Of a stretch of 64,000 bases of DNA, positions 1 to 64,000 are shown piece after piece (position 1 is the stretch's first letter; the number at the start of each line of letters is the position of its first letter). This stretch comes from a bacterium (GTDB taxonomy: Bacteria; Bacteroidota; Bacteroidia; CAILMK01; JACPUW01). The notes under the pieces are model-generated. The model did not search any database, had not been told where the DNA came from, and saw only the letters and a list, made by a program, of their open reading frames with translations. The position numbers were made by a program, and so were the translations under genes. The DNA is taken from contig WGNN01000037.1 in assembly GCA_016124515.1 (NCBI GenBank), forward strand, positions 13,171 through 77,170. Direction: 5' to 3'.

Positions 1-84
1 CCAGTCTACATATTTGAATAAATCATGGAATTCTGAAGACGTCATTACGGGGCTGTTTGCTGGTTTGATAGTCCATTTTGCCAT
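1..84 (-). CDS. 5' end (28 codons) of an unidentified gene running off the left edge
   Basis: ATG at 84..82 on the minus strand is open in frame to position 1 (MAKWTIKPANSPVMTSSEFHDLFKYVDW). It is codirectional with and 57 nt downstream of the MMPL gene stop. Too short to identify. Confidence 0.25.
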   Translation of the reverse strand, partial: MAKWTIKPANSPVMTSSEFHDLFKYVDW

Positions 85-141
85 TTAACAAGCACAATCA
101 AGAGAGTAAAATTATAGAACCATCAAAATTTCATATACCTA

Positions 142-2424
142 CTACTTGTCCTTTCGTTTTCGGTTGATGAGATAAAGCAACTGTGGCAGCACAAAAATAT
201 CGGCAAATAGTGCGGAGGCGAGGGTAATGCTCACCAAAACTCCTATATAATAGGTTCCGTTGAAATTGGAAAAAGTGAGGGATATGAAAGAAACCACCAA
301 AATAATAGAAGTAATAATAATGGCCTTGCCGCTGATGAGCATGGTTTGTCTGATGGCTTTGTCCACCGTTTTGCCTTTTCTTCGCTCCAATTTGTAGCGG
401 GTTAAGAAATGTATGGTATCGTCAACCGCAATGCCAAACGAAATGGCAAAGAAAATAGAGGTAATGGCTTGCAATTTTATATCGAGAAAACCCATGGCGG
501 CAGCGGCAATAAGCATGGGAATTACATTGGGAATAATGCTGACCAACAACATGCGGTAGTCTTTGAAAAGCAGGGCAAACAGCAAGCCCACAATTAAAAA
601 AGCCAAGCCCAGTGATTTGAAAAGGCTTTTGCGCAGGTATTCGTGGTTTTTGTCGTACATGAGTGTGGTGCCCGCAGGTTTCAATTCCAGCACCTGTTCA
701 TCCATATTATCAGCTACCCAACGCGCTATGGTTTTCATCTGCTTTTCGTGGTAAGTGGATCCGCTGTCGGCTTGCCGGCCCGAAATTCTGCCCAGGCTTT
801 TATCCTCATTCATCAGGTTTTTAAGGTTTTGTGCGGGTACTTGTTTCAGCAACAGGTTGTATTTCTTCAGGGTCAAAACGTCGGAAGGCAAATCATAAGC
901 CCGGCGACCGCGGTGGTAGGAATGTTGCAGCAAGCGGTAAGGAGTGGTGGGCGAGTTCACGTTGTTTATACCTTGACTGTCTGCAATATATTTTTCAAAC
1001 TTTGCCATTTCAAGCAAAACTTCCGGATCGGTGATGCTGTGTCCTTCGGCTGGAATAGCTGCCATTTCGAAGGTTCGAACCCCGCCAAATTTTTGCTCAA
1101 AAAAATCGAAATCGCCTTTTAGTTGCGCATCCTTGGGTATATCGCCTTTAATAAAAGCATTGGTACTAATGCGGCTTATGCCCCACAACGACAAAGCGAT
1201 AACCACCAAGACAGTAGCTGAAATGAGCTTAAAATTGGTTTTGTTGAAGCGGTATAAGCCTTCCAAAAATCCGCTCCAATTATTGACATCATTATTGGTT
1301 TGTGATTTGTTTTTAGTGAAAAATAATAATAAGGATGAAGAGAACAACATGACCACAGCAAAAGCAATGGCCACACCTGCCGCCGCATTGAGACCAAAGT
1401 ACCTGATGGCATCAATGCGCGAAGTGGAAAGCGTGCCAAAACCCACCGCCGTGGTAAACGAAGTGAGAAACAGGGCCATACCAATTTCTTTCATAGTGAG
1501 GCGCATGGCTTCAATGGGATTTTTGCCCCGGTTCAATTCATCAAGGTAATGGGTTTGCAGGTGCACCACATCGGCCATTACAAAAATGAGCATGAGTATG
1601 GGAAACAAAGAACTCATGAGGTCAAGGGTTTGCCCGGTAAGCGCTAAATAGCCAAAAAACAAAGCCATACCGCCAATAAGCGAAACCACCGGAACCAACA
1701 AACCGCGCAACGACCGATATACAACCAACAAAATAATAATGAGCAAACAGCCGGAAAGCGTGACGTAAAACTGCATCTCGAACTGCAACTGACTTACAGT
1801 AACGCTTTGCATAACGGGAAAACCGGCCAAATGAAAATGGAGCCCACCGTGCGACTCTAATATACGGCGCAAACCGTGGTAAATTTCATCGGCTTCCTGT
1901 TGCGTATCTATCACCTTGGTTTTCACCAAAATATTGGCGCATTTAAAATCGCTGGAAACAAGGTTGTGGAGCACATAAGGGTTTTGCGCCATGGCCACAC
2001 TATCGCGCTGCCGGTAGGTTTTATTCTCAGCCGAAAGCAGCGGAGCCATATAGTATGTAGGGCCCGCTTTTTTCAAGGTTTTGTAGTTGGTTATAGCCAG
2101 TGCATCTTCCACCAAATCAAGCGATTTGATTTGTGTAACCACACTATCAATCAATTGAAGGTTGCCACTATTGAGCACCGATTGCCCGAACTCAAGACCG
2201 GTGAGGATAAAAATATCGCCTTTTTCAATTTGGTTAAAATAATAAGCGGTAAAAGCCAAATCCTCATCATCAGCCGGAAAAAACCGCTCGCGCTTATGGT
2301 CAAATTTGAGTTGGGTAGCCATGTAAGCACCCGCCACTACCAATACGACATAAACCGCCAGCATGAGGTGTTTTTTTGACACCAATTGTATAAACCAGTT
2401 GAACAACGACATATCAGCCCACAA
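142..2424 (-). CDS. MMPL/RND-superfamily membrane transporter
   Basis: 760-aa ORF with two multi-helix hydrophobic bundles separated by large soluble loops. RND/SSD-like motifs FVMADVVHL and GIAVDDTIHFLTRY. Start could be M5. Confidence 0.8.
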   Translation of the reverse strand: MWADMSLFNWFIQLVSKKHLMLAVYVVLVVAGAYMATQLKFDHKRERFFPADDEDLAFTAYYFNQIEKGDIFILTGLEFGQSVLNSGNLQLIDSVVTQIKSLDLVEDALAITNYKTLKKAGPTYYMAPLLSAENKTYRQRDSVAMAQNPYVLHNLVSSDFKCANILVKTKVIDTQQEADEIYHGLRRILESHGGLHFHLAGFPVMQSVTVSQLQFEMQFYVTLSGCLLIIILLVVYRSLRGLLVPVVSLIGGMALFFGYLALTGQTLDLMSSLFPILMLIFVMADVVHLQTHYLDELNRGKNPIEAMRLTMKEIGMALFLTSFTTAVGFGTLSTSRIDAIRYFGLNAAAGVAIAFAVVMLFSSSLLLFFTKNKSQTNNDVNNWSGFLEGLYRFNKTNFKLISATVLVVIALSLWGISRISTNAFIKGDIPKDAQLKGDFDFFEQKFGGVRTFEMAAIPAEGHSITDPEVLLEMAKFEKYIADSQGINNVNSPTTPYRLLQHSYHRGRRAYDLPSDVLTLKKYNLLLKQVPAQNLKNLMNEDKSLGRISGRQADSGSTYHEKQMKTIARWVADNMDEQVLELKPAGTTLMYDKNHEYLRKSLFKSLGLAFLIVGLLFALLFKDYRMLLVSIIPNVIPMLIAAAAMGFLDIKLQAITSIFFAISFGIAVDDTIHFLTRYKLERRKGKTVDKAIRQTMLISGKAIIITSIILVVSFISLTFSNFNGTYYIGVLVSITLASALFADIFVLPQLLYLINRKRKDK

Positions 2425-2494
2425 ATACGCCCAAACCGTGGTTTTGGTTCAGGAAATATGTAAACCATTGGTTTTTAGCAGCCGCTGTTCCGGC

Positions 2495-4717
2495 CTAATT
2501 CACTACGAATTTGAAGGTTTCAACTTTGCCACCGCTACGGGCCGAAAGCAAATAAATACCGCTGTTGAAAGCCATTGTAGCGGTTTGCGCAGCCATGAGT
2601 TGCCGCTTTTCTACCAATTTTCCCTGCATATTGTACACGGTAATTTCTGTGGGAAAATTGCTTTCATTTCTAATATGAACCAAACTCTGCGATGGATTGG
2701 GAAACAGGCTGATGTTTCGTTGTACGGCAGGTACTTCGGCTACGCCCACCATCACGGAGTCTGTGCCAAACACTTCCAATCCGCCATTGAACGTTCCGGT
2801 GAGTAAGTCGGTTTTTCCATCGCCATTCAAGTCGCAAAAAACCGGTTTTATGTATTCGCCCAGGTCTTTGGCAAAATTGGCATTATAATATTGGTTGTGG
2901 TACCAAAAGGCATCGGGAATAAAATAAGTAGCGTTGACATCAATAGCCGGATAAAAGTACATTTTGCCCCATGCAGAACCCACCATCAGATCGGTTTTTC
3001 CATCGTTGTCTATATCGCCAATGGTAGGGTGCGAACCGCCCACACTCAGGTAGTTTTTTGTGCTGTCTATTATGTTTCCATTCCCGTCTTTGGTGTAGGT
3101 ATAATAAAAGGTATTGGTTTTTACATGTCCCCAGTTCTCTGTTTTCAAGGTAAAGGTAACACCTGCCCCACCTTTGTAATAATTCAGGTTGCCCGACAAT
3201 TCGCCGACAATCAAATCATTAATACCATCGCCATCTACATCAAACAAACAGGGGGCGGCGTTGGTACCCACATCAAGCCCTTCAATTTTGGTGGCATTTG
3301 TGCTGAAATTGAAAGCTGCTCCCGCTTTTGCATTGTTTTTATAATAATAAATCTCGCCCTTGTCGGTGCCCAATAGCAAGTCGGCCACACCATCATTGTC
3401 AATATCGCCAAAATGCGGATTGAGCAAGCCGTATTCATCATTTTTAAGTTGCAGAAAATCATCATCGGCCAGTGTAAAAACCGCCCGGCCATTTGCGGGT
3501 GTATTTATATAAAGCGAAAGACCCACCACCTGCAACGAAAAAACATTGTCGCTCAAATGGTTAACCCCGGCTACCAGCAAATCTTCATCGCCATCGCCAT
3601 CATAATCAAAAACGGCGGGCGATGCACTTGCGCCCAAATCTATCATTTGGTCTTGTAAAAAGTATTTGTTGCTCAGTTCAAAATCATAATAAGGTTGCGG
3701 GCCATTGGTATAGAGCCACACAAGGCCATTGAGCACCGGCGAGCTGCTTGTATTGGAGCAAATAAGGTCTTTTTCGCCATCAAAATTCACATCGGCCAAG
3801 CTGAACGATGGGAAATAGGTAATTTCAATGGGATTGTTGACCGGATACTCGGTATATAAAGTAACCATGCTGTCCACCTTCAGGTTATTATCGGCGCGGC
3901 CATTTTCCAAAAAATAGGCGTTGGGCGATGACAAATCAGAAACGAATAAATCCACATCGCCATCGCCGTTTTGGTCAAGGGCGAGTAAGCGGCTTCCGGG
4001 ATGTGCTTTTTTTGCCGCACCCAGCGAAATATCGAAATTGAGGCCATTTTCAATAAAAAAGCCCCATTTGGTAGTTACTTCTTCAAATAGCAACGATTTG
4101 CCTTTGCTAATATTTCTATAATAAATAACGCGTTGGCCGTTGTTGTCAAACACCAACACGTCGGGTCGGCCATCGCCATCAATATCGGCCATAGTGGGTT
4201 GCTCGCCAATCTGAAAAACTATGGGTTCGTCGCCATCGGGTGTTTGGTATTTCAATACCTTGCCCGGCGCGCTAAACCGTACCGAATCGCTGGATGCATT
4301 GAAAAAAACGCGTAGTTTGTCTTCGCCGGTTACCACATCCGTAAGGCCATCGCCATCCACATCAAGAAACAGCGAAAAAGCCGCCATACGGGGCAGAACT
4401 TCTTCAAGGTCTTTTTGCAAAATGTAGTGGTAGTTGCCGGCAGTTCCGCTGCGTTGGTACACCATTTTTCGGTCGTTAAAAACGTCCCAAGCCACAAGCT
4501 CTTCCACCCCATCGTTGTCAAGATCTATATTGCCAAAATAAGGCGATTGCAAGCCACCGGCAAAGCCCAAAACCGAGGTATCGGCATTTTGAACCAACAA
4601 GGGTTGCTGGTCGGCCACAAAGCGCACTTTCATGGCACGCTGGGCAAATGCAGGCGAAGCTACGAAGGCGCTAAACAAAACGGTAAACCACAAGGATGTT
4701 ATTTTTCTCAAGTTCAT
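2495..4717 (-). CDS. FG-GAP/VCBS-repeat protein with T9SS type-A C-terminal sorting domain
   Basis: Many DxDGDGxxD repeats (DVDGDGLTDVV, DIDGDGRPDVLV, DYDGDGDEDLLV, DIDNDGVADLLL, DVDGDGINDLIV, DIDNDGKTDLMV, DLNGDGKTDLL). C-terminal about 75 aa are Por_Secre_tail-like (LFPNPSQSLVHI...GIYLLSARSGGKVETFKFVVN). Signal peptide follows the internal ATG at 4717 (MNLRKITSLWFTVLFSAFVASPAFAQ). Confidence 0.85.
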   Translation of the reverse strand: MNLRKITSLWFTVLFSAFVASPAFAQRAMKVRFVADQQPLLVQNADTSVLGFAGGLQSPYFGNIDLDNDGVEELVAWDVFNDRKMVYQRSGTAGNYHYILQKDLEEVLPRMAAFSLFLDVDGDGLTDVVTGEDKLRVFFNASSDSVRFSAPGKVLKYQTPDGDEPIVFQIGEQPTMADIDGDGRPDVLVFDNNGQRVIYYRNISKGKSLLFEEVTTKWGFFIENGLNFDISLGAAKKAHPGSRLLALDQNGDGDVDLFVSDLSSPNAYFLENGRADNNLKVDSMVTLYTEYPVNNPIEITYFPSFSLADVNFDGEKDLICSNTSSSPVLNGLVWLYTNGPQPYYDFELSNKYFLQDQMIDLGASASPAVFDYDGDGDEDLLVAGVNHLSDNVFSLQVVGLSLYINTPANGRAVFTLADDDFLQLKNDEYGLLNPHFGDIDNDGVADLLLGTDKGEIYYYKNNAKAGAAFNFSTNATKIEGLDVGTNAAPCLFDVDGDGINDLIVGELSGNLNYYKGGAGVTFTLKTENWGHVKTNTFYYTYTKDGNGNIIDSTKNYLSVGGSHPTIGDIDNDGKTDLMVGSAWGKMYFYPAIDVNATYFIPDAFWYHNQYYNANFAKDLGEYIKPVFCDLNGDGKTDLLTGTFNGGLEVFGTDSVMVGVAEVPAVQRNISLFPNPSQSLVHIRNESNFPTEITVYNMQGKLVEKRQLMAAQTATMAFNSGIYLLSARSGGKVETFKFVVN

Positions 4718-4989
4718 GAAAATGGCTCTTTTATGCGGGATGCGTGTGTTTGGTGTCGCAGCCAAAAATAGGCAGTGTTGGCAAGAAATAGCCCATGTTT
4801 GGCATCTCTACTTTTCAAATTGGTTAATTGTTTTGGCCATCCTGCGGCATTCAACAAAATGAAGGGTTTATATGTTTTCCATTTCAATTGAGCCATAATG
4901 CATAAAATACAAGGCCTTTCAACAGCAATTTAAACGATGAAAACAAGTGCAAATAGTGACGAATAAATCTTGGTGGTTGCGCCTTTGCG

Positions 4990-5826
4990 ATGGTAACATT
5001 GTGGCAGGATTTGACACAAAAACAAAAGCCTATGCCAACCGGTGATTTAAGTAAGATGAAAACCCGCTATGCCAAACCCATAGAATACAGCCTGCTGTTG
5101 GGCGAGGAAAGCATTGACATGAACAAGCTGCTGGGGCAGGAAATTTCGCTTCGCTACACCGGCACCATACACTGCGTATCGTGCGGCAATGTGACCAAAA
5201 AATCGTTTGGACAGGGTTTTTGCTACAAATGTTTTATGAACAGCCCCATGAATGCCGAATGCATTGTGCGGCCCGAACTGTGCGAAGCCCACTTGGGTAA
5301 GGGCCGCGATGCCGCATGGGAAGAAAAAAACCACAACCAACCGCATATTGTGTATTTGGCTTTTACCGACTGCACCAAAGTGGGTGTGACCCGTGTGGAC
5401 CAAATACCCACGCGATGGATAGATCAGGGTGCCTGGAAGGCGATAATTTTGGCCGAGACGCCCTACAGGCAAATAGCGGGGCAAATAGAAGTGGCCATGA
5501 AAGAATATTATAAAGACAAAACCAACTGGCGCAGCATGCTCAAAAACGAGGTGGACGAAGCCTTGGATCCCGTGGCCGAAAAGGAGGAAGCCCTGGAAAT
5601 GTTTCCCCCCGAATTTGAAGAGTTCTACACCGACAACAACACCATATATGAGTTTGAGTATCCGGTTTTGCAGTTTCCCACCAAAGTAAACAGCATAAAC
5701 CTGGAAAAAATAAACGAAGTGGAAGGCCGTTTGGTGGGCATAAAAGGACAGTATTTGCTACTGAGCAACAACCGCGTGCTGAACATTAGAAACCACAGTG
5801 GTTTGGAAGTGGAAATTATGTACTGA
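4990..5826 (+). CDS. DUF2797-like Cys-cluster protein
   Basis: 278-aa ORF. The Cys cluster CVSCGNVTKKSFGQGFCYKCF matches my memory of DUF2797. Alternative ATG at 5032. Confidence 0.6.
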   Translation: MVTLWQDLTQKQKPMPTGDLSKMKTRYAKPIEYSLLLGEESIDMNKLLGQEISLRYTGTIHCVSCGNVTKKSFGQGFCYKCFMNSPMNAECIVRPELCEAHLGKGRDAAWEEKNHNQPHIVYLAFTDCTKVGVTRVDQIPTRWIDQGAWKAIILAETPYRQIAGQIEVAMKEYYKDKTNWRSMLKNEVDEALDPVAEKEEALEMFPPEFEEFYTDNNTIYEFEYPVLQFPTKVNSINLEKINEVEGRLVGIKGQYLLLSNNRVLNIRNHSGLEVEIMY

Positions 5827-5851
5827 TGTAAAAAGGTACCCCATTGCATGC

Positions 5852-7030
5852 TTATTCAACTGCTTGGAGTTCCCATTGGCCCGAATTCCGCTGCAGGATT
5901 AACTGTTCTATTGGTTTCAAACCATAAAACTCCATTCTCTTTTTGCGCTGCTTATCTTCAAGCTTGTTGTAGTTTCTTGAAACAAACAGGTACTGGACAG
6001 GATCATCATATTCAACAATAACTATACACGTCCCATCCTCTCGTGGCTGTACATCCTCAACTTTGAAATTCGGCACTTTACGATTAATCAACCCGTAACT
6101 GACATGATAATCTGCTAATTCTGTTTGCTCCTCAAACAAAAATGCCTTAAACAAATCCAGCTTAAATGAGCTTTCCAACTGATAATCGCCAGGAACAATA
6201 CCCGCCGTTGTCAAATTCTTTTTAAACTGTATTTCCTCTATACCATTGGAAAAAGAATAATAGTTGCGCTGGTACTTAGCTGTTTTCTCGTATGGAACAC
6301 AGCTGCGAATCAAATGATTTATGGTAACTTCTTGGGTATGCGGATAGGCATCCATCAGCCCCTTGTGCTGGGCATTAATCCACTCCAGGCACTGATTTAT
6401 GCGGCCTCGAATAATTTTATTAATTCTGACTTGATTTGGAAAAGCGATTTCTTTAGGAATCTCAATACGAACTGTTTTCCCGGGCTCAGCATTCTGTAAA
6501 TTTACCAAAGTATCATAACTACCCCAGTGTACTTTCACATTGCGGCTATCACTGTCTCTGTTTCGATAAAAAGGAAGAAAAAATGAACCTGAGTTGTTTG
6601 TTGTAGATATCTGGTCATATTCTGACAGGCTTAGCTCAGCGCCAACCACTGGTTCACCGGAAAGAACAACGTAGCCTTCAATGAAATCATAATTAAACTG
6701 GCAGTCATCGCTCAATACCAAAGATGCGGGGTTGGTTAAATATGCAAGACTAAAAGTACCCAACATCCATAACAACTTAAGAGGTACCCAATTTTCATTT
6801 TTAATAAATACCAATAACCCAATTGACATCCCTGAAATACCCGCGGCAAGTGCAATGCGCAAAACACTGTACTGCGCGCGGGTAGGACAAGGCACGGCAA
6901 ATACAATACACAGAACCAAAACAAACAGGAGGGTACCAAAAGCAACAGTTACCCAGCCTGATTTGTAATTGACAATCATATCGCGAAGTGCGATAAATCT
7001 ACCAGCTATACTATGATTAGCCTTACCCAC
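5852..7030 (-). CDS. Membrane protein with carboxypeptidase-regulatory-like beta-sandwich and unknown C-terminal domain
   Basis: 392 aa with three N-terminal hydrophobic helices. The segment IEGYVVLSGEPVVGAELSLSEYDQISTTNNSGSFFLPF resembles CarboxypepD_reg; the remainder is unrecognised. Its start shares one nucleotide (7030) with the HNH gene stop. Confidence 0.6.
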   Translation of the reverse strand: MGKANHSIAGRFIALRDMIVNYKSGWVTVAFGTLLFVLVLCIVFAVPCPTRAQYSVLRIALAAGISGMSIGLLVFIKNENWVPLKLLWMLGTFSLAYLTNPASLVLSDDCQFNYDFIEGYVVLSGEPVVGAELSLSEYDQISTTNNSGSFFLPFYRNRDSDSRNVKVHWGSYDTLVNLQNAEPGKTVRIEIPKEIAFPNQVRINKIIRGRINQCLEWINAQHKGLMDAYPHTQEVTINHLIRSCVPYEKTAKYQRNYYSFSNGIEEIQFKKNLTTAGIVPGDYQLESSFKLDLFKAFLFEEQTELADYHVSYGLINRKVPNFKVEDVQPREDGTCIVIVEYDDPVQYLFVSRNYNKLEDKQRKKRMEFYGLKPIEQLILQRNSGQWELQAVE

Positions 7031-7335
7031 TATCTATGACCATATTTACAAGTCCAATTGGGATAGTCATCTCCTTTGTGACGGTTGTTTTCCCACTGAA
7101 GTGGCTGCAGGTTAGAAATGTTATCATCTCCTCCCTTGGCTCTGGGTTTTATGTGGTCAATTTCCCATCCTGTCACCAATTCCCTACCGTGGTTAGTGCG
7201 AATAATCCTGACTCCACATGTGTCCATGCGCTCTACATTTGGATCTTTGCCGGGAATTGGAGTTCCCTTTTCCCAAACAGCATCTTTTTGGCTTTCGCTA
7301 AAGGATAGGCCACTTACTGTTTTGTTTCTACTCAT
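7030..7335 (-). CDS. Small stand-alone HNH endonuclease
   Basis: HNH core GWEIDHIKPRAKGGDDNISNLQPLQWENNRHKGD. ATG at 7335 is preferred over the track's GTG at 7395, which would read through direct-repeat element A. Confidence 0.8.
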   Translation of the reverse strand: MSRNKTVSGLSFSESQKDAVWEKGTPIPGKDPNVERMDTCGVRIIRTNHGRELVTGWEIDHIKPRAKGGDDNISNLQPLQWENNRHKGDDYPNWTCKYGHR

Positions 7336-7394
7336 TGTACTTGATTTAAAAATTTGATGCAAGATTTGCTCATTTGGTTTGGTATAGAAATTCA

Positions 7395-7424
7395 CTTTCT
7401 GAATGGCAACTTTTTCTTTCTGAA
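7395..7424 (-). promoter_or_regulatory. Direct-repeat element A (LytTR-box-like): CTTTCTGAA-N12-CTTTCTGAA on + strand
   Basis: Perfect 9-mer at 7395-7403 and 7416-7424 with a 12-nt spacer (tggcaacttttt). It lies 59 nt upstream of the HNH ATG (7335). Confidence 0.55.
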
Positions 7425-7451
7425 AGAGGTGAGCAACACGTCACAGCCAGC

Positions 7452-8489
7452 TCAATGTGATAAATATGGCACTTCGTGTGAAGTAACAATAACTTTTTTA
7501 ACGTCTCTCACAGCCCAGGTTTCTTCCAAAATAACGGCTGCAACTTCAATCGTTACGTTAATACCATACAAACGATCCGGATTTTTAATGCCAATGTAAA
7601 ATATTCCAGAGTTCAAATCGGTAATTTTAACAACTCCTGATTTAATATTTTGTCTGGAACCTATTGTTTTGTAATAAAAAGTTCCACCATTATTGTCAAC
7701 CTTTTGCTCAAACATGCGTGAATTATTGAAATCAAGAAGATATATATCACATACATTTCCTCCCGGGGGTGTTGTCAACATGCTAAGCGCAAAACCTAAT
7801 GACCCTGTTTGGTCCAGGGCGCTGGTAAGCTCACCTACCAGATTTAATCCACCAGTAGTTTTTTTTATCTGTTGTTCATCTCTATCCGCAGAAAATGTAT
7901 AGTACCATTCAACAGTGCCCGCGGGTAATTCAACGGGAATGGTTATTCTGGATGAACCACCTTTAAACAAACTATTACTACCGCTATTGATGTAGAAATA
8001 TTGTGGAGCCTGTACGCTTTTCGTAATGTACTTTTTTTCAACCAGATACTTTTCCTGTACAGTATAAAATGAAGAATCATGCTCAGTTCTCCAGTACACT
8101 TGTGGATTGAAGGAACTAAGGCTATCATGAGCAGGTGTGCGGGTAATGCTTAGTTGGCAAACCCGTTTTGCAACATTGGCATTATAAAGACGAATCAAGT
8201 AAATACCTGTTTCAACCGGCGTAAATGTAAAGGTAGAATTTGTGGTTTCATAATCTATAAAAAGCGAATAGTCGGGATATTGGTAGATCTCAATTTCCTT
8301 CAGGTCTTTACGGTCCTCTACACTTAGACTGACGTTTACCTGATCTCCTTTCGCAAATCCGTAATACAGCTTTTCCGATGTAAGCCCTGATACTTTAATG
8401 TGTAGGCTTGCAACAACAATTGGATCAAGCGCTAGTACAGATTGCCACAATACCGAAAAAAGAATTAGTAAATTAACTTTTTGCATCAT
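7452..8489 (-). CDS. Secreted hypothetical protein (beta-rich)
   Basis: 345 aa with an N-terminal signal peptide (MMQKVNLLILFSVLWQSVLA). No recognisable motif. Start overlaps the upstream gene's end by 17 nt. Confidence 0.6.
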   Translation of the reverse strand: MMQKVNLLILFSVLWQSVLALDPIVVASLHIKVSGLTSEKLYYGFAKGDQVNVSLSVEDRKDLKEIEIYQYPDYSLFIDYETTNSTFTFTPVETGIYLIRLYNANVAKRVCQLSITRTPAHDSLSSFNPQVYWRTEHDSSFYTVQEKYLVEKKYITKSVQAPQYFYINSGSNSLFKGGSSRITIPVELPAGTVEWYYTFSADRDEQQIKKTTGGLNLVGELTSALDQTGSLGFALSMLTTPPGGNVCDIYLLDFNNSRMFEQKVDNNGGTFYYKTIGSRQNIKSGVVKITDLNSGIFYIGIKNPDRLYGINVTIEVAAVILEETWAVRDVKKVIVTSHEVPYLSH

Positions 8490-9525
8490 AGTATTTGGTT
8501 GTTTCTATCAAATGTTCTGAAAAGTTATATATGTCGCTGGGCCTATTAATCTGGATTCTGTTTTCCGTCTTTTCATTATCAAACAGTCCAATGTATTTGT
8601 TTTTTGAATTGAAATGTAATCTGCAAATCGGTTTGCGGTTTGTGTTGTCAAGTAGTACTCCAAAATAAGATTGGGTATCTCTTGCAAAAACTCGCTCCGA
8701 GTCAATCACTTTACAAACAATAGCTTTTACAATATTGAAACCTTCTATTTCTTCTTCAGTTGTTATGATTTTTGAATCATTTTGATTATCTGGTTCTGAC
8801 TGTTCCTTTTGTTCATCAGTTTCCTTTTTAAGTGCCTTTTTGAGTCTATCGTTTATGATTTCATTAATATGCTGTGAGATGGCTTTTTTTATAAAATTTG
8901 AAAACTGTTCAACCAGCTTAGACGTGACCTTTCCGGTATATACTTGTTTGGCCAAAAATCTGGTAAACTCTTCAGATGGATTCGAAAACTCGTCTTCCAA
9001 CAATTTGCGCAGCGATTTGGTATATTTCATGTTCCCGGCAGCGTCAATAATGGTATTGACATCAAAGCTTGATTTGTGAAACTTAGCCAATTCTTGAATA
9101 TCAGAATCTTTGAGATGTTCTAGGTCAACTTCAAGAAATGGACGGGCATCCATTTTATTGTCATTTTCCAAGTCTGAAAAGAAAAGATATTTGACACCAT
9201 TAGTCAATAAAGCGAATCTGGATTGGGTAACTGCAAAATAGCGATACAATTGGCTATTATGGGCTTCCAAGTTCTCTTCCCAGTATTTGCATTCTATTAT
9301 TAGTATTGGATTTCCATCTTGAAGTAAAGCATAATCCACTTTTTCACCCTTTTTTGTGCCAATATCTGCTGTAAATTCAGGTTGAACTTCATCAGGGTTA
9401 AATACATCATATCCCAAAAGGGCTATAAAGGGCAAAACAAAGGCTGTTTTGGTAGCTTCTTCGGTTTGGATGTTGGCTTTGTATTCTTCAATTTTCTGGC
9501 TTAAGGCTTTCAGTGCTTCTTCCAT
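8473..9525 (-). CDS. HsdR_N (type I restriction enzyme R N-terminal / PD-(D/E)xK-like) domain protein
   Basis: N-terminal EEATKTAFVLPFIALLGYD...KVDYALLQDGNPILIIECKYW matches the HsdR_N-type nuclease fold motif (D...E-x-K). 350 aa, with no methylase or specificity genes nearby. Confidence 0.7.
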   Translation of the reverse strand: MEEALKALSQKIEEYKANIQTEEATKTAFVLPFIALLGYDVFNPDEVQPEFTADIGTKKGEKVDYALLQDGNPILIIECKYWEENLEAHNSQLYRYFAVTQSRFALLTNGVKYLFFSDLENDNKMDARPFLEVDLEHLKDSDIQELAKFHKSSFDVNTIIDAAGNMKYTKSLRKLLEDEFSNPSEEFTRFLAKQVYTGKVTSKLVEQFSNFIKKAISQHINEIINDRLKKALKKETDEQKEQSEPDNQNDSKIITTEEEIEGFNIVKAIVCKVIDSERVFARDTQSYFGVLLDNTNRKPICRLHFNSKNKYIGLFDNEKTENRIQINRPSDIYNFSEHLIETTKYYDAKS

Positions 9526-9567
9526 ATTGTAAGCTTTGATTTGATATATTCAAATAAATGAGGATTT

Positions 9568-9846
9568 TTATTGATAATCCTTATTATTTCCTGTCGGTGA
9601 TGTTGTTAAATTTACTATTACATTTGGGGTTTGATTCATTTTACCTGGTCCTATGTATCCATGCATTAAATTGTAATTATCTACCATGCTACTTAAGATA
9701 AATAAGTCGATTATCCACCCGATTCCGAAGAGCTGAAATGTTATAAGATAGAGTATCCCACTTCCAATTTTTCCGAGGTAAAATCTATGTAGGGAAAAAG
9801 CTCCAAGTAGGAACCAAAGCAAGTAAGCTACGCCTTTTGATTTCAT
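9568..9846 (-). CDS. TM2 domain membrane protein
   Basis: 92 aa; KGVAYLLWFLLGAFSLHRFYLGKIGSGILYLITFQLFGIGWIIDLF is the typical TM2 two-helix motif. Confidence 0.8.
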   Translation of the reverse strand: MKSKGVAYLLWFLLGAFSLHRFYLGKIGSGILYLITFQLFGIGWIIDLFILSSMVDNYNLMHGYIGPGKMNQTPNVIVNLTTSPTGNNKDYQ

Positions 9847-9852
9847 AATAGT

Positions 9853-10137
9853 TTATTTTTTACAAGTTTTACTTTTATTAGCGGAAACAAGGTTAGTACC
9901 TGGAACCAGTTCTACGCTTCCAGATGCTCGGTTGTGTACATTGCAGAATGGTACAATGTACCAGTTGTCGTCATAGGTCTCATCTTTCTGTACATGTGCG
10001 CCGACAAGGTCGGACCGGAAACATCCACTTGCTCTACATATTGTTGCGGTTTGGTTACTGTAATTTCTCCAATGCTGGAGCCAACTGCCACAATTACACT
10101 TATTCTGTGATGTTCCATTAATATTTTTAACTTTCAT
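9853..10137 (-). CDS. Cys/His-rich 94-aa protein, possible zinc-binding beta-beta-alpha-Me (HNH-like) mini-nuclease
   Basis: CNCGSWLQHW...CRASGC...GAHV...WYIVPFCNVHN. ATG at 10137. The stop is 6 nt from the TM2 gene start. Confidence 0.6.
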   Translation of the reverse strand: MKVKNINGTSQNKCNCGSWLQHWRNYSNQTATICRASGCFRSDLVGAHVQKDETYDDNWYIVPFCNVHNRASGSVELVPGTNLVSANKSKTCKK

Positions 10138-10184
10138 GATTTTTCGCTCAAAAATTCACATGTGACAGATCAAAAGGAACTTAA

Positions 10185-10214
10185 TTTTCCGAACGGCGTA
10201 ATTTTCCTTCTGAA
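10185..10214 (-). promoter_or_regulatory. Direct-repeat element B: TTTTCCGAA-N12-CCTTCTGAA on + strand
   Basis: Two related 9-mers with 21-nt periodicity and spacer cggcgtaatttt. It lies 47 nt upstream of the ATG of the 94-aa gene. Confidence 0.5.
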
Positions 10215-10222
10215 AGGTAGAT

Positions 10223-10699
10223 TCATATCTCTTTATAATTCCATTCCACACTTAAAACTAGTACGATTTCGCTACTATCATTCCGCAGAGTAATCTCCCT
10301 CTTTCCTTCATAGTCCTTTGGCGTAAACAGATAACCTCCCATGTATTCATCACCACTGGTACTGTCATAGTCCCATAAACCTATACTATGTTGCAATGAG
10401 TAATTATCTACATATACAGGCAAATTCCTGATGTAATTATAGGTATTGGAGTTTACACACTCATCATAGTATTCACTGGTATAAAATCTATTACCATTAA
10501 GCACAATAGCAACATAGATATCAGGGTAACTTGACCATATGTCCCAATCCTTGCCATTATTGGTGTTGGGAAACCCAGCTACTGATATTTTATTAATCTG
10601 CATTTTAGAGAGTACTAAGTTAGGCTCATCATCAGTTTGACAAGATGCCACAAAAGCAAGCATTGACACAATAAAGAAAAAAATCAAATTTCTTTTCAT
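10223..10699 (-). CDS. Hypothetical lipoprotein
   Basis: 158 aa; signal peptide plus lipobox (LAFVASC). No recognised domain. Confidence 0.6.
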   Translation of the reverse strand: MKRNLIFFFIVSMLAFVASCQTDDEPNLVLSKMQINKISVAGFPNTNNGKDWDIWSSYPDIYVAIVLNGNRFYTSEYYDECVNSNTYNYIRNLPVYVDNYSLQHSIGLWDYDSTSGDEYMGGYLFTPKDYEGKREITLRNDSSEIVLVLSVEWNYKEI

Positions 10700-10704
10700 T
10701 GGTA

Positions 10705-11127
10705 TTAATCTTTTAGGATTTCAATAGATGTTTTCTTATTAGTGAGCCAATAAGCGACTCCCCCATGATGTGAGCACGTTCCGCTGCCTGTTGATGAACT
10801 GCTAGATCCATCACGGCACTGAGCTCCGGTCCTAACGTAATATGTGTGGTATATTGCCTTACCAAGACATACTTGGTTTGCTAATATATAGCCTGTATCA
10901 AGATCGTATGACACTTTGAGCCATTCGTTTTCAACTTTCTGAAGGACAATTAGGTTATCGTACTGTTTCAGTGTTCGCTTTGCTTCTGCATCGGCTGTGG
11001 GCCTTTGCCTGAGTTTTGCATAAGAAACAGAAACGTAATAATTTTGTGCGGTTTGAGCCAGTGTTGAAAACACCAAGCCAACAAAAATCAATGTAATAAT
11101 TAATATATGGTTTTTCATAACATTCAT
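10705..11127 (-). CDS. Secreted SH3b-like + DUF3761 protein
   Basis: Signal peptide, then an SH3-like segment (YVSVSYAKLRQRPTADAE...EWLKVSY), then a DUF3761 signature (CRDGSSSSSTGSGTCSHHGGVAYWL). Confidence 0.65.
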   Translation of the reverse strand: MNVMKNHILIITLIFVGLVFSTLAQTAQNYYVSVSYAKLRQRPTADAEAKRTLKQYDNLIVLQKVENEWLKVSYDLDTGYILANQVCLGKAIYHTYYVRTGAQCRDGSSSSSTGSGTCSHHGGVAYWLTNKKTSIEILKD

Positions 11128-11354
11128 TTACACAACCATTTTTCTACCCCACCATGCCCTGAACAAGCCCCGCTTCCGGTGGCTTTGCTAAAAGTGCCGT
11201 CCTTGCATTGACAGCCTATTCTGTCGTTTTCTCCGTAGATGCACTCATGAGAGCCCTTAAAATGGGGATCTTCCGATTCAATTGTTTTTGAGCAACAAGC
11301 ACTCACGCACAAAAAGATAAATATTGATAGTGACTTAAGCATCGGCTTTGTCAT
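11124..11354 (-). CDS. Secreted DUF3761 protein
   Basis: 76 aa; signal peptide; CQCKDGTFSKATGSGACSGHGGVEKWLC. 4-nt overlap with the downstream gene. Confidence 0.65.
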   Translation of the reverse strand: MTKPMLKSLSIFIFLCVSACCSKTIESEDPHFKGSHECIYGENDRIGCQCKDGTFSKATGSGACSGHGGVEKWLCK

Positions 11355-11775
11355 TTATAAGTGCGGCTCTTTCAACTTGATTTATAAATTCAATAACCCT
11401 TTTCCTGCCCATGCGCGTTGTATGAAACCTCACAATATCTCCGCCCATTGTAGCTATGGTAAAATAATGTCTTCTGGTAAGAAAATAAGCCAATAATCCA
11501 GTCATACCCGTTAATAGCCCGGCAGCGGTAATAAAATCCTCCCTTTCAGATGCGCCATAACTTGCAATGAAAATGCCGGCGACAAGAACTAATAGAAGTG
11601 CGGGACGACTTTTATATGCCACTGTAATAGATGCCATCCTTGAAAGCAACATGCTTACTACATGGGCACGCCCCCATGACGAGTCATGATACCTCAACCT
11701 TAAGTTGGTTAATGTTATCAGTTTGTTTTCAGATTGGGTAATTATTTCTTCTCCTGGTATATATTCTATACTCAT
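11335..11775 (-). CDS. Membrane protein with bacterial PH-like organisation
   Basis: 146 aa. N-terminal beta segment (ITQSENKLITLTNLRLRY), two central hydrophobic helices, and a C-terminal segment (GGDIVRFHTTRMGRKRVIEFINQVERA). Overlaps both neighbours. Confidence 0.5.
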   Translation of the reverse strand: MSIEYIPGEEIITQSENKLITLTNLRLRYHDSSWGRAHVVSMLLSRMASITVAYKSRPALLLVLVAGIFIASYGASEREDFITAAGLLTGMTGLLAYFLTRRHYFTIATMGGDIVRFHTTRMGRKRVIEFINQVERAALINDKADA

Positions 11776-12650
11776 ACTTGATTTCCTTTATTATTAATAT
11801 TTATAGTCATATCTCTCGATGAAATGTACTTGCCTTTTACAGTAGTGTTCTTTCCCAGAAAAACCGCTCCGGAGTTTTCAATAACAGTATGGTTTTTTGA
11901 TGTACTGTTTTCAGTAATTTTTGCACCCACTTTGTTTATAGTTAAAATATATTGCATTGCAAGTGCAAGATGTTCAGTAGTTATTATTTGCTCTTGTGGC
12001 AACTCCGGAAAAACTGACTTTAGCTCATCAATATCAGCATCATACCACAGTGGAATTACCAGCGCGTTAATATCTTTATCCAACTCATAAAACACTTTCA
12101 ATTGATCATAAAATGAACTTATAAAAAATTCTTGGTTAAGAATAAGCAAACACTTTTTGCCTTTAACAATTTTTCTAAAATTGCAACCACCCTTACAATC
12201 TATAAGCTCAAACTTTAATTCCGGCTCCTGTCCTTGGTATAAAGAGTTTTTTACCTGTGGATTAATAAATTTCTCATCTTCCGGATTGCAAATAATATGT
12301 ATAAAATCATCAACCACTTGGTTTGTTGGATATAAAACAATAGATTTTTCCACCTTTAACAACCATTCATTAAAATCTTTAAAATTCTCGTATCCAAGAT
12401 AATTGCAAAGCTTATCCACTTTGTCTTTCCCCAAGGAGATAGTTGACGAGTTCGGATCAGATGCCCGCTCAATAGGTTTTACAACATGCTCATCAAGGTA
12501 TCTCTGATTAATTTCCGTTTCTTCTGGCTTATAACCATCATTTATTTTCATTTCTAATTCAAGCAGACCACTCCTCGAAAGGTCTGTACCGGCTTTTGCT
12601 GCCGCCATTTTAATGATAATAGAAATCTGCTTTACTGAAAAACTGGGCAT
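11772..12650 (-). CDS. Hypothetical cytoplasmic protein
   Basis: The track ORF extends to 12794, but the first ATG is at 12650 (MPSFSVKQ...). The upstream extension overlaps the regulator gene and contains element C. No motif recognised. Confidence 0.55.
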   Translation of the reverse strand: MPSFSVKQISIIIKMAAAKAGTDLSRSGLLELEMKINDGYKPEETEINQRYLDEHVVKPIERASDPNSSTISLGKDKVDKLCNYLGYENFKDFNEWLLKVEKSIVLYPTNQVVDDFIHIICNPEDEKFINPQVKNSLYQGQEPELKFELIDCKGGCNFRKIVKGKKCLLILNQEFFISSFYDQLKVFYELDKDINALVIPLWYDADIDELKSVFPELPQEQIITTEHLALAMQYILTINKVGAKITENSTSKNHTVIENSGAVFLGKNTTVKGKYISSRDMTININNKGNQV

Positions 12651-12702
12651 GAGTAAACATTTGTTCGCAAAATGAAACACATGCCAACTTTGGGCAAACC
12701 TA

Positions 12703-12732
12703 TTTTCTAAACGCCGTAAATTTGTTTCTGAA
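12703..12732 (-). promoter_or_regulatory. Direct-repeat element C: TTTTCTAAA-N12-GTTTCTGAA on + strand
   Basis: 21-nt periodicity; spacer cgccgtaaattt is nearly identical to that of element B. It lies 52 nt upstream of the ATG at 12650. Confidence 0.5.
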
Positions 12733-12738
12733 CGACAT

Positions 12739-13476
12739 CTAAATGGTTGGGAACATTGACTTGACTGACTCAATATAAGTTTTCCCGATATCAATTTTGT
12801 CAGCGCCTATCATTACTCTATTGCCATCCAACCCTGTGATATGGTCAAGATTTACAATATGGCTTTTGTGTATTTGTCTTAACCTATGGTTTATTGAGTG
12901 AGACTCTATTTGCCTCATAAACTTTGCCATGCTGATTGACAGGCTATATGTCTTATGAACGGTATGAACTTCACAGTAAGAAGAATCGGCATCTATCCAG
13001 GTAACATCATAGATACTTACCTTTTCGTAGGTATCTTTAGACTTTAAGAAGATACAGTCATCATAGAGATGTTCTGCCTTTTTGATAGAACCCACCATAT
13101 CGTTGTGGTAATCCATTGCCAATTCAATAGCCTGAGTCAAATTAAGATTAGACACTGGTTTGGTCAGATAAGCAAACGGCCTTGATTCTTTTGCCTTATT
13201 GAATGTTTCAATATTATCTAAATGGGTAAGAAAAACAATAGGAATGTTCCATTGTTCCTTTATCTCTTTTGCAGTTTCAATACCATTTTTATCACCTTTT
13301 ATTTCAATATCCATCAAAATCAAATCAGGTAACCTTTTCCTTATAGCATCAAAAGCTAAACCCGCACTGTCGGCAACATCAACAGATGAATAGCCAAGCC
13401 GTGACAGCTTGTTGGTAATATCAGCAGCTACCAAAAACTCATCTTCAACTAAAAGAATTCTAACAGGAGAAACCAT
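12739..13476 (-). CDS. Response regulator, receiver + LytTR DNA-binding domain
   Basis: ILLVEDE, DLILMDIEIKGDKNG and FLTHLD are receiver motifs. C-terminal LytTR motifs are VTWIDADSSYCEVHT...LRQIHKSHIVNLDHI. ATG at 13476 is preferred. Confidence 0.85.
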   Translation of the reverse strand: MVSPVRILLVEDEFLVAADITNKLSRLGYSSVDVADSAGLAFDAIRKRLPDLILMDIEIKGDKNGIETAKEIKEQWNIPIVFLTHLDNIETFNKAKESRPFAYLTKPVSNLNLTQAIELAMDYHNDMVGSIKKAEHLYDDCIFLKSKDTYEKVSIYDVTWIDADSSYCEVHTVHKTYSLSISMAKFMRQIESHSINHRLRQIHKSHIVNLDHITGLDGNRVMIGADKIDIGKTYIESVKSMFPTI

Positions 13477-13533
13477 ACCTAATGCTTTTAACCAAAACAA
13501 AGTTAGAAAGATACGACAACAATCTGTCCACAA

Positions 13534-13563
13534 AATTTAAAACGCTGTAAAATAATGTTTTAT
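13534..13563 (-). promoter_or_regulatory. Degenerate copy D of the direct-repeat element
   Basis: AATTTAAAA-cgctgtaaaata-ATGTTTTAT. The spacer is clearly related to B and C, but the half-sites are weak. It lies 57 nt upstream of the regulator ATG (13476). Confidence 0.3.
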
Positions 13564-13764
13564 GCGGTTCATATTCCTTGTTCACGTCTCGGTTTTGTTT
13601 ACTACAAAATTCAATCGGATATTTTTGACAATGGAGTCGCGACACATCTGTAGGCAGGCAAAACGCCAATACTCTTTGACAGGCCAGAATAGTTTTATCT
13701 CCCCTACCCTTCACTTATTCTTTGATTAAAGGAGTTCACCGCTTCTGATTATCCTGAATTTGAG

Positions 13765-13782
13765 AGCCAATTGCAATTGGCT
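13765..13782. promoter_or_regulatory. Perfect 18-bp palindrome AGCCAATTGCAATTGGCT in the divergent intergenic region
   Basis: Read directly from the sequence. It lies between the divergently transcribed LytTR regulator and TPR kinase genes. Confidence 0.4.
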
Positions 13783-13922
13783 TATTCAATGGACACTACC
13801 AAATAGTAAGTAGCCTTGATTTCGTCTGCGTTGTGCATCCCTTATTTTTGTGCATGAACTACACTGCAAACATTTTGATGTACCACGCCATGATTACACT
13901 TCATAGTTAAACTTTGCTTACA

Positions 13923-15806
13923 ATGGTTAAGCCAAAAAATATAGCAGACATTCCAAAGGTGCTCATTTTACCGTTAATCTTAATCCTGGCAAACTGCCAA
14001 CTGAGTGGTCAGGAAATAAATGACCTTTCAATCATTAAAAAAAAGCAGGAAAACATAAGAAAACTGATCGAAGAAAAACAATATACACCCGCTCTTGAAA
14101 TTGCAGAAACGATAGTGCAGTTGGGTAGAAAACAAGAAAACATATATTGGATGGCATTGGGTTGGGCACACACAGGAGAGATATACCAAAAACAAAAGAA
14201 AAATAAAATTGCACTGGAGTACTACGAACGAATTTTATCTACTCAACATCAATGGAGTAATGATGCATTCCTATTAAATGTTATATACAATATTGGATTA
14301 ACTCATAAACAAATGTCAAACCTTGATTTGGCATCTTCATATTTTCACGAATTTCTTGAGATAGAACGTCAGTCAGAGTTAAAGCACCCGGAATGGACAG
14401 CCAAAGTATATGATGCGCTTGGAAATATTCAACGTGAACTGAAAGAGTTTGACAAATCACTGCGATACCATTTCAAATGCCTGAAAATAGTTAAACCAGA
14501 GAATGACTTCGCAATAATGGCAACGTCATACAACAACTTAGGCCATACATATATGGACATGGGAAAACCTGATTCTGCCAGATTCTTCATCAATAATTCC
14601 ATTAGACTCAAAAGAAAAATTAATAGCAATAATAATTTGGGTTATTCCTATCACCTGTTGGGGAAACTCTATTATGACCTTGACCAGACAGATAGTGCTT
14701 CTATATATCTTTGGATGGCCCGAAAACTACACGATGCGGAAGGCCAAACAGATCAATGCACTTATGTTTTAGTTGATTTGGCAAAAACACAATTATTAGC
14801 CGGAAAACCCGACTCAGCACTATTTACCATTGAAAGTGCACTGAACATTGCACAGAAAATTGACAGTAAAGATTTGTTGGCTCTTGCTTACCGACAAAGA
14901 AGCTATATATATGAAGATCTGAGCAACTTGAAAGGTGCTCTCCGAGACATGGAATCATATGAGCCTTTAAGAGAAGAAATATTGGACGAAGTCAGACAAC
15001 ATGCCCTTTCAGAGCTTGAAATCAAATACCATTTAAATGAAGCAAAGGAAAATCTGCTCGTTGAAAAAGAGAGGCTACAGCTGAGCACTGCACGTGTTAG
15101 TAACCAACGACTATGGATATTGGTTTTGGTTTTGGCGGTTGTTGTAATGGCTCTTTTTGTATATATTCTTAGAAGCAATGTAAAAAAGGAACGACAACTA
15201 AAAGAACAAGAGAAAAAGCTCCTGAAAGAACTTCATCACAGAGTAAAGAATAATTTAAGCAACCTGTCGGGTTCTCTGGCCATTCAAGTCGATATGGCAA
15301 GTAACTCTAATGTTATTGAAGCACTGGAAAACCATAGAAAACGATTAGATGCAATTGCCCTTCTTCACGAAGAACTTTTTGATCCGGCCGGCTCCGAAAG
15401 AAAATCTCAGGTTGACTTCACTGCATTTGTAGAGAAATTATGCCAAAGCATTATAAGTGCAAGTATCTGGAATAACAAAATTGACCTTGAGTTGAAATTG
15501 GATAAAGTAAGTCTTCCAATGAATGAGGCAATTCCACTTGGCATGATGGTTAATGAAATAATTACAAATGCAGTTAAGCATGCATTCGCTGAAGTAAAAT
15601 CACCATCACTGGAAGTGATCTTGTCAAAAAATGAAGACTTTATTATTGAAATAAAAGACAATGGAATTGGTTTCAAAGATAATATCCTTCCACAGTCAAC
15701 ATCTGTAGGCATGGCAATCCTCACAGGCCTGGCTTCTCAGTTAGACGCTAAACTATTATTTGAGAGTAAATCCGGTTTAAAAGTGAGCATAATATTGAAT
15801 AAATAA
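13923..15806 (+). CDS. TPR-repeat sensor histidine kinase (HisKA_2-type H-box + HATPase_c)
   Basis: N-terminal signal/TM, multiple TPR-like repeats, coiled coil, and a TM helix (LWILVLVLAVVVMALFVYIL). H-box ELHHRVKNNLSNLSGSL. ATPase boxes MMVNEIITNAVKHAF and KDNGIGF. First ATG at 13923; the track start at 13914 is TTG. Confidence 0.85.
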   Translation: MVKPKNIADIPKVLILPLILILANCQLSGQEINDLSIIKKKQENIRKLIEEKQYTPALEIAETIVQLGRKQENIYWMALGWAHTGEIYQKQKKNKIALEYYERILSTQHQWSNDAFLLNVIYNIGLTHKQMSNLDLASSYFHEFLEIERQSELKHPEWTAKVYDALGNIQRELKEFDKSLRYHFKCLKIVKPENDFAIMATSYNNLGHTYMDMGKPDSARFFINNSIRLKRKINSNNNLGYSYHLLGKLYYDLDQTDSASIYLWMARKLHDAEGQTDQCTYVLVDLAKTQLLAGKPDSALFTIESALNIAQKIDSKDLLALAYRQRSYIYEDLSNLKGALRDMESYEPLREEILDEVRQHALSELEIKYHLNEAKENLLVEKERLQLSTARVSNQRLWILVLVLAVVVMALFVYILRSNVKKERQLKEQEKKLLKELHHRVKNNLSNLSGSLAIQVDMASNSNVIEALENHRKRLDAIALLHEELFDPAGSERKSQVDFTAFVEKLCQSIISASIWNNKIDLELKLDKVSLPMNEAIPLGMMVNEIITNAVKHAFAEVKSPSLEVILSKNEDFIIEIKDNGIGFKDNILPQSTSVGMAILTGLASQLDAKLLFESKSGLKVSIILNK

Positions 15807-15827
15807 AGGGGGCGTACTGCCCCCTTT
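15805..15827. terminator. Bidirectional hairpin between convergent genes
   Basis: AAAGGGGGC-gtact-GCCCCCTTT is a 9-bp perfect stem, A-rich on the 5' side and T-rich on the 3' side. It sits directly after the kinase stop. Confidence 0.6.
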
Positions 15828-15849
15828 AACTACTCCAAACCGAGCAATT

Positions 15850-16275
15850 CTACAAAACCAACTGAATGGTAAAGGTTGTATCACTTTGATAAAAATGATA
15901 TGCCGAAGTATATTGAACACTTCCTCCCACAGGTGTAACACCGAAATAATACCAACCAGGATTTACCTGAATTGCAAAATCGCCGTTACTATCTGCAAAA
16001 GTTCCTCCCACCGAAATTGAAGTCAAATTATCAAATACTTCAACTGCAGCACCACCGATAGGATCGAGGTTTTGATCAACTAATGATATAAAACCTATTG
16101 GGTCTTCCTCGTCTCCACCACAACAATCAAATCCCGTGTCCATAGTCATATCAACAACGTTGCAGGTGTCTATGTGTGGGCCATTCATTAACTTACCAGA
16201 AGGCCCGGAGCTACTTATACCAATAAACAAAACAGCAATAAAAGGCCATGTAAAAGAAAAAAGATATTTTTTCAT
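15850..16275 (-). CDS. Small secreted protein with carboxypeptidase-regulatory-like fold
   Basis: Signal peptide follows the ATG at 16275 (MKKYLFSFTWPFIAVLFIGISS). The segment LVDQNLDPIGGAAVEVFDNLTSISVGGTFADSNGDFAIQVNPGWYYFGV is CarboxypepD_reg-like. Confidence 0.5.
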   Translation of the reverse strand: MKKYLFSFTWPFIAVLFIGISSSGPSGKLMNGPHIDTCNVVDMTMDTGFDCCGGDEEDPIGFISLVDQNLDPIGGAAVEVFDNLTSISVGGTFADSNGDFAIQVNPGWYYFGVTPVGGSVQYTSAYHFYQSDTTFTIQLVL

Positions 16276-16873
16276 GATTTTAGATTTTATGCCCTTTCTC
16301 AGGAAGAATATGGATATACCATCCCCTGGCATATTTAAATGCATAAAAAGAGCTATTAGTAAAAAATTTGATCTCTCGGCCTTTTACACAACAGAGTTCC
16401 GGCTATCTGTCAAGTAATCAGCCTGCTACCCATTCATCATATTATCTCAATTTTATTCATTGAACTTTCGCTGTACGATATAGCAACCTTGTTGACTTAA
16501 AGTACTCGTCCAAACTCATTTTTTTGAGCATTGTGTGATGGCCATCATTTTTCTGATTAATTGATCTTGCCGACTATATGATCAGAGCTATTAATCAGTT
16601 AGTTGATGAATGAATCATGGTTCAAATATCTGATGTTGAATTGTGATGACCTTCCGGGGAATTTCCTTAGAAATCCCGGGAATTATAAGTAAATAACATA
16701 CTCATTCATTTAATTATGAAGTTATGTGAGATCTGCTTTGGTAACCAAGAAGTTTCCATGCTGCAAAGTGAGATGCCGCTATGTATAACACACACGCTAT
16801 AATTCAGGAGGCAACAATATTTTTGATGCATTGCTCCTGTATTTGTTTCTTTGCAGTCTTGCTACATTTACTT

Positions 16874-17653
16874 ATGAGCCATGTAAAACATTTGGAACTG
16901 AAACCCAACGACGGCCAAACCTGGGTGATTGGCGACATACACGGCTATGCCAAAACTTTTGAAACCGTCATGCAAAAAATAGCTCCTTCGGCTACAGATC
17001 GCGTGATTTTGCTCGGCGATTTGGTGGATCGCGGACCCGACTCAAAAGGGGTGTTTGATGCTATAATGCGCTATAGAAAAGAAGGTGTTGACCTGCTGCT
17101 GGTGCGCGGCAACCACGACGACCTGATGCATAAAAGCTATGTGGAAGAGCAGGAAAACACCGGCTTTTTAAAATTTATAAAACGCGACTACACCAAGCGA
17201 AGCTGGATAAACATGGGCGGCGACACTACCTTGCAGAGTTTTGGCGCCAAAAAAATGGTGGAAATCGATACCGTTTATTATGATTTGATAGAAAGTATGT
17301 ACCACTACATTGAAGACGAAAACCATTTGTACGTACATGCCGGTTTTGATTTCACCCAAGCACAACCCTTTGAAAATGAACAGGCCATGATGTGGATTCG
17401 CGATTTTAAACCGGATAAAAAGCAAACGAAAAGCAAAACCATAGTGCACGGCCACACACCACTTGACCTTGAATTTATTACAGATGTAATTGAAAACGCG
17501 GGCAGCTACGGATTTATAGCACTCGACAACGGAATATCTATAGACAAGCAAAAAAATAAAGGCCATTTATTGGCTTATGAAACCAAAAGCAAAAAACTCA
17601 TTGTACAGAGCCGGCAAGATGCCGCCACCGGCGCGGGCAAATATGGGTATTGA
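16874..17653 (+). CDS. Metallophosphoesterase (PPP-family Ser/Thr phosphatase / ApaH-like)
   Basis: Motifs GDIHGY, LLGDLVDRGPDS, RGNHD, VHGHTP. Internal ATG at 16874 is preferred over the hydrophobic N-terminal extension. Confidence 0.8.
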   Translation: MSHVKHLELKPNDGQTWVIGDIHGYAKTFETVMQKIAPSATDRVILLGDLVDRGPDSKGVFDAIMRYRKEGVDLLLVRGNHDDLMHKSYVEEQENTGFLKFIKRDYTKRSWINMGGDTTLQSFGAKKMVEIDTVYYDLIESMYHYIEDENHLYVHAGFDFTQAQPFENEQAMMWIRDFKPDKKQTKSKTIVHGHTPLDLEFITDVIENAGSYGFIALDNGISIDKQKNKGHLLAYETKSKKLIVQSRQDAATGAGKYGY

Positions 17654-17655
17654 GC

Positions 17656-18396
17656 CTACTCGCCATAGGCGCAATGAAAAAATTGGCTGAGTGTATCGGC
17701 TCCGCACACAATTTTAAACCTGAGAATTTCGCCGTAGTTCAAATCTGTTACGGGTATTATTTTTCCGGTTGAAACGGCCTTCAAATACGCATCTGAATGC
17801 ATGTTTCTGATATCGGCGCGTGTAATTGCCTGTGTATGTTGCTCCAAAAAATGAAGGCTGATTTTGTACCAATACAAGTGGTTGTTTATGTTGTAAAACA
17901 CTGTCTTATATGCACTTCCATTAATGTACAAAGCAGGAAAGTGGCTGCCAGCACTGCCCTGCACACCCGGTGTAAATACCGCTATATAGAGGTTGGTAGC
18001 CGGATTCCATTCAGCTCCGTTGGGGCCGCCCCCATGATGCCCGAAAAGGTTGTCCAAATCCTTGTTAGCCTCTATATCGTTTGATTTTTGTCTCAGCCAT
18101 TTCATAACTTCTGCTGAATCGGCACGCGCATTTTTATCGTCCAACTCATAAAAACAATAGGCGGCCATTTTGCCTGAATCCTCGTGGTTCAATTCAGGGC
18201 TCTTTTCTTCAACCATTTCTACCGTTGCCCTTTTTTTGCAGGCAGTTGAGCTTGCAAGCAAAAGGAAGGCAATAGCAAGTGCATTAATGAAATGGTGGGA
18301 GGTGGTGGATGGTTTTTTATGTGTTCTCACCAAAAATTGATTTTGCCAAACATACGGCAAATTGGTCTGTGGTATGTTGGCGATAGAATAAAACAA
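17656..18396 (-). CDS. Hypothetical lipoprotein
   Basis: 246-aa ORF with a lipobox-like LLLASSTAC. No recognised domain; start uncertain. Confidence 0.5.
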   Translation of the reverse strand: MFYSIANIPQTNLPYVWQNQFLVRTHKKPSTTSHHFINALAIAFLLLASSTACKKRATVEMVEEKSPELNHEDSGKMAAYCFYELDDKNARADSAEVMKWLRQKSNDIEANKDLDNLFGHHGGGPNGAEWNPATNLYIAVFTPGVQGSAGSHFPALYINGSAYKTVFYNINNHLYWYKISLHFLEQHTQAITRADIRNMHSDAYLKAVSTGKIIPVTDLNYGEILRFKIVCGADTLSQFFHCAYGE

Positions 18397-18475
18397 GCAG
18401 GTGTGAAACTTCTAGTCGATGTTTTCATTCATGGTTCTAAAATACTCTGAGACAACTTTACTTAAGTCAGGCTCC

Positions 18476-19237
18476 TTATTTATCTATAATTGCCCGGTAG
18501 TCATACTCTTGGGGCAGGCGAACCCTATTATCATAAAAAACCAATGATTCATTCCGGTTGGGAAACGAGTAACTATACTCAACAGTTAATTGCCCTTCAG
18601 ATAGCTGTTGAATTGCAATGTCAATAATTTCGATGGGGGTTATCCTTCCATTTTCCAGTTTATATTTTGCAGCAGTGCCGCCACCTAAACCATAAGAATA
18701 TTCTGTAATTATCCCCAATTCAGGATAAAAGGCCGGATTTTTTAATTGCCAACAACTATCAGAAAATTCATCCAAATTTTTATCATAAAAATATACATCA
18801 ACCGTGTTCTTTAACCCCGTTCCATTTAAGCCATAGTATTCAAAAAACAAATCGTTAAAGCCATCTAAGTTGAAATCAAGCAATCCGAAACGTGGTTGCT
18901 CCATAGTGTATCTTTCGCTTATTTTGAATGGAATTTTAATGGTTGAATCATTCACGCAACTCGCATGTGGTTTTTTAAAGCGTAGGCTATCCACGAGCCT
19001 AATATTGAGATAGTTGTGGTAAATATTACTTTGATCTTTCTCGATAATACCTATGGAATCAAATTCGGTTTTAGCCTGCGCATCATCATGTGGCGAATCG
19101 CTCAATTTATTATCATTGATGTGCTTATTTATTTCCTTGTTTTTAATTTCGGGCAATTTATTGGGTTGACATGCCGAACAAAACAGAAATATCCATAGAC
19201 AATGAAAAAGCAATTTTATCCTATACGATTTGTTCAT
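18476..19237 (-). CDS. Hypothetical lipoprotein
   Basis: ATG at 19237 gives MNKSYRIKLLFHCLWIFLFCSAC (lipobox). One FG-GAP-like segment (LDFNLDGFNDLFF). Confidence 0.55.
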   Translation of the reverse strand: MNKSYRIKLLFHCLWIFLFCSACQPNKLPEIKNKEINKHINDNKLSDSPHDDAQAKTEFDSIGIIEKDQSNIYHNYLNIRLVDSLRFKKPHASCVNDSTIKIPFKISERYTMEQPRFGLLDFNLDGFNDLFFEYYGLNGTGLKNTVDVYFYDKNLDEFSDSCWQLKNPAFYPELGIITEYSYGLGGGTAAKYKLENGRITPIEIIDIAIQQLSEGQLTVEYSYSFPNRNESLVFYDNRVRLPQEYDYRAIIDK

Positions 19238-19288
19238 TATACCAGCTTGGTTGGTTTCTTGGTTGTGCGATTTACATGATTTCAATTG

Positions 19289-20886
19289 TCATTTCAGGAG
19301 TCTGTTCAAATCAATCAAATTTACATTGAAACCCAATTGCAACATTGGAAAAATACTTGGTGTATTGGAGCGGAAATAGTTCAAATTAATACCGTATTGC
19401 ACAAAAACCCTTTGTACGAGGGCCCCATATTGTGTATTTACAGCGGCTAGCCCAACATGAAAATTTTGTTGAAGCTTGTAGGGTTCCGTATGCGAGTACA
19501 CACTATGTAGTGATGAACCAACATAAAGGCGACCATATCTTCTGAGGGAGAAGGCCGGTTTGGGTGTTTGCCAGGTTGCGAATGGATTGATATTTTGAAA
19601 AGCAAAGGAAAGAAAATGAAATTGATAGCTCAAATAACTATAATAACTGTGGTTGGTTTGGTAGCCCGCTTGCAAATTAAATCTACTGAAACTAAATTGC
19701 TTACTCACACCTATAGTGGCGTATTGAATGCTGCCGGCGTACATGCATCTGCTCCCCAATTCCATATTAAACGAATAATGCTTGTTGATGGCGTCCAAAG
19801 GGAACAACTGCAACACAGGCTTATTGTTACAGTCAATGATATTGCTGTCGCAACACTTCATTATCCTGGTAATATTTTCTATGTGGTGAAATGTTATTGG
19901 TAGCTTTGAATAATAATATTTCTCACGCCTTCCGGCTCTTTTGGTTGTCCAAGTCAGCTTGTTTTGCATGCTGCAATTGACAAAATAATCAGCTTCCGGA
20001 TGAACATACTCTTTTGGTGCTCTTATTTTAACTTGTCGCCAATTAAACAGTATGCGTTTTACTTGCAAGTTTTCCTTTAAGAAGGTATCCATTTGAATAC
20101 AGTCAACTTCGTGCAAAATAGGCTTACCGGCTTGAAAATTTTCCGCACAAGAGCCGCAAGGCGCAGGTTTAATTCTAAAAATTTTATAGCTGTCAAAATC
20201 CTTTTTGGGAACGGTGGTTATGAACCTTCTTTTTGCCCACCATAATTTTCCGGTTCGTTTTTGCAACCATTTTACCTTTTTTGATCGGAAAACCCCTTTT
20301 CTTGTTGTTTTCCCATAATAATACACATTATTTTCTAAGATTTCTGATGCATTTGTCTCAATAACTACCCACTCCTTATTACCCCTTTTGAATGTGTGTA
20401 AATGGCAAAGATGCAACAATTTGTAGTCTATTACATAACATTGGTCATCCGGAGAGAAATCTTCGATGGCCGGTTCTTCCGGTTCATCGTCAATTCTAAC
20501 ATACAAAATAATATCAATCCGTCTATTCTTATAGGCCTCATTTGATTCCTTTTCGCCAAGTGCCGCTACATTATATACGATATTGGATGGAAATGCTTTC
20601 ATGCAATATGCGGCCACTTTTTTCGCCCGCTTTTCGGAAAGTTTCAGGTTTGCCTTGATCTTTCCAACTGAATCCGCTCTTCCAATGAAGTGCACTGAAT
20701 CCAACAACAAAAAGTCGTAGTTTAGCAAAACCATATCCAGTCTTTCCTGCTCATTTTCATCAAAATTAGCCTTTCCAAAATCAAAAAAACGGACAAGGTA
20801 TCCTGTGCGTGCACAACTGTCTTACTGCCCAATATAAGTAATAAAGCAATATGTATGAGCCTATGCACTCTCACAAATAATATCAT
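19289..20886 (-). pseudogene. OmpA-like-domain protein disrupted by a frameshift in an A7/T7 homopolymer
   Basis: A 54-codon ORF from ATG 20886 encodes a signal peptide (MILFVRVHRLIHIALLLILGSKTVVHAQDTLSVF) and stops at 20722. The 481-aa track ORF (19289..20734) continues the OmpA-type domain in another frame (FFDFGKANFDENEQERLDMVLLNYDFLLLDSVHFIGRADSVGKIKANLKLSEKRAKKV). One extra base in the run at 20783-20789 fuses them. Confidence 0.65.
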
Positions 20887-20919
20887 TAATTTATTAATGA
20901 TTTCATTCGCACTCCAATT

Positions 20920-21594
20920 CTACTGCCCAATGAGCTTATTTTCTGCTAGTTCCTTCATTATATTAGCGTAGTTTAGCGATGCCTCGGTGGCCAGCGACTC
21001 ATCCAAACTATCGGTAAGTTTAATCAAATCACCGCATTTTGTGGTAAAATAGTTCTTAACCATTGGTTCCACTTTTTTTCTTTGAATAATAACTTCATCC
21101 GGCGTTGTGTCGCTTTCGAGAGCTGTTTTTACCATTTTCCTTTGAACCCATTGATCAAAAATTAGCCTTAGCTCAAAATCAGCTAATCTGTAAGTGCCTT
21201 GCCTTACAATTTCGTCGTTCATACAATTTGAAATGCTGTAAAATGTGGAGTCTGTAGGAAACACATACAGGCCCGAACAGCAGTCGCATTCAAAATAAAA
21301 GGCACAACTGTCTTTGATAAAATGATAGGTGGCGCCCTTTTCAAAAACAGTTTCTTTGAGCGATTCAATCCTTACATAATTCGCAGTATTTCCTTCGTTT
21401 TTTCTGTTCAATTGCAGGTTCTTTGCCATTTCGTTCTCATAAGCTTTCTCTATTGGCACTATTTGATTTGAATGCCCTTTGCCTTTGGTTTTCCCGTTGT
21501 CTGTGCCACAGGCCACCAACGCAAGGAGAAGGGCAATGCTAATTTTCAGCCGTAACGCGCTGATTTTATTATTTATAAAGCTTTCACAAAACAT
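20920..21594 (-). CDS. Hypothetical lipoprotein
   Basis: 224 aa with lipobox LLALVAC. No recognised domain. Confidence 0.55.
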   Translation of the reverse strand: MFCESFINNKISALRLKISIALLLALVACGTDNGKTKGKGHSNQIVPIEKAYENEMAKNLQLNRKNEGNTANYVRIESLKETVFEKGATYHFIKDSCAFYFECDCCSGLYVFPTDSTFYSISNCMNDEIVRQGTYRLADFELRLIFDQWVQRKMVKTALESDTTPDEVIIQRKKVEPMVKNYFTTKCGDLIKLTDSLDESLATEASLNYANIMKELAENKLIGQ

Positions 21595-21600
21595 CTATTC

Positions 21601-22026
21601 CTAGGCAACCGGATCGAATGACACCATCCATTCTATGCCGTATTTGTCTCTGAACATGGCAAAATAATTTCCATCGGGGCCTTCGTTCATAGGTATTTCA
21701 ATTTGCCCGCCTACCGACAATCCATTATAAATAGCAAGTGCTTCTTCCTTGCTTTCGGCGTTGACCGCAATTTTACTTCTGTGCTCGTTTTCGTTGGTAC
21801 GGCCCATTCGCGCGGGTACATCGTTGGCCATTAGGTAGTTTTTGCCAATGGGCAGGGCAATGTGCATTATTTTTTCGGCTTCACTTTCGTCTATGGGAAA
21901 ATGCGGACCGGCTATGTCTTTGAAACGCACGATTTTGGAAAACTCGCCGCCAAAAACCGATTGGTAAAAAGTAAAGGCTTCCTCGGCATTTCCGTTGAAA
22001 TTGATGTGGGGATTGATTAGTGCCAT
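21601..22026 (-). CDS. VOC/glyoxalase-fold protein (PhnB-like)
   Basis: 141 aa. MALINPHINFNGNAEEAFTFYQSVFGGEF...MHIALPIG...YFAMFRDKYGIEWMV is typical of the PhnB/3-demethylubiquinone-methyltransferase-like VOC family. Confidence 0.7.
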   Translation of the reverse strand: MALINPHINFNGNAEEAFTFYQSVFGGEFSKIVRFKDIAGPHFPIDESEAEKIMHIALPIGKNYLMANDVPARMGRTNENEHRSKIAVNAESKEEALAIYNGLSVGGQIEIPMNEGPDGNYFAMFRDKYGIEWMVSFDPVA

Positions 22027-22297
22027 ATTGTTGTTCTATAAGTTCGAAATGAATGAGTGGTGCTTGAAACATTTCAGTCACCATACATAGTTTTGGTTTG
22101 GAAATGTAGCACCAAAATGGTTTATACGGTTGTTGTTGCGCAGATTTTTATTTGAGTGGATGGGTATTGCTTTCCTTTAAGGCTGGTAGTAATTCTTTCA
22201 GGACTTTTAAGTGTGCATATCCCTTTTTAAGGCAACCTAGCTTTTAATAAGGCGTGGCGCCATCAGATTTTTCTACCAATTGCCTGCCGATTGTGGT

Positions 22298-22522
22298 CTA
22301 TGCGTTAAACTCTTCTCTTTTTCGTTGCATCCATTCTTCCATTGCACCGGGTTTTTGCATTATTTGCTGCATTTCCTTCATGGCGTTTAGGTGGGCTTCA
22401 TCGCCGGCCGCAAACATCTCTTTTGCATGGCTTTGGCTCATTTTTGATATTTCTTCAAATGTTTCGGCGGTAAATTCCGCGTTGCAAGCGCCACCCAATT
22501 GTCGGCAAGTCATGGTTTTCAT
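22298..22522 (-). CDS. DUF1059-like small protein
   Basis: From ATG 22522: MKTMTCRQLGGACNAEFTAETFEEI..., matching my memory of the DUF1059 N-terminus. Confidence 0.55.
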   Translation of the reverse strand: MKTMTCRQLGGACNAEFTAETFEEISKMSQSHAKEMFAAGDEAHLNAMKEMQQIMQKPGAMEEWMQRKREEFNA

Positions 22523-22610
22523 TAGAGTACGTTTTATAAATATTTTGCCAATATAGTTGATTTTCAAATAATTCCCGTTTTTATATGCAGCATTTTCGCT
22601 ACGTGGCGAA

Positions 22611-23246
22611 CTACTTACCCACTTTTTTAATCACCTTTTCCAGTCGTTTGCGTTTCGATTCTTTTTCAACATCCACAAGCCGCATTTGCAGCGTGTTTAT
22701 AAAGAGCTCTCTGTTGTGGTCGGCAATTACCGGAATGGTCTTTTCGGCGTACATGGGTAGTTGGTTGGTGGCACATTGCGATAGCTGTTCCATCAACAAA
22801 CCAAAAACATAATGGCCATATTCGTTTAGCGCACTGAGCTTTATAAGAATGTTCACAGCGTGGTCTTTGGTAATAACCGAACCTTTGTTTGCGGCAAAAA
22901 GCAGGGTTGGCAACACTTCAAACACCCCTTTGGGATGCACAGTACAAATGGTGTCAATGGCGGTCATGGCGCCCCACTGCATGCGGTTGTTTTTGCTCGA
23001 TAGCAGGTCAACAAAACTCTGAAGGTAATTTGCTATAAGTTCGGGTTGGCGTTCCCCTATTTCATAGAGCACTTTAATGCAATCATTTTGTATGGCGGTT
23101 TTTCCCTTTAGGTTGGCCACCAAAGTGGCAACGGCCTTTTCATCGTTTTTACTAATTATTTCCTTTGCCAATTCAATGTTCGGCTCTTCATCGCGCCTGT
23201 TGAGCGTAGAGGCAAGTTTTTCAATGACATTTATTTCGCTTTCCAT
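22611..23246 (-). CDS. HEAT/ARM-like helical repeat protein
   Basis: 211 aa, all-helical repeat character. No catalytic motif recognised. Confidence 0.45.
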   Translation of the reverse strand: MESEINVIEKLASTLNRRDEEPNIELAKEIISKNDEKAVATLVANLKGKTAIQNDCIKVLYEIGERQPELIANYLQSFVDLLSSKNNRMQWGAMTAIDTICTVHPKGVFEVLPTLLFAANKGSVITKDHAVNILIKLSALNEYGHYVFGLLMEQLSQCATNQLPMYAEKTIPVIADHNRELFINTLQMRLVDVEKESKRKRLEKVIKKVGK

Positions 23247-23316
23247 TTTATTGGGTTTTCTATTTTTTTATTTTAATAAAAGGCTCAATATGCCATATTC
23301 TTAATATTTCAATAAG

Positions 23317-23715
23317 CTAAGGCATGAGGCCCGGTATGGCTTCTACCAGCATTTTATTACCTTCTTTGTCAGAATAGGTTACTTTCATTTCTATAATATG
23401 CGTGGTCCATTTATACACACCCGCAGCGGCAGCTTCCTTGCAAAATGTCATGTAATCGGTGCGGCCCTGTTGGTGGGTGGCCAAGGCTTGTTTCAGGTCT
23501 TCGGCTGAGCTGTTTTCGCTTACCGGCAACTCAGGATATTTTGGTGCCATATTCAACTCAAAACCATCGGTTCCGTGGTAGATGGTTTGTCCGTCTTTTA
23601 CATAATTCTCGTAGTGTGAAACGCCAATATCTCTCAGATCCTGAACGAATTGTGGAAAATCGGCACCGGTTTTTGTGCGTGATGAAGCTTCATCGATCTG
23701 TGCTTTGGTAAACAT
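23317..23715 (-). CDS. DUF1398-like protein
   Basis: 132 aa. MFTKAQIDEASSRTKTGADFPQFVQDLRDIGVSHYE...YMTFCKEAAAAGVYKW resembles the DUF1398 (YbcV-like) family. Confidence 0.6.
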   Translation of the reverse strand: MFTKAQIDEASSRTKTGADFPQFVQDLRDIGVSHYENYVKDGQTIYHGTDGFELNMAPKYPELPVSENSSAEDLKQALATHQQGRTDYMTFCKEAAAAGVYKWTTHIIEMKVTYSDKEGNKMLVEAIPGLMP

Positions 23716-23867
23716 CTTTATCTCTTTGGTTTTAGGTGCCTAAAGGTAGGCTTTTTTTGGTGGAAGCGCTGTGGTAAATTTTGAAAGATAAATGCAGGGC
23801 GGTGGAGGAAATTGTGGGGCAACTTCTACTTGGCATTACAATAAACAACAATCTATTGTTTATATTA

Positions 23868-24260
23868 TTATTTCTGGATTAAATTTATTTCTGACAACTC
23901 CTGACCTATTTGGTGTATTCCCATTAAAATTTTTGCCGTTTGTTTGCTTGAAGGTTTTTTGTGTCCTTGCACGTATTGCGAAAGCAGCGTTGGGTTCATA
24001 CCTATTTTTTCAGCTAAAAACTTGGCGTTTAATACACGATAGTATTGAAAGAACTGCCTGATGTCAATTTCGAATTTAAGCTTTTCGTGAGGTACATTAC
24101 CCGAATTTTCAAAGTAAAAATTGACCGCCTCATGTGTGTTGTCAATCAAATCCGGTATGGATTTACCTGTAGTAAAAATTGGATAGTCTTCTGCATAAGC
24201 TGAAAACCCAGTATCGGTTTTTTCTACTATTATTTTTATATCTTGCTGTTTTGGTTTCAT
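23868..24260 (-). CDS. hicB: HicB-like antitoxin with C-terminal XRE-type HTH
   Basis: N-terminal IVEKTDTGFSAYAEDYPIFTTGKSIPDLIDNTHEAV is HicB-fold. C-terminal LAEKIGMNPTLLSQYVQGHKKPSSKQ is an HTH. It lies 2 nt downstream of hicA. Confidence 0.7.
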   Translation of the reverse strand: MKPKQQDIKIIVEKTDTGFSAYAEDYPIFTTGKSIPDLIDNTHEAVNFYFENSGNVPHEKLKFEIDIRQFFQYYRVLNAKFLAEKIGMNPTLLSQYVQGHKKPSSKQTAKILMGIHQIGQELSEINLIQK

Positions 24261-24262
24261 AA

Positions 24263-24454
24263 TTATTTATCTTTCAATCCGGCATCATTTTTTATTTTCA
24301 TTTCCAGTCCTTTACCAATCTCCTGACTACCATGGTTAGGGAAAATAATAGTCCCGGATTTTATGTCGTGCTTCAGTTTGACATGAGAACCTTTTTGAGA
24401 CACCGGGTACCAACCGTCCCTTGTCAAAATTCTGTAAAGTTCCGAACATTTCAT
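24263..24454 (-). CDS. hicA: HicA family mRNA interferase toxin
   Basis: 63 aa; LTRDGWYPVSQKGSHVKLKH is the characteristic HicA motif. Confidence 0.75.
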   Translation of the reverse strand: MKCSELYRILTRDGWYPVSQKGSHVKLKHDIKSGTIIFPNHGSQEIGKGLEMKIKNDAGLKDK

Positions 24455-24663
24455 TCAGTATTTGATGCATTCAATGACCATCAAAAGTAAGTAATTATTT
24501 ACTTTTTAGCAAGAGCACCTAGTGTTTGTCATGACATTCATTCCAATATAATGTTTTTGGGTGTCCTTCGATAAACAATTGATTATCAAATCAAAGCAGT
24601 CAAGTCAAAATACCTGATGCACTTTAAACAGCCATTCAATAAAGCAATTGTTTGGGTTTACCT

Positions 24664-25194
24664 CTACTTCCTGCTCACAAACCCTATGATGGTTTTGTGT
24701 TTGTTCATCGCTATGTTGTCAAAATCAGGGTCGCGCGCCACACGGTCCAGCTTTGGTATTTCCATATCAAGGTCAATTTTATCTCCCTTCTTTACCTTTT
24801 CGAGCAAGCCATCATCATAAAATATCTTTTTCGTTTCATCAACATCCTTGGTAAATATAAAAATGCGGTCTTTATCATCTTCATTCAGCTCTATGGCTTC
24901 AGGGGTTAAAATATTTACGGTATCGCCGCTCCCGGCATCCATTACCACATAGTGATTGTAGTAATCCAATACCCGAAATGGATCAAACGAGGCGCCACTC
25001 ACTGATGTTATGGTGCCAATTTGACCGTCAAATTTTTCGGGAATATCGGGTCCGCGGCTACAGTAAATCAATTTTACCTCAGCGCTATCATCCAGGGCGT
25101 TTTCGTCTATGGCAAATTCAGAGACCTTGCGATAGGTATAGTTCTTGCCACAACTTGTCAGTACCGCTACCAATGCTATCAACAGGTATTTCAT
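24664..25194 (-). CDS. Hypothetical lipoprotein
   Basis: ATG at 25194 gives MKYLLIALVAVLTSC (lipobox). Confidence 0.55.
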   Translation of the reverse strand: MKYLLIALVAVLTSCGKNYTYRKVSEFAIDENALDDSAEVKLIYCSRGPDIPEKFDGQIGTITSVSGASFDPFRVLDYYNHYVVMDAGSGDTVNILTPEAIELNEDDKDRIFIFTKDVDETKKIFYDDGLLEKVKKGDKIDLDMEIPKLDRVARDPDFDNIAMNKHKTIIGFVSRK

Positions 25195-25213
25195 ATTCAA
25201 TATTTCTGTGTTA

Positions 25214-25786
25214 TCACCCATTCTTTTTCAAATGCTCCACCAAGCGTTCTTTCATACTTGCGGCAAAACCTTCTGTGCCTTTGTCTATTAGTATTTTCAC
25301 CGGATCGGCCGATGCATTTTCCTTCAATATATCCTGCAACTCACTGTCGCTAAGGCGGTAGGTTTGGTGCACATCTACCCGCACGCTTTCGCCTTTTTTA
25401 TCTACGCTGCCAAAACCACCCATTATAGTAAGTTCCAAGCCTTCATTTGGATTGCTCGCCGCGGGCGAGGGTATTGGGGGGCGCGAATCCATTATGTTTA
25501 CCGCACCCAACTCTATGGTTATATTATCGGGTTTTTTAATATCGGCAGCGCCAAAACCACCAATTTGGGTTTTAATTCCCTCTTTGTTCAAAGCCTTAAC
25601 CAATGCATCAGAAAAATAAGGCACGTAGCGCATGGGGTCCATTTCTTCAGGACTTGCTCCGGGTTTGCCGCCCATAACCTGTATAGGTGGAATAGTGCCC
25701 ACAAAAGCTACTACATCTTTCAGTTCGCGTGTAGGATTGCAGGCCAACACCACGAGCGATACCATCAAAAACGAAAAATATTTCAT
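25214..25786 (-). CDS. Hypothetical lipoprotein
   Basis: MKYFSFLMVSLVVLAC (lipobox). 190 aa with no recognised domain. Confidence 0.55.
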   Translation of the reverse strand: MKYFSFLMVSLVVLACNPTRELKDVVAFVGTIPPIQVMGGKPGASPEEMDPMRYVPYFSDALVKALNKEGIKTQIGGFGAADIKKPDNITIELGAVNIMDSRPPIPSPAASNPNEGLELTIMGGFGSVDKKGESVRVDVHQTYRLSDSELQDILKENASADPVKILIDKGTEGFAASMKERLVEHLKKNG

Positions 25787-25789
25787 GCG

Positions 25790-26290
25790 TTACACGGGTT
25801 TAAATTGTTCAAAGGTTTCTTCGCAATCGTTGCAATAATACACCGCTCTGCACAAAGTGGGGCCAAACGGACTTATCTGCGCGGTTTTTTCGCTGCCACA
25901 GCGCGAGCAGGTTACGGCAGGTGGAGCTTCCAAATCAAGCTCGCCGCAATAACGCTTGGGCGATGAAAGACCAATTTTTTCAATATCGCGCAAACCTTGT
26001 TCACTAATCATATTGGTGCTCCAGGCTACTTCATTGTCAAGCACCACGGTCACATTTTCTACACCCATAGCTTCTACGCGCTGTTTCACCTCGGCTTTCA
26101 TTACATGCAGGGCCGGGCAACCCGAAAAGGTGGGAATCATTTTTACTTGCACCTCCTGCTCGTTGGCAATGTTTATTTCGGTTATCAAACCCAAATCTAC
26201 CAACGAAACCGTGGGTATTTCGGGGTCTTTCACGTCTTTTAGCGCTTCTCTTATTGCTGCCTCGCTAAGGCTTGCCGTTTGCTTGCTCAT
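25790..26290 (-). CDS. PaaD/PaaJ-like protein (DUF59 Fe-S assembly domain + C-terminal zinc ribbon)
   Basis: DVKDPEIPTVSLVDLGLI and PTFSGCPA are MIP18/DUF59 motifs. C-terminal CSRCGSEKT...YYCNDCEETFEQFK is a zinc ribbon. Confidence 0.7.
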   Translation of the reverse strand: MSKQTASLSEAAIREALKDVKDPEIPTVSLVDLGLITEINIANEQEVQVKMIPTFSGCPALHVMKAEVKQRVEAMGVENVTVVLDNEVAWSTNMISEQGLRDIEKIGLSSPKRYCGELDLEAPPAVTCSRCGSEKTAQISPFGPTLCRAVYYCNDCEETFEQFKPV

Positions 26291-26438
26291 AATTTGTGCT
26301 TTTTAAATAAAGGTGTCCGGCTCATTAAACGAAGCACGGGCTTTGCTGGTTCAAAGGTATTATTCACTCAGAACCCAATCGGTTTCAAAAATATAGAACT
26401 GATATTGCCCGCAAAATGACAGTAGTCATTAGTAGTTG

Positions 26439-29372
26439 ATGGTTCAAAAAGTGTTTTACGCCTTGCTTCTTTGCGGGGCGCTGTGTGCGTATGCGGCAGC
26501 GCAACAACCCAGCATGCGCCAGCTTACCGATGAAGACGGCTTGCCCAGTTTACTTGTTTATGACATTGAACAAGATGCGCAAGGCTACATTTGGGTAGGC
26601 ACCGAGGCGGGATTGTACCGCTACAATGGACTTGAATTTGAGCCCTATACCCACAAAAACGCCAAGGCAAGTGCGGTGGGCAACCTCGTGCTCGATGAGC
26701 AAAACCGGCTGTGGTGTCAAAATTTTTCAGACCAGATTTTCTATGTGCAAAATGGTAAAATGCATGAGTTTACCGCCCACCAAAACAGCAGCTGCGAAAA
26801 ATTTACCTCATTTGGTGTAGATGCTTACGGCGTGTGGTTGTGCCACAAACAAGGCAGTTGCATCCTCAGGTTCGAAATTGAATCGGGTAAAAAACACGAA
26901 TACACTTTTGGCAATGGCAACCTGTGCAATAGCACCGTGGTTACCAACCAAGGTTTTATAACTTTTATGGCCACCAAAAACGGTATAGCCACCTACCACA
27001 AAGACAGCGACAAACTCGTGTTTGACCCGCAATACCAGTTTGGCCAAGTGCAAAATGACGCCCATGCAGAACAAATGTTTTTCAGTGGAATGAACCGCGT
27101 GGGCTACAAAAACAATGGCAATCAATTGTTTTTGGTTTTTGACAGTTTGCGGGCAACTATCAATTTTGATTTGCGACGCAAAGGGCAGGTTTTGTCGGTT
27201 TTTACGCTCAACGACAGCACCTTGTGGCTCGGTTCTTCCAATGGAATTTATCCTGTTATTCGGCGGCACAACCAACTCATTATTGCAGAAAACCCATTGT
27301 ACCAAGGCAGCTACATTACCAGCATTTTTCGCGATAAAGAAAACTCAATTTGGATTGGAACACTTAGAAACGGCATTTACATAGTGCCCAACTACCAGTT
27401 GGTAACCCACCAATTGGTAGGCAACAAGTCCACCAACGCGGCGGTAACCACCCTGTTGCAACTTCCACAAGGTATCATGGTGTGCAACAACTCGGGCGAG
27501 GTGTTGCAAGGCGCTTCGCAAACACCTTTTTTGGTGCAAACTCCACACTTTCAGTATGAGATAGAGGCGGCTTGCCTTGCGGGCAAAAAACGAATAATCA
27601 TAGGGCCCAATTACTACCGCCTGCCGGGTTACGAGTTTATAAAAACCCTATCGCAATCAACCTGTAAGGAAATTGCGGTATATAGCCAAAAAGCCTATTT
27701 TGCCACCAATGCAGGTACCTTTATCAGGGATTTGCACAGCAATGAAACGGCACAAGACTACCTGCGCAGCCTGCGTACCCGTGCTACTGCTATAGACAGC
27801 AGCAATTTAAAGTGGTACGTTGCCTACTCCGACGGGCTCTTCGTGCACCAACTTGACCAACCTGAAGTGTTTGAAGAAATTACTTATAACGGCTCCCCTA
27901 TTTATGCCAAATGCCTCACCTTGGGCAACGACAATACGCTGTGGATTGGTACCATGGGCAATGGGCTGTTTGCCTGCAACCAACAACAAATTGTGCAACA
28001 TGTGAACCATGCAGGCGGGTTGCTGAGCGACCATATAAACGACATTGCCGTGTATGAATCAAGGCTTTGGATAGCCACCTCGCGGGGTTTACAAAATTTT
28101 GATCCCGCCACCGGCGAAAGCCATATTTACACCCGGGCCGACGGCCTGAGCAGCAATGAAGTTTCGAAAGTATTGGTTGACAGCAGCACCGTGTGGGTGG
28201 CCACCGCCCGCAGCCTGCATTCTTTTCCGCTGGGTTTGCATTCAAAAAACAGCTTTACCCCACCTATATACATCAATAAATTTACCGTAGGCAAGCGCGA
28301 CACCAGTCTTGAAAACCAACTCTCGTTTGACTACCACCACGATATGCTCACCATTTCGTTTACGGGACTTACCTACAAAAGCGGGCAGAATTTTTTGTAT
28401 AAATACCGCACACTGGGGCTCGACTCAAGTTGGCAAACGCAACACGCCACCAACAACTCGGTAAACCTGTATGCCTTGCAGCCGGGCGCCTATACATTTC
28501 AGGTGCTTGCACAAAACGAAGATGGTATGGAAAGCGCCCATCCTGCTGAGTTGAGCTTTGTTATTAAAACACCCTTTACCCAAACCTGGTATTTCTATCT
28601 GTTGCTCACCGCTGCCATAGCCGGTATTACCAGTATTGTGTTTAGCTACCGCATCAGGTTTATAAGAAACAAAAACGAGGTGGAAAAGCTGCGTAGCAAA
28701 ACCGAACTCGAAAAATCTGAATTGCAAAAAGCCCTGCGCGAATCGCAGTTATCGGCGCTCAAAGTGCAACTGAACCCGCACTTTATGTTCAACGCGCTCA
28801 ATTCTATACAAGAGTTTATCTTGCTCAACGAGAGCCGGCAAGCCAACCGTTTTCTGGGCAAGTTTGCTGACCTCATGCGCATTACGCTCGATATGTCGAA
28901 CCAAAATGCCGTTTCGCTTGAAGAAGAAATCCGCTGCCTGGAGCTCTACCTTGAGTTGGAAGGCCTGCGCTTTGAAGACACTTTTTCGTACCGAATAGAG
29001 ATAGACCGCAATGTGCAGCCCGCCGCTATTGAAATTCCTTCAATGCTCATACAACCTTATGTAGAAAATGCCATAAAACACGGGCTTTTGCATAAGAAAG
29101 AAAACCGCAGGCTGCGCATAGCCTTTGAACTAAGCCACCAAAATTCCATATTAAAGGTGGAAATAGAGGACAATGGCATAGGTAGAAAAGCAGCGGAAAA
29201 CATAAACAAGCTGCGCAAGAAAAGCCACAAGCCCTTTGCCACCTCGGCCAACCAAAGACGCCTTGAGTTGCTGAACATTGAACGCCAAAACAGCATAGTG
29301 GTGGCTATAACCGACCTTGACGAACGCAGCCAAACAGGTACCATGGTTACCCTTGAAATACCCGTAAAATAG
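26439..29372 (+). CDS. Hybrid-architecture sensor kinase: beta-propeller repeats + Y_Y_Y + TM + LytS/YehU-type histidine kinase
   Basis: Signal peptide. Propeller repeats (DAQGYIWVGTEAGLYRY, DNTLWIGTMGNGLF, SRLWIATSRGL). TM helix WYFYLLLTAAIAGITSIVF. H-box LNPHFMFNALNSIQ. ATPase boxes QPYVENAIKHG and EDNGIG. Confidence 0.85.
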   Translation: MVQKVFYALLLCGALCAYAAAQQPSMRQLTDEDGLPSLLVYDIEQDAQGYIWVGTEAGLYRYNGLEFEPYTHKNAKASAVGNLVLDEQNRLWCQNFSDQIFYVQNGKMHEFTAHQNSSCEKFTSFGVDAYGVWLCHKQGSCILRFEIESGKKHEYTFGNGNLCNSTVVTNQGFITFMATKNGIATYHKDSDKLVFDPQYQFGQVQNDAHAEQMFFSGMNRVGYKNNGNQLFLVFDSLRATINFDLRRKGQVLSVFTLNDSTLWLGSSNGIYPVIRRHNQLIIAENPLYQGSYITSIFRDKENSIWIGTLRNGIYIVPNYQLVTHQLVGNKSTNAAVTTLLQLPQGIMVCNNSGEVLQGASQTPFLVQTPHFQYEIEAACLAGKKRIIIGPNYYRLPGYEFIKTLSQSTCKEIAVYSQKAYFATNAGTFIRDLHSNETAQDYLRSLRTRATAIDSSNLKWYVAYSDGLFVHQLDQPEVFEEITYNGSPIYAKCLTLGNDNTLWIGTMGNGLFACNQQQIVQHVNHAGGLLSDHINDIAVYESRLWIATSRGLQNFDPATGESHIYTRADGLSSNEVSKVLVDSSTVWVATARSLHSFPLGLHSKNSFTPPIYINKFTVGKRDTSLENQLSFDYHHDMLTISFTGLTYKSGQNFLYKYRTLGLDSSWQTQHATNNSVNLYALQPGAYTFQVLAQNEDGMESAHPAELSFVIKTPFTQTWYFYLLLTAAIAGITSIVFSYRIRFIRNKNEVEKLRSKTELEKSELQKALRESQLSALKVQLNPHFMFNALNSIQEFILLNESRQANRFLGKFADLMRITLDMSNQNAVSLEEEIRCLELYLELEGLRFEDTFSYRIEIDRNVQPAAIEIPSMLIQPYVENAIKHGLLHKKENRRLRIAFELSHQNSILKVEIEDNGIGRKAAENINKLRKKSHKPFATSANQRRLELLNIERQNSIVVAITDLDERSQTGTMVTLEIPVK

Positions 29373-29376
29373 CTAC

Positions 29377-30120
29377 ATGAAAGCAATAATAATAGACGAT
29401 GAAGCGAAGGCGCGCCGCATATTGGAAGCCCTGCTTGCCGAACATTGCCCCGATGTGCAGGTAATTGCGTCCGCAGATGATGTACCCGCCGGTGTGAAAG
29501 CCATTAACCGCGAAAAACCCGATGTGGTGTTTCTGGATATTGAAATGCCCGGATATACGGGTTTTCAGCTATTGGATTTTTTTGACAACATCAGCTTCGA
29601 CATCATTTTTACTACCGCATATAGCGATCACGCACTCAAGGCTTTTGAAGTATCGGCAATTGATTACCTTCTAAAACCCATACAAATAGAGCAATTGGTA
29701 AAGGCGGTAGAAAAGGTGCGCAAGAAGAAAAACCACCAATTGGCGGAAAAAATAGAGGCACTCAAGCAAAACCTGCTGGAAAATAAACCTGCAAAAATTG
29801 CGCTTCCTGTAGCTGACGGGCTGTTGTTTGTAAAACCTGAAGATGTGCTCTACCTCAAAGCAGAGTCGTCATACACCCATATTTATCTGCAAACCGACCG
29901 CGCCCTGCTGGTGAGCAAAACCCTCAAAGAATTTGAGAAATTGCTCGACCATCCCCATTTTATGCGCATCCACCGCTCCTACCTCATCAACCTTAACCAT
30001 GTGAAACAGTATGTTAAATCGGATGGCGGCCACCTTGAAATGGACAACGGTGATATTGTGTATTTCTCAAAAGACAAAAAAGACGAGTTGATGGCAGCCT
30101 TTAACAGCATGGCAGGTTGA
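29377..30120 (+). CDS. Response regulator, receiver + LytTR domain
   Basis: IIIDDE and DVVFLDIEMPG are receiver motifs. LytTR motifs are VLYLKAESSYTHIYL...FMRIHRSYLINLNHV. It starts 4 nt after the kinase stop. Confidence 0.85.
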   Translation: MKAIIIDDEAKARRILEALLAEHCPDVQVIASADDVPAGVKAINREKPDVVFLDIEMPGYTGFQLLDFFDNISFDIIFTTAYSDHALKAFEVSAIDYLLKPIQIEQLVKAVEKVRKKKNHQLAEKIEALKQNLLENKPAKIALPVADGLLFVKPEDVLYLKAESSYTHIYLQTDRALLVSKTLKEFEKLLDHPHFMRIHRSYLINLNHVKQYVKSDGGHLEMDNGDIVYFSKDKKDELMAAFNSMAG

Positions 30121-30164
30121 TGTAAACAAGCCTGGAGTTTCCGTACCCTTTATTTACAGGCATC

Positions 30165-30956
30165 TCAATCTATTTCGCAAGCTTTGGCAGCTAGGTCAAA
30201 ACCCATTGCACCCAGCTCATTTAAGTCACTCTCTCTACGGCCTTTACTGCTTTGCAAATCATTGTACAAATTGCGCTCGTGTATAAGCCGCAGCCACCCA
30301 ATCGGCTTTTTCAGGTTTTTCAATCGGTAGTGTTTTTTCATTTCCACGTGGCGGTAATTGAAGCAAGTAAGTGGCTCTTTCCCGCTTTGGTATTTCTCAA
30401 TAAACGAAAGAAAGCTGTGCGAATAATGCGGACTGTGTATTTGCCAGACTTTTTTCTGAGGCAGGCTCAATTCAAATCCATCACTGTATTGCACAATACG
30501 GTGTTTTAGCCAAGCCATTTTATTCACCTGTGCATTTATACCCGCTACAAAATCGGGGTGCAGGGCATCGTCATTGTCCAGCCTTGTGGTTATCAAGTAT
30601 TTATAGCTTTCATTTTTTACAATTTCGCCCAACACTTCCTGCACCATTCCACGGTCGTCGTAGTAATGCTCGTTGTCAATCAGGCATACCCGCACCTGCG
30701 GCAGCGCATCGTATTTCTTCCACACTTCGGCCTTGGTTTCACTGTCAAAAAACAAGAGCCACTCAAAGTTTTTATCAGTTTGCTGCAAAACCGAGGGCAG
30801 GCAAAAGCGTTCAAAAAGCGCACAGCGATGCAACAACCAATCGCCGTGCTGATCTACTGAGCGTCCCTTCTTGTCGTTTTTACCAAAAATGATATTGAAC
30901 CGGGTTATGATAAAATGCTTGAAGGGAGGCCATTTTTCCTGCGCAATAAAAATCAT
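30165..30956 (-). CDS. Glycosyltransferase (putative rhamnosyltransferase-like family)
   Basis: FIITRFNI...LFERFCLPSVLQQTD..FEWLLFFD...TTRLDNDDALHPDFV matches my memory of the Rhamno_transf-type family. ATG at 30956 is preferred. Confidence 0.55.
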   Translation of the reverse strand: MIFIAQEKWPPFKHFIITRFNIIFGKNDKKGRSVDQHGDWLLHRCALFERFCLPSVLQQTDKNFEWLLFFDSETKAEVWKKYDALPQVRVCLIDNEHYYDDRGMVQEVLGEIVKNESYKYLITTRLDNDDALHPDFVAGINAQVNKMAWLKHRIVQYSDGFELSLPQKKVWQIHSPHYSHSFLSFIEKYQSGKEPLTCFNYRHVEMKKHYRLKNLKKPIGWLRLIHERNLYNDLQSSKGRRESDLNELGAMGFDLAAKACEID

Positions 30957-31074
30957 GGGTGGTCTTTTTTGAAAGGGCCAAAATAAGTTGGCTTTTTTAG
31001 AAAGCAATCACCCGGCGGCATAGTTTGCCCCATACTTGGTGCTTGCCTATTTTTGCCAGCTATAAACTTTACTG

Positions 31075-33129
31075 ATGCATACAGATAAGGATTTTCTGAA
31101 AAAAGTATATACCCACATGGTGCGTGCACGGGCCATGGCTCGCGTTTACGAAGCCAACAGACCCATAACCAAATATGTGCATTCCACCTCGCGCGGACAC
31201 GAAGCCATACAACTTGCGTTGGGCATGCAGCTAACCCCATCGGACTGGGTGGCACCCTATTACCGCGACGAAAGTATTTTGCTGGGCATTGGTATGGAGC
31301 CTTATGAAATGATGCTGCAATTGCTGGCCAAAGCGGGCGATCCGTTTTCAGGAGGCCGCTCTTACTACGCCCACCCCAACCTTAAAGACGACGACAAACC
31401 AAAGATACCGCACCAATCATCGGCCACCGGCATGCAAGCCATACCCACCACCGGCGTGGCCCACGGTATCAAATACAAAGAAGGCCGCGGCTTGGAAAAA
31501 AGCCCGGTGCCACCCGTTGTGGTTTGTTCGTTTGGCGATGGCTCGGTAACCGAGGGCGAAGTTTCAGAAGCCTTTCAAATGGCGGTTTTGCACCAATTGC
31601 CAATTATGTATCTGGTGCAAGACAATGATTGGGGTATTTCGGTGAGCAAAGAAGAAATGCGCGCCATGGACGCCTACGAGTTTGCCGCCGGTTTTAAAGG
31701 CATGAAACGCATGCGCACCGATGGCTCAGACTTTGCCAAATCGTTTGATGCGGTGGCAGAATGTATAGATTACGTACGACAAGAGCGCAAACCCATTTTG
31801 CTGCATGCCAAAGTACCATTGCTCAACCACCACACTTCAGGGGTGCGCAAAGAGTTCTACCGCACGGCAGCTGATTTAGAAAAACACGCCAAGGACGATC
31901 CCATTCCCAAGTTTGAAAAATATTGCCTCAAAAACGGTTTTACCGCCGATGAATTGAAGGCTATTGACGAAGAAGTAAACACCTTTATTGAGGCGGAGTT
32001 TGAGCGCGCAGTAGCCTCGCCCGATCCGGCTCCTGAAAACCTGACCGAACACATTTTTGCCCCCACACCCATTACAGAAGAAAAAGGCGAAAGAGCCCCA
32101 AAAAACGGTAGAGAAATCATCATGGTTGATGCGGCACTTTTTGCCTGCAACGAAATGATGGCGCAAGACGAAAGCGTGTTGCTCTATGGACAGGACGTAG
32201 GCCGACGCCTGGGTGGAGTTTTCAGAGAAGCAGCCACTCTGGCAGAAAAATATGGCGACGACCGCGTGTTTAACACGCCCATTCAAGAAGCTTATATATT
32301 TGGCTCCACCGCGGGTATGTCGGCAGTGGGCCTGAAACCCATAGTAGAAGTACAGTTTTGCGACTATATTTTTACCGGCATCAACCAACTCATTACCGAG
32401 CTTAGCAAATCGTGCTACCTCAGTCAGGGCAAATACCCTGTCAATGCCATTTTGCGTGTGCCTATTGGCGCCTATGGTGGCGGAGGCCCGTATCACTCAG
32501 GTTCTCACGAGAGCAACCTTACAAGCACCAAGGGTATAAAAATAGTGTATCCGAGCAACGCCGCCGATATGAAAGGTTTGCTCAAAGCTGCCTATTATGA
32601 TCCCAATCCAGTTGTAATTCTTGAGCACAAAGGATTGTACTGGAGCAAAGTGCCCGGAACCAATGCCGCCAAGGCTATAGAACCCGACAGCGACTATGTA
32701 GTGCCCATTGGCAAAGCCCGGATTTTTAAAGAAGCTGACCCTCAAAAAATAGAAGAGGGCGAAAGCTTGGTAGTGGTAACCTACGGCATGGGTGTACACT
32801 GGGCGCTCAATGCCAGCAAAAACCGCGAAGGAGCGGTAGAAATACTGGACCTGCGCTCGCTAACACCGGTTGACGATACAATGGTATTTGAGCGCGTACG
32901 AAAACATGGCAAGTGTTTGGTGCTAACTGAAGAAACCCTGTACAACTCTTTTGCACAGGCACTTGCGGGCCGCATCAGCGAAAACTGTTTTACCCACTTG
33001 GATGCCCCGGTGTTTACTTATGGTGCGGTTGACCTGCCCGCTGTTCCACTCAATATGAGTCAGGAAGCGCTTATGCTGCCATCCGCCGAAAAAGTATCGC
33101 AAAAAATTAAAGAAGTACTTAGTTATTAA
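31075..33129 (+). CDS. Fused 2-oxoacid dehydrogenase E1 component (alpha + beta, TPP-dependent)
   Basis: 684 aa. The N-terminal half carries the TPP motif (FGDGSVTEGEVSEAFQMA...VQDNDWGIS). The C-terminal half is transketolase-like (FNTPIQEAYIFGSTAGMS...PVVILEHKGLY). Confidence 0.85.
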   Translation: MHTDKDFLKKVYTHMVRARAMARVYEANRPITKYVHSTSRGHEAIQLALGMQLTPSDWVAPYYRDESILLGIGMEPYEMMLQLLAKAGDPFSGGRSYYAHPNLKDDDKPKIPHQSSATGMQAIPTTGVAHGIKYKEGRGLEKSPVPPVVVCSFGDGSVTEGEVSEAFQMAVLHQLPIMYLVQDNDWGISVSKEEMRAMDAYEFAAGFKGMKRMRTDGSDFAKSFDAVAECIDYVRQERKPILLHAKVPLLNHHTSGVRKEFYRTAADLEKHAKDDPIPKFEKYCLKNGFTADELKAIDEEVNTFIEAEFERAVASPDPAPENLTEHIFAPTPITEEKGERAPKNGREIIMVDAALFACNEMMAQDESVLLYGQDVGRRLGGVFREAATLAEKYGDDRVFNTPIQEAYIFGSTAGMSAVGLKPIVEVQFCDYIFTGINQLITELSKSCYLSQGKYPVNAILRVPIGAYGGGGPYHSGSHESNLTSTKGIKIVYPSNAADMKGLLKAAYYDPNPVVILEHKGLYWSKVPGTNAAKAIEPDSDYVVPIGKARIFKEADPQKIEEGESLVVVTYGMGVHWALNASKNREGAVEILDLRSLTPVDDTMVFERVRKHGKCLVLTEETLYNSFAQALAGRISENCFTHLDAPVFTYGAVDLPAVPLNMSQEALMLPSAEKVSQKIKEVLSY

Positions 33130-33181
33130 GCTTCTGCGTAAACTTGCAGCACATTTTTAAAGAAAACAAAAGAAAAAATTA

Positions 33182-34453
33182 ATGCCTTATTTATTCACCT
33201 CTGAATCCGTATCAGAAGGCCATCCCGACAAAGTGGCCGACCAGATATCAGACGCGCTTATTGACCACTTTTTGGCTTTTGACCCATCGTCAAAAGTGGC
33301 CTGCGAAACCTTGGTTACCACCGGGCAGGTAATATTGGCCGGTGAAGTAAATACCTCGGTATATCTTGATGTGCAAACCATTGCCCGCGATGTGATAAGA
33401 AAAATTGGCTACACCAAGGCTGATTATATGTTTGAAGCCAACTCATGCGGCATATTGTCGGCCATACATGAGCAAAGCCGCGATATAAACCAAGGTGTTG
33501 ACCGCGTGAAAGATGGCGATTTTGAAGCAAGAGCCAATGCACAAGGAGCGGGCGACCAAGGTATGATGTTTGGCTACGCCACCAAAGAAACCGAAAACTA
33601 CATGCCGCTTGCACTTGATATTTCGCACAAAATACTGCAAGTGCTTGCCGATATACGCCGCGAAAACAGCGACATCACCTACTTGCGCCCGGATGCCAAA
33701 GCACAAGTGACCATTGAGTATTCTGACGACAACAGCCCCATACGCATTGATACCATAGTGGTTTCAACCCAACACGACGAGTTTGATACAGATGAGGCCA
33801 TGCTTGCAAAAATCAAGAGCGACATTATAAGCATAGTTATTCCACGGGTAAAAGCACAATTGACCGACAAAATACAAGCCCTTTTCAACGACCAAATAAC
33901 CTACCACATAAACCCCACAGGGAAATTTGTGATAGGCGGACCACATGGCGACACCGGACTTACCGGACGAAAAATAATTGTGGACACTTACGGTGGCAAG
34001 GGTGCCCACGGTGGTGGTGCCTTCTCGGGCAAAGACCCCAGCAAGGTAGATCGTTCTGCTGCTTATGCCACCCGTCACATTGCCAAAAACCTGGTAGCTG
34101 CCGGTGTGTGCGACGAAGTGTTGGTGCAGGTTTCGTATGCCATTGGCGTAGCAAAACCCTGTGGATTGTTTGTAAACACCTACAACACTGCCAAGGTGAA
34201 CCTTTCGGATGGCGAAATTGCTCGCAAACTGGAGAAATTGTTCGATATGCGTCCGTATGCCATTGAAACCCGCCTGAAGCTGCGCAACCCCATTTACTCA
34301 GAAACCGCAGCCTATGGCCACATGGGCAAAGAGCCACAAACAGTAACCAAAGTATTTGACAATGCGGGTCAGCACGCCGAGGTGGAGGTAGAACTCTTTA
34401 CCTGGGAAAAGCTTGACTATGTAGATCAGGTAAAAGAAGCTTTTGGCCTGTAA
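33182..34453 (+). CDS. metK: S-adenosylmethionine synthetase
   Basis: Motifs [43 protein letters not shown]. 423 aa. Confidence 0.95.
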
Positions 34454-34483
34454 GCCAAAGTAAGAAATACATTTTTTTAAAGA

Positions 34484-34514
34484 AGCACACAAGCCCTTGT
34501 TTGTGTGCTTTTTT
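34484..34514 (+). terminator. Rho-independent terminator after metK
   Basis: AGCACACAA-gcccttgt-TTGTGTGCT is a 9-bp stem followed by a T-run. Confidence 0.7.
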
Positions 34515-34547
34515 ATGACTTATTTTCGAAGCCTAATTCGCATTTAA

Positions 34548-35648
34548 GTGGCTTATCCTAAGTACGAACAAACCCGTTTCTTGCGCAGCGCGCTGGCCCG
34601 TGCCAACTACCTCAACTCGTTGGTAAACTTTGTTTGGCCCAGTCTCAAAAACGAGAAACAACTAACCGATGCTGCGGCAACCGACCGCATAAGGGCATGC
34701 CTCACACAACAGCAAATTGAATGCGATTTTAATCAGGTGCGCAAAACCCTTGAAAACAAGGAAATTGTGGATCAGAACCTGAAAAGCCACATAGTAGGTT
34801 TTGCCAAATGCAACAAATACCTGGAGCAACGTATGGAAACCCTGCAGGTAGGTAATTTGAAAAAAGCCCACGAAATTCTGTTGCGAAATACCAGCCTTGA
34901 GAAGTATGGAGGCATACTGCGCAACGTGGCGCAAACCCAAAACCAACTGAACTACGAGCTGCCTGAAGAAGAACAGTTGAGCGACCTGACCAGCCTGTTG
35001 ATTGAAGACATAAACCTTGATAAGGACACAGAAAACCACCCCATCATAAAAGCCCTTAGTCTGTATTTGCTTTTTGATATTGTGCAGCCCTTTATTGTGT
35101 TCAACCACAGCTTATCGCTTATTGTGTTCAATCAGGCGCTACGCAGGTACAATTGCCATTTTATGGACCTGTTGAGTTTTGAGAAACACCTGCTGAACGA
35201 TTGGAATACCCACCAATCCATTAAACTCAACTCGCTGTTTCCGGTGAGTGCCAAAGAGCGCCTCGAAATGGATTTGACTGCGTTTTTTGAAAACTGTATG
35301 CAGGTAATGCAAGAATCGTTTGACGAGATAGAAGACAACCTGATGGCGGCACTGAAGGAATCGGTTTCGTACCCTAAATTGAAGCCCATACAGAAAAACA
35401 GTTTCAACTACCTGTTTCAGGTGGGTTTTAACAAGCACCACGAAAAAATTGACCTTCTCAACAACCGACAGAAATCCATTTTATGTGATGTAGCCTGCAA
35501 ACGAAGTGTGACCACCAAGGAAATGGTAATGAAATACCGCTGCGACAGAAAAACCATACAGCGCGACTTTGCTGACCTGATAGATATAGGAATAGTAGAA
35601 CAGGAAGGCATTACCAAAACCATCAACTACCACCTCAGCTTTGAGTGA
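34548..35648 (+). CDS. Fic-fold-like protein with degenerate active-site motif and C-terminal DeoR-type wHTH
   Basis: At the position of HPFxxGNGRxxR the sequence is QPFIVFNHSLSL. C-terminal RQKSILCDVACKRSVTTKEMVMKYRCDRKTIQRDFADLIDIGIVE is a wHTH. GTG start. Confidence 0.5.
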   Translation: MAYPKYEQTRFLRSALARANYLNSLVNFVWPSLKNEKQLTDAAATDRIRACLTQQQIECDFNQVRKTLENKEIVDQNLKSHIVGFAKCNKYLEQRMETLQVGNLKKAHEILLRNTSLEKYGGILRNVAQTQNQLNYELPEEEQLSDLTSLLIEDINLDKDTENHPIIKALSLYLLFDIVQPFIVFNHSLSLIVFNQALRRYNCHFMDLLSFEKHLLNDWNTHQSIKLNSLFPVSAKERLEMDLTAFFENCMQVMQESFDEIEDNLMAALKESVSYPKLKPIQKNSFNYLFQVGFNKHHEKIDLLNNRQKSILCDVACKRSVTTKEMVMKYRCDRKTIQRDFADLIDIGIVEQEGITKTINYHLSFE

Positions 35649-35667
35649 TGTTGGGATTTCTTAGGTG

Positions 35668-36042
35668 TTAATCTTTGAACAGGAAGGGAAGGAAACGACC
35701 CAGCATGCGTTTTTCTACCTGATAAAAAAACTTAAACTGCCCGGCAAGGGTGCCGAAAACAATAAGTAATACCTGGTAAATGGGCAAAATAATAAGAATT
35801 CGCAAGGGCCAGAATAGCCAGGGGTTCAATGCTTCTTTATGAATACCCAACCACTCAAGCACGGGCTCGCCTACCCTTACACTCAATGAACCTGTAACAG
35901 CAAAGACCGCTATAATAAGCAAGGCTTGCCACGGGCTGCTAACACCCCATTTGGTTTGCAGTTTGAGCGCTATTTCGTTGGTTTCGAGTTTCATATTGCG
36001 AGCCTGCAAAACTATGCATTGCCAATTGTACTGAGCTGACAT
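35668..36042 (-). CDS. Small membrane protein
   Basis: 124 aa with three predicted helices. Family not recognised with confidence. Confidence 0.45.
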
Positions 36043-36111
36043 ACATCAAAATCAACTCCTATTTCATCATTCAATATTATTCATCTATCATTGCCTTATA
36101 CAATTAGTTTT

Positions 36112-37884
36112 ATGCAGCAACTGAACGACATACTGGCAACCATAGACTCGTATATAGGTGGAAGCCAATGGTTTGTGTACTTGTTACTTGCCGTAGGTGT
36201 CTTTTTTACGATTTACCTTGGGTTTCCGCAAATCCGCTTTTTTGGCCATGCCCTGCGCATAGTGCGCGGCAAGTTTGACAAAGATGGCGATGAAGGTGAT
36301 ACCTCTCACTTTCAGGCTTTGGCCACCGCGCTATCGGGCACTGTGGGCACAGGCAATATAGCCGGAGTGGCTTTTGCGCTGCACCTGGGCGGACCACCCG
36401 CGCTGTTTTGGATGTTGGTAACCGCCTTTTTGGGTATGACTACCAAGTTTGTAGAGGTTACTCTTTCGCATAAATACCGCGAAAAAACCGATGATGGTTC
36501 TATGGCGGGTGGGCCCATGTATTATATGAAAAACGCCAACTTTACCTTTTCGGGCAAAAAAGTAAATCTCAAATGGTTGGCCGCCATTTTTGCTGTGGCA
36601 ACCGTTATTTCATCGTTTGGAACAGGAAATTTGCCACAGATAAACAGCATTGCCTCCTCGGTATATGCTTCGTTTGGCATTGAGAAAATGGTAACCGGTG
36701 GTGTATTGGCTGTTTTGCTGGGTGTAGTTATTATTGGTGGCATTAAGCGCATAGCCAAAGTAACTGAAAAACTGGTGCCCAGCATGGCCCTTATTTATGT
36801 GATTGGTGCACTTTCGGTACTTTTATATAATAATGAAAACATTATTCCCGGTTTTATTTCGGTATTCAGCAATGTATTCAGCGGTTCGGCTGCCACCGGT
36901 GGATTTTTAGGGGCAAGCATTATATATGCCTTCAACCGTGGAGTTAATCGCGGCTTGTTTTCAAACGAAGCCGGACAAGGTTCAGCACCTATTGCCCACG
37001 CCTCAGCCAAGGCACACGAACCCGTATCAGAAGGTATGGTGGCCATATTGGAGCCTTTTATCGACACCATAATCATTTGTACCTTAACAGGAATAACCCT
37101 CATATCGTCCGGTGTGTGGAGCGAAAAACACCTCAACGATTTTCAGTTTGCCGAAGTGGAAGTGCTGCAAGGCGACTACAACGAAGATGATAATGAGCGC
37201 AGGCTGTATTGCCATATCAATAATGTGAAAAGGCTCGAAGTAGATGGACAAAAACTAACTTTTGATTCAATACCGCCTTTTCGCGGTGAGCTTCAGGTGG
37301 CGGACGGAAAAATAATAACTGACAACATAACCATATTGCATGCACGCTCTGTAGCCGAAGACTTGAAGGTGCTGAAACTGGAAGAGCAGGACAACCTGCT
37401 GCCCGAAGAAGTGCCCTATACCGGAGCAATTCGGGTGAAAAATGGCTCGATAGTGGAAACGGACGGCCTCATTTTCAGGGGTATGTCGCTCATACACAGC
37501 GCACCGCTCACATCTGTGGCCTTCAACCAAGGTTTGTTTGGCAATTTTGGTGGCTATATCGTCACCATTGGTTTGTTGTTGTTTGCCTTCTCCACCTCCA
37601 TTTCATGGTCGTACTACGGCGATAGAGCCATTACCTATCTCATTGGTAGCAAGGGAATTTTACCTTTCAGAATATTATATATTTTGGGTTTTTTCCTTGC
37701 ATCATTTACCGACACGCAAATAATATGGACCTTTTCGGGCATTGCCATTGCCCTGATGACCCTACCTAACCTGATTGGTATTTTTTGGCTGAGACAAGAT
37801 ATGAAGCGCACCTTGAAAGAATATTGGGAAGATTTTGACAGTATTTTTCCAGGTGGCCGAAAAAATAAAAAAATAACCAAATGA
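36112..37884 (+). CDS. Alanine/glycine:cation symporter (AGCS family)
   Basis: Motifs [15 protein letters not shown] and [15 protein letters not shown]. First ATG at 36112; the track start is TTG. Contains a soluble insertion of about 130 aa. Confidence 0.85.
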
Positions 37885-38249
37885 TGAGCAATTGGCTGTT
37901 TGTGGGCGCGGGCGGATTTTTGGGCGCACTGGCACGCTACGGCATTAACAACCTGAGCAAAGGTTGGGTAAAAGAGTGGCCCTTGGGCACTTTGATTGTA
38001 AACTTAATAGGAAGCTTTTTGCTAAGCAGTTTGCTCTATGGCGTATTTAACCACAAATTGCTCAACGACCAATACCGCTTGCTCCTTATGGTGGGGTTTT
38101 GCGGCTCGCTTACCACCATGAGCACTTTTGCGCTCGATGTGGTACAGCTTGAGCAAAGCCACCGACTGCTTGAAGCCATTATCTATTTTATTATAAATTC
38201 ACTGGGTTGTATTTTCATGATTTATGTGGCCAAATTGCTTTTTGCCTAA
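37881..38249 (+). CDS. crcB: Fluoride ion channel CrcB
   Basis: 122 aa, 4 TM. Motifs [10 protein letters not shown] and [16 protein letters not shown] overlap with the upstream gene. Confidence 0.85.
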
Positions 38250-38261
38250 GGCGGTACGTTT

Positions 38262-38657
38262 CTACTCGGATGGGTTATCCGTGCGAATGTGCTCTATAAC
38301 AAAGTGTTTAGAGAATTCAAATTTTTGGCCTTGCCAGCGCATTTCGTTACCGCTGATGTTATAGGTCCAGTAGCTGTCGTCAGCCTCGCCGGCATCGCTA
38401 TCGAGCCACAGCCAGCCTTCCTTTGTAATAGACCACCTACCGGTATTTCTGCCAAATGGAGTGCCATCTGATACAAAAGTGTGGTCAGCATTCAACTCAA
38501 TCCAGCGGTCATTTTGTGGGTTGTGTTCGCTGCTTACATCCACGCCATCGTTTGTAATACGCGTCATTTTCCAATGGCCTTCAATTGTTTTTGGGGGCGA
38601 GCAGGAATAAGTTAACAAAACCAATATTCCGATTAAACAAATGAAAAAATGCTTCAT
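38262..38657 (-). CDS. Lipocalin-like lipoprotein
   Basis: ATG at 38657 gives MKHFFICLIGILVLLTYSC (lipobox). GHWKMTRI...GRWSITKEGWLWLD...WTYNISGNEMRW is typical of a lipocalin-like domain. Confidence 0.6.
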   Translation of the reverse strand: MKHFFICLIGILVLLTYSCSPPKTIEGHWKMTRITNDGVDVSSEHNPQNDRWIELNADHTFVSDGTPFGRNTGRWSITKEGWLWLDSDAGEADDSYWTYNISGNEMRWQGQKFEFSKHFVIEHIRTDNPSE

Positions 38658-38767
38658 AAAAACCGTTTTTATTACTGATAACGTATGGAAATTCTTCCTA
38701 TGACTTTGCAAGACCTGTCTTTTTGTTTTGAGAGTTCAACCTTTGGTTATTACAGTTAACGAATAAA

Positions 38768-39907
38768 TCATTTCAACTTAATGTCATTTCTGCCGGCCCA
38801 CTCACCCAAATCTTGCTTGTTGAGCGCTGCGGCCATTAGGTCAGGAAATAAATTGGGCGTGCAGGCAAATACAGGCACACCAATTGAATTCAAATAATGC
38901 GCATTGTTGTGGTCGTAGTAAGGCGCTCCATCGTCGTTCAAAGCCAAAAGGGTGACCATTTGCACGCCACTTTGCACAATTTCAGCCATTTTCTGCTGCA
39001 TTTTGCTGTTGTTTCCGCCTTCGTATAAATCTGAAATAAACACCAAAACGGTATCGTTGGGTCGTGCTATGATTTGCTGACAATAGCTCAAGGCTTTGTG
39101 AATATCGGTGCCACCGCCCAATTGAATGCCAAAAAGTACTTCAACAGGATCGTCCAATTGGTCGCTCATATCGACCACGCTTGTATCAAAAACCACCAAT
39201 TTGGTATCAACTGCCGGAATTGAAGCCATCACCGCGCCAAAAATGCCTGAATACACTACCGAAGTACCCATTGAGCCACTTTGGTCTATACACAACACAA
39301 TGTCTTTCATGCTCTTTCGCTTGCGGCCATAGCCAATGCGTGTTTCGGGAATGATGGTATTGTACTCTGGTTGGAAATGCTTCAGGTTTCTTTTGATGGT
39401 TTCGTGCCAATTGATTTCATTATGACGTGGCCTTCGGTTTCGGCTTGAGCGGTTCAAACTACCGCTAATGGCCTGTTCGGTTGGCGCTTTCAATTTTTGG
39501 ATCAGGTCGTCAACCACCTTTCTTACCACCAAACGTGCCGTTTCCTTTGATTTGGCGGGCAATGCACCGCGCAAACTCATCAAGTTGGCCACCAAATGCA
39601 CGTCAGGTACCACGGTTTCAAGCATTTCGGGCTCGGTGAGCATTTGGGTAAGGCTGAGCCGGTCAAGCGCATCTTTTTGCATAACCTGCACCACACTGTT
39701 GGGAAAATACTTCCTGATATCTCCCAACCAACGGCTCACATTGGGCGACGAAGGCCCCAAACCTCCTTTGCGCTCGGTATCGTACAAGGCTTCCAGGGTT
39801 TTATCCATTCCCGCCTCGGTTTGGTTCAAATCAACATTAAGTGCTTCATCGGCATCTTTGCCCAGCACCATGCGCCAGCGTTTAATGTTGTCTTTTTCTT
39901 CGGTCAT
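38768..39907 (-). CDS. VWA-domain protein (YehP-like), last gene of the SWIM-AAA-VWA operon
   Basis: 379 aa with MIDAS motif VLCIDQSGSMGTS in the C-terminal half. 9-nt gap to the upstream gene. Confidence 0.8.
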   Translation of the reverse strand: MTEEKDNIKRWRMVLGKDADEALNVDLNQTEAGMDKTLEALYDTERKGGLGPSSPNVSRWLGDIRKYFPNSVVQVMQKDALDRLSLTQMLTEPEMLETVVPDVHLVANLMSLRGALPAKSKETARLVVRKVVDDLIQKLKAPTEQAISGSLNRSSRNRRPRHNEINWHETIKRNLKHFQPEYNTIIPETRIGYGRKRKSMKDIVLCIDQSGSMGTSVVYSGIFGAVMASIPAVDTKLVVFDTSVVDMSDQLDDPVEVLFGIQLGGGTDIHKALSYCQQIIARPNDTVLVFISDLYEGGNNSKMQQKMAEIVQSGVQMVTLLALNDDGAPYYDHNNAHYLNSIGVPVFACTPNLFPDLMAAALNKQDLGEWAGRNDIKLK

Positions 39908-39916
39908 TTCCTTGAA

Positions 39917-42163
39917 TTAATTGTCATTTTGTTCCAACACTTCCACTTGGGAAAATTCGGAAGGTGGCAATCCAACCATCCACCTCAAGGTTGGCAATAA
40001 TTTTTGGGCGCGTTCGTGGTTCAGGTTTTCTTCACTTAGCGTTTGCTTCAATCGCTTGGTACCGTGTTTGGCTTTTTCTGCAATTTTTTGTTTTTCGCTT
40101 GCGCTAAAGCTTGCAAAAGTTCTTCGCAGAAGCGGAATGGTGTCGTTAAATCCATCATCTTCCAAGCTTGAAATCCACTCATTTATGATTTCCCAAATCT
40201 CATCGTCGAGCAACAAAACCATGGCCGCATCTTTCAAAAAGCCTTCAATCCAAGCGGCGGCATGGGCGGCCTCGGTACCTATAGAAAGCGCCCTGCTGAA
40301 CCTTTTGGCTGTTTCGTTTCCAGTAATAAATTGTTGGTCGTACAACAATTTGCAACTTGTGCCATGAAGCAGTGCGGCGGCTTTTTCGTTGTCGGCCACG
40401 GCCAATAGCGTTTGCATCCAATCTTGCAGCATAGCTGAATCATCTAAGAGCAATACGCCCTGCTGCATGTCTTTGAGCACCTGCGCCATTTCGGCGGCTT
40501 GTTCTTGGTCAATGCCTGTGCAGCTCATGGGCAATGCAGCGGTAATCCGGTTAAAAATCGTGTCAACAATTTCGCCTACCACTTCAAGGTCGGTTTGCCT
40601 TACGTTGCCATATCGCTTTATTTGAATGAGCGGTAAAATGGCTTTCATCAAAACCTTGCTATCGGTGGTGGTTGATGCCAAACTGTCCATTTTTCGCATG
40701 AGCGCTTCAATGCCTTGATGCAGATCAGCCGGAAGCGCCGTTTCGAGCAAGGTGGTGATTTCGTCAAGCTTGGCACTTTCATTGGCTTTTGAAATTAAAA
40801 AAGCATTGGCGGCCATTTCAATGGTATTGCCCCAAATGGCCTTGTCGAGCAACTGCAGGGTTTGGTCGGGGCGCCACATAAGCTCCCACTGCTCCTTAAA
40901 CGTGCCTTTGCCACCCACAAAGCTTTGTTGTGCCCATTGTATTCCCAAAACAGCCACCTGATGAATCAGTACGCTTTTTTCGCGGTGGGTTTCGTCGCGC
41001 AGGTCAAGTTTCAGCGTTTTTGGTTCTTCAGTGATTTTTATTCTGAGCTTTTTGGCCTTGAGTTCCAAATCCTTTTGAATGGGAACTTGCGGCGCATCGG
41101 CGGGAACTTCGCCGTATGTATTGCCTACTATCAAATCGCGCCAAACAATGCGCATTTGCACTTCATCGCCCATGCACATTACGGTTTGGGTGGCTTCGTT
41201 TAGCTCATGCAAACCGGGTTTGGGTTTTTGCCTTAAAGCCGCAAGAGTTTGCGCAAGCCGCACACTTTCAATTACATGTGACGAGGCAATGTCAATTTGG
41301 TGTTTTCTAAAAATGGCCGCTGCTTTGCTGAGCCAAATGCTGCCGTCATCACCGGGATTTTGCCAGCAGTTTTCATAATACCCCGGTGAATTGACACCCG
41401 CGCCATAACCGCTGTAATAACTCAAACGGTCGTTGGTCCAGGGAATCCAGGTACATTCAATTTTGGTTTTGGGCAGTTTTTTGGTGAGGTCATTGTCGTG
41501 TTTGACGGTAACTTTTTTCTTAAGCGCAGGCACGTGAAAAGCACCGCAAACCACCGCTATGCTGTGAAACATTTCCTTTTCGGCCTGTCGGATGGCCTGC
41601 CGCATAAAAGCTTCGCGGCGTTGCTCGTTCAAGCTTTCGGGCAAATCCAATGCTTCGCGCAATGAAGTAAAAGCTTCTTCAATGGCCTCGAAATGCTCGT
41701 TGCTTTGGCTGCTGAGCTCAAAATGCTGTTCCCACCATTCTTCTTCGTTATCAAAACCCGCCGCCTCAGCCAAATATTGCATAGGCGATTTGTATGTAAT
41801 TGACTCATTTTCTATGTTTTCCAACAGCTCGTTTTCCGTTAGGTTTTCTGCCAATTTATGGGCCAAAGGCATGTCGATGAAACGGATGGGAATTTGGTTT
41901 TCGAGTCCGTACAAAATTGCCTGCCACTCCGGCGAATAATTGGTGAAGGGGTAAAAAGTGGCGTTTTTGGGTTCGTTTGGGTCGTAGGCCAACAAGGCAA
42001 CAGGTGGCTTCATTTCAATGTGCTGCACCCATTGCAGCATATCTTCTGCTTCGGGCGGACCTTCAATCAGGAGCACATCGGGCTTGAGTGCATTGAGCTT
42101 GTGCACCAATTGCCGCGCCGAACCGGGGCCGTGGTGGCGTATGCCTAGTAGGTGAATGGCCAT
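39917..42163 (-). CDS. Large DUF5682-like protein (YehM-like)
   Basis: 748 aa. The N-terminal IHLLGIRHHGPGSARQL matches my memory of DUF5682/YehM starts. Its position between the MoxR-type AAA and VWA genes fits that family. Confidence 0.6.
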   Translation of the reverse strand: MAIHLLGIRHHGPGSARQLVHKLNALKPDVLLIEGPPEAEDMLQWVQHIEMKPPVALLAYDPNEPKNATFYPFTNYSPEWQAILYGLENQIPIRFIDMPLAHKLAENLTENELLENIENESITYKSPMQYLAEAAGFDNEEEWWEQHFELSSQSNEHFEAIEEAFTSLREALDLPESLNEQRREAFMRQAIRQAEKEMFHSIAVVCGAFHVPALKKKVTVKHDNDLTKKLPKTKIECTWIPWTNDRLSYYSGYGAGVNSPGYYENCWQNPGDDGSIWLSKAAAIFRKHQIDIASSHVIESVRLAQTLAALRQKPKPGLHELNEATQTVMCMGDEVQMRIVWRDLIVGNTYGEVPADAPQVPIQKDLELKAKKLRIKITEEPKTLKLDLRDETHREKSVLIHQVAVLGIQWAQQSFVGGKGTFKEQWELMWRPDQTLQLLDKAIWGNTIEMAANAFLISKANESAKLDEITTLLETALPADLHQGIEALMRKMDSLASTTTDSKVLMKAILPLIQIKRYGNVRQTDLEVVGEIVDTIFNRITAALPMSCTGIDQEQAAEMAQVLKDMQQGVLLLDDSAMLQDWMQTLLAVADNEKAAALLHGTSCKLLYDQQFITGNETAKRFSRALSIGTEAAHAAAWIEGFLKDAAMVLLLDDEIWEIINEWISSLEDDGFNDTIPLLRRTFASFSASEKQKIAEKAKHGTKRLKQTLSEENLNHERAQKLLPTLRWMVGLPPSEFSQVEVLEQNDN

Positions 42164-42225
42164 TTTTGTAGCGTTTGCGTGGTTTTATTTGGTTTTAATC
42201 GTTTCATCTTTTGGTCTTTCTATTA

Positions 42226-42266
42226 TTTTGAGTGCATGGGTAACTCGGCTGGAGCCGAGCTACAAG
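42226..42266. repeat. 41-bp repeat copy 1 (REP-like, contains palindrome CTCGGCTGGAGCCGAG)
   Basis: TTTTGAGTGCATGGGTAACTCGGCTGGAGCCGAGCTACAAG is identical to 42692-42732. Confidence 0.9.
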
Positions 42267-42288
42267 ATAAAAAACAACATACGCCAAC

Positions 42289-42306
42289 GCTCGGCTCCAG
42301 CCGAGT
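42289..42306. repeat. Partial inverted copy of the REP-like palindrome
   Basis: GCTCGGCTCCAGCCGAGT contains the reverse complement of the 16-nt palindrome core. Confidence 0.7.
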
Positions 42307-42337
42307 GTAACATGTACTCCGAGTCCACAACATATTT

Positions 42338-42484
42338 CTATTCATTCTCGCCATAAACTCTTCCAGTTATTTTTTTAAGAGGATTTTCAAAATGTGCACT
42401 GCTGTAAATCCAATGATCTGGTTCAGAAACCAGCCTTGCTTTAACTGGGTTTTGCAGACTCTTTTTTGCCCCAATAGGGAACTT
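42338..42484 (-). pseudogene. C-terminal remnant of an IS200/IS605-like Y1 (RAYT-type) transposase
   Basis: The minus-strand frame reads KFPIGAKKSLQNPVKARLVSEPDHWIYSSAHFENPLKKITGRVYGENE*. The QNPVKAxLV...W.YSS signature is the conserved tail of Y1 transposases. The frame is closed by a stop immediately upstream, so only about 48 codons remain. Confidence 0.6.
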
Positions 42485-42499
42485 TCATTTATACGCCAC

Positions 42500-42703
42500 T
42501 TATAAGCCATTTACGCCATTTATTAATTCATAAAATGCCCCTTTTCTTTTTCCTTTCATAATTAGAATTTCTTTTTCAACCAGTAATTCTAGGTCTCTTA
42601 CTGATGTTCTCGCTGATGTTTGATTTAAATTTTGGTAATCACTATTCGTTATTTTTCCATTCTCTTTTACAAAAAGTACGGCCTTCACTTGTTTTGAGTG
42701 CAT
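42500..42703 (-). pseudogene. Orphan winged-HTH fragment (C-terminal type found in Fic / AlbA-type regulators)
   Basis: VLFVKENGKITNSDYQNLNQTSARTSVRDLELLVEKEILIMKGKRKGAFYELI. The longer track ORF (to 42799) reads through repeat copy 2 and overlaps the AAA gene end. It could alternatively be a 67-aa stand-alone regulator. Confidence 0.4.
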
Positions 42704-42732
42704 GGGTAACTCGGCTGGAGCCGAGCTACAAG
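42692..42732. repeat. 41-bp repeat copy 2 (REP-like)
   Basis: Identical to 42226-42266, in direct orientation, 27 nt downstream of the AAA gene stop. Confidence 0.9.
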
Positions 42733-42759
42733 GTAAAAACCAACAGTTGCCATCACTTA

Positions 42760-43842
42760 TCAAATTATATCTCTGCAAGATCGGTAAATATCTTTCCAAC
42801 CTTCGCGTTGTTTGAGCACGGTTTCCATGTATTCCTGAAAAACCACTTTGTCTTGCACAGGATCTTTAACTACAGCTCCCAAAACACCGCTCGCCAAATC
42901 ATCTGCTTTTATGCTGCCATCGCCAAAATGGTGGCTTAGGGCCAGGCCGCTGTTCATCACCGAAATGGCTTCTGCCGTGCTCAATGTGCCGCTCGGTGAT
43001 TTCAATTTGGTTTTTCCATCTTCTGAAACGCCATTGCGCAACTCCCTGAAAATGGTCACTATGCGTTTTATCTCCTCTAAAATGGGTTTTTCAATGGGCA
43101 TGTCAATGGCTTTGCTGAAGCTGCTAACCCGTTGACGCACAATTTCCACCTCTTCGTCCATAGTGGCGGGAACCGGTAGAATTACCGTATTGAACCTTCT
43201 TTTTAAGGCACTCGAAAGTTCGTTTACGCCTTTGTCGCGGTTGTTGGCGGTGGCTATCACGTTGAAACCACGGGTGGCTTGTATTTGGGTGTTGAGCTCC
43301 GGTATCGGCATCATTTTTTCCGACAAAATGGTGATGAGCGTATCTTGCACATCAGCGCCTATTCGGGTCAGTTCTTCTACACGCACGGTTTTTCCGGCTT
43401 TCATTCCTTTTATCATGGGGGTTTCAACCACGGCTTCGGGCACCGGACCTTTGGCCAAAAGCAAGGCGTAGTTCCAACCGTATCTTATGGCTTCTTCGCT
43501 TGTGCCGGCGGTTCCTTGAATTATCAGGTTTGAGTTGCCCGATATGGCCGCTGCCAAATGCTCAGAGACCCATGATTTTGCAGTTCCGGGCAAACCGTAA
43601 AGCAGCAAGGCCCTGTCGGTGGTGAGTGTGGCTACGGCAATTTCCATTAGCCTTTTGTTGCCAATGTATTTGGGTGAAATATCCACGCCGTTTTTGAGTT
43701 TGCCACCCATTAAATAAGTAACCACAGCCTGCGGTGACAATTGCCAATTTTGCGGTTTTGAATGTGTATCCGTTGCCTTCAGCGCATCAAGTTCGTGTGC
43801 AAATTGCTCTTCGGCTGATTGTCTTAGTATGTTATGTGCCAT
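42760..43842 (-). CDS. MoxR-type AAA+ ATPase (AAA_5; YehL-like)
   Basis: 360 aa. Walker A LYGLPGTAKS, a Walker B region, and a MoxR-like SSALKRRF segment. Confidence 0.8.
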   Translation of the reverse strand: MAHNILRQSAEEQFAHELDALKATDTHSKPQNWQLSPQAVVTYLMGGKLKNGVDISPKYIGNKRLMEIAVATLTTDRALLLYGLPGTAKSWVSEHLAAAISGNSNLIIQGTAGTSEEAIRYGWNYALLLAKGPVPEAVVETPMIKGMKAGKTVRVEELTRIGADVQDTLITILSEKMMPIPELNTQIQATRGFNVIATANNRDKGVNELSSALKRRFNTVILPVPATMDEEVEIVRQRVSSFSKAIDMPIEKPILEEIKRIVTIFRELRNGVSEDGKTKLKSPSGTLSTAEAISVMNSGLALSHHFGDGSIKADDLASGVLGAVVKDPVQDKVVFQEYMETVLKQREGWKDIYRSCRDII

Positions 43843-43855
43843 TCTTTATTATTTT

Positions 43856-45355
43856 TCAGTTGATGGTAAGTCGCTCCATTTCTTCAAGAATATAGAGCAT
43901 TTCATTTAGTTGGTTTTTCAAAAATCTTAGCTCAAAATGGCCGTCGCCAATTCGGTGGGCCAGTTCCTGCAAATTGTTTTTATGTGAGAGTGGAAGTAAA
44001 TAAGCCAATTCGGTGTACTGCGCGGCGGTAATTAAATAGGGTGCACGTTTTAAAGTCCTTATTACAAAAACAGTTAAATCATAATCAATTGGTTTGTTGC
44101 GGTTGATGATATACAATAAGGCTTGCGCAGGTGGACCCATATTTGTGCCCTGTGGTTCCTTTTGAAGGTTTTGTGTTAAAATTTCATTTTGTTTGGCTTC
44201 GGGTAAAACATCAAGTAAACGGTTATCTGCCATTCCCGACTTTTCAATAAGCAAGCCCGCCAATTGGGTGTCTTTAAAATTAATGGCCCATTGCACCAAA
44301 AAAGGTTTCAACAAGTCGTAATCATTATGATTTACAAAGAGTTTAAAAATTTCGTCCTTTGGTAAAATATACTTGTGCGCTATGGCATCAGGAGGTACCA
44401 CTGTGAGGCATTGCGCCATCCAAAACAAATGGTCTGAAAACCCTTTTTGAGAACTTATTTGCTCCAATCCAAAACTAAAAAGCACATCGGCAGGTCGTGT
44501 TTCCTTCACTTCAAGCAACCGTTTTTTACCCATGAGCAACCGGCGTTCTTCTTTTATATGAATGGCGTTGAAAAAATGCTCTGCAAATGCTTTGTTCACA
44601 ACGCTACCGGGCAGTTCTTGTAGAAGGGCAGCCGCCTTGTTTTGCACTTTTGTGCTTCGGTCTTGCAGCAATTCCATTAGAAATTCTTCGTCATATTTTC
44701 CGCTGTTTTGCTCCAAAACTTCTATAAAAGCCAAGCGGTTGTTGGCGTTTTCTTGCGGCAGGGTTTGTTTGAGCAAGGCAATGACTTCTTGTGGATGGTG
44801 TTTCCGCAAATCCGCTACATACAACAATCGGCTGTTGAAATCCATTAGTTCCCAATCAAGTGCTTTGGTTTTTGCGCCAAAAAGTGTTTGCCAATTTTTG
44901 TTGAATTGTGCCAACCAAGCGGCTCTGAGCCCCAGGCAATCTAAAAATGCTTGATTTGCCAACTCTTTGTGTTTTAATGCCAAATTGAGCAAAGCCGGCA
45001 CCAGCCGTGGCGAAACTATCATGTTTTTCTGTAGCAATTGCCGTTGGGCAAAGGCTATAAGCCGGGCATTCCCCTTATTTATAACCCTTTCAAAAGTGTT
45101 TTGAAAACGAAGCGGGGCATAGGTTTTTACTTCGGGCGGGGCTTCTTTGGCGGGGCCTGTATTTTTTGCCAATTGCACCGCCGCCTCAAAATAGTTGAGC
45201 ACCAAAAAACTTGATTTTAAAAAAGCATCTTCGTTGTCGCTTTGCCCCTTTTTTATGCTTTCAATTTCATTGCTTAAAATACTTCCCATGGTATTTGGGC
45301 TGTATTTGGCGGTGCCTAAAATGGCGGTTTTTATCAACTCCTTTTCTACACTCAT
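43856..45355 (-). CDS. Helical-repeat protein, DUF5691-like by position
   Basis: About 499 aa from ATG 45355, which forms an ATGA overlap with the SWIM gene stop. All-helical. From memory, DUF5691 occupies this position in SWIM-AAA-DUF5682-VWA clusters. Confidence 0.5.
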   Translation of the reverse strand: MSVEKELIKTAILGTAKYSPNTMGSILSNEIESIKKGQSDNEDAFLKSSFLVLNYFEAAVQLAKNTGPAKEAPPEVKTYAPLRFQNTFERVINKGNARLIAFAQRQLLQKNMIVSPRLVPALLNLALKHKELANQAFLDCLGLRAAWLAQFNKNWQTLFGAKTKALDWELMDFNSRLLYVADLRKHHPQEVIALLKQTLPQENANNRLAFIEVLEQNSGKYDEEFLMELLQDRSTKVQNKAAALLQELPGSVVNKAFAEHFFNAIHIKEERRLLMGKKRLLEVKETRPADVLFSFGLEQISSQKGFSDHLFWMAQCLTVVPPDAIAHKYILPKDEIFKLFVNHNDYDLLKPFLVQWAINFKDTQLAGLLIEKSGMADNRLLDVLPEAKQNEILTQNLQKEPQGTNMGPPAQALLYIINRNKPIDYDLTVFVIRTLKRAPYLITAAQYTELAYLLPLSHKNNLQELAHRIGDGHFELRFLKNQLNEMLYILEEMERLTIN

Positions 45356-46668
45356 AAGCAATGGATTTGTTGGTTTACCACTATGGCTGCCACCGAAAAA
45401 TGCATGGATTCAATCAATAGGAAAGCATCAAAACTTTTGCCGCCGCTTAACGCCAATAATTGCCACAACTGATCCTGTTTGTTTTCAATTAGTATTGTGT
45501 TGGCGTATTGGTCAACCAACTGCATTTTTTCTTCATGAAATATTATAGATACGTTTCCAATAAATGCACCTGTGTTTTCAACCAGCGGATTTTGGGCCTT
45601 CACCTTGGTTATTTTTTCGAATAAATCATCGAGCGAGCGTAAATCAGGCTTCAGCTTAAGGGGTTCGTTACTTGTGCTTTTTGACTTGACCAAAGCCCGC
45701 TGATTGCCCACACCTGGGTAAAAACACAAGGCCGCATCAATTAACTGCCGCGATGTAAGCAACTCGTGGGGTTTTTGAGCACCGGCATAAAAATCAAGCA
45801 CCAAGGCCATTTTTTTGGTGCTAGTGCCATAGAGCCAATTTTTCACAGTGGTGAGTTTTTCGTTGGTTTCCGCACTGTGCGAAAAAACCAGCCACTGATC
45901 GTGCACCGGCGTTTGAGCCAATACCTCCTCTTTGCTCACCGACCAGCCTACAAGGGCATTTATTTCAGCTTGCCAATCGCTATTTAGCTGCGCGCGTTGC
46001 TTGTAAAGCTCAGTAATGGCATACATGCGCGACAGTTTTTTGAGCAGTTGCTTTTCCCAGCCCTCCGCATAGAAATTGATGTTTTCAATACTTCTGAGTT
46101 CGGCAGCCAAACCACCGGCTTGGGCATCAACCATACGCGAGGCAATGTTGGCAGTGAACGAATAAAGGTTTTGCGGAACGTTCATAATGCCGTTTCGCAC
46201 CACATCCTTGAGCCACAATTGCAGTTCTTCAATGCCACTGTCCACCTTCAATTCGCGCTTTTCAATGCGCTTGCTTTGGGCCTTTTCATCAAGGGGTTTT
46301 TCGACTTTTTGTGCCGCTTTTTCCTGCCGGGCTTCTCTTTTGTTGAGCCACTCGTTTACAAAGTCGGGCAAGTCGTTTTGCGTAGTAAATGCATTTTGAT
46401 TTTGCGCATAAAGCAATAAAAGACCAAGACCATGTTTGCAGGGAAATTTTCGACTGGGGCAGGAACATTTAAAGGCCATGTTTTGCGCGTCGATGGCCGT
46501 TTTGTATGGGTTTTTGCCGCTGCCCTGGCAGTAGCCCCACAAGGCCTGTTGGTTGTAAGCCAATGTGAGCCAATGACTTGGAGATGCCAGTTTTTGGGCG
46601 GCTGTAAGCGAACCGCTATCAGGAGCAAGTTGGCGTATTTGGTCGGGACTTATTTTCAAATGAACCAC
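45352..46668 (-). CDS. SWIM zinc-finger protein (YehQ-like)
   Basis: 438 aa. CSCPSRKFPCKHGLGLLLLY is the CxCx(n)CxH SWIM motif. Confidence 0.8.
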   Translation of the reverse strand: MVHLKISPDQIRQLAPDSGSLTAAQKLASPSHWLTLAYNQQALWGYCQGSGKNPYKTAIDAQNMAFKCSCPSRKFPCKHGLGLLLLYAQNQNAFTTQNDLPDFVNEWLNKREARQEKAAQKVEKPLDEKAQSKRIEKRELKVDSGIEELQLWLKDVVRNGIMNVPQNLYSFTANIASRMVDAQAGGLAAELRSIENINFYAEGWEKQLLKKLSRMYAITELYKQRAQLNSDWQAEINALVGWSVSKEEVLAQTPVHDQWLVFSHSAETNEKLTTVKNWLYGTSTKKMALVLDFYAGAQKPHELLTSRQLIDAALCFYPGVGNQRALVKSKSTSNEPLKLKPDLRSLDDLFEKITKVKAQNPLVENTGAFIGNVSIIFHEEKMQLVDQYANTILIENKQDQLWQLLALSGGKSFDAFLLIESMHFSVAAIVVNQQIHCL

Positions 46669-46781
46669 AAATTAGGCTGTGCTAATATGGGGAAATGCCT
46701 TTGAAAGGAGAAGAGAAATTGACCACAATTTTTTGAGGCGGGAAGCTGTAGCTGCTTTGGGTTAGCTATGAAGTAAACCGC

Positions 46782-47240
46782 TTATGCTGGTTGGAGTAAA
46801 AGGCTTTGTAGCGTGAGAAAAAAAGGATTATTCATCAGCAACAAATCATTGCATAAGAGTGCAAGCTTGTCTTTTTGATGATGGATGACCTTGTGAACGT
46901 ATTTTGGGTCATTCTCAGAGAAATAATCGCCCAATTGCTTGCTCGATTTTTTTACCGCCTTTTGTAACCAAAATTCGAGATTTGGGCAAAGTGCAATGAC
47001 TTTGTTTTGGTTTGTGTCAATTAAGAGGCGCAGATCATGAAGTTCACTCTCAAGCCTCATGCCTTGTAAGTGAGTAGGTTGCACTTGAAATGGATCTTCG
47101 TCAATCATCGCAATTTGATGTGACAGCTTTTTGATTTTGGCCATTACCCTCCCTTTATCGTTATGGTGGCTGATAGCCTTTCTTTCAATGCCAAAACACT
47201 TTAATATATGTTCGTCTGCAAAACATTCAACATGGTACAT
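46782..47240 (-). CDS. Small Toprim-like protein (DUF4276/DUF4435/RloB-like class), partner of the upstream ATPase
   Basis: From ATG 47240: MYHVECFADEHILKCFGI...GRVMAKI...IAMIDEDP shows the Toprim pattern of a conserved Glu near the N-terminus followed by DxD. It starts 1 nt after the ATPase stop. Confidence 0.5.
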   Translation of the reverse strand: MYHVECFADEHILKCFGIERKAISHHNDKGRVMAKIKKLSHQIAMIDEDPFQVQPTHLQGMRLESELHDLRLLIDTNQNKVIALCPNLEFWLQKAVKKSSKQLGDYFSENDPKYVHKVIHHQKDKLALLCNDLLLMNNPFFLTLQSLLLQPA

Positions 47241-47241
47241 T

Positions 47242-48219
47242 TTATCCCAATTTTTCAAATTCATAAAAAATATCGGAGCCCATTTCCAATAAATCTCCGT
47301 AGGTATCTGAATTCAAGACTGTTGTTTTTGTCTCAAAATCAATCATTTCAGTTTTAATGATGTTCAAATCATCCTTTTTTGTTTTTTCAATTAAACTCAT
47401 CAACAAATAGGGGTTATGAGTAGAAATGAAATATTGGTTTCTATTGTCCATACCTATCATTTCTGCAACCATTTTTGTATAGAAAGGAAAAGTATTCGCC
47501 TCAGGTTCATCAAAAATCAAAATAGAATTTTCATTACTTTCTATAGCCAATAGCATAAAGGCGTATCGCCGAAGGGTTTCTGAAGTGGTATGGTAGGGAT
47601 AGGAAAGCAATTCATCATTAAAATCCTTCACAATTTCAATTTCCTGAGTTACCGGTTTTAACACCAATCGCAAGCCCTTGGCATTATAAATATCAGCAAC
47701 AATTTTCTTGAATTTAGTATTTCCCAAAAGCAAAGTGGGTAGGTTTTGACCAAAAGGCGGGCTTAAAAAAGGCCGGTGGTCATTATTAAAACCATTTAGA
47801 TTTTTGTATTGGTAGAATTTGAAATTCGTATCAAATAAGTGCGACGCCTCACCGATAGTTATATTGCTGTTGAAATAAGCTGTAGATAGCTCATCACTAC
47901 CTCTAAAATACTGTATTTCAAACGAAGTCATAGAATTTGGCTTCCGCTGAATTTTAAAAGACAATACATCATTCATGACCGAAATGGGTTCATTGAAATT
48001 AGAATCAAATGCCAAATTTCCAATGTCCTTTCCCCTCACAATTTCTGAAAGATATTCAGGTGCATTGATTGATAAAAAGTACAATGACTCCAAAATATTG
48101 GATTTACCCGAATTGGGCTCGCCAATAAAAACATTGACCCTTTTGGTAGGAAACTCCACCTTTTTTACAGACTTAAAATTCTTGATCTCAAGTCGCGACA
48201 TGAAATGTTTGTCTTCCAT
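47242..48219 (-). CDS. ABC/SMC-type AAA ATPase (AAA_15/AAA_21-like)
   Basis: RLEIKNFKSVKKVEF...FIGEPNSGKSNILESL (Walker A), SETLRR (signature-like), ILIFDEPEANTFP (Walker B), FISTHNPYLL (H-loop). 325 aa. Confidence 0.75.
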   Translation of the reverse strand: MEDKHFMSRLEIKNFKSVKKVEFPTKRVNVFIGEPNSGKSNILESLYFLSINAPEYLSEIVRGKDIGNLAFDSNFNEPISVMNDVLSFKIQRKPNSMTSFEIQYFRGSDELSTAYFNSNITIGEASHLFDTNFKFYQYKNLNGFNNDHRPFLSPPFGQNLPTLLLGNTKFKKIVADIYNAKGLRLVLKPVTQEIEIVKDFNDELLSYPYHTTSETLRRYAFMLLAIESNENSILIFDEPEANTFPFYTKMVAEMIGMDNRNQYFISTHNPYLLMSLIEKTKKDDLNIIKTEMIDFETKTTVLNSDTYGDLLEMGSDIFYEFEKLG

Positions 48220-48287
48220 AAAATCAAATATATTGAAACTATATAGAACCCGCTTATTAAATCAAAAGCAAGGCTCTGGTTCTAAAC

Positions 48288-49541
48288 CTACCCTCTACAC
48301 AACTCCAAAATTGTAATCTCGGGCAATATGCCGAGCCTGCCGGGAAAGCCCAGGTAGCCAAAACCGCGGTTCACGTAAAGGTATTGATCATTTTCTTGGT
48401 ACAAGTCGGCCCATTCTTCGTACATCATACTCACCGGACTCCAGCGGTAGTTGCCGGTTTCTATACCAAACTGTGCGCCGTGTGTGTGGCCGGCCAGCAT
48501 GAGGTCTATATCGCCAAATTGGGGCAAAACTTGCGCGCGCCAGTGGCTTGGGTCGTGAGACAACAAGAGTTTTACCGCCGCATCTTCTGTACCCTGCACT
48601 GCTTTTGCCAGGTTGCCATGCTTGGGAAAACGCGCCTTGGCACTCCAGTTTTGTATGCCAATCACCGCCAGTTTATCACCGCTTTCGCTAAAAATAACGT
48701 TTTCATCCATTAAAGGCTTCCAGCCCATGTTGCGCTCTATTTGCAACAAGTCTTGCAGGTTTTTTCTTTTGGCAGCTTCGCTTTCCCAATGCACATAGTC
48801 GCCGTAGTCGTGATTTCCCAAAGTTGAAAAAACCCCCATGGGTGCTTTCAGTTTGTTGAAAACCTCTCCATAATCGCGCATTTCGGTGGCCCGGTCATTT
48901 ACCAAATCGCCGGTAAAAAATATCATATCGGGTTTTTGAGTCAGCAGCATTTCTACCCCGCCCTGCACTGCGCGTTTGTTCCAAAAACTGCCTGAGTGTA
49001 TGTCAGAAAGTTGGGCTATTCGCAACCCTTCAAACGAAGATGGCAGGTTTTTTATAGGAATTTTTCTATGCCTGACCCTATAGTCGTGTGCGCCACTCAA
49101 CACACTGTAGCTGCCCGCCACTATGGGTATAGCTGCTGCCACCATGCCGGCCTGCGCTATAAACTCCCCTCGCGATATGCCATTTTTTGTTTCGGTAACA
49201 TTATTTTCGGGTTTATCAAATAATGAAGCCACCCACTTGCCCAGTCGTACCACATCATCGATAAAAGCAAAAAGGGCTAAAAATAACTTGGGCAGAATAA
49301 CTATAATAGTAAGTGCCTGAAAAAAAGCCCTTAGCCAGCGGGGCGTGTACATAAAAGCTCCTGTGGTAAACATGAGCAAACCACTTATCAAGAGTACACT
49401 ACTGGTCCAGAAACCTATAATAACCGCTCTGCTCCAAAACTGCGAATAGGAGGCTGCGGCATGTTTGACCAACTGAAAGGCATAAATATCGAGAATGAGG
49501 TAAATTACAATTAGAACAATAACGATTGACATGCGTCGCAT
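48288..49541 (-). CDS. Membrane-anchored metallophosphoesterase (YkuE-like)
   Basis: Four to five N-terminal TM helices, then motifs RIAQLSDIHSG, FTGDLVND, GNHDYG, GHTHG. Confidence 0.8.
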   Translation of the reverse strand: MRRMSIVIVLIVIYLILDIYAFQLVKHAAASYSQFWSRAVIIGFWTSSVLLISGLLMFTTGAFMYTPRWLRAFFQALTIIVILPKLFLALFAFIDDVVRLGKWVASLFDKPENNVTETKNGISRGEFIAQAGMVAAAIPIVAGSYSVLSGAHDYRVRHRKIPIKNLPSSFEGLRIAQLSDIHSGSFWNKRAVQGGVEMLLTQKPDMIFFTGDLVNDRATEMRDYGEVFNKLKAPMGVFSTLGNHDYGDYVHWESEAAKRKNLQDLLQIERNMGWKPLMDENVIFSESGDKLAVIGIQNWSAKARFPKHGNLAKAVQGTEDAAVKLLLSHDPSHWRAQVLPQFGDIDLMLAGHTHGAQFGIETGNYRWSPVSMMYEEWADLYQENDQYLYVNRGFGYLGFPGRLGILPEITILELCRG

Positions 49542-49982
49542 AAACTATTTGAATAAAGGGCTCAAAACTTGGCCTTTTTGTTTACAAATTGAGTTAAGAA
49601 TTGCAAATGTTTGCCTCTGTTTCTTTAGCCGGATTACCAAACTAAAGTTTCATGGTTTTAAATGCATCTTATATTTAGGTCCTTAAGCGAATTCACCGCG
49701 TTTGTATTATTGCCCAATAACAACATGATAGGGAGACTAAATGGGATTTTGACTTGAATTATTATTTTCCAAAGTCAAATTCGAAGCTTACCCTCTGAAA
49801 GTTGTGCTCATTGCTCCTTTCTTGTACTTTTTGCTTGACCAAAAAGTACCAAAAAGTCAAGGCTTGTTTTCTTTTCTTAACGCTCCGAAACAACCGAAAT
49901 TCCTGAACAAAAAAAAAACTCGCCGCCACTTGTTGTGTTGCAAATCGCATTTTTAGCTTATCCAAAGCTTGAACTTTTTGTT

Positions 49983-50012
49983 GCTGTATAAAGGCTCATA
50001 CAGCTTTTTTTT
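49983..50012 (+). terminator. Orphan intrinsic-terminator-like hairpin + T8
   Basis: GCTGTAT-aaaggctc-ATACAGC is followed by TTTTTTTT. There is no plus-strand ORF upstream within the 0.9-kb spacer. Confidence 0.45.
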
Positions 50013-50454
50013 CCGGGCGGAATTTCAATTATTTCTCCGCTAAAAAGAAAAAGAGGCGTCCCAATTGTTCAAAAAGAAGCCCCCTAACTGAAGGAATAAG
50101 GGAATTCAGAGCATCTATCAATCCAGAAGCTAAACACATTTGATTTACTTATATCAGCGTCTAGTTAGACAAACTGTAGCTTCCCTGAAACTACAGTTAC
50201 CTAAAAAAACCACCAAAAGGCGGTTTCATTGGTTTATTGCGCAAAAAATGGTAACATCGTACATAGAGTCTGCATAAGAAGGTCAATTATTTGGTTGCCA
50301 TCGTATTTTTTTTGAAGTGGGTAATGTGCCGGCGCCAACTCCCCACATTCAGCACTTGGCAGCATGGTTATTGGTTGTTTCGTATCAGACACTGCGTTTT
50401 CTTGTAAGCATTATATTGATTTTAATGTCATCATTTTTAAAAAATTAACGACGA

Positions 50455-53400
50455 ATGAAGTGGGCAATATTTCTTACAACGCTCTGCTTTTTGTGGTCTT
50501 CGGCACTTTGGGCGCAACCGGCCAACGACAATTGGAAAAATGCCTTGCATATAAAATTGGGCGATAAAGGATTGACCGATGGTCTTTATATTTCAAAAAA
50601 AATCAAATTGCAGGGTGCAAGTACCGAAAGCGGCGAGAACATTAGCCAAAACATGACTTTTACCGGGCTCAATAACAAAACGGTGTGGTTTGTTTTTACC
50701 ACTAAGGCACACAAAGACATTGAAATAAGCCTGAAACAACACGACGGCAGCATGAATGTGCACCAAGCCGGAATGACCGTGTATAGCAACAGTGCCAAAG
50801 TGCCCGCCAGTACAAGCGATGCGGGTTTTCCGGCCATTACGCAGTTTGGTACCATTAAAAAAAGCTGTGTAGCAGCCGGCACTTATTATGTGCAGGTTTG
50901 TGCTGACAAAAACGCTACAGACAGTATTTGGCTCACTATAAAGTTGAGCTCGCCCAATGTAGCAGGCAACACCCCACAACAAGCAATTGATGCTTCCAAG
51001 GTGCCTTCCGATTTTTTTGATAATCCCTGCTTTTCATTATCCGGCTTGTATGAATTGGATTTATATAGCCCCCGGTTATTTAATAAATCGGCATACTTGT
51101 ATTTTTCAACACCCACAGTCATCGAAAAATCGAATTTGACATTTACGGGCAACCGCTTTACGGCCATCATATATAAAGGTACACCAAGCGACCCCGCCCA
51201 ATGGGTAAAAGCATTTGAACTGTACAACCCCGGCAACACAAAATCGCTGAATAAAACGGGAGACTGCCACCACAAAGCCTTTGAACCCGACGCCGATTAT
51301 GTCATAAAAGTGCTCTTTCACGATTCAAGCCATGTTTTTACAAGCGGACCTGAGTTTGTAGGCAGTGTTGCGGCCAAGTTGTACAACCCCGCCCTAAAAG
51401 CCACACAACTCGGCAACATAAGCGCAACAAAAACCATTACCACTATTTCGGCCAAGGATGTGGTTGACTGCAATTCCAATGGTGCAAGTTATATATGCAG
51501 TAAATTTACCCACCTCATTAGCGATACGATTTATTATAATAATGGCCAACCGGTTTTAGATACTATGAATTTCGGATCGTGGCTATCCTTTACCCTCACC
51601 CAAGCCGCACAATTCACTTATCAATACAGTGGTGTGCCTTACAAAAACGGCCTTGTACCACGCCTGCAGGCTTTTCTTTTCACCGGTGATTATACATCGG
51701 GGCTGTGCCAATCGTCTCCCTTACCCATTTCATCGGGCTATACAGATTGCCTTCCCGCGGGAACCTATACCATCTTCAACGGATTGTATAAAAATAATAA
51801 AACAGCCGACGACATTCCGGTTTTAACAGGCCGGTCGCTTAATTTTACCATTAAAGTAGTGGCCAACCCCGGCGTTGCAGGAAATCCGGCTTTGTACTAC
51901 AACCCTTTGTTGCCCTGCAAGTTGCTCAATTTCTGCTACGCCAAACCCTACGACAAAAGAACCACCCCAACCGATTGGCTCAACGGGCCACTGGATACCC
52001 ATGCTATTGATGGAGATACTTTCATTGGGCATTTTAGTTTTACTACCATTTCGCTGGCGCAAAAAGCCTTTGTGAAAATATGGCCAAATGGTGGTTATGA
52101 CGAAAGTTACCACCTTTTCAGAGGCGATTGCAGCCAAGGACTTGCCACACTAAAAGATAATGTAAACAGACTAATAGGCCATAAAGAAACGGAACCCACC
52201 TACAATTTGGTAATGCTTGACAAAGGAACCTACACCCTGATGAGCGACAGACAACCCGGCACAGCCTGTGTAAAACCCGAACACCACAATGCGCAATACA
52301 CGGTATTGGCCACCACGCAGCACGACAAAAGGCCTCCTGAACCTTGTGATGCAGCGTATTACCATGCCAAATCGCCCGGCTTGCTAAACTTTGGCAAGGT
52401 GCTGCATTGGAACAGCAAGCCTACAAATGGTTTCAGCAGGTTTGCACTGCCTATAACCTGCACCGATAGTGTAAATAATAAGGGCGTGTATAATATGTAC
52501 AACGCCCAAAAATATATTCATGGTAAAACCAACAAGGTTTTGTATTATGAATTTGAACTTGGTGAGCTCTCCACCGTACAATTTAGAATAAACAATCCCA
52601 TTCAAATAATAAAAGGCAGTTTGCAAGCGGATTCAACCTTGTGCAAAAACCCCGAAAATGTATTTATTGAATACACATCAGGTAAAAATGAGGTATGTAA
52701 AATGCCGCCGGGTAAGTACACCGTGGTAGTAGTACTTGTGTCAGATGGCATTGGAGGCTATTTGGATGTGGTTCGGTTTGTACAAGCAAGCAATTATTAT
52801 ATGAAAAGGAGCTTGGACATGGGTATTTTGAGTGCAACAAATAAAAATTTGAGCGACTCGGGTTTTATGAATTGCGTGGTTAACGCCCACGCAGACCCGC
52901 CTGAGTTGTGGTACACTTTCAGGGTGGTGGGTTATGGTTCTTTTCAAGTAAGTCAAGACAATGCTAAAAAAAGCAATACCTCCTTCCCAAATTTCATGAC
53001 CGTGCCCGAGGCAGGCGGTATGGAATTCGCTGATTTGAAAAAAACCAACTTGCTTGATTCTACTTGGGCACCGGGCACCACTTACCCCGAACGTTCGTAC
53101 ATTTCTTATCAGGTTTATCTGCATGCAAGCAACGATACCATGCGCTATTTTTTGAAAGTTAACCCCATCCAAAACTATGAAAGCCAACCCTTTGCCATCA
53201 ACATAAGCTTTACACCCGAAACCGAAGGAACCACCAATGGCGACTATTGCAGCAATGCCATTACCGACACATTGAATGGCACAGGAAAAATAACCCTAAA
53301 AGTAAATGCATCGCGACATACAGCCGGCGAAGGAGTGTATGAAGACAGCCGTGCATGGATGTGCAATCGCAATGTTTTTGATACACGGAGCTATAAAACC

Positions 53401-55311
53401 ACTTGGTACAAACTGAGCCTTATGCACAATGCGGGTAATAAACTGAGTATTAGACCCAATGGAGTAGGCTTGGTAGAAACCAAAATGTATTATGGAAACT
53501 GCGATGCGCTTACCCCGCAAAGTTGCATCTCATCCAACGGAACTGTAATATTTGATTGTGTAGGCGATGGCGATTTGTACTTTCAGGTAATAACCCAACG
53601 TACCGCCTGGGGAGTTGTATCCATTGATTTTGAAGCCATTGCCGACACAGCCACCTGCCTCGGCTTTGATATGAACAAGCCCCGCGCCAATTTTGTAGGA
53701 AGCGTATTTTGCGGTATGGAACAAGCAAAGGTTAGAAACTTATCAACCCGTGGCAGCGCTATTGATTATATATGGACCATAAACCATAAAGACACAAGCC
53801 ACCGACTGGAACCTGATATTATGATAATTCCGTCAAAAAACCTGGTGGACACGGTGGCTATAAGTCTAAAGGTAACAAACAAAAGCAACGGGCTCAGCGA
53901 CAGCACCTCAGGCTATGTTTATGTTGTAAAAGAAAGCAGCAAGATTCTGTTAGACACCACATTGTGTGCCGACTCGCTGGTATATACCCTGAAACCCTAC
54001 CGACCCGATTTTTACTCTTATTCTGTAATAAACCGGCTGGGGCAATATTTAGTGAGTAACGGCGATACTTTTCCCGATTTCATTTTTGAGAAAATAAATG
54101 ATCCAAAAATTGTTTTTTATCCCTCGTACAGACCAAAATCTACCTATACTATTTATAGGTCGGCCTTGGGCTGTGGGTTTAGAGATACCGTGTACGCCGA
54201 TTACCTAGGCCAACACCTGGGAAACTACGAAGGTTTGGTGTGCAACTACTTGCCCGACACGCTATTTATAATAAAACCCAAGTGGGCACAAAGCATTACC
54301 TGGTGCGATGGCGACACCAACTGGACCAAAGTTTTTACCCACCGAGATACTTGTAGTATTTCGGTAAAAAGTAAAAAATGCACGATAAAGCAAACCATTC
54401 ACATTAAGGAATTTACACGACCTGTATATAGCATTTCAGATACCATTTGTGTAGGTGATGCGATCCACTTTGTTGACTTGAACAAGCAATTTGTATTGAG
54501 CCAAATAAATGATACCAACGCCACAAAATACAAGGCCACGGCAAGCGATAGTGTGCTGCGAACCACCTGGAAAGCTAATGGCGGATACAATTGCGTGGTG
54601 CGTGATACCAATATTTTGCACAATTTCTACAGCTACCGCTCTAAACTGCACGACACGGTTTTGTGCAACGACATGCCCATTGACATAAATGCCGGCAATT
54701 ACCGTCTCAACTGCCTGTGGAACCAACAAATTGCCAAACGGGTGCTCACTATAAGCAGCGAAGGTTTGTACCGATTGCAGGCATCAAAAGGCGCTTGTGT
54801 ATATTATGATTCGTTCTATGTATCGGCTGTTTATAATAAGATACGCGATATACACGACACCCTTATTTGCGACTTGAACACACCAATTCAGGTAAAAATG
54901 TACCAACCCGGCTCCTACTTGTGGAGCACCGGCGACCAAGGCAATCAACTTAACCTAAGCGATACAGGACAGTATTGGGTGATGCGACAGGAAAAATGGT
55001 GCAACGCAGTTGATACTTTTATTATAAAAGCCGATTGTCCGCCTCAGTTGTATGTTCCCAACGCCTTTAGCCCTAATGGCGATGCAGTAAACCCTGTGTT
55101 TCTGGCCAAAGGCTATCAGATTGACAGTTTTGAAATGTGGATTTTTGCCCGAAATGGACAACTTGTTTTTTATTCGTACCAACTAGACAAAGGCTGGGAC
55201 GGTATGGTAAATGGTGAGCCTGCCGACTTGGGGACCTATTTTTACCTGATAAAATACCGCATAGCCGGCGAGGATAAAATGCAAAGCGGCGACTTGTATT
55301 TGATTAAATAG
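50455..55311 (+). CDS. Giant secreted protein, paralog 1 (PPC-like N-domain, PKD-like domain, Cys-containing beta repeats, T9SS type-B/CHU_C sorting domain)
   Basis: 1618 aa. Signal peptide ends in WAQPANDNWKNA. Second GDYCSNAI module near 53.24 kb. C-terminal VPNAFSPNGDAVNPVFLAKG...GWDGMVNGEPADLGTYFYLIKY is the gliding-motility-associated C-terminal domain. Confidence 0.85.
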   Translation: MKWAIFLTTLCFLWSSALWAQPANDNWKNALHIKLGDKGLTDGLYISKKIKLQGASTESGENISQNMTFTGLNNKTVWFVFTTKAHKDIEISLKQHDGSMNVHQAGMTVYSNSAKVPASTSDAGFPAITQFGTIKKSCVAAGTYYVQVCADKNATDSIWLTIKLSSPNVAGNTPQQAIDASKVPSDFFDNPCFSLSGLYELDLYSPRLFNKSAYLYFSTPTVIEKSNLTFTGNRFTAIIYKGTPSDPAQWVKAFELYNPGNTKSLNKTGDCHHKAFEPDADYVIKVLFHDSSHVFTSGPEFVGSVAAKLYNPALKATQLGNISATKTITTISAKDVVDCNSNGASYICSKFTHLISDTIYYNNGQPVLDTMNFGSWLSFTLTQAAQFTYQYSGVPYKNGLVPRLQAFLFTGDYTSGLCQSSPLPISSGYTDCLPAGTYTIFNGLYKNNKTADDIPVLTGRSLNFTIKVVANPGVAGNPALYYNPLLPCKLLNFCYAKPYDKRTTPTDWLNGPLDTHAIDGDTFIGHFSFTTISLAQKAFVKIWPNGGYDESYHLFRGDCSQGLATLKDNVNRLIGHKETEPTYNLVMLDKGTYTLMSDRQPGTACVKPEHHNAQYTVLATTQHDKRPPEPCDAAYYHAKSPGLLNFGKVLHWNSKPTNGFSRFALPITCTDSVNNKGVYNMYNAQKYIHGKTNKVLYYEFELGELSTVQFRINNPIQIIKGSLQADSTLCKNPENVFIEYTSGKNEVCKMPPGKYTVVVVLVSDGIGGYLDVVRFVQASNYYMKRSLDMGILSATNKNLSDSGFMNCVVNAHADPPELWYTFRVVGYGSFQVSQDNAKKSNTSFPNFMTVPEAGGMEFADLKKTNLLDSTWAPGTTYPERSYISYQVYLHASNDTMRYFLKVNPIQNYESQPFAINISFTPETEGTTNGDYCSNAITDTLNGTGKITLKVNASRHTAGEGVYEDSRAWMCNRNVFDTRSYKTTWYKLSLMHNAGNKLSIRPNGVGLVETKMYYGNCDALTPQSCISSNGTVIFDCVGDGDLYFQVITQRTAWGVVSIDFEAIADTATCLGFDMNKPRANFVGSVFCGMEQAKVRNLSTRGSAIDYIWTINHKDTSHRLEPDIMIIPSKNLVDTVAISLKVTNKSNGLSDSTSGYVYVVKESSKILLDTTLCADSLVYTLKPYRPDFYSYSVINRLGQYLVSNGDTFPDFIFEKINDPKIVFYPSYRPKSTYTIYRSALGCGFRDTVYADYLGQHLGNYEGLVCNYLPDTLFIIKPKWAQSITWCDGDTNWTKVFTHRDTCSISVKSKKCTIKQTIHIKEFTRPVYSISDTICVGDAIHFVDLNKQFVLSQINDTNATKYKATASDSVLRTTWKANGGYNCVVRDTNILHNFYSYRSKLHDTVLCNDMPIDINAGNYRLNCLWNQQIAKRVLTISSEGLYRLQASKGACVYYDSFYVSAVYNKIRDIHDTLICDLNTPIQVKMYQPGSYLWSTGDQGNQLNLSDTGQYWVMRQEKWCNAVDTFIIKADCPPQLYVPNAFSPNGDAVNPVFLAKGYQIDSFEMWIFARNGQLVFYSYQLDKGWDGMVNGEPADLGTYFYLIKYRIAGEDKMQSGDLYLIK

Positions 55312-55389
55312 TACAACCGCATATCTTACCAGTCTGAATTGCCACAAATGGTCAGGTCTGATAGCGGTTTTTAATTACCATTGCACAAA

Positions 55390-58300
55390 ATGAAGTGGTT
55401 TTTTCCCATATTCCTAATGCTTTTGTGTGCACAAGCGCTTGCGCAGCCTGCCAACGACAACTGGAAAAACGCCATTGAAATTGAAGTAAAAGATAATGGG
55501 TTTTTTGTGGGCAGCACGCGTTCGGTAGTAAGCAGTATGCGCGATGCAAGTGTCGAAAAAAATGAAATCTTTCACCGCTCTGTAACGGTACTCGGACTCG
55601 ATCAAAAAACGGTTTGGTACAAATTTACCATAGCCACCACCCGCCAAACCGAGGTGGTTTTGCGGCAGCGCGATACATTGATTCCTGCGCGCGATGCAGG
55701 TTTCACTGTTTATAACAAAACGAATCACATACCCGGCAAAGAGTTGATTGCCTACGACCTGCCCACCATTACACAGTTTGGGTCAAGTAGCAACAACTGC
55801 CTGCAAAAAGGCACTTACTACATACAAGTTTGCAGCCGCAGCCGCGTAGAAGACAGCCTGTGGATTGAGTTGCATCTGGCACCTTCGGCCACGGCGGGCA
55901 ATACCATAGACAAACCTGTTTATGCCAACGCTCTCAATGCCTCATTTTTTAACAACCCTTGTCTTTCCATTAGTAATAAATCAGAATTAAGACCATTCAG
56001 CGATTCAAGTTTTTCAAAAAGTGTGTACCTCAATTTTACGAGCCCATCTTATATTAGCAAGGCCAATTTTAGCTTTACCGCCAGAAAGTTTGCCTTTTGG
56101 CTGTACAAAGGCGATATAAGCGACTCAAGCACTTGGCAGCTTCTCGACAGCACCTCGCACTTTGGCAAAAACTCAAAAACCCTTACCAAATATTATTCTT
56201 GTGGTAAAACACTCAACTACAGCGAACTATATTTTATAAAAATTCTATACCGCCCGGATGCGAATATGAATTTTTCGGGCATCATATACAATGGATTGCA
56301 TAGAGCGGTAGGACAAGACCCCAACAGCAGCCAATTGAATTTTGGCAATACCAAAACCTCACCCAATGTATTAACCCGCACGGTTACCGATTATATTTCA
56401 TGTGGTACTGACGGCACCCAATATGTATGTATAAACCTGAATCACTTACTCTTAGACACGGTTGATTATTCGGGTACAAAGGCCATTATAGACACCATGA
56501 CTTTTGGCTCTTGGAGTAATTTTTCCATTGCAAAAAATGCCACATTTAATTTTCAAAGCAATTATGCGCTCTATGATAGCTTGGGTGTGCATAGAAGCCA
56601 AAGTTGGCTGTTCAAGGGTTATTACAACGACCCGGGGTTTTGCAAGCAAAAACCCACAGCGCTATACAACCACTACAAAAACTGTCTTGCTCCGGGCAAA
56701 TACACCATTTTTACCGGTACTTACGGCAATATGCTCTCGGCTACCGACACCATTTACAACCAACAAATGGGCGAAACAGTGCAGTACAGCTACAGTTTGC
56801 AAAGTCTTGAAGGCGATAGCGGACCGCCCGCCTTGTATGCCGACCCGCGATATCCGGTAAAAATCAGGGGCCTTTTATTCAACAAAAACAAAGAAACCCG
56901 AACGCTGCCCACCGATTGGCTCAACAGTGGCGATAGCACCACCACCAACATTGCAGGCAACAAGCAGTCGGGTTATTTTAGTTATTATACTTTTACCTTG
57001 GATAGAAAAGGATTTGTGGTGCTGTATAGAATGGCGGGCAATTTCAATTTCCATGTGTATAGCGGCGATTGCACACGGGGAACAAAAAATCTGAAAGATA
57101 ATATTGACCCCTACATTGCACACTACAAGCGAAATGACTTTTATAATATGGTTTCCATTCCTGCCGGCACCTATACCATTGTCTGTCATCGCAATGTCTC
57201 CACGCCATGCGATCCGCCGGTAAATCCATTTGCAAGCTTGCAGTTGAAAGTAGCTTACAACGACGGAAAAATATACAAACCCGACCCGCCAAAGCCCTGC
57301 ACACCACAGTATTGTTTTGCAAAAAACGCAGGAAAAATAAATGGCGGAAATGCGCTAACCCACCGCAATACTGATACTTTCGGCTACACAGCTTATACTT
57401 TCACTTCCGGTTGCCGCCAAAATTTCAGCAACCGCGGAAACCACCATTGGTACAACCGCAAGGCCTACATCAGCCTTCCAAAAGATTTTTATTATTATGA
57501 ATTTGAATTGGCAGAAAAATCATCGGTTTACATACAGGGCGACATGTATTTTCAGGTGCTCAAAGGCAGTATCAGCACCGACTCCACTATAGCACAACAT
57601 GCTGAAAATGTATTGGTTGAATATGCCAATCCACGCTTTAGAACCTGTGCATTGCCTGCGGGCAGCTACAGCATAGTGGTGGCAAGTAGCACCGACTTTT
57701 GGGGACAAATACAAATAACACGCTACCACAAACCCGGCAATGACTTTGCCCGACAAGCGGTGGATTTGGGTATATTATCGCAAACAAATAATGGGCTACA
57801 GGCCAAGGCCACTTATGGTTGCAGTTTTAGCAGCACCGCAACCGACCTCGGCTACCACCCAAATAACCCGCCTAAAAATCAATGGTTTACCTTTAGAAAG
57901 GCAGGCAATGGCTCGCTAAAACTCCTGTTGACCGGTGGCAATCCAACATACTACCTGATGCAGTCGAAGCGAGGTGGTGGATTTGACTTTAAATACCTGC
58001 GTCAGCACCAAATGGTTGACTCATTGTACGCACAAAATTTAATGCTTTTAAAACCAGAAACCGACGGTACTTATTTAATTAACAACAATAATAAAGACAC
58101 TGTGCGGTATTATCTTTTGGTAGCACACAGCAATGCCATTATCGATTTTGGATTGTTCCAGGTTCAGGTAAACTTACTCTCCAACGCAGACCCACATTTT
58201 AGTACCATTGGCGACAGTTGTTCAAACGCTGTATTGGATTCAGTAACAAGCGCGAACACCAAAACAATAAGGCAATGGGTAAACGGACACAGCCTTGGCG

Positions 58301-60267
58301 AAGGACCCTTTGAAAGCTATAGTGCAGGATTATGCTCAAAAAACCTGTCGATAGAAAACCTAAAAACCAGTTGGTTCAAAGTAAAAATCAACACCGCTTT
58401 TGGCAATCGACTCACTGTATCGAGTGGCGATCCTGATGTGGCTGAAATAAAAATATACAGCGGCAACTGCAATGCCCTCACCCAAATAGGTTGCCTGTCA
58501 GGCGCGGCAACTGCCATATCGCTTGATTGTGTTGAGAGCGGATATTATTATATTCAGGTATTTACCTTAAAAGATCTGAAAAAACAGATTTTCATATCTC
58601 TAAAACTCAACAACGCCTTTAACACCTGCCGAATAAACAAAGACATGGGCTTGCTGGTAAATTTTACGAGCACGAAAAATTGTAAAGGCGAAAACAGAAA
58701 ATTCATCAACTTATCAACCTTTGGCCCCGCCATAAAATACAGTTGGCGCTTTGGCGATGGCGATACCTCGAGTGGCAGCAATCCAAGCCATTATTATGGG
58801 TATGATGCTCCTGATTCAGTGTGGGTTACACTAGCGGTGTACAACAGCCAAAACAATAAAAAAGACAGCCTCAGCAAACTGATCTATCTTGAAATTCCCA
58901 CTATAAAACCCCTGCACGATACCACCGTTTGTTCTAGTCCATGTGCGCTTAACGCGAGACAAGTGGGCAATAAAAATTATACCTACAACTGGTTTATGCT
59001 TAGCGACTCTGCCGATAAAAAGGCGAAATATCCGGTAGCGCGTAATTCAAATTCCGCTTCGTTTTATGTGAACAAGCCCTACTCCACCGCCCTGCTAAAG
59101 GTTTCCAATCCATATTGCCATTTATTTGACACCGTACAAATAGAGTCGGTAGCCGCAATAGTATATGACCTTAACCCAAAAAGTAATTTCAGAATTTGCC
59201 CCAATGCGCCCGTATCCATCCATTTCAACAAGCCCAATGGACTGTCGTTCAGGTGGTATGATGGCGATACCGCAAGCACAAAAGAGTTTAATAAAGGTGG
59301 TTTGTATAAGGTAAATGTAATAGACTCTACATGTAGTTTTGGCTTTACCTACCAAGTGCAGCAATCATTTAAACCCCAATACAAGCTGCCCGACAGCCTT
59401 TGTTATGGCTCGGAAATTTCCCTTTTTGATACCATCAACTTTCCGCCCTTTCGTTTAATGAGTATTAATAATAAACTGCCAAACATTGGCATTACAGATT
59501 CTCAGTTGATTATGCACTGGGAAATGCATAGTACAGACAGTTGTGCCCTTACCGATACCGCTGTTATTCCACATTTTATAAAATTGCATAAAAGCCTGAA
59601 CGACACAGGCCTATGTGCCAACGGCAGCGTGCAACTAAACGCCCGCAACCAAGGAGCCAACTACTTGTGGAGCAATGGCGATACTACACAAAAGACTATA
59701 ATAAACCGTGCAGGAAAATACCTGCTTTTCATAAACAAAGGCGCCTGCACCTTGGCGGATACCGTTTATGTTTCAAGTATAAACTATAATAGCGGCTTAC
59801 CGGTTGACACAAGCGTTTGCCTCAACAGCTTGGCGCCCAACCTGCGCTTACAAGCACAAAATGCCGATTCGGTGTGGTGGAGCAATGGTAGCCGCGGCCC
59901 CATTGCCTACACCGGCGACAGTGGTTATATTTACATGCAGGCCATGCTCAAAAATTGTCTTTTCAAAGATTCCGTTTTGGTTCTAAACCAATGTGAGCCA
60001 CAGCTTTTTGTGCCCAACGCCTTTAGCCCGAATGGCGATGCAGTAAACCCAACTTTTCTGGCCAAAGGCACCCATATTGAAGACTTTGAAATGTGGATTT
60101 TTGCGCGCAATGGTCAGGTGGTTTATTATAGCACAGACATTGCCTACGGCTGGGACGGCATGGTAAACGGCGAACCTGCTGCCCTTGGAAGTTATCTCTA
60201 TCTTATTAATTATGAAATAAATGGTATTTCCCGCACGAAATCAGGATATTTACATCTCTTAAAATAG
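55390..60267 (+). CDS. Giant secreted protein, paralog 2 (same architecture)
   Basis: First ATG at 55390 gives MKWFFPIFLMLLCAQALAQPANDNWKNA. GDSCSNAV module near 58.21 kb. PKD-like FINLSTFGPAIKYSWRFGDGDTSSGSNPSHYY. C-terminal VPNAFSPNGDAVNPTFLAKG...GWDGMVNGEPAALGSYLYLINY. Confidence 0.85.
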   Translation: MKWFFPIFLMLLCAQALAQPANDNWKNAIEIEVKDNGFFVGSTRSVVSSMRDASVEKNEIFHRSVTVLGLDQKTVWYKFTIATTRQTEVVLRQRDTLIPARDAGFTVYNKTNHIPGKELIAYDLPTITQFGSSSNNCLQKGTYYIQVCSRSRVEDSLWIELHLAPSATAGNTIDKPVYANALNASFFNNPCLSISNKSELRPFSDSSFSKSVYLNFTSPSYISKANFSFTARKFAFWLYKGDISDSSTWQLLDSTSHFGKNSKTLTKYYSCGKTLNYSELYFIKILYRPDANMNFSGIIYNGLHRAVGQDPNSSQLNFGNTKTSPNVLTRTVTDYISCGTDGTQYVCINLNHLLLDTVDYSGTKAIIDTMTFGSWSNFSIAKNATFNFQSNYALYDSLGVHRSQSWLFKGYYNDPGFCKQKPTALYNHYKNCLAPGKYTIFTGTYGNMLSATDTIYNQQMGETVQYSYSLQSLEGDSGPPALYADPRYPVKIRGLLFNKNKETRTLPTDWLNSGDSTTTNIAGNKQSGYFSYYTFTLDRKGFVVLYRMAGNFNFHVYSGDCTRGTKNLKDNIDPYIAHYKRNDFYNMVSIPAGTYTIVCHRNVSTPCDPPVNPFASLQLKVAYNDGKIYKPDPPKPCTPQYCFAKNAGKINGGNALTHRNTDTFGYTAYTFTSGCRQNFSNRGNHHWYNRKAYISLPKDFYYYEFELAEKSSVYIQGDMYFQVLKGSISTDSTIAQHAENVLVEYANPRFRTCALPAGSYSIVVASSTDFWGQIQITRYHKPGNDFARQAVDLGILSQTNNGLQAKATYGCSFSSTATDLGYHPNNPPKNQWFTFRKAGNGSLKLLLTGGNPTYYLMQSKRGGGFDFKYLRQHQMVDSLYAQNLMLLKPETDGTYLINNNNKDTVRYYLLVAHSNAIIDFGLFQVQVNLLSNADPHFSTIGDSCSNAVLDSVTSANTKTIRQWVNGHSLGEGPFESYSAGLCSKNLSIENLKTSWFKVKINTAFGNRLTVSSGDPDVAEIKIYSGNCNALTQIGCLSGAATAISLDCVESGYYYIQVFTLKDLKKQIFISLKLNNAFNTCRINKDMGLLVNFTSTKNCKGENRKFINLSTFGPAIKYSWRFGDGDTSSGSNPSHYYGYDAPDSVWVTLAVYNSQNNKKDSLSKLIYLEIPTIKPLHDTTVCSSPCALNARQVGNKNYTYNWFMLSDSADKKAKYPVARNSNSASFYVNKPYSTALLKVSNPYCHLFDTVQIESVAAIVYDLNPKSNFRICPNAPVSIHFNKPNGLSFRWYDGDTASTKEFNKGGLYKVNVIDSTCSFGFTYQVQQSFKPQYKLPDSLCYGSEISLFDTINFPPFRLMSINNKLPNIGITDSQLIMHWEMHSTDSCALTDTAVIPHFIKLHKSLNDTGLCANGSVQLNARNQGANYLWSNGDTTQKTIINRAGKYLLFINKGACTLADTVYVSSINYNSGLPVDTSVCLNSLAPNLRLQAQNADSVWWSNGSRGPIAYTGDSGYIYMQAMLKNCLFKDSVLVLNQCEPQLFVPNAFSPNGDAVNPTFLAKGTHIEDFEMWIFARNGQVVYYSTDIAYGWDGMVNGEPAALGSYLYLINYEINGISRTKSGYLHLLK

Positions 60268-60272
60268 AAATT

Positions 60273-63200
60273 ATGGCTCTTGCATCCACTGGTAGAAACA
60301 GGATATATATTATTCCAATCCTTTTTTTATTGGTGCAAACAATTGCCTTGGCACAGCCAAAAAACGACCACTACACCAAAGCAATTGCCATTACAATACC
60401 GGATTCGGGCTGGGCTAAAGGCAGGGTGCAGTCGGAACAAAGTGGTTTTAAGGGTGCTACAATAGACATCAATGAGCCTTTTTCCATATTGCATCACCAA
60501 ACCGGGCTTGACCAAAAATCGGTTTGGTATTCATTTGAACTCCCTACTGCGCGCAATATAAAAATCAGTCTGTTGCAAGAGCATCTTAATATTGAAAACA
60601 ACAAAGCGGGTTTCACTGTGTATGCCAGTCAAAACACGCCCCCAAGTGAGCGCAACATGTTTTTAAGTCCGCCCATGTCTGTGGCGCAGTTTGGTTCGTC
60701 ATCGTTTTGTTGTTTTGCCAAGGGAAAATACCTGATACAAGTAGTGGCGCGCTCAAGCGTGGTTGATTCTGTCTATTTACAACTTGAAGTGAAAAGGAGT
60801 TGCGGTAGTTATAATTCACTTAAAAATGCAGCCGATTTAAACTCAGGTTCCGTCCATTTTTCTGACTTAAGCTGTGCGGGGTTGGATAGTTTGGGAGAAC
60901 TCAAAAACGGCTTAGGCCTCAAAACAAATTATGTTTTTTATGGGAAATTTGAAACGCCTGCCTATTTCGATCAATTATATATGAATATGGAGATTTCAAA
61001 AAACAGGGGCTACGAATTGTACGAAATTGTTGACAGCACAAATAAGGTGTATAGCAAAGTATTGTCGCGAAAAGTAAAGGACACCACCGATGCTATTTTG
61101 CAATTGAAATGCGGCAGGCTGAAACGCAGCACCGCCTATTTTTTCAAATTTTACACCAATACCGCATTTTCTATTTTTCGATTTGACATACGCGGAAAAT
61201 ACCCCACAAAAGCAGCTAACCCCACCAATTTATTGAGCCCCTATGTGATGGGAAAGCTCGTGGAAGACACCTATACGGTTGAAGATTATTACTCGTGCAA
61301 CCCAAAGGCTTACAAGTACTTGTGTCCGGATCAAAACAAATTGTTTACCGACACAATTTATGGCCGCAAAAGATACATTGACACCATAAAATCAGGTTAT
61401 TGGTGCACTTTTACCATCGAATCCTATATGAATATTGATGTAATGGTTGGTGGCGACAATGTAAGCGACACCGGCTTTTATTTGGGTCGTTATTTTGTGT
61501 ACAAAGGCGATGCAAGAAATGGCCCTTGCAATTTGAGACTGCTTCACTATAATGGGTTTGGAAGAAGATACTCTGAGTGCTTACGGGCAGGCACTTATTC
61601 TATTTTTGTAGGTTTTTGGTCAAAGCGCTTAGTAACAATTAAAATAGATTCCATTTATAGCAATCTGGTGGTTGATGATTATAATTTGGGCCTTGGTGTA
61701 AAAGTGAGACTCAATTTAAAGAATCTCCTACCTGTAAGACATTCGCTGTTTTCAGACACGCTTTATCCGGCTAATTTGTGGCACATACTCAATAGATGGG
61801 GCTATGCAACCCGCAAAACGCCGCCCGATCATTTTGGTGGAACATCACAAACTTTCTATCTGAACAAGACAAAAACCACGGGCAATTTTTCCTTTTGTAA
61901 GTTTTATCTTGACCAAGCCTCCTATTTGCGTATTGTTTCAACCACACCTGTCAGGAATACTTCTATGGTTTTGTGTGGAGACATTAGTAAAGGCAGCCGC
62001 AGCCTGTACGCCGATTCCATTTTAGGCGCCCCGTATATCAACTATAGAGGCTACGACAGCCCCGGCAAGGTTGATACAGGATGGTACACTATAATAAGTT
62101 GGGTGCCCGGCATAGATACCTGTTCAAATATCAGACCCGTTGCGCAATATGAAATTTTTGCCCGACCCAATCCCTTCAAATGGATTTGTAATTACAAATT
62201 CGACCGCCCACATTTGGCCTGCAAGCTAAACCAAGGAAATGAAATTGAAATAAAGGATGACTCACGAGCTAATAACACCGCTACCTATACCTTGTATATA
62301 TGCAAAGAAAATTATAAAAAGCAAGCATCGCCAAATATTTACAACCCGGCTGATAATGCAAAGTACTTTCGGTACCTGGCCTATAGCGTTTTTACCATTA
62401 CAAAATCCATGTCAATGTACGCCTATAACTTCGGGTTGAGATATCAGTTGTTGCGCGGATCCATTTTAAAGGATTCCGTGGGTATTTTTAACGATAAAAA
62501 TGTTATAATTGAACGGAATTCAAGCATCAACAAATGCCTACTTGAACGCGGAACATATACAGTAATAGCAGGAAGTAATTCAAGCTTTTCAAACATAAGT
62601 TATACTTTCAAAAAGTATTTCAAGCCTGCTCATAACTGGGCGCGCACGGCACTTGATTTGGGCGAATTAACCAACACCGAATCAAAAAGTTTGATTACCC
62701 CATTTTCATGTCATAATACGGCAGATTCCACACATGTTGGTTATAATAATAAAATTTCACAACGGAATTTCTGGGCCACCGCAAGTCTCAATAAACCTGG
62801 CGTTTACGAAATAAAACTCTACGGAATTGGCATACAAAACAGCTACATTTATGCCGATACCATACATCCACAACTCAACTTTGGCGACCAAAAAAAATTG
62901 AATATGGTGGATTCAGGTAGTACATTAAAACTGATGGCAAATGGTTCCCTTTATTATAACAAAGATAAACCCGGCGTGGAAAGGTTGTATTTTGTGGCAT
63001 ATCATAATAATGGCATTGTCAATAATAATGAATTCGGTTCCACCGATCTAATTTTCAACTACAAGCTAACGATAGACAGCCTTGCCACTGAAAAGGGTGA
63101 TTATTGCAACAATGCCATTAGCACAACCCTGACTGACACGCTCACGCATGAACTAAAGGTTTGGAACTCAATACACAGCTTGGGCGAAGGTTATGGCGAG

Positions 63201-64000
63201 CAAAATAAAACCATCTACTTGCTGGATGACATAACTACAAAATATTATAAAACTACTTGGTTTAAGGTAAGTATTAACAACCTTGAAGGATACAATTTAC
63301 AATTGGGCTACGACTACTATTCGACTGGTACCGTTGTATATTTTGGCAGTTGCGAAGCCTTGACACCCATTGCTATTATGGGCAACGGCATTGGCAATGC
63401 CATCAACTGTATAGGAAAGGGCGACTATTATATTCAAAAATTCTATGGAAAAGAAAATAAAGGTTTTTCTTTAGAACGAGTTAAACTTAGAGAAAACAGC
63501 CAAGCCTGCAAACCCATTAACACTCAAGAAGTACTGGCCAATTTTGCTACCGAAGGCGGCTGCAACAACGAACCTGTTGTGTTTAAAAACCTATCTACGC
63601 AAGGCAGCAATGTGCAATATGAATGGCAATTTGGCGATGGAAGCAGTTCAAATGAAATGGAACCCACACACCAATACAAACTAACTAAAAACAAAGACAG
63701 CCTGTGGGTGCAGCTTGTAGTAAGCAACAAAAAGACACAGGCAAGCGACACTGTGCGAAAACCAATTTTTATTTCAAAAAACTTTCTATTTGTGCCACTT
63801 CCAAGTGATACAGTAATCTTTTGCGAAGATTCACTGACAATTCATCCTTTCAAAAACAGCGACAAAATTTGGTTTTCATGGGCTATATATGACGGTACCA
63901 TTCACAAGGGGAAAAAAGGATTGCCGGTTTTCTGGCCTTATCATTATAAATCACAGATCACCTACTATATGGAATATGCCAATTGCAGTGCGTCGGATAG
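60273..64000 (+). CDS. Giant secreted protein, paralog 3 (3'-truncated by window edge; absent from the ORF track)
   Basis: ATG at 60273, 5 nt after the paralog 2 stop, gives MALASTGRNRIYIIPILFLLVQTIALAQPKNDHYTKA. I hand-translated this frame at seven spot checks (about 60.3, 60.84, 61.5, 62.4, 63.0, 63.5 and 63.96 kb) and found no stop. GDYCNNAI module near 63.10 kb. PKD-like VVFKNLSTQGSNVQYEWQFGDGSSSNEMEPTHQY near 63.6 kb. Confidence 0.8.
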   Translation, partial: MALASTGRNRIYIIPILFLLVQTIALAQPKNDHYTKAIAITIPDSGWAKGRVQSEQSGFKGATIDINEPFSILHHQTGLDQKSVWYSFELPTARNIKISLLQEHLNIENNKAGFTVYASQNTPPSERNMFLSPPMSVAQFGSSSFCCFAKGKYLIQVVARSSVVDSVYLQLEVKRSCGSYNSLKNAADLNSGSVHFSDLSCAGLDSLGELKNGLGLKTNYVFYGKFETPAYFDQLYMNMEISKNRGYELYEIVDSTNKVYSKVLSRKVKDTTDAILQLKCGRLKRSTAYFFKFYTNTAFSIFRFDIRGKYPTKAANPTNLLSPYVMGKLVEDTYTVEDYYSCNPKAYKYLCPDQNKLFTDTIYGRKRYIDTIKSGYWCTFTIESYMNIDVMVGGDNVSDTGFYLGRYFVYKGDARNGPCNLRLLHYNGFGRRYSECLRAGTYSIFVGFWSKRLVTIKIDSIYSNLVVDDYNLGLGVKVRLNLKNLLPVRHSLFSDTLYPANLWHILNRWGYATRKTPPDHFGGTSQTFYLNKTKTTGNFSFCKFYLDQASYLRIVSTTPVRNTSMVLCGDISKGSRSLYADSILGAPYINYRGYDSPGKVDTGWYTIISWVPGIDTCSNIRPVAQYEIFARPNPFKWICNYKFDRPHLACKLNQGNEIEIKDDSRANNTATYTLYICKENYKKQASPNIYNPADNAKYFRYLAYSVFTITKSMSMYAYNFGLRYQLLRGSILKDSVGIFNDKNVIIERNSSINKCLLERGTYTVIAGSNSSFSNISYTFKKYFKPAHNWARTALDLGELTNTESKSLITPFSCHNTADSTHVGYNNKISQRNFWATASLNKPGVYEIKLYGIGIQNSYIYADTIHPQLNFGDQKKLNMVDSGSTLKLMANGSLYYNKDKPGVERLYFVAYHNNGIVNNNEFGSTDLIFNYKLTIDSLATEKGDYCNNAISTTLTDTLTHELKVWNSIHSLGEGYGEQNKTIYLLDDITTKYYKTTWFKVSINNLEGYNLQLGYDYYSTGTVVYFGSCEALTPIAIMGNGIGNAINCIGKGDYYIQKFYGKENKGFSLERVKLRENSQACKPINTQEVLANFATEGGCNNEPVVFKNLSTQGSNVQYEWQFGDGSSSNEMEPTHQYKLTKNKDSLWVQLVVSNKKTQASDTVRKPIFISKNFLFVPLPSDTVIFCEDSLTIHPFKNSDKIWFSWAIYDGTIHKGKKGLPVFWPYHYKSQITYYMEYANCSASD

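Follow-up and report, generated by a model that had tools for sequence, protein, structure and literature searches.

Classically, LytTR regulators act on bacteriocin and quorum loci, and the sites of such regulators (AgrA, ComE, AlgR) are paired short direct repeats about 21 bp apart. With regard to its control, the locus described here is closest to the LytTR regulons AgrCA, ComDE, AlgZR/FimS-AlgR, and PlnBCD, with which it shares a REC + LytTR regulator with an adjacent kinase, and target promoters in which a pair of short direct repeats, 21 bp in period, directly precedes the core promoter. However, its kinase is of the TPR-HisKA_2 type with a large predicted periplasmic sensor, and not a polytopic HPK10 peptide receptor, its box, TTYAGAAA, is unlike the Agr and Com consensus sequences, and it lacks an autoinducing peptide, AgrB, and a ComAB-type exporter.

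Regarding its proteins, the comparison is with TIR immune proteins, such as ThsB of Thoeris and the PADLOC candidates PDC-S66 and TIR-TM. Remote relatives of the C-terminal domain of a 392-aa membrane protein of the cassette consist of a TIR, one TM helix, and this domain, and the alpha/beta domain of a second, 292-aa protein sits at the TIR position of fused relatives and gives a weak TIR alignment (hhalign probability 80%, E = 1.5e-5). However, no cassette protein has a TIR detectable by Pfam or PADLOC, the position of the TIR catalytic Glu is not conserved in the 292 family, and, unlike Thoeris, the cassette has no ThsA-like SIR2, SLOG, or Macro partner and its expression is under a two-component system.

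Two described ways of coupling proteins are also relevant. In NTP-dependent conflict systems, a small non-enzymatic module (EAD) present on two proteins of the same operon recruits the effector to the core (Kaur, Burroughs, Iyer, Aravind 2020, PMC7159879), in a paper that mentions neither LytTR nor two-component control. The principle is the same as that proposed here, and EAD11 is a fusion partner in relatives of the 392-aa protein's 3TM + beta-sandwich module, but the shared element in the cassette is a 15-residue terminal motif and not an EAD domain, and there is no MoxR/vWA, STAND, or GTPase core. In the NLR-associated amyloid motifs (BASS), a short motif is C-terminal on one protein and N-terminal on a partner from the same cluster (Dyrka et al. 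2020, bioRxiv 10.1101/2020.01.06.895854). The C-terminal tail of the 292-aa protein and the N-terminal head of the 392-aa protein likewise share a short sequence motif, and their genes are adjacent and overlapping in one other lineage (L029); unlike BASS, the cassette has no NLR/STAND protein or Bell domain, the motif copy at the N-terminus is followed by a TM region, and the two genes lie here 4.7 kb apart, in separate transcription units of the same regulon. Finally, a 350-aa cargo protein belongs over its full length (E = 9e-133) to PHROG 4225, annotated as "endonuclease", that is, a stand-alone HsdR_N-type PD-(D/E)xK enzyme. It differs from the prophage copies in being embedded in a LytTR regulon behind one of the regulator boxes (P2), into which it is apparently wired, and, with neither HsdM and HsdS genes nor a helicase domain, it does not belong to a type I restriction system.

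The cassette was found in a marine Bacteroidota genome, in a stretch of 64 kb that is called the window. Positions 5827–16780 of this window are a horizontally acquired accessory island of ~11 kb, because the genes at its flanks, for a DUF2797 protein and a metallophosphoesterase, are neighbours of each other in the two closest relatives (L001 and L002), and because its composition is atypical. The G+C content is 0.373 (37.3%) against 0.443 (44.3%) for the backbone; per kb, it is 0.353–0.404 over positions 6001–17000 and 0.43–0.50 in most of the remaining window. The contrast is greatest at third codon positions, where the 13 block genes, all of them atypically low, have a GC3 of 0.339 ± 0.031 against 0.499 ± 0.048 for 28 backbone ORFs (Mann-Whitney p = 5e-7). 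The original prediction of an AT-rich accessory block is borne out by this composition and by the uninterrupted gene pair of the relatives, although the 48–50% G+C that it gave for the flanks exceeds their average. Its limits, 5852–16344, need extending on the right, as the unit reaches about 16780 and thereby includes a conserved non-coding element at 16276–16686. The absence of an integrase and a tRNA at the borders is also confirmed: no tRNA was found across the entire 64-kb window, no integrase or transposase domain among the ORFs scanned in 1–27000, and no repeats flanking the island. A second low-GC insertion, 17654–25213, lies near the cassette and is unrelated to it.

The features of the cassette are as follows.
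5852–7030, minus strand: 392-aa membrane protein, its start overlapping the HNH stop by 1 nt
7030–7335, minus strand: small cytoplasmic HNH endonuclease, 101 aa (Pfam HNH 3.4e-7, HNH_4 1e-6)
7396–7424, minus strand: box P3, TTCAGAAA-N13-TTCAGAAA, an exact match roughly 60 bp before the HNH start (ATG 7335)
7452–8489, minus strand: 345-aa secreted protein; signal peptide present, no domain recognised
8473–9525, minus strand: 350-aa stand-alone endonuclease, HsdR_N-type PD-(D/E)xK (HSDR_N 4e-15), mobile cargo
9568–9846, minus strand: 92-aa TM2-domain membrane protein (Pfam TM2 3.8e-19; phrog_8793 1.8e-23)
9853–10137, minus strand: 94-aa Cys/His-rich cytoplasmic protein, cargo found only in this lineage
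10186–10214, minus strand: box P2, TTCAGAAG-N13-TTCGGAAA, two mismatches, some 50 bp before the Cys/His gene
10223–10699, minus strand: 158-aa lipoprotein, shared with L024 only
10705–11127, minus strand: 140-aa secreted SH3_3 + DUF3761 protein, lineage-specific cargo
11124–11354, minus strand: 76-aa DUF3761 lipoprotein, Cys-rich and exported (Pfam DUF3761, 23 bits)
11335–11775, minus strand: 146-aa membrane protein, PH/GLUE-like fold with an inserted 2-TM hairpin
11772–12650, minus strand: 292-aa cytoplasmic protein with a helical N-terminal domain, a weakly TIR-like alpha/beta domain, and an invariant tail
12704–12732, minus strand: box P1, TTCAGAAA-N13-TTTAGAAA, an exact pattern match
12739–13476, minus strand: response regulator REC + LytTR, 245 aa from the ATG at 13476 (Pfam Response_reg 2.3e-19, LytTR 5.6e-10)
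13914–15806, plus strand: sensor histidine kinase (Pfam TPR + HisKA_2 + HATPase_c)
15804–15828, no strand: GC-rich terminator-like hairpin, an inverted repeat between the convergent kinase and small-protein genes
15850–16344, minus strand: small secreted protein that bears, besides its signal peptide, a DCCGGDEEDP motif and a beta-sandwich of the CarboxypepD_reg-like kind
16276–16686, minus strand: conserved non-coding element of ~410 nt, a candidate structured RNA that precedes the small-protein gene

Twelve genes, from 13476 down to 5852, are on the minus strand, and their junctions overlap by 1 nt at 7030, 17 nt at 8473–8489, 4 nt at 11124–11127, 20 nt at 11335–11354, and 4 nt at 11772–11775; the ORF coordinates thus confirm both the codirectional layout that had been predicted and all five of its overlaps. 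Along the conserved cassette, the small secreted beta-sandwich protein is followed by the TPR histidine kinase and the LytTR response regulator; next are the 292-aa protein, the PH-like 2TM protein, and the DUF3761 lipoprotein, and, after the variable cargo, the 345-aa secreted protein, the HNH protein, and the 392-aa 3TM protein. Three starts need a comment: that of the 292-aa gene is at 12650, which corrects the earlier description; that of the small-protein gene is likely the ATG at 16275 (141 aa), with homologue N-termini aligning from MKKYLFSF; and alignment places that of the HNH gene most likely at the ATG at 7335, giving 101 aa rather than 121, while an extension of its ORF to 7395 would overlap box P3.

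The kinase has an N-terminal signal or lipobox-like peptide, a TPR region predicted to be periplasmic, one TM helix, and then the HisKA_2 and HATPase_c domains, and its homologues (25–35% identity) lie beside the regulator gene, in divergent orientation, in every cassette. Its Pfam domains, along with those of the regulator (a gene call likewise made in L026), confirm that the block has its own two-component pair. A direct repeat, TTYAGAAA-N13-TTYAGAAA, with a period of 21 bp occurs at a fixed distance 5′ of three gene groups, namely 292, 146, 76, 140, and 158 behind P1, Cys/His, TM2, endonuclease, and 345 behind P2, and HNH and 392 behind P3. All three boxes of the block are on the gene strand and two are exact; the chance expectation is 0.65 per 64 kb with up to two mismatches, and none of 100 shuffles reached four matches. 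Box P1, which is 7 bp past the regulator stop codon and some 55 bp before the 292-aa gene, aligns with the equivalent box in six other lineages, a P3-type box is also found upstream of HNH in L020, L023, L024, and L027, and a related one is upstream of a paralogue-HNH-patatin unit in L029. No equivalent of P2 was found in the other cassettes with up to three mismatches allowed, and this box is limited to the present lineage. Moreover, the box-to-ATG spacing is constant across 10 aligned promoter regions, L001, which is without the cassette, has no box, and, with up to two mismatches allowed, no box precedes the regulator gene or the kinase gene. Because the box position is kept upstream of 292-like and HNH-containing units in other lineages, we infer that the cassette is a single LytTR regulon and that the regulator would bind the boxes; control by one regulator, as originally predicted, is thus upheld by three LytTR-type boxes against the 0.65 expected by chance and by their conservation in six other lineages.

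The non-coding element has GGGAATTCCC palindrome repeats at its 5′ end, and it is conserved at the nucleotide level in five other lineages whose neighbouring proteins are only 25–45% identical. RNAalifold gives 86 pairs for the sense strand, and in 25 of these both partners have changed, whereas shuffles give 10.7 ± 2.4 such pairs and slid controls 10–14. For the antisense strand it gives only 36 pairs, 7 of them compensatory; the central domain accounts for 44 pairs, 20 of them compensatory. The folding z-scores are −2.1 and −3.3. A covariance model (R1) detects the element exactly once in each cassette and nowhere else, and there is no Rfam match; this candidate structured RNA is undescribed, and it would be the leader of the small-protein mRNA or else an RNA in its own right.

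The same gene order occurs, at different chromosomal sites, in at least six other metagenomic lineages (L020–22, L023, L024/25, L027, L028, and L029), with orthology established by tblastn, and it is preserved across lineages only 16–67% identical, in which the 292-aa, kinase, and regulator genes diverge very fast beside slowly evolving neighbours. The block is a conserved core with a variable middle segment of cargo, and not one indivisible 12-gene unit. Among the cassettes compared, the endonuclease and the Cys/His protein are in this lineage alone, and the TM2 protein and the 158-aa lipoprotein are common to some lineages only: the TM2 slot is filled by different TM2 proteins in L023 and L027, and the lipoprotein, which has no family match, is 67% identical to L024 11550–12014. 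For the 140-aa protein, the DUF3761 tail alone matches other cassettes. The endonuclease has 42–52% identity to genes from phages of Porphyromonas, Enterococcus, Fusobacterium, and Pseudomonas, i.e., prophages of unrelated phyla, and in a Porphyromonas phage its relative adjoins HicAB and an anti-CRISPR candidate gene; by these matches, it is a widely mobile gene.

The strong PHROG matches of the endonuclease and TM2 proteins, the low-GC composition, and the unrelated low-GC insertion next door could point to the remnant of a prophage or integrative element, or to a patchwork of unrelated accessory genes. This origin is already largely refuted and we regard it as very improbable: structural, replication, and integration genes are all absent from the block, the 392-aa family has no relative in 2.9 million viral contigs, the gene order is conserved over divergent lineages, three promoters share one regulator motif, and patchwork behaviour is confined to the middle cargo segment.

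The 392-aa protein has, from N to C, a cytoplasmic head motif (GRFIALRDMIVNY), three TM helices, a beta-sandwich, and a C-terminal domain (residues 197–391), the last two being predicted to be periplasmic; Cys48 and Cys110 are invariant and both fall within the two predicted periplasmic segments. Its close family is very rare, with six 90%-identity clusters among 5.8 billion proteins, mostly from seawater metagenomes. A profile search gives 188 relatives, and among the remote ones a TIR is found in 59 of 125, EAD11 in four, and CHAT in one, fusions that belong to these relatives and not to the cassette proteins themselves. The TIR is ThsB/PDC-S66-like and is separated from the 392-type C-terminal domain by exactly one TM helix, an arrangement found in many relatives, and EAD11 precedes the 3TM module.

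The 292-aa family is limited to four clusters among 5.8 billion proteins, and its members are about 30% identical except for an invariant C-terminal tail, SGAVFxG..GKYISSRDMTINI. The N-terminal 100 residues are homologous to N-terminal extensions of two 392-like proteins, P0018 (E = 4e-11) and P0021 (E = 1e-9), which are Rosetta-stone fusions joining 292-like and 392-like parts. Both AF2 models are poor (mean pLDDT 51), that of the 292-aa protein being confident for residues 1–100 only, and for this reason the folds, including the weakly TIR-like nature of the alpha/beta domain, were assigned from sequence alone. The 392-type head matches the 292-family tail over ~15 residues: an HMM built from the heads of the 39x family alone, run on 1387 ORFs, matches the extreme C-terminus of 292-family proteins from five lineages (E = 6e-4 to 3e-3) and ranks 292-family matches ahead of unrelated ORFs. 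The L028 tail is marginal (E = 0.07), and that of L029 is missed by the HMM, its likeness to the motif being by eye only. The shared motif could be a relic of gene fission.

As for the other proteins, profile searches confirm the HNH, HSDR_N, and TM2 domains that had been called. The "HNH-like" label of the 94-aa Cys/His protein finds support in no library, as this protein has no significant family or PDB match and one weak phage match. The "PH-like" label of the 146-aa protein (36–43% identity within a narrow clade, absent from L029) has as its sole basis weak Vps36 GLUE matches in homologues. Of the two predicted DUF3761 proteins, SH3_3 + DUF3761 stands, and the second scores 23 bits, below the Pfam cut-off of 29, though its homologues, 65–68% identical and among the slowest-evolving components, are labelled DUF3761 in precomputed Pfam annotation. 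The small secreted protein (Pfam CarboxypepD_reg 25.8 bits, under cut-off) has homologues of 41–43% identity in the identical slot of all cassettes. The 345-aa protein is 62–65% identical in four other lineages, is absent from L028 and L029, and has no match in Pfam, PADLOC, or PDB. HNH homologues of 94–125 aa are found in L020, L021, L023, L024, L027, and L029, the last with a patatin gene downstream. In all, for six of the core or cargo proteins no match to a family, to the PDB, or to a confident structure was obtained. PADLOC detects no defence system and gives domain-level matches only (HNH to Cas9; a weak DpdJ match, E = 6e-4, for the HSDR_N protein), which agrees with the earlier statement that the block matches no named defence system.

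The classical targets of LytTR regulators, the small exported Cys-rich DUF3761 proteins, the variable cargo, and the fast divergence of part of the cassette might together suggest a cluster for inter-bacterial antagonism, toxin/immunity or bacteriocin-like, in which exported Cys-rich small proteins and nucleases would hit competitors, the membrane proteins would confer immunity, and a LytTR two-component system would control expression, as it does in many Gram-positive bacteriocin loci. We find this improbable: the cassette encodes neither an ABC exporter with a peptidase domain nor an autoinducing peptide, it has no T6SS, T9SS, or Rhs-type delivery domain, the exported proteins have no recognisable toxin domain, both nucleases are without signal peptides, and the conserved DUF3761 protein evolves slowly, unlike polymorphic toxins.

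Most products of the cassette are exported or membrane proteins, with signal peptides on the 345-aa, 140-aa, and small proteins, lipoboxes on the 76-aa and 158-aa proteins, and TM segments in the TM2, 146-aa, and 392-aa proteins (all by eye), and this fits a regulon for envelope stress or cell-surface remodelling as well as it fits a conflict role. The kinase, with its predicted periplasmic TPR sensor, would sense envelope damage or an environmental cue, the induced periplasmic, lipoprotein, and membrane proteins would repair or modify the envelope, and the nucleases would be passengers or act in DNA uptake or repair. The regulon architecture is equally compatible with such a role, as is the lack of a system detected by PADLOC. 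Nevertheless, we consider a purely envelope-related function, with no part in biological conflict, to be rather unlikely, though the most serious of the alternatives, as it leaves unexplained why TIR, EAD11, and CHAT are repeatedly fused to the 392-aa modules, why the distant cassette has patatin and HNH genes, why the genes for the 292-aa protein, the kinase, and the regulator diverge very fast, and why the distribution is patchy, at different chromosomal sites and with atypical composition.

The best explanation, to which we give about an even chance, is that of a horizontally acquired, self-regulated cassette of ~11 kb, a single LytTR regulon with a receptor/anchor pair and an inducible role in envelope surveillance or conflict. 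The TPR histidine kinase would sense an extracytoplasmic cue and phosphorylate the LytTR regulator, which would then bind the three boxes and switch on the entire block, with the ~410-nt RNA upstream of the small-protein gene as a possible second, post-transcriptional layer of control. The functional core would be the pair formed by the 392-aa and 292-aa proteins: the former would expose its 15-residue head motif in the cytoplasm and hold its beta-sandwich and C-terminal domain in the periplasm, and the fast-evolving 292-aa protein would dock to this head through its matching tail, its alpha/beta domain occupying the place of the TIR in related proteins. Some relatives appear to have the two parts fused, and others a true TIR or EAD11 adaptor instead of the 292-like part. 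As outputs, the module would have its co-transcribed HNH nuclease together with cargo that differs by lineage, which is the PD-(D/E)xK endonuclease and the TM2 protein in the present cassette and a patatin phospholipase in the distant one. A point against this reading is that the nucleases have no evident antitoxin or immunity partner.

The mixture of nuclease and envelope genes had been predicted to be a conflict or stress island; the island and the single regulon stand, the indivisible unit does not, and the conflict role is suggested by association only, with the TIR, EAD11, and CHAT fusions of remote relatives, the patatin of the distant cassette, and the nucleases. The cassette may, speculatively, serve its bearers as an envelope-surveillance or conflict module directed against phages or competitors, and it looks like an undescribed inducible defence or stress module.

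The low-G+C cassette at window positions 5827-16780, here also called island A, is composed differently from most of the DNA around it, as the original prediction of an AT-rich block had proposed: the G+C content per kb is 0.35-0.40 across 6001-17000 against 0.43-0.50 over most of the window, and the third-position G+C (GC3) of 13 block genes is 0.339 +/- 0.031 against 0.499 +/- 0.048 for 28 backbone ORFs (p = 5e-7). The ORF coordinates likewise agree with the twelve minus-strand genes and overlapping junctions read from the sequence at first, and the main domain calls made then (HNH, HSDR_N, TM2, SH3_3+DUF3761, REC+LytTR, and TPR+HisKA_2+HATPase_c) were recovered. The closest relatives found for the window are Bacteroidia and Flavobacteriales-type metagenome-assembled genomes, and its proteins are deposited under the label 'hypothetical protein GC194_044xx'.

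The cassette is absent from the same site in the two closest relatives' loci, L001 and L002, so that both atypical composition and absence in relatives, as expected of a classical genomic island, are found. In L001, the closest available relative (only 76% identity in the flanking DUF2797 protein), and L002 a metallophosphoesterase gene directly follows the DUF2797 gene, and beyond it come homologues of window 25214-25786, then PaaD and a large kinase; given this adjacency, the window holds two insertions relative to those genomes. In the other lineages that carry the cassette its G+C content is nearly equal to that of the flanks; in the window, a deficit of 7 points suggests that it came comparatively recently, from a donor of lower GC content. 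Other marks of a classical island or prophage were sought at the borders: there is no tRNA, and no integrase or transposase domain, as had been noticed from the sequence alone, and searches for direct or inverted flanking repeats gave matches at chance level only. A prophage remnant was rejected, as no phage core genes are present.

The second insertion, island B (17654-25213; G+C 0.396, GC3 0.43), is bounded by the metallophosphoesterase gene on one side and the gene at 25214-25786 on the other. Its genes, about ten in number and on the minus strand, are of unrelated types and include those for lipoproteins, OmpA-like, Glyoxalase, DUF1059 and DUF1398 proteins, and a 130-aa protein without family match; it has no LytTR box, and the patch is unrelated to island A.

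The cassette is rare. Among 5.8 billion proteins, its 292-aa cytoplasmic orphan (11772-12650, minus strand) has only three homologous clusters, and its 392-aa membrane orphan with three transmembrane (TM) helices (5852-7030, minus strand) has five. A metagenome scan with a narrow alignment of the 392-aa family returned 3 loci, one of them on the contig of the already known cassette L021, and a scan of viral contigs found no member; a 28-sequence profile of the family gained at least one further protein. The contigs that carry these homologues have the gene order of the window, and the block is a conserved cassette rather than a chance mixture of genes.

Conserved gene order of the cassette
1, small CarboxypepD_reg-like secreted protein
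2, TPR-HisKA_2 kinase, divergent from the regulator
3, LytTR regulator
4, protein of ~290 aa
5, protein of ~148 aa with two TM helices
6, DUF3761 lipoprotein
7, variable small genes
8, secreted protein of ~344 aa
9, HNH protein
10, protein of ~392 aa

The flanks are different in every lineage (T9SS cargo, housekeeping genes such as TIM, L31 and PrmA, or other two-component genes), from which it follows that the cassette was placed independently several times. Its smallest form, L028, is without the 345-aa protein and HNH. In the distant cassette L029, whose 392-like protein (39x family) is only 16% identical, the small protein, kinase, regulator, a 287-aa protein, a 399-aa protein and HNH are retained and a patatin phospholipase is gained; a second 39x paralogue (394 aa), the HNH protein (125 aa) and the patatin-like phospholipase (381 aa) stand together at 11359-14062.

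Several further features of these loci were recorded. When window 5852-16344 is compared with L020, L023, L024 and L027, the cassette falls into two evolutionary strata: a distal one (392-aa, HNH, 345-aa, 76-aa and 158-aa proteins) with 52-72% identity between lineages, and another (kinase, regulator, 292-aa, 146-aa and small secreted proteins) with 25-52%, a pattern that may stem from rapid evolution in the sensing half or from recombination in the distal one. A lipoprotein gene of ~256 aa, convergent to the 392-aa gene, is found at L020 15033-15803, L023 15513-16283 and L027 11252-12046; it has no Pfam match and is not in the window, where DUF2797 takes its place. In L023 the cassette sits amid further TPR-HisKA_2 kinases, three more LytTR regulators and a 200-aa TIR_2 protein (1-6280 and 17138-20831), which suggests that paralogous circuits are locally clustered around it.

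All cassettes keep the pair of REC+LytTR regulator and histidine kinase, and in the window its domains are clear (Response_reg 2.3e-19 and LytTR 5.6e-10; in the adjacent kinase HisKA_2 1.4e-17 and HATPase_c 3.4e-8). Classical LytTR operators, such as those of AgrA, ComE and AlgR, consist of two short direct repeats with a 21-bp period. By aligning the spacer between the regulator and the 292-like gene from seven lineages, we found a conserved direct repeat, TTYAGAAA-N13-TTYAGAAA, that is, paired repeats about 21 bp apart upstream of putative regulated promoters. Three such boxes, ahead of the 292-aa, Cys/His and HNH gene groups, lie in the cassette, where 0.65 would be expected per 64 kb.

LytTR boxes in the cassette
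12704-12732, gene strand, intergenic, exact match
7396-7424, gene strand, intergenic, exact match
10186-10214, gene strand, intergenic, two mismatches

The box position is conserved in six other lineages, and in the other cassettes a box precedes both the 292-like gene and the HNH gene; none was found in L001. Ten promoter regions align from box to ATG almost gap-free, with a conserved TTTG-type element in between, and this alignment sets the HNH start at ATG 7335. A sigma-70 promoter scan, whose model does not cover Bacteroidota promoters, gave fewer matches than in shuffled sequences. One further two-mismatch box match, at window 41304-41332 outside the cassette, is probably due to chance given the expectation of 0.65, and a second, degenerate box stands at L029 11215-11243, ahead of the paralogue-HNH-patatin unit.

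The earlier suggestion of one putative regulator over the block gains from the three boxes on the gene strand and from the same box in six other lineages; the cassette regulator would be the protein that binds these boxes. The regulatory layer is best described as a bona fide LytTR two-component regulon without an Agr/Com quorum circuit. An Agr-like quorum locus was considered and rejected, as AgrB, AgrD, ComAB and ABC-peptidase domains are missing and neither a peptide nor an exporter gene is present.

A possible further layer of control is a non-coding element. In every cassette of the narrow clade, the gene for the small secreted protein is preceded by a non-coding spacer of 450-650 bp, and ~410 nt of this spacer are conserved at the nucleotide level, though the adjacent proteins are only 25-45% identical.

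Conserved non-coding element
window 16276-16686, minus strand, nucleotide conservation and strand-specific covariation
L020 6442-6850
L023 6397-6806
L024 6348-6758
L027 1872-2265
L028 4989-5334

On the sense strand, RNAalifold gives 86 pairs, 25 of them compensatory (column shuffles gave 10.7 +/- 2.4 and slid controls 10-14), from six sequences and with the pairs counted on the same alignment that yielded the structure; the antisense strand gives 36 pairs, 7 compensatory. Within the central domain 20 of 44 pairs are compensatory, and the covariation term is favourable. These figures are suggestive of a structured RNA. The covariance model built on the element, R1, matches each cassette exactly once but neither L029 nor unrelated loci, and Rfam offers no match at gathering thresholds and only chance-level ones (E > 1) in a permissive search. 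At the 5' end of the element are tandem GGGAATTCCC palindromes, which could equally well be a protein-binding site. An ORF of 35 aa (M.CSS.H...VTDGHQHCQ) overlaps the element in L020, L023, L024 and L027 and corresponds to window ~16540-16615, where it is interrupted by a stop codon; L023, L024 and L027 share its 23-nt core GACCGATGGCCATCAACATTGCC without any change, wobble positions included, and L020 differs from it by one base. A small protein gene inside the element was rejected because of the stop codon in the window, the conserved third positions and the strand-specific covariation.

A profile search of 1.84 billion representatives returned 188 relatives of the 392-aa protein, about 25 of full length and the rest with either the N-terminal 3TM region and beta-sandwich or the C-terminal domain (residues 197-391). 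Partial relatives are fused to other domains: TIR in 59 of 125, EAD11 in 4 and CHAT in 1. After the TIR domains, which are ThsB / PDC-S66-like, come exactly one TM helix and the C-terminal domain, EAD11 is located N-terminal to the 3TM module (P0101, P0108 and P0124), and the invariant residues Cys48 and Cys110 fall in the two segments with a predicted periplasmic location. These three features argue for a topology in which the N-terminus of the 392-aa protein is inside and, after three TM helices, the beta-sandwich and C-terminal domain are outside. The 3TM region (residues 13-103 of the protein encoded at 5852-7030) also matches PHROG 5814, function unassigned (E = 1.3e-5), so phage proteins may carry the same membrane module.

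The relatives P0018, P0021 and P0025 have an N-terminal extension in the place where others have TIR. In P0018 (E = 4e-11) and P0021 (E = 1e-9) residues 1-100 of this extension show homology to the 292-aa protein, and in P0025 the alignment is weak (E = 0.06, residues 62-206). The two cassette proteins also have a short motif in common: the 292-aa family is ~30% identical overall, yet ends in an invariant tail, SGAVFxG..GKYISSRDMTINI, and the 39x family starts with GK[YF]IAxRD[ML]x[IV]N. An HMM built from 39x heads only and run against 1387 ORFs recovers the extreme C-termini of 292-family proteins from five lineages (E = 6e-4 to 3e-3) and ranks that of L028 marginally (E = 0.07), and all recovered tails precede any unrelated ORF; the tail of L029 was not recovered among the 1387 ORFs and resembles the motif by eye only. 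Judged by sequence, the 292-aa and 392-aa proteins belong together. A third protein type bears the head motif, here LNGTYTACRDIHISN: a 79-aa protein encoded in the variable segment of L024 (12039-12278), with a TM helix directly after the motif.

Between TIR and the alpha/beta domain of the 292-aa protein there is a weak alignment (hhalign probability 80%, E = 1.5e-5), and the 292-aa family has no conserved Glu at the TIR catalytic position. Structure prediction gave poor models for both proteins (AF2 mean pLDDT 51.5 for the 392-aa protein with 6 sequences and for the 292-aa protein with 4), and Foldseek with the low-confidence 292-aa model found no PDB match at E <= 0.001. No match came from profile searches of PDB sequences with the 392, 345, 292 and 146 families, nothing usable from Pfam, NCBIfam, PADLOC and PHROGs scans of the six orphan proteins, and only a non-significant BLASTP alignment (E = 3.3) between the small secreted protein and the 392-aa beta-sandwich.

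The cargo varies. Three of the window's cargo proteins are specific to this lineage (the SH3-DUF3761 protein, the Cys/His protein and the HsdR_N endonuclease), and the TM2 slot and a lipoprotein are common to only some lineages. Over its full length the endonuclease belongs to PHROG 4225 (9e-133), with 42-52% identity to prophage genes from unrelated phyla; in one Porphyromonas phage, its homologue sits amid HicAB and an anti-CRISPR candidate gene. Single-sequence PDB searches with the Cys/His protein and the endonuclease gave no match. Type I restriction-modification was rejected, as the cassette has only the HSDR_N nuclease-type domain, on a stand-alone 350-aa protein, and neither HsdM nor HsdS.

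That the block matches no named defence system, as first proposed, held for the ten block proteins scanned with PADLOC-DB v2.0 (the 392-aa, HNH, 345-aa, endonuclease, TM2, Cys/His, 158-aa, SH3-DUF3761, 146-aa and 292-aa proteins), where the only matches were of HNH with Cas9 HNH regions and a weak one of the HSDR_N protein with DpdJ (E = 6e-4). No account of the cassette was found in PADLOC, Pfam, NCBIfam, Rfam or the searched literature. The effector layer resembles TIR immunity, EAD coupling and BASS pairing, though without their defining features. Unlike Thoeris and other TIR immunity, the cassette proteins have no Pfam or PADLOC TIR match, the 292-aa family being only weakly TIR-like, and a ThsA-type effector (SIR2, TM or Macro with SLOG) was not found in the block. 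The likeness to BASS pairs (bioRxiv 10.1101/2020.01.06.895854) is that a short motif at the C-terminus of one protein recurs at the N-terminus of the partner encoded in the cluster; however, the cassettes have neither an NLR/STAND partner nor a Bell domain, and no NB-ARC, NACHT or other NTPase domain is present in any of them. Compared with EAD-coupled NTP-dependent conflict systems (PMC7159879), EAD11 occurs only in the remote relatives P0101, P0108 and P0124, and the cassette is without a MoxR-vWA, STAND or GTPase core. Its kin are two-component-controlled accessory regulons and modular conflict proteins, with components that are largely undescribed.

A scheme that would join the island, its conserved synteny, its common operator, the domain fusions and the common motif begins with the TPR kinase, which would sense a periplasmic cue, and the LytTR regulator, which would activate the three gene units. 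The 392-aa protein would then be a membrane receptor or anchor whose cytoplasmic head recruits the 292-aa partner, and a defensive or antagonistic output might, more speculatively, come from the HNH nuclease, whose gene has translational coupling with that of the 392-aa protein, and from the interchangeable cargo. An envelope-stress regulon is the main rival reading; the many exported proteins speak for it, and so does the fact that no toxin/immunity logic was detected. In its fullest form, the conflict reading proposes an undescribed transmembrane immune or surveillance system, in which a periplasm-facing 392-aa receptor would recruit or template the fast-evolving, TIR-like 292-aa protein through the terminal motif common to both, as an amyloid-like beta-strand, the outputs would be HNH and interchangeable cargo (PD-(D/E)xK nuclease, TM2 or patatin), and the whole would be armed only on demand by the TPR-kinase/LytTR pair and a new RNA of ~410 nt; we consider this proposal unlikely.

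Most catalogued anti-phage systems are thought to be constitutive and to sense their trigger in the cytoplasm. If the logic of the conflict reading is true, the cassette would be a bacterial module for conflict that detects its trigger outside the cytoplasm and is expressed under the control of a two-component system. The handles that it offers are a periplasmic domain, undescribed and repeatedly joined to TIR, a likewise undescribed 3TM module joined to EAD11, a short motif at protein ends through which two proteins may be coupled in trans, a defined predicted LytTR operator in an uncultured marine Bacteroidota lineage, and a candidate new structured RNA. If the cassette is an envelope-stress regulon instead, about six orphan protein families would still gain a regulatory context.

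Follow-up and report, generated by a model that had tools for sequence, protein, structure and literature searches.

Three copies of a 30-nt direct-repeat element (boxes A, B and C) lie upstream of minus-strand genes in the 64,000-nt stretch of bacterial DNA analysed here (the window); they form a real and specific motif of defined architecture and are conserved alongside the gene of a REC-LytTR response regulator. We consider it probable (roughly 70%) that the boxes are operators of this regulator (12739-13476), which when phosphorylated would activate internal promoters. The core of the original prediction, in which the boxes would be LytTR-type operators of the adjacent regulator, is strongly supported by the co-conservation of box and REC-LytTR gene in 8 of 9 islands and by the lack of the motif in 1.25 Mb of loci with paralogous regulators. 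The boxes, and a fourth copy that had been claimed, are located as follows.

Box A, 7395..7424, minus strand: TTCAGAAAG-aaaaagttgcca-TTCAGAAAG; ATG of the HNH gene 59 nt downstream
Box B, 10185..10214, minus strand: TTCAGAAGG-aaaattacgccg-TTCGGAAAA; ATG of a 94-aa Cys-rich ORF 47 nt downstream
Box C, 12703..12732, minus strand: TTCAGAAAC-aaatttacggcg-TTTAGAAAA; 6 nt past the regulator stop codon, with the p292 ATG 52 nt downstream
Claimed copy D, 13534..13563, minus strand: not supported as a box

The claim of four 30-nt copies held for A, B and C, in coordinates and in sequence, and failed for D. The distances from the three boxes to the first ATG had been given correctly (A 59, B 47 and C 52 nt), as had their placing in the three largest gaps (116, 85 and 88 nt; next gap 42 nt). 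A degenerate pattern fits A, B and C with 0-1 mismatches, and four pattern matches were reached in 0 of 100 shuffles, the pattern itself being derived from these copies. Leave-one-out analysis tests A-C independently of the derived pattern: in the 64-kb window (both strands), a matrix from two copies put the third at the top of all non-training sites, with 23.6, 30.8 and 25.5 bits against 13.3-17.2 for the next match. Copy D ranked only 286th to 4325th in matrix scans of the window, agrees with the C core at 14 of 21 positions, a level common to about 25 other window positions, and has no counterpart at that place in orthologous islands; the regulator-kinase spacer is just 54 nt in two of them (L117 and L130). 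Because copy D is not supported, neither is the direct autoregulation that had been predicted from it. In the window and in 7 of 8 relatives, the region upstream of the regulator has no credible box; none was found there in L117, L126, L128, L130, L132 or L133, and L127 has the sole weak one (16.7 bits). A perfect -7 element, TAACTTTG (13498..13505, minus strand), stands 22 nt upstream of the regulator ATG and marks a promoter of the regulator itself that lacks a box.

The genes concerned are the following. Box A precedes HNH and g392 (5852..7335), box B the Cys-rich ORF through the secreted 345-aa gene (7452..10137) and box C p292 through the lipoprotein gene (10223..12650, Pfam), all on the minus strand.

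5852-7030, minus strand: membrane protein g392, behind box A
7030-7335, minus strand: HNH nuclease (Pfam HNH 2.4e-7), behind box A
7452-8489, minus strand: secreted 345-aa protein, behind box B
8473-9525, minus strand: HsdR_N endonuclease-like protein, 350 aa (Pfam; phrog_4225 'endonuclease' 9e-133), behind box B
9568-9846, minus strand: TM2 protein (Pfam), behind box B
9853-10137, minus strand: Cys-rich 94-aa ORF, behind box B; gene call disputed, the L001 gene caller preferring a 68-aa ORF in another frame
10223-10699, minus strand: lipoprotein, behind box C
10705-11127, minus strand: SH3_3+DUF3761 protein, behind box C
11124-11354, minus strand: DUF3761 protein, behind box C
11335-11775, minus strand: PH-like membrane protein, behind box C
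11772-12650, minus strand: p292, behind box C
12739..13476, minus strand: REC + LytTR response regulator, 245 aa (Pfam Response_reg 1.9e-19, LytTR 5.5e-10)
13923..15806, plus strand: divergent sensor kinase with signal/TM segment, TPR repeats, TM segment, HisKA_2 and HATPase_c (Pfam); start ATG 13923 taken from the gene call on L001
15850..16344, minus strand: small CarboxypepD_reg-domain gene (Pfam), conserved island flank

Related islands were sought by motif scans of metagenomes and protein look-ups, and the same island was found in eight other assemblies of uncultured Bacteroidota. Its common layout is a TPR/HisKA_2 kinase gene facing the REC-LytTR gene, followed after the regulator by a gene of an uncharacterised ~290-aa family (p29x; p292 in the window). 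The divergent regulator/kinase pairing is present in every related island with a contig long enough to include the kinase gene (eight), and a LytTR regulator in every one with a contig extending to the regulator gene (also eight). The order p29x, PH-like protein, DUF3761 is kept in L117 and L126-L130, and the CarboxypepD_reg neighbour recurs in L117, L126, L127, L128, L130 and L133. Homologs of g392 number only five (60-65% identity), all within syntenic islands, and HsdR_N homologs at 52-53% identity are carried by L132 and L133. The middle region of p29x has sub-threshold matches to TIR domains (E ~0.08), for which direct profile comparison gave no support.

A box that shares the consensus CnTTCAGAAAG, the 21-bp period and the A-tract spacer stands 5-7 nt past the regulator stop codon in 8 of 9 genomes (the window, L117, L126, L127, L128, L130, L132 and L133), at 52-53 nt from the ATG in six islands. 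A second box was found upstream of the HNH gene in each of the five genomes having one (the window, L117, L126, L128 and L130); window box A and the L117 box are identical at 27 of 30 positions, and the DNA just upstream of them does not align. Box B is limited to the window lineage, in the variable part of the island, and L133 has a comparable box upstream of an operon with an HsdR_N gene. The syntenic regulators are mutually 35-66% identical and the p29x proteins 30-61%; the DNA directly upstream of the boxes is unalignable, and conservation downstream is confined to short promoter-like stretches. In the distant island L131, position and ~21-nt periodicity are kept and the repeat is changed to A[CG]AAACT, which is what co-evolution of regulator and site would produce.

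A 9-N12-9 direct-repeat layout with the consensus TTcAGAAAG / TTCaGAAAg is common to 15 boxes found in 8 genomes, matching the reported layout of LytTR sites, 9-bp repeats 12 bp apart (PMC2766830). The two units have the same orientation in all 15 boxes and are never inverted, and their centre-to-centre period is exactly 21 bp (12-bp spacer) throughout, which places the two units on one face of the helix. The distal half-site has invariant T1, T2, G5, A6 and A7, and the proximal half-site invariant T22, T23 and G26-A29. Each unit also keeps a C at -2, and the repeated unit is 11 bp, CnTTCAGAAAG, rather than 9 bp. The 'conserved spacer' proposed earlier could be refined: it consists of an A-tract that follows the distal unit and of the C at -2 that belongs to the proximal one.

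A prediction matrix was trained on ten boxes, with L130, L132 and L133 left out of training. At the expected places it scored 31.9/34.4 bits in L130, 42.8 bits in L132 and 25.5/30.6 bits in L133. The best score in 1.25 Mb of paralogous REC-LytTR loci was 20.9 bits, and the motif was not found in these loci; the window has no further match above 10.5.

The boxes could be real operators bound by another protein, either a LytTR paralog (e.g. 29377-30120) or an unrecognised binder such as p29x, whose helical N-terminal 100 residues might bind each TTCNGAA as a symmetric dimer. We regard this as unlikely, although several observations point to it. The core TTCNGAA is a 3+1+3 palindrome, palindromic in 5 of 6 window half-sites, and would also suit a symmetric dimer on each unit; the uncharacterised p29x always follows a box; and the consensus stays constant across 35%-identical regulators, unusually stable for a specificity determinant. 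The sites of AgrA, ComE, PlnC and AlgR have (A/C)(C/A)GTT cores, which the consensus TTCAGAAAG does not resemble. A second REC-LytTR regulator is encoded in the window at 29377-30120, as part of a separate, true PF06580 kinase + LytTR pair (26436-30120), and three more lie near the L130 island; on contig L102, which has no regulator, the motif stands upstream of unrelated lipoprotein genes. All these points count against the regulator's being the binder. Other points speak against another binder: the bases conserved around the core break its symmetry, with C at -2, AG at the 3' end and an A-tract that follows the distal unit alone; the units are all direct repeats; and the motif is absent from the loci of paralogous regulators. 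The LytTR regulator is the sole always-adjacent protein with a recognised DNA-binding domain, no other recognisable DNA-binding protein being encoded in the conserved island, and p29x gave no DNA-binding match in Pfam, a PDB sequence search or Foldseek.

Putative core promoter elements downstream of the boxes were read from the sequence.

12668..12698, minus strand: predicted core promoter behind box C, with -33-like TTTG at 12695-12698 and -7-like TCATTTTG at 12668-12675
10149..10156, minus strand: putative -7-like AATTTTTG behind box B
7360..7367, minus strand: putative -7-like AAATCTTG behind box A; CTTG kept in L117, L130 and L133

The Bacteroidota -7 consensus is TAnnTTTG at -12 to -5 (PMC9723704). 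In all 15 promoters a -33-like TTTC/TTTG starts 4-5 nt past the box end (+5 to +8) and an invariant TT lies ~32 nt past it, with the -7-like element at ~27-28 nt. With this arrangement the box would span about -41 to -70 relative to the predicted start, an activator position. The predicted 5' leaders are short (~7-20 nt), which counts against this reading. Four transcription units had been proposed; the sequence suggests three box-driven promoters, and no terminator-like site was found in any gap between units. For this reason the box promoters are probably internal promoters in a read-through gene string rather than insulated units, and induced transcription from the boxes probably supplements read-through from upstream.

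The same features bear on whether the adjacent regulator, bound at the boxes, might instead repress or attenuate, as a roadblock to read-through from the regulator gene or from a box overlapping the core promoter. The boxes start 6-27 nt past the stop codon of the gene before them and no terminator intervenes, so that bound protein would block the path of elongating polymerase, and a perfect TAnnTTTG directly follows box C, where TAGGTTTG (12695-12702) would be the true -7 element abutting the box. This box-adjacent TAnnTTTG is, however, confined to box C of the window, the other 14 promoters having TTTC/TTTG without TA, as a -33 element, and a TTG-containing element stands ~32 nt further on in 15 of 15 promoters. 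Studied LytTR regulators with such site geometry (AgrA, SilA) are activators, and repression seems to us distinctly unlikely.

That the elements are not transcriptional operators at all, being leftovers of local duplication or recombination, iteron-like sites or an RNA-level signal, is highly improbable. Boxes B and C agree at 24 of 30 positions and both have CATGTG downstream, which makes an origin of B by duplication of C probable, and tandem 21-nt arrays with a TTCAGAAA core occur on the mobile-element-like contigs L105, L096 and L112. Yet position and sequence of the boxes are kept though flanking DNA and proteins have diverged (proteins 30-60% identity), and the start-codon distance is fixed at 52-53 nt. 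No conserved RNA structure was found at the boxes (consensus fold with 0 pairs in 15 sequences), and the island has no recombinase or replication gene.

For activation by the adjacent regulator, we infer binding, the direction of control and the start sites from sequence. The divergently encoded TPR/HisKA_2 membrane kinase would sense an envelope signal and phosphorylate the LytTR regulator, whose predicted phospho-acceptor is Asp56 and whose receiver domain is closest to PhyR/PdtaR-type receivers. A regulator dimer would bind the box head-to-tail and recruit RNA polymerase, and transcription would rise from the three internal promoters: from box C for p292 through the lipoprotein gene, from box B for the Cys-rich ORF through the secreted 345-aa gene, and from box A for HNH and g392. 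As to the purpose of such a switch, it is a tentative and rather doubtful proposal that the kinase-LytTR-box-p29x module is signal-inducible control of a nuclease-rich envelope cargo, which in marine Bacteroidota would serve inducible defence or DNA degradation/scavenging as a system not described before, with p29x as a possible effector. The cargo comprises HNH, HsdR_N endonuclease-like and, in L133, Endonuclease_NS proteins, with membrane and secreted proteins. Comparison of the island proteins with PADLOC-DB gave generic HNH-to-Cas9 domain matches and one weak DpdJ match, and no described defence system was matched.

LytTR regulators are numerous in Bacteroidota. The literature searched held no described binding site for a Bacteroidota LytTR regulator, no account of a HisKA_2 kinase paired with a LytTR regulator and, in agreement with the original prediction, no described system with such gene content, which is absence of evidence only. 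The island most likely represents a switch of an ordinary, known kind controlling an undescribed gene set, and the operator reveals no new regulatory principle. What is gained is a precise, conserved probable operator (CnTTCAGAAAG, 21-bp period) with a defined small predicted regulon, in a set of ~40-80 related modules, counted as protein clusters at 50% identity. The operator offers a route to the kinase's signal and to the function of p29x, the PH-like membrane protein, DUF3761, g392 and the HsdR_N-like nuclease.

The closest parallels in site layout are AgrA (P2/P3), ComE, BlpR and PlnC/D of Firmicutes peptide quorum sensing, with the same ~9-bp direct repeats at 12-bp spacing, a place just upstream of the -35 equivalent as is predicted for the island boxes, several boxed promoters per locus and a REC-LytTR regulator whose gene lies in that locus, like the gene of the presumed binder in the island. 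They differ in core ((A/C)(C/A)GTT-type versus TTCAGAAAG), in kinase (an HPK10 peptide receptor versus TPR + HisKA_2 + HATPase_c) and in host, the island belonging to Bacteroidota with -33/-7 promoters. Peptide quorum-sensing circuits (agr, com, blp, pln, sil) also encode a pheromone precursor and exporter, whereas the island has no peptide or ABC-exporter genes, and they carry a box on the regulator/kinase operon promoter; the island regulator's own promoter lacks one, so the island is without direct positive feedback. The SilA operator of group A Streptococcus (10-bp repeats, 11-bp spacer) has the same 21-bp period, and an extra conserved base lengthens its 9-mer as the C at -2 extends the island unit to 11 bp; sequence, host and sensor are different, and the sil locus, which includes an autoinducer peptide, works as an autonomous quorum-sensing unit. 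In BtsS/BtsR and YpdA/YpdB of gamma-proteobacteria the signalling proteins diverge between genera, yet the motif bound by the regulator is retained (PMC5552118). Motif constancy and small regulon are as in the island, but those kinases are of the His_kinase (PF06580)/5TM-LytS type and sense pyruvate, and their targets are transporters, whereas the island kinase combines HisKA_2 with TPR repeats in the periplasm, and the predicted targets comprise uncharacterised envelope proteins and nucleases. LytS/LytR-type systems likewise use a PF06580 phospho-acceptor domain where the island kinase has HisKA_2 (PF07568). In kinase HisKA_2 and receiver type the island resembles the PdtaS/PdtaR and PhyR HisKA_2/HWE pathways, in which the output of PdtaR or PhyR is an ANTAR or sigma-like domain, in place of the DNA-binding LytTR output of the island regulator.

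The three 30-nt direct-repeat elements (9-N12-9) named boxes A, B and C carry exactly the sequences that the original prediction had assigned to them:

Boxes in the window, read in gene sense
7395-7424, minus strand: box A, TTCAGAAAG-aaaaagttgcca-TTCAGAAAG
10185-10214, minus strand: box B, TTCAGAAGG-aaaattacgccg-TTCGGAAAA
12703-12732, minus strand: box C, TTCAGAAAC-aaatttacggcg-TTTAGAAAA

The distances given from each box to the first ATG (59, 47 and 52 nt for A, B and C) were also correct, as was the statement that they fill the three widest gaps in this gene string (116, 85 and 88 nt versus 42 nt for the next), and only 6-27 nt separate the preceding stop codon from each box start. The degenerate pattern first proposed matches A, B and C with 0-1 mismatches, and four matches occurred in 0 of 100 shuffles. 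Since this pattern was derived from the copies themselves, leave-one-out scans were run, in which a matrix was built from two copies and the third was sought across the 64-kb window on either strand. Each time the third copy was the best non-training site (23.6, 30.8 and 25.5 bits), with the next hit at 13.3-17.2 bits. Boxes B and C are identical at 24 of 30 positions, so box B is probably the product of a duplication. A further sequence, ACATTTACGCCGGTTGAAACA at 8208-8228 (minus strand), lies within the coding region of a secreted 345-aa protein and matches the B and C cores at 15 of 21 positions; because it has no in-phase partner unit, it is probably a chance occurrence.

The boxes lie within a minus-strand gene block headed by the regulator gene, which is faced by a sensor kinase gene absent from the original prediction:

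Genes of the island, in order from the kinase
13923-15806, divergent from the regulator gene: sensor kinase with TPR repeats, HisKA_2 and HATPase_c (Pfam)
12739-13476, minus strand: response regulator, REC + LytTR (Pfam)
11772-12650, minus block, gene 1: p292, no family
Minus block, gene 2, after p292: 146-aa membrane protein
Minus block, after the 146-aa membrane protein: two DUF3761 proteins, one with an SH3_3 domain
Minus block, after the DUF3761 pair: lipoprotein
9853-10137, minus block, after the lipoprotein: Cys-rich 94-aa ORF
Minus block, after the Cys-rich ORF: TM2 protein
Minus block, after TM2: HsdR_N protein, 350 aa (phrog_4225 'endonuclease', 9e-133)
Minus block, after HsdR_N: secreted 345-aa protein
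Minus block, after the secreted protein: HNH nuclease
Minus block, last, after HNH: g392, a 392-aa membrane protein

From about 6000 to 26000 the G+C content is 36-41%, against 44-48% in the flanks, and this low-GC block of island and neighbours suggests horizontal acquisition.

A fourth, degenerate copy (D, 13534-13563) had been proposed upstream of the regulator gene as the basis of direct autoregulation. In the leave-one-out matrix scans D ranked 286th to 4325th, and its 14/21 match to the C core is equalled at about 25 other positions in the window; a matrix built from ten boxes found no fourth window site above 10.5 bits. Orthologous islands have no box upstream of the regulator either, the single exception being L127 with a weak box of 16.7 bits, and just 54 nt lie between the regulator and kinase genes in L117 and L130. 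Neither D as a box nor direct autoregulation is thus supported. The window's own regulator-kinase region (13477-13922) measures 446 nt versus 54-119 nt in orthologous islands, indicating insertion or degeneration; it holds only small ORFs, the claimed copy D and a -7-like box of the kinase gene, TATTTTTG, at 13843-13850.

Searches with the regulator protein, by a genome_contigs scan and a word-indexed protein search, returned best relatives of 31-38% identity with other neighbours and no boxes (the gene neighbours of three of them, L082-L084, differ from those of the window), and missed orthologs of 47-51% identity that were recovered via the DNA motif, g392 and p292. When metagenome contigs were scanned for exact matches to a degenerate box pattern of 29 nt, 41 loci emerged. 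Many of these were confounders and were left out as evidence: some were coding heptad repeats (L094, IQKEKEA x4; L093, L103, L106), others iteron-like arrays on mobile-element-like contigs. Each of these intergenic tandem arrays (L105 697-760, L096 2966-3070, L112 8806-8870 and 9374-9500) consists of 3-6 repeats of a 21-nt unit built on the same TTCAGAAA core, on contigs with genes for ParA, primase-like and HTH proteins. They resemble iterons, and L112 has two of them in facing orientation, separated by about 600 nt. With a LytTR HMM (built from P0001-P0056), a regulator was found only on L117 among the 41 loci. L117, from a seawater contig of 208 kb, is a syntenic island in the order CarboxypepD_reg, kinase facing regulator, box, p29x (the family of p292), PH-like protein, DUF3761, variable genes, secreted 34x-aa protein, second box, HNH and g392. 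With g392 and p292 as protein queries, four more full islands (L126, L127, L128, L130) and a fragment (L129) were recovered. Three distant p29x members (L131, L132, L133) each lie directly after a REC-LytTR gene, which a TPR-HisKA_2 kinase gene faces in L132 and L133, L131 being too short to show this.

A box of the same consensus lies within a few nucleotides of the regulator stop and before p29x in the window, L117, L126, L127, L128, L130, L132 and L133, at 52-53 nt from the p29x ATG in six of those islands. The box preceding HNH is present in 5/5 genomes with the HNH gene, and L127 and L129 have neither gene nor box. The box A sequences of the window and L117 agree at 27 of 30 positions, while the DNA immediately upstream does not align; across islands, protein identity is 35-66% for regulators, 25-48% for kinases and 30-61% for p29x. 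Box B occurs in the window only, within the island's variable portion, and L133 likewise has a box before an operon whose HsdR_N homolog shares 52% identity with that of the window. The consensus of ten boxes is TTcAGAAAG-AAAAAnnCGCCn-TTCaGAAAg, in which a C occupies position -2 relative to each 9-mer, indicating that the true unit is CnTTCAGAAAG with a 21-bp period; the 'conserved spacer' noted earlier resolves in this alignment into an A-tract and a portion of the proximal unit. The matrix from these ten boxes found boxes outside its training set at the expected places in L130 (31.9 and 34.4 bits), L132 (42.8) and L133 (25.5 and 30.6), and across 1.25 Mb of loci with paralogous REC-LytTR genes its highest score was 20.9 bits. 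In L131 position and ~21-nt periodicity are kept and the repeat is changed to A[CG]AAACT. This conservation pattern makes it unlikely that the elements are non-regulatory repeats. The boxes are a real, conserved operator, predicted from sequence to serve the adjacent regulator.

Another protein may instead bind the boxes, a reading favoured by the palindromic nature of TTCNGAA itself, by the unexplained p29x and by a second REC-LytTR system in the window. The latter, at 26436-30120, is a separate LytTR system in which a 978-aa kinase (Reg_prop/Y_Y_Y/His_kinase PF06580) is followed by a 247-aa REC-LytTR regulator, and no TTCAGAAAG box was found near it. Elsewhere, on the 4.5-kb contig L102, which has no regulator, two duplicated ~100-nt promoter regions (1549-1599 and 4356-4406, minus strand) precede paralogous lipoprotein genes, each with three in-phase units (TTCGGAAAA / TTCAGAAAG / TTCAGAAAA) of 21-nt period. 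They possibly represent distant members of this type of regulon in a different Bacteroidota genome; neither window nor islands hold homologs of the lipoproteins.

A sigma-70 promoter and terminator scan showed no enrichment and nothing between units, its promoter part being uninformative for a Bacteroidota genome, and no gap between units contains a terminator-like site. The spacings, on inspection, do not fit ECF-sigma or sigma-54 promoters as the identity of the boxes. TAnnTTTG boxes occur upstream of genes in the window, with a perfect TAACTTTG 22 nt before the regulator ATG, and together with T9SS sorting domains in neighbouring genes they indicate a Bacteroidota-type host. All 15 box promoters have TTTC/TTTG at +5 to +8 after the box and an invariant TT at about +32, part of a TTTG/CTTG element. 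The flavobacterial sigma-A -7 box TAnnTTTG occupies positions -12 to -5 (PMC9723704), so that, given the conserved spacing, the box would span about -41 to -70 and adjoin the -33 element on its upstream side. The start sites predicted in this way imply leaders of 7-20 nt, and RNAalifold on 15 sequences gave 0 pairs and no conserved RNA structure. A position directly upstream of the -33 element is the usual one for an activator. The regulator may alternatively act as a repressor, as the perfect TAnnTTTG abutting box C would suggest, but such abutment is found at box C only. We favour activation, with a probability of about 70%: the phosphorylated regulator would bind the boxes head-to-tail and activate three internal promoters, acting on top of read-through transcription, where binding, direction of effect and start sites are all inferred.

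With the p29x alignment as query, a full HMMER search returned 80 representatives of the family at E <= 1e-3; the family has an invariant C-terminal motif, SGAVFxGxNxxxxGKYISSRDMTINI. Pfam gave no match for 40 members. AlphaFold modelled p292 and g392 poorly (mean pLDDT 51.5 for both), and Foldseek found no PDB match with E < 0.7 for the p292 model of that quality. In a 40-sequence PDB profile search the middle region of p29x gave sub-threshold matches to TIR domains at E about 0.08 (TcpB 0.079, 4c7m 0.082); a direct profile comparison, by hhalign with one TIR_2 protein, did not bear these matches out. A TIR_2 protein lies between two further LytTR regulators in L130.

For the cargo, NCBIfam, PADLOC and PHROGs returned only generic HNH and endonuclease labels, no minus-block protein matched a described defence system in PADLOC, and Rfam and tRNA scans of the window gave no hits. 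Nuclease-like proteins comprise HNH, HsdR_N (window, L132, L133) and Endonuclease_NS (L133); their recurrence beside membrane and secreted proteins is suggestive and is not evidence for a defence role. In L132 a Cas9-like gene (HNH_4, RuvC_III; >1365 aa) at 13458-16870 adjoins the module. The Cys-rich 94-aa ORF has no database match and no homolog in related islands; its pattern CxC...C...C / GAHV / CNVHN resembles a zinc-stabilised HNH-like finger, and on L001, a Logan contig identical to the window, the gene caller picked a 68-aa ORF in a different frame (9912-10118). Unrelated to the boxes is a minus-strand cluster at 38768-46668 with DUF5682 (748 aa, 2.5e-242) and DUF5691 proteins, near an AAA_15/AAA_21 ATPase (47242-48219) and a Metallophos protein (48288-49541).

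LytTR sites, with AgrA as one example, are reported to be 9-bp direct repeats 12 bp apart, bound by dimers (PMC2766830). The operator layout originally claimed is borne out by the direct repeats, the 21-bp period and the LytTR gene in the same locus. The box consensus is new, and neither the motif, the present module nor HisKA_2-LytTR systems in Bacteroidota were found described in the literature. The island is not a LytS/LytR system because its kinase has HisKA_2, not PF06580. Nor does it belong to the peptide quorum-sensing circuits, since an autoregulatory box, an HPK10 kinase and peptide or exporter genes are all absent. Its element would work like the operators of AgrA, ComE, BlpR, PlnC and SilA.

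What the first reader, a model, noticed from the sequence alone, without database searches (positions are those of the whole stretch)
38768..46668. Five-gene SWIM / DUF5691-like / MoxR AAA / DUF5682-like / VWA operon (yehLMPQ-like) of unknown function
All five genes are codirectional. Coupling is near-perfect at three junctions: an ATGA overlap at 45352-45355, a 13-nt gap at 43843-43855 and a 9-nt gap at 39908-39916.

Motifs seen:
- SWIM CxCx(n)CxH (CSCPSRKFPCKH).
- Walker A GLPGTAKS in a 360-aa MoxR-type ATPase.
- MIDAS DQSGS in a 379-aa VWA protein.

From memory, the sizes 360/748/379 aa closely mirror E. coli YehL/YehM/YehP (about 362/759/378 aa), with the SWIM protein YehQ adjacent. No function is established for that locus.

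MoxR-VWA pairs generally act as ATP-driven remodelling or activation machines, and MoxR-vWA modules have been proposed as NTP-dependent conflict systems. Here the operon lies directly downstream of an ATPase/Toprim pair and carries a mobile-element scar. Both fit an accessory, possibly defensive role.
Basis: partly seen in the sequence, partly recalled or inferred. Interest (0 to 1): 0.8.

Follow-up and report, generated by a model that had tools for sequence, protein, structure and literature searches.

The report
Conserved MoxR–VWA operon with TraB-like hydrolase
This is a real, intact five-gene operon found in at least a dozen bacterial phyla, related to the uncharacterised E. coli yehLMPQ genes; its signature protein (DUF5682/YehM) appears to carry a TraB/TIKI-type hydrolase domain, which gives a testable mechanism, while the suggested anti-phage role is not supported.

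Summary
**Observation: confirmed.** Five codirectional minus-strand genes lie at 38768-46668, with every quoted motif and junction in place. All five Pfam assignments hold: SWIM, DUF5691, AAA_5 MoxR, DUF5682 and VWA_CoxE.

**Distribution.** The order SWIM–DUF5691–MoxR–DUF5682–VWA recurs across about 12 phyla. More than 600 species matched, and the family has about 4,000 clusters at 50% identity.
- It behaves as a discrete unit. A close relative (88% identical DUF5682) shares DNA only between 46731 and 38765.
- SWIM and DUF5691 are fused into one protein in a Hymenobacter plasmid.

**Relation to E. coli yehLMPQ.**
- Only the MoxR–DUF5682–VWA core is shared, at 40, 26 and 33% identity.
- E. coli has DUF4132 instead of DUF5691.
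- Its SWIM gene lies downstream rather than upstream.

**New inference.** The DUF5682 N-terminal domain has a TraB/TIKI/erythromycin-esterase-like fold. Two GxxH motifs and several acidic residues are about 100% conserved, so it is probably a hydrolase gated by the MoxR–VWA pair.

**Defence role: not supported.**
- There are no PADLOC hits.
- 112 neighbouring genes show no defence enrichment.
- The cassette is absent from viral contigs.
- yehLMPQ is core in E. coli (5353 of 5426 genomes).

**Verdict.** This is a new member of a known but uncharacterised family, of moderate interest.

The parts
45352..46668 (-). Gene 1: SWIM zinc-finger protein, 438 aa, GTG start. The finger is at residues 66-80 (FKCSCPSRKFPCKHG).
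   Evidence: - ORF. Pfam SWIM scores 22.6 bits.
- C68, C70, C77 and H79 are invariant in 33 homologues from many phyla.
- No PDB relative was found.
43856..45355 (-). Gene 2: DUF5691 protein, 499 aa from the ATG at 45355 (501 aa from the TTG at 45361). It is HEAT-like and alpha-helical. Its start overlaps the SWIM stop (ATGA).
   Evidence: - Pfam DUF5691 scores 192 bits, with a weak HEAT_2 hit.
- The profile weakly hits artificial HEAT-repeat (alphaRep) proteins in the PDB.
- It is fused to the SWIM protein in Hymenobacter sp. HDW8, as a 1009-aa protein.
- It is the fastest-evolving component, at 22-34% identity.
42760..43842 (-). Gene 3: MoxR-type AAA+ ATPase, 360 aa, of the YehL subfamily.
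   Evidence: - Pfam AAA_5 scores 112 bits.
- It is 40% identical to E. coli YehL.
- Walker A (GLPGTAKS), the Walker B region, TANN and RRF are conserved in 58 sequences.
- Identity across phyla is 63-80%.
- The nearest solved relative is the AAA ring of Midasin.
42164..42759 (.). Intergenic insertion between MoxR and DUF5682. It contains:
- three REP-like palindromes (42244-42259, 42290-42305, 42710-42725);
- a 74-nt direct repeat (42218-42291 and 42684-42757);
- a 67-codon ORF (42500-42703, minus strand).
   Evidence: - Shown.
- In most other loci this junction is under 30 nt, but 12 of 55 loci have 200 nt or more here.
- A close relative carries an intact 447-aa SLFN_AlbA_2/HATPase_c_4/HTH gene at this site.
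39917..42163 (-). Gene 4: DUF5682 protein, 748 aa, the signature gene.
- N-terminal alpha/beta domain: about residues 1-345, nt 41129-42163.
- Small beta-rich region: about residues 380-430.
- C-terminal alpha-solenoid: about residues 432-730, nt 39974-40870.
   Evidence: - Pfam DUF5682 scores 807 bits.
- The AF2 model has pLDDT 83. Its solenoid hits ARM/HEAT/TPR structures.
- For the N-domain model, the top BFVD hit is a TraB family protein (E 2e-4, probability 1.00).
- The top PDB hits are a 383-384-residue Tetrahymena complex IV chain. This is inferred to be the TraB-family subunit COXTT5.
38768..39907 (-). Gene 5: CoxE-type VWA protein, 379 aa, with a complete MIDAS (DQSGS ... GGGTD ... 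SDLYEGG).
   Evidence: - Pfam VWA_CoxE scores 166 bits.
- The MIDAS residues are at least 95% conserved in 58 sequences.
- It is 33% identical to YehP.
- No solved relative is found at E <= 0.01.
38765..46731 (-). Extent of the cassette as a unit. This is the only DNA shared with the locus of a close relative.
   Evidence: blastn against L085 gives 75-82% identity from 46731 to 42762 and from 42196 to 38765. The flanks show no similarity and encode different genes.

Best explanation
The five genes encode one self-contained, ATP-driven protein machine of the YehL subfamily of MoxR ATPases.

**Proposed mechanism**
- The MoxR hexamer and its CoxE-type VWA adaptor work as in other MoxR–VWA pairs. 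The MIDAS site grips an acidic residue of a partner, and ATP hydrolysis remodels that partner.
- Here the partner is most likely the DUF5682 protein encoded between them.
- The DUF5682 N-terminal domain is a TraB/GumN/TIKI/erythromycin-esterase-type hydrolase domain. It has two strand-end GxxH motifs plus conserved Glu, Asp and Arg residues.
- The DUF5682 C-terminus is an alpha-solenoid docking platform.
- The SWIM protein and the HEAT-like DUF5691 protein form a pair, and are fused in some genomes. This pair is the most variable part and most likely recruits or senses the target.
- The output would be ATP-gated hydrolysis, probably site-specific proteolysis, of a still unknown substrate.

**Shown:** the families, the operon, its conservation and mobility as a unit, the SWIM–DUF5691 fusion, the fold assignment and the residue conservation.

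**Inferred:** who acts on whom, catalytic activity, the substrate and the biological role. The role is probably an accessory stress or conflict response, not a standard phage-defence island gene and not part of a linked metabolic pathway.
For: **One functional unit**
- The gene order is conserved in about 70 of 80 loci from about 12 phyla.
- Genes overlap or are tightly spaced.
- The homology boundaries against a close relative are sharp.
- SWIM and DUF5691 are fused in one genome.
- No other neighbour recurs except DUF4132, in 9 of 80 loci.

**Active ATPase and MIDAS**
- Walker A and B, sensor, Arg and MIDAS residues are conserved.

**Hydrolase domain**
- The top BFVD Foldseek hit for the N-domain is 'TraB family protein', and it is the only hit at E <= 0.001 (E 2e-4, probability 1.00, TM 0.46 normalised by target length).
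- The top three PDB hits (E 6e-3, probability 0.90) are a 383-384-residue chain of Tetrahymena complex IV. The only subunit of that size is COXTT5, a 385-aa 'TraB family protein'.
- The erythromycin-esterase homologue 2QGM has the highest TM normalised by query length.
- hhalign against E. coli TraB-family YbaP picks exactly the two GxxH motifs and the strand-Glu motif as its best local alignments.
- H10, H11, E34, E79, D97, E149, R183, E184, G207 and H210 are 96-100% conserved in 150 cluster representatives, and are also present in YehM. For H10 and H11 the shortfall is only gaps in five sequences plus one H11-to-Y change.
- The TIKI superfamily uses a 2His/2Glu catalytic set (PMC6254334).

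**Division of labour**
- Conservation falls in the order MoxR (63-80%), VWA (50-72%), DUF5682 (38-52%), SWIM (about 30-46%), DUF5691 (22-34%).
- This fits a conserved motor with a variable recognition module.

**Precedent**
- MoxR–VWA pairs activate or remodel dedicated partners (PMC3893208; PMC7159879).
- MoxR–vWA systems with peptidase effectors have been proposed (PMC12839542).
Against: - Sequence-level similarity to TraB is not significant (hhalign P 0.14-0.23).
- Foldseek TM-scores are low: 0.26-0.31 normalised by the query and 0.46 at best by the target.
- The N-domain model is only moderate (pLDDT 74).
- The identity of the PDB chain is inferred from its length alone.
- Some members of the superfamily, such as ChaN, bind ligands rather than hydrolyse them (from memory, not checked).
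- No complex prediction could be run, so the assignment of partner, adaptor and sensor roles is inference.
- No substrate, phenotype or inducing signal is known.
- The very high conservation of MoxR and VWA could instead reflect an external, highly conserved client.
Confidence: 0.4

Rival explanations
1. An anti-phage or anti-mobile-element defence system. SWIM–DUF5691 would sense an invader. MoxR–VWA would transduce the signal. DUF5682 would be the effector, causing abortive infection or degrading the invader.
For: - The distribution is patchy but wide, and the genomic context varies, even within Chitinophaga where 25 of 28 locus pairs share 0-1 flanking genes.
- The cassette moves as a unit.
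- The recognition-like genes are the most variable.
- It is formally similar to the MoxR–vWA conflict systems that carry peptidase effectors.
- In this window it sits next to an AAA_15/AAA_21 ATPase that hits AriA, ATPase-Toprim and HEC-01A models.
- The E. coli genes are silenced by H-NS/StpA.
Against: - No PADLOC model hits any of the five proteins.
- Among 112 nearest neighbours, only a few generic PADLOC hits appear, and the Pfam content is housekeeping.
- There is no confirmed relative in 2.9 million viral contigs, one phage record, and few plasmid records.
- yehLMPQ is single-copy and present in 98.7% of complete E. coli genomes.
- MoxR and VWA are far more conserved than is usual for immune genes.
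- The bpMoxR model scores below its cut-off (21.4 against 27).
Confidence: 0.17
2. A dedicated chaperone or maturation system for an unlinked cellular client, such as a metalloenzyme or a respiratory or ribosomal complex. This would resemble RavA–ViaA, NorQ–NorD, CbbQ–CbbO or CoxD–CoxE, with DUF5682, SWIM and DUF5691 acting as scaffolding cofactors rather than an enzyme.
For: - This is the general precedent for MoxR–VWA pairs.
- The VWA belongs to the CoxE family.
- MoxR conservation across phyla is extreme (63-80%).
- The cluster is core in E. coli.
- The closest solved ATPase relative is Midasin, a ribosome-assembly remodeller.
Against: - No client gene is linked to the cassette in any of 80 loci.
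- The patchy distribution does not track any known pathway.
- Three further proteins are conserved alongside the pair, one with an invariant enzyme-like residue set.
- S. sonnei lineages have lost yehL and yehM.
Confidence: 0.2
3. A DNA-damage or genotoxic-stress response module. The SWIM finger would bind DNA, and the operon would be induced by damage.
For: - E. coli yeh lies next to the WGR/DUF4132 genes yehF, yehH (molR) and yehI.
- One paper cites molR as part of the LexA regulon. It also reports a Deinococcus DUF4132 gene strongly induced on DdrO depletion.
- A near-consensus LexA box (CTGGATAAAATTACAG) lies 25 nt upstream of yehF.
- DUF4132 is an optional sixth gene in 9 of 80 loci.
Against: - No credible LexA or RDRM motif lies upstream of the SWIM genes in the fetched loci or in the window. 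There were only scattered one-mismatch matches to the E. coli-type LexA pattern, one cyanobacterial-type near-match (L048) and one two-mismatch RDRM-like hit (L065).
- This window has no WGR or DUF4132 gene next to the cassette.
- No nuclease or repair domain was detected.
Confidence: 0.07

Closest known systems
E. coli yehL-yehM-yehP-yehQ (the YehL subfamily of MoxR ATPases; function unknown)
   Same: - It shares the triad MoxR(AAA_5)–DUF5682–VWA_CoxE in the same order and with near-identical sizes: 360/748/379 aa here against 362/759/378 aa in E. coli.
- Identities are 40%, 26% and 33%.
- A SWIM protein lies in the same operon.
- The GxxH, Glu, Asp and Arg residues of DUF5682 are conserved in YehM.
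   Different: - In E. coli the SWIM gene is downstream, and its protein (614 aa) is similar only in the finger.
- E. coli has no DUF5691. Large DUF4132 genes (yehH, yehI), WGR (yehF) and yehK lie upstream instead.
- DUF5691 and DUF4132 show no detectable homology.
MoxR–vWA 'ternary' NTP-dependent conflict systems (Kaur et al. 2020, PMC7159879)
   Same: - Both have a MoxR ATPase plus a vWA protein plus a variable repeat-containing third component.
- Both have a predicted peptidase-type effector.
- Both are patchily distributed in large-genome environmental bacteria.
   Different: - The paper does not mention SWIM, Yeh or DUF4132.
- The bpMoxR model scores below threshold here.
- The vWA protein carries no fused effector or adaptor domain.
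- There is no beta-propeller or iSTAND partner.
- No defence-island context was found.
TIKI / TraB / PrgY / GumN / erythromycin esterase / RRSP hydrolase superfamily
   Same: - The DUF5682 N-domain has an alpha/beta core.
- It has two strand-end GxxH motifs and a strand-end Glu, collinear with E. coli YbaP.
- Its best structural matches are TraB-family proteins and an Ere homologue.
   Different: - There is no significant sequence-profile match.
- The domain has a large helical insertion (about residues 100-196).
- It is fused to a roughly 400-residue C-terminal region and embedded in a MoxR–VWA operon. I found no paper in the library describing that combination for this superfamily.
CoxD–CoxE, NorQ–NorD, CbbQ–CbbO and RavA–ViaA activase pairs
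   Same: All have an AAA+ MoxR gene next to a VWA gene with a MIDAS site. The VWA here belongs to the CoxE Pfam family.
   Different: Those pairs are linked to, or act on, a defined enzyme (CO dehydrogenase, NO reductase, Rubisco, Nuo/Frd). No such client is linked to this cassette in any of 80 loci.

Membership tests
YehL-type MoxR–DUF5682–VWA cassette (yehLMPQ kind) | AAA_5 MoxR ATPase with intact Walker A and B, related to YehL | tested here: met
   AAA_5 scores 112 bits. It is 40% identical to YehL over 364 aligned columns. The motifs are conserved.
YehL-type MoxR–DUF5682–VWA cassette (yehLMPQ kind) | DUF5682 (YehM-like) gene directly downstream of MoxR | tested here: met
   DUF5682 scores 807 bits, and YehM scores 331 bits on the same model. 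The two genes are adjacent but separated by a 596-nt insertion.
YehL-type MoxR–DUF5682–VWA cassette (yehLMPQ kind) | CoxE-type VWA protein with MIDAS directly downstream of DUF5682 | tested here: met
   VWA_CoxE scores 166 bits. The gap is 9 nt. It is 33% identical to YehP.
YehL-type MoxR–DUF5682–VWA cassette (yehLMPQ kind) | SWIM protein in the operon | tested here: met
   SWIM scores 22.6 bits against a cut-off of 19.6. The CxC...CxH residues are invariant in 33 homologues.
YehL-type MoxR–DUF5682–VWA cassette (yehLMPQ kind) | Same gene order and accessory genes as E. coli (DUF4132 upstream, SWIM downstream) | tested here: not met
   Here SWIM and DUF5691 are upstream and no DUF4132 is present. 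hhalign finds nothing significant between DUF5691 and DUF4132, and only the finger between the SWIM protein and YehQ. This is a distinct, and in the sample the commoner, architecture.
TIKI/TraB/GumN/erythromycin-esterase superfamily (DUF5682 N-domain) | Alpha/beta core with structural similarity to family members | tested here: met
   - The top BFVD hit is a TraB family protein (E 2e-4, probability 1.00).
- The top PDB hits are an inferred TraB-family COXTT5 chain (E 6e-3, probability 0.90), and 2QGM is also listed.
- TM-scores are low (0.26-0.46), so the match is moderate.
TIKI/TraB/GumN/erythromycin-esterase superfamily (DUF5682 N-domain) | Conserved catalytic His and Glu set (two GxxH motifs plus Glu) | tested here: met
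   The motifs are G7-x-x-H10, E34 and G207-x-x-H210. H10 is 97% conserved (gaps only), and E34, G207 and H210 are 99-100% conserved, in 152 sequences including YehM. They are collinear with the YbaP motifs.
TIKI/TraB/GumN/erythromycin-esterase superfamily (DUF5682 N-domain) | Statistically significant sequence or profile similarity | tested here: not met
   hhalign gives P 0.14-0.23. There is no Pfam TraB hit at E <= 10. The YbaP profile available was narrow (Neff 2.2).
TIKI/TraB/GumN/erythromycin-esterase superfamily (DUF5682 N-domain) | Hydrolase activity or metal dependence | not testable with these tools
   This needs biochemistry.
MoxR–vWA ternary conflict systems (Kaur et al. 2020) | bpMoxR-type ATPase, vWA fused to effector or adaptor domains, beta-propeller or iSTAND third component | tested here: not met
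   bpMoxR scores 21.4 bits against a cut-off of 27. Pfam finds no extra domain on the VWA protein and no propeller or STAND partner. The paper does not list SWIM or Yeh.
Known or candidate anti-phage defence systems (PADLOC-DB v2) | Protein matches to a defence model, and residence among defence genes | tested here: not met
   There are no meaningful hits. The only ones are IetA at E about 1e-3 and HEAT-ARM at E 2e-4. Neighbour scans were negative.
CoxD/CoxE-, NorQ/NorD-, CbbQ/CbbO-type activases | Genetic linkage to the client enzyme | tested here: not met
   No enzyme gene recurs in the flanks of 80 loci.

The most novel reading that the evidence does not exclude
The YehL-type cassettes, including E. 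coli yehLMPQ, are a previously unrecognised class of ATP-gated TraB/TIKI-type protease machines. A MoxR–VWA motor would switch on a site-specific hydrolase (DUF5682/YehM) when a SWIM–HEAT sensor engages its target. They would serve as a regulated-proteolysis or conflict/immune module spread by horizontal transfer through more than 10 bacterial phyla.
Probability: 0.3. Interest if true: 0.75.

Novelty: new member of a known kind. Interest (0 to 1): 0.5.

Why it matters
**An open question.** In the papers searched here, the YehL subfamily is named as one of seven MoxR subfamilies but no function is given for it. MoxR-family roles are described as unclear in general (PMC3893208, 2014). The classification dates, from memory, to 2006. 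Its partner proteins are still DUFs.

**Scale.** The cassette is large (about 2,400 residues) and strongly conserved. It is present in at least 600 species, and a variant is found in nearly every E. coli genome. No paper in the searched library discusses it.

**What this adds.** Assigning a TraB/TIKI-type hydrolase fold, with an invariant His/Glu set, to DUF5682/YehM turns 'unknown function' into a concrete hypothesis. It can be tested genetically in E. coli K-12 with point mutants of the YehM residues aligned with H10, E34 and H210, in an hns background where the operon is expressed.

**A caution.** A MoxR–VWA pair lying next to a defence-like ATPase is not sufficient evidence for an immune role.

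Tried and rejected
1. **Full-length DUF5682 model against the PDB.** Only generic alpha-solenoid hits appeared, which says nothing about the N-domain.
2. **Histidine-phosphatase fold for the N-domain** (an RHG-like 'RHHG' motif, and Sts-1 hits at probability <= 0.44).
   - hhalign against E. coli GpmA aligns an irrelevant segment.
   - The BFVD histidine-phosphatase hits have E > 1.
   - This fold is rejected in favour of a TraB-like fold.
3. **Sequence-level proof of TraB homology.**
   - The YbaP homologue search returned only close enterobacterial relatives, so the profile was shallow.
   - hhalign was not significant.
   - The YbaP profile found no PDB chain.
   - A control run with 150 random templates timed out.
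4. **DUF5691 as a diverged DUF4132, and the SWIM protein as a YehQ orthologue.** hhalign found nothing beyond the zinc finger.
5. **SOS or RDR regulation.** No credible LexA or RDRM boxes lie upstream of the SWIM genes.
6. **The 67-codon ORF in the insertion as a remnant of the relative's SLFN_AlbA_2/HATPase_c_4 gene.** tblastn gave E = 3.2, so this is not supported. Pfam gives no family for that ORF or for the tyrosine-transposase-like fragment I thought I recognised from memory.
7. **Promoter and terminator scan.** Fewer matches than in shuffled sequence, so uninformative.
8. **Rfam and tRNA scans of the window.** Nothing was found.
9. **Literature.** Most 'yehL' hits are the surname Yehl, and 'SWIM' matches 'swimming'.

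Full report
**1. What is in the sequence**

Five minus-strand ORFs occupy 38768-46668.

| Gene | Coordinates | Size | Pfam hit |
|---|---|---|---|
| SWIM protein | 45352-46668 | 438 aa | SWIM, 22.6 bits (cut-off 19.6) |
| DUF5691 protein | 43856-45355/45361 | 499/501 aa | DUF5691, 192 bits |
| MoxR ATPase | 42760-43842 | 360 aa | AAA_5, 112 bits |
| DUF5682 protein | 39917-42163 | 748 aa | DUF5682, 807 bits over the whole length |
| VWA protein | 38768-39907 | 379 aa | VWA_CoxE, 166 bits |

- The SWIM, Walker A and MIDAS motifs are present.
- NCBIfam has no specific model for any of the five.
- The exact DUF5682 protein is on record only as 'hypothetical protein' from an unclassified MAG.
- The window's other genes point to Bacteroidota. 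They include T9SS CHU_C proteins, and the best homologues are from Sphingobacteriia and Chitinophagia.

**2. The fourth junction**

- A 596-nt gap (42164-42759) lies between MoxR and DUF5682.
- It contains three copies of the palindrome CTCGGCTSSAGCCGAG, found nowhere else in the window.
- It also contains a 74-nt direct repeat spaced 466 nt apart, and a 67-codon ORF.
- Across related loci this junction is the only loose one. The median gap is 23 nt, but 12 of 55 loci have 200 nt or more. The other three junctions have medians of -0.5, 10.5 and -1 nt.
- A close relative (DUF5682 88% identical) carries an intact SLFN_AlbA_2/HATPase_c_4/HTH gene at this position.
- Other loci carry a DUF4132 gene or small ORFs there.
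- All five ORFs in the window are full length relative to their homologues.

**3. Distribution and unity of the cassette**

The best 80 loci come from:
  - Bacteroidota, Cyanobacteriota, Acidobacteriota and Chloroflexota;
  - Actinomycetota, Pseudomonadota, Verrucomicrobiota and Planctomycetota;
  - Deinococcota, Myxococcota, Armatimonadota and Melainabacteria-like lineages.
- tblastn shows SWIM–DUF5691–MoxR–DUF5682–VWA in that order in most loci. About 70 of 80 have MoxR next to DUF5682. The rest are short contigs or cyanobacterial loci where DUF5682 stands alone.
- An exhaustive HMMER search finds 4,006 clusters at 50% identity with E <= 1e-3.
- Identity to the window falls in this order:

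| Component | Identity to the window |
|---|---|
| MoxR | 63-80% |
| VWA | 50-72% |
| DUF5682 | 38-52% |
| SWIM | about 30-46% |
| DUF5691 | 22-34% |

- Flanking genes do not recur. The only repeated extra gene is a roughly 977-aa DUF4132/HEAT protein, in 9 loci.
- Against the close relative, DNA similarity (75-82%) starts at 46731 and ends at 38765, with unrelated flanks.
- Within Chitinophaga, 25 of 28 locus pairs share 0-1 flanking gene families.
- In Hymenobacter sp. HDW8 the SWIM and DUF5691 proteins are one 1009-aa polypeptide. This argues that the two interact.

**4. Relation to E. coli yehLMPQ**

- The K-12 locus reads yehF (WGR) – yehH (pseudogene, DUF4132-like) – yehI (DUF4132) – yehK – yehL – yehM – yehP – yehQ.
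- MoxR/YehL are 40% identical, VWA/YehP 33%, and DUF5682/YehM 26% over 505 residues. YehM matches the DUF5682 model at 331 bits.
- The SWIM proteins share only the finger. DUF5691 has no counterpart in E. coli and no detectable similarity to DUF4132.
- The window therefore carries a sister architecture built on the same MoxR–DUF5682–VWA core.
- Literature:
  - YehL is one of seven MoxR subfamilies, and MoxR-family roles in vivo are described as unclear (PMC3893208).
  - yehL and yehM are derepressed in hns/stpA mutants (PMC3686432).
  - They are deleted in S. sonnei lineages 2 and 3 (PMC12795559).
  - No held paper mentions DUF5682, DUF5691 or yehLMPQ.
  - The main MoxR–vWA conflict-system paper does not mention SWIM or Yeh.

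**5. What the parts are**

- *MoxR.* Walker A, the Walker B region, sensor and Arg motifs are conserved in 58 sequences. The VWA MIDAS (DxSxS...T...D) is also conserved.
- *Nearest solved relatives.* For MoxR it is the Midasin AAA ring. None was found for the VWA, SWIM or DUF5691 proteins apart from weak HEAT-repeat matches.
- *DUF5682 architecture.* The AF2 model (pLDDT 83) shows an N-terminal alpha/beta domain (about 1-345), a small beta region and a C-terminal alpha-solenoid. The whole-chain fold search saw only the solenoid.
- *N-domain fold.* Modelled alone (pLDDT 74), the N-domain gave these matches:
  - In the PDB, the top three hits are a 383-384-residue chain of Tetrahymena complex IV (best E 6e-3, probability 0.90). 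The erythromycin-esterase homologue 2QGM has the highest query-normalised TM.
  - The supercomplex paper lists exactly one complex IV subunit of that size, COXTT5, 385 aa, a 'TraB family protein'. The chain assignment is my inference from length.
  - 2QGM is BcR136, an Ere homologue.
  - In BFVD, the single significant hit is 'TraB family protein [Marseillevirus]' (E 2e-4, probability 1.00, 257 columns).
- *Sequence motifs.* hhalign against E. coli TraB-family YbaP is not significant (P about 0.14-0.23). However, its best local alignments are the motifs expected for this superfamily:
  - IHLLGIRHHG...PDVLLIEGPP against FHLIGSIHMG...ADALIVEADV;
  - IAVVCGAFHVPAL against YVVAVGALHLYGE.
- *Rival fold.* GpmA, a histidine phosphatase, aligns nowhere relevant.
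- *Residue conservation.* The TIKI superfamily uses a 2His/2Glu catalytic set on a parallel beta-sheet core (PMC6254334). H10, H11, E34, E79, D97, E149, R183, E184, G207 and H210 are 96-100% conserved in 150 cluster representatives and present in YehM. For H10 and H11 the shortfall is five gapped sequences plus one H11-to-Y.
- *Conclusion.* I put about 0.75 confidence on the N-domain being a TraB/TIKI/Ere-type domain, probably catalytic.

**6. Is it a defence system?**

- None of the five proteins hits PADLOC-DB.
- The 112 genes nearest the cassette in about 30 loci are ABC transporters, AraC regulators, glycosidases, SufE, kinases and the like. Only a few generic PADLOC matches appear.
- The family has no confirmed relative in 2.9 million IMG/VR contigs and appears in one 'phage' record.
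- It is in 44 of 72,556 plasmid records, mostly megaplasmids, chromids or mislabelled chromosomes.
- E. coli yehLMPQ is in 5353 of 5426 complete genomes, in single copy.
- The upstream AAA_15/AAA_21 ATPase (47242-48219) does hit AriA, ATPase-Toprim and HEC-01A models. It is not a conserved neighbour, however, and its 160-aa partner has no HMM support.
- The defence reading therefore survives only as a minority possibility. What supports it is the cassette's mobility and the faster evolution of the putative recognition genes.

**7. Most likely mechanism**

- By analogy with characterised MoxR–VWA pairs, the ATPase ring and the MIDAS adaptor remodel a dedicated partner.
- The only partners always present are DUF5682 and the SWIM–DUF5691 pair.
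- I propose that DUF5682 is a latent TraB/TIKI-type hydrolase on a solenoid platform, and that SWIM–DUF5691 supplies target recognition.
- I further propose that MoxR–VWA couples ATP hydrolysis to activation or turnover of the complex.
- Shown: the composition, conservation, fusion, fold and residues. Inferred: the interaction map, catalysis, the substrate and the biological role.

**8. Verdict**

- It is a new member of a known but functionally uncharacterised family (YehL-type cassettes), in the architecture that is commonest outside enterobacteria.
- The added value is the hydrolase assignment, which makes the family experimentally approachable in E. coli.
- Interest is moderate, at 0.5.

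Noticed in passing
window 42164-42759: A REP-like insertion lies inside the operon. It has three CTCGGCTSSAGCCGAG palindromes, a 74-nt direct repeat spaced 466 nt apart, and a 67-codon ORF (42500-42703, minus strand) that looks like a winged-helix tail. A roughly 50-codon fragment (about 42340-42480) resembles, from memory only, the C-terminus of REP-associated/IS200-like tyrosine transposases. Pfam gives no hit for either.
   Followed up: partly
window 46782-48219 (minus strand): A two-gene pair sits directly upstream of the cassette. One gene is an AAA_15/AAA_21 ATPase (325 aa) that hits PADLOC AriA, ATPase-Toprim_I-B, HEC-01A and AbiLi models. It overlaps a 160-aa protein with no family hit. 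This may be a small defence-type module of its own, but it is not conserved next to the cassette in other genomes.
   Followed up: partly
L085 8268-9611 (close relative); also L060 7058-9985, L027 12265-15198, L083 8368-8979: The MoxR|DUF5682 junction (and in L027 the DUF5682|VWA junction) is a recurrent insertion site for accessory genes. These include a SLFN_AlbA_2/HATPase_c_4/HTH gene, DUF4132 genes and a small membrane protein. 12 of 55 loci have 200 nt or more at the MoxR|DUF5682 junction.
   Followed up: partly
L083 4189-7218 (Hymenobacter sp. HDW8 plasmid NZ_CP049908.1): The SWIM and DUF5691 proteins are fused into one 1009-aa protein. The record annotates it only as 'DUF5691 domain-containing protein'.
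   Followed up: yes
L081 (E. coli K-12 2204596-2210944) and E. coli genomes: yehLMPQ is nearly universal in E. coli, yet 934 genomes match at only 90-95% nucleotide identity. This seems divergent for a core locus. A near-consensus LexA box (CTGGATAAAATTACAG) lies 25 nt upstream of yehF.
   Followed up: no
L019 (QFQQ01000029.1, labelled MAG Citrobacter freundii): This contig carries a cassette whose MoxR is 74% identical to the Bacteroidota window, far closer than E. coli YehL (40%). That suggests either a mis-binned contig or recent transfer.
   Followed up: no
window 34548-35648 (+): A 366-aa protein has a sub-threshold Fic/DOC hit (22.8 bits against a cut-off of 24) and a weak C-terminal HTH. 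It lies among housekeeping genes (metK, an E1 dehydrogenase, an alanine symporter, crcB).
   Followed up: no
window 37881-38249 (+) and the whole window: crcB overlaps the end of the alanine symporter gene, and no fluoride riboswitch is detected. Rfam found no family and ARAGORN found no tRNA anywhere in the 64 kb.
   Followed up: partly
window 50455-55311 and 55381-60267 (+): Two tandem giant ORFs (1618 and 1628 aa) lie here. The first ends in a CHU_C type IX secretion sorting domain. This points to a Bacteroidota origin for the MAG.
   Followed up: partly
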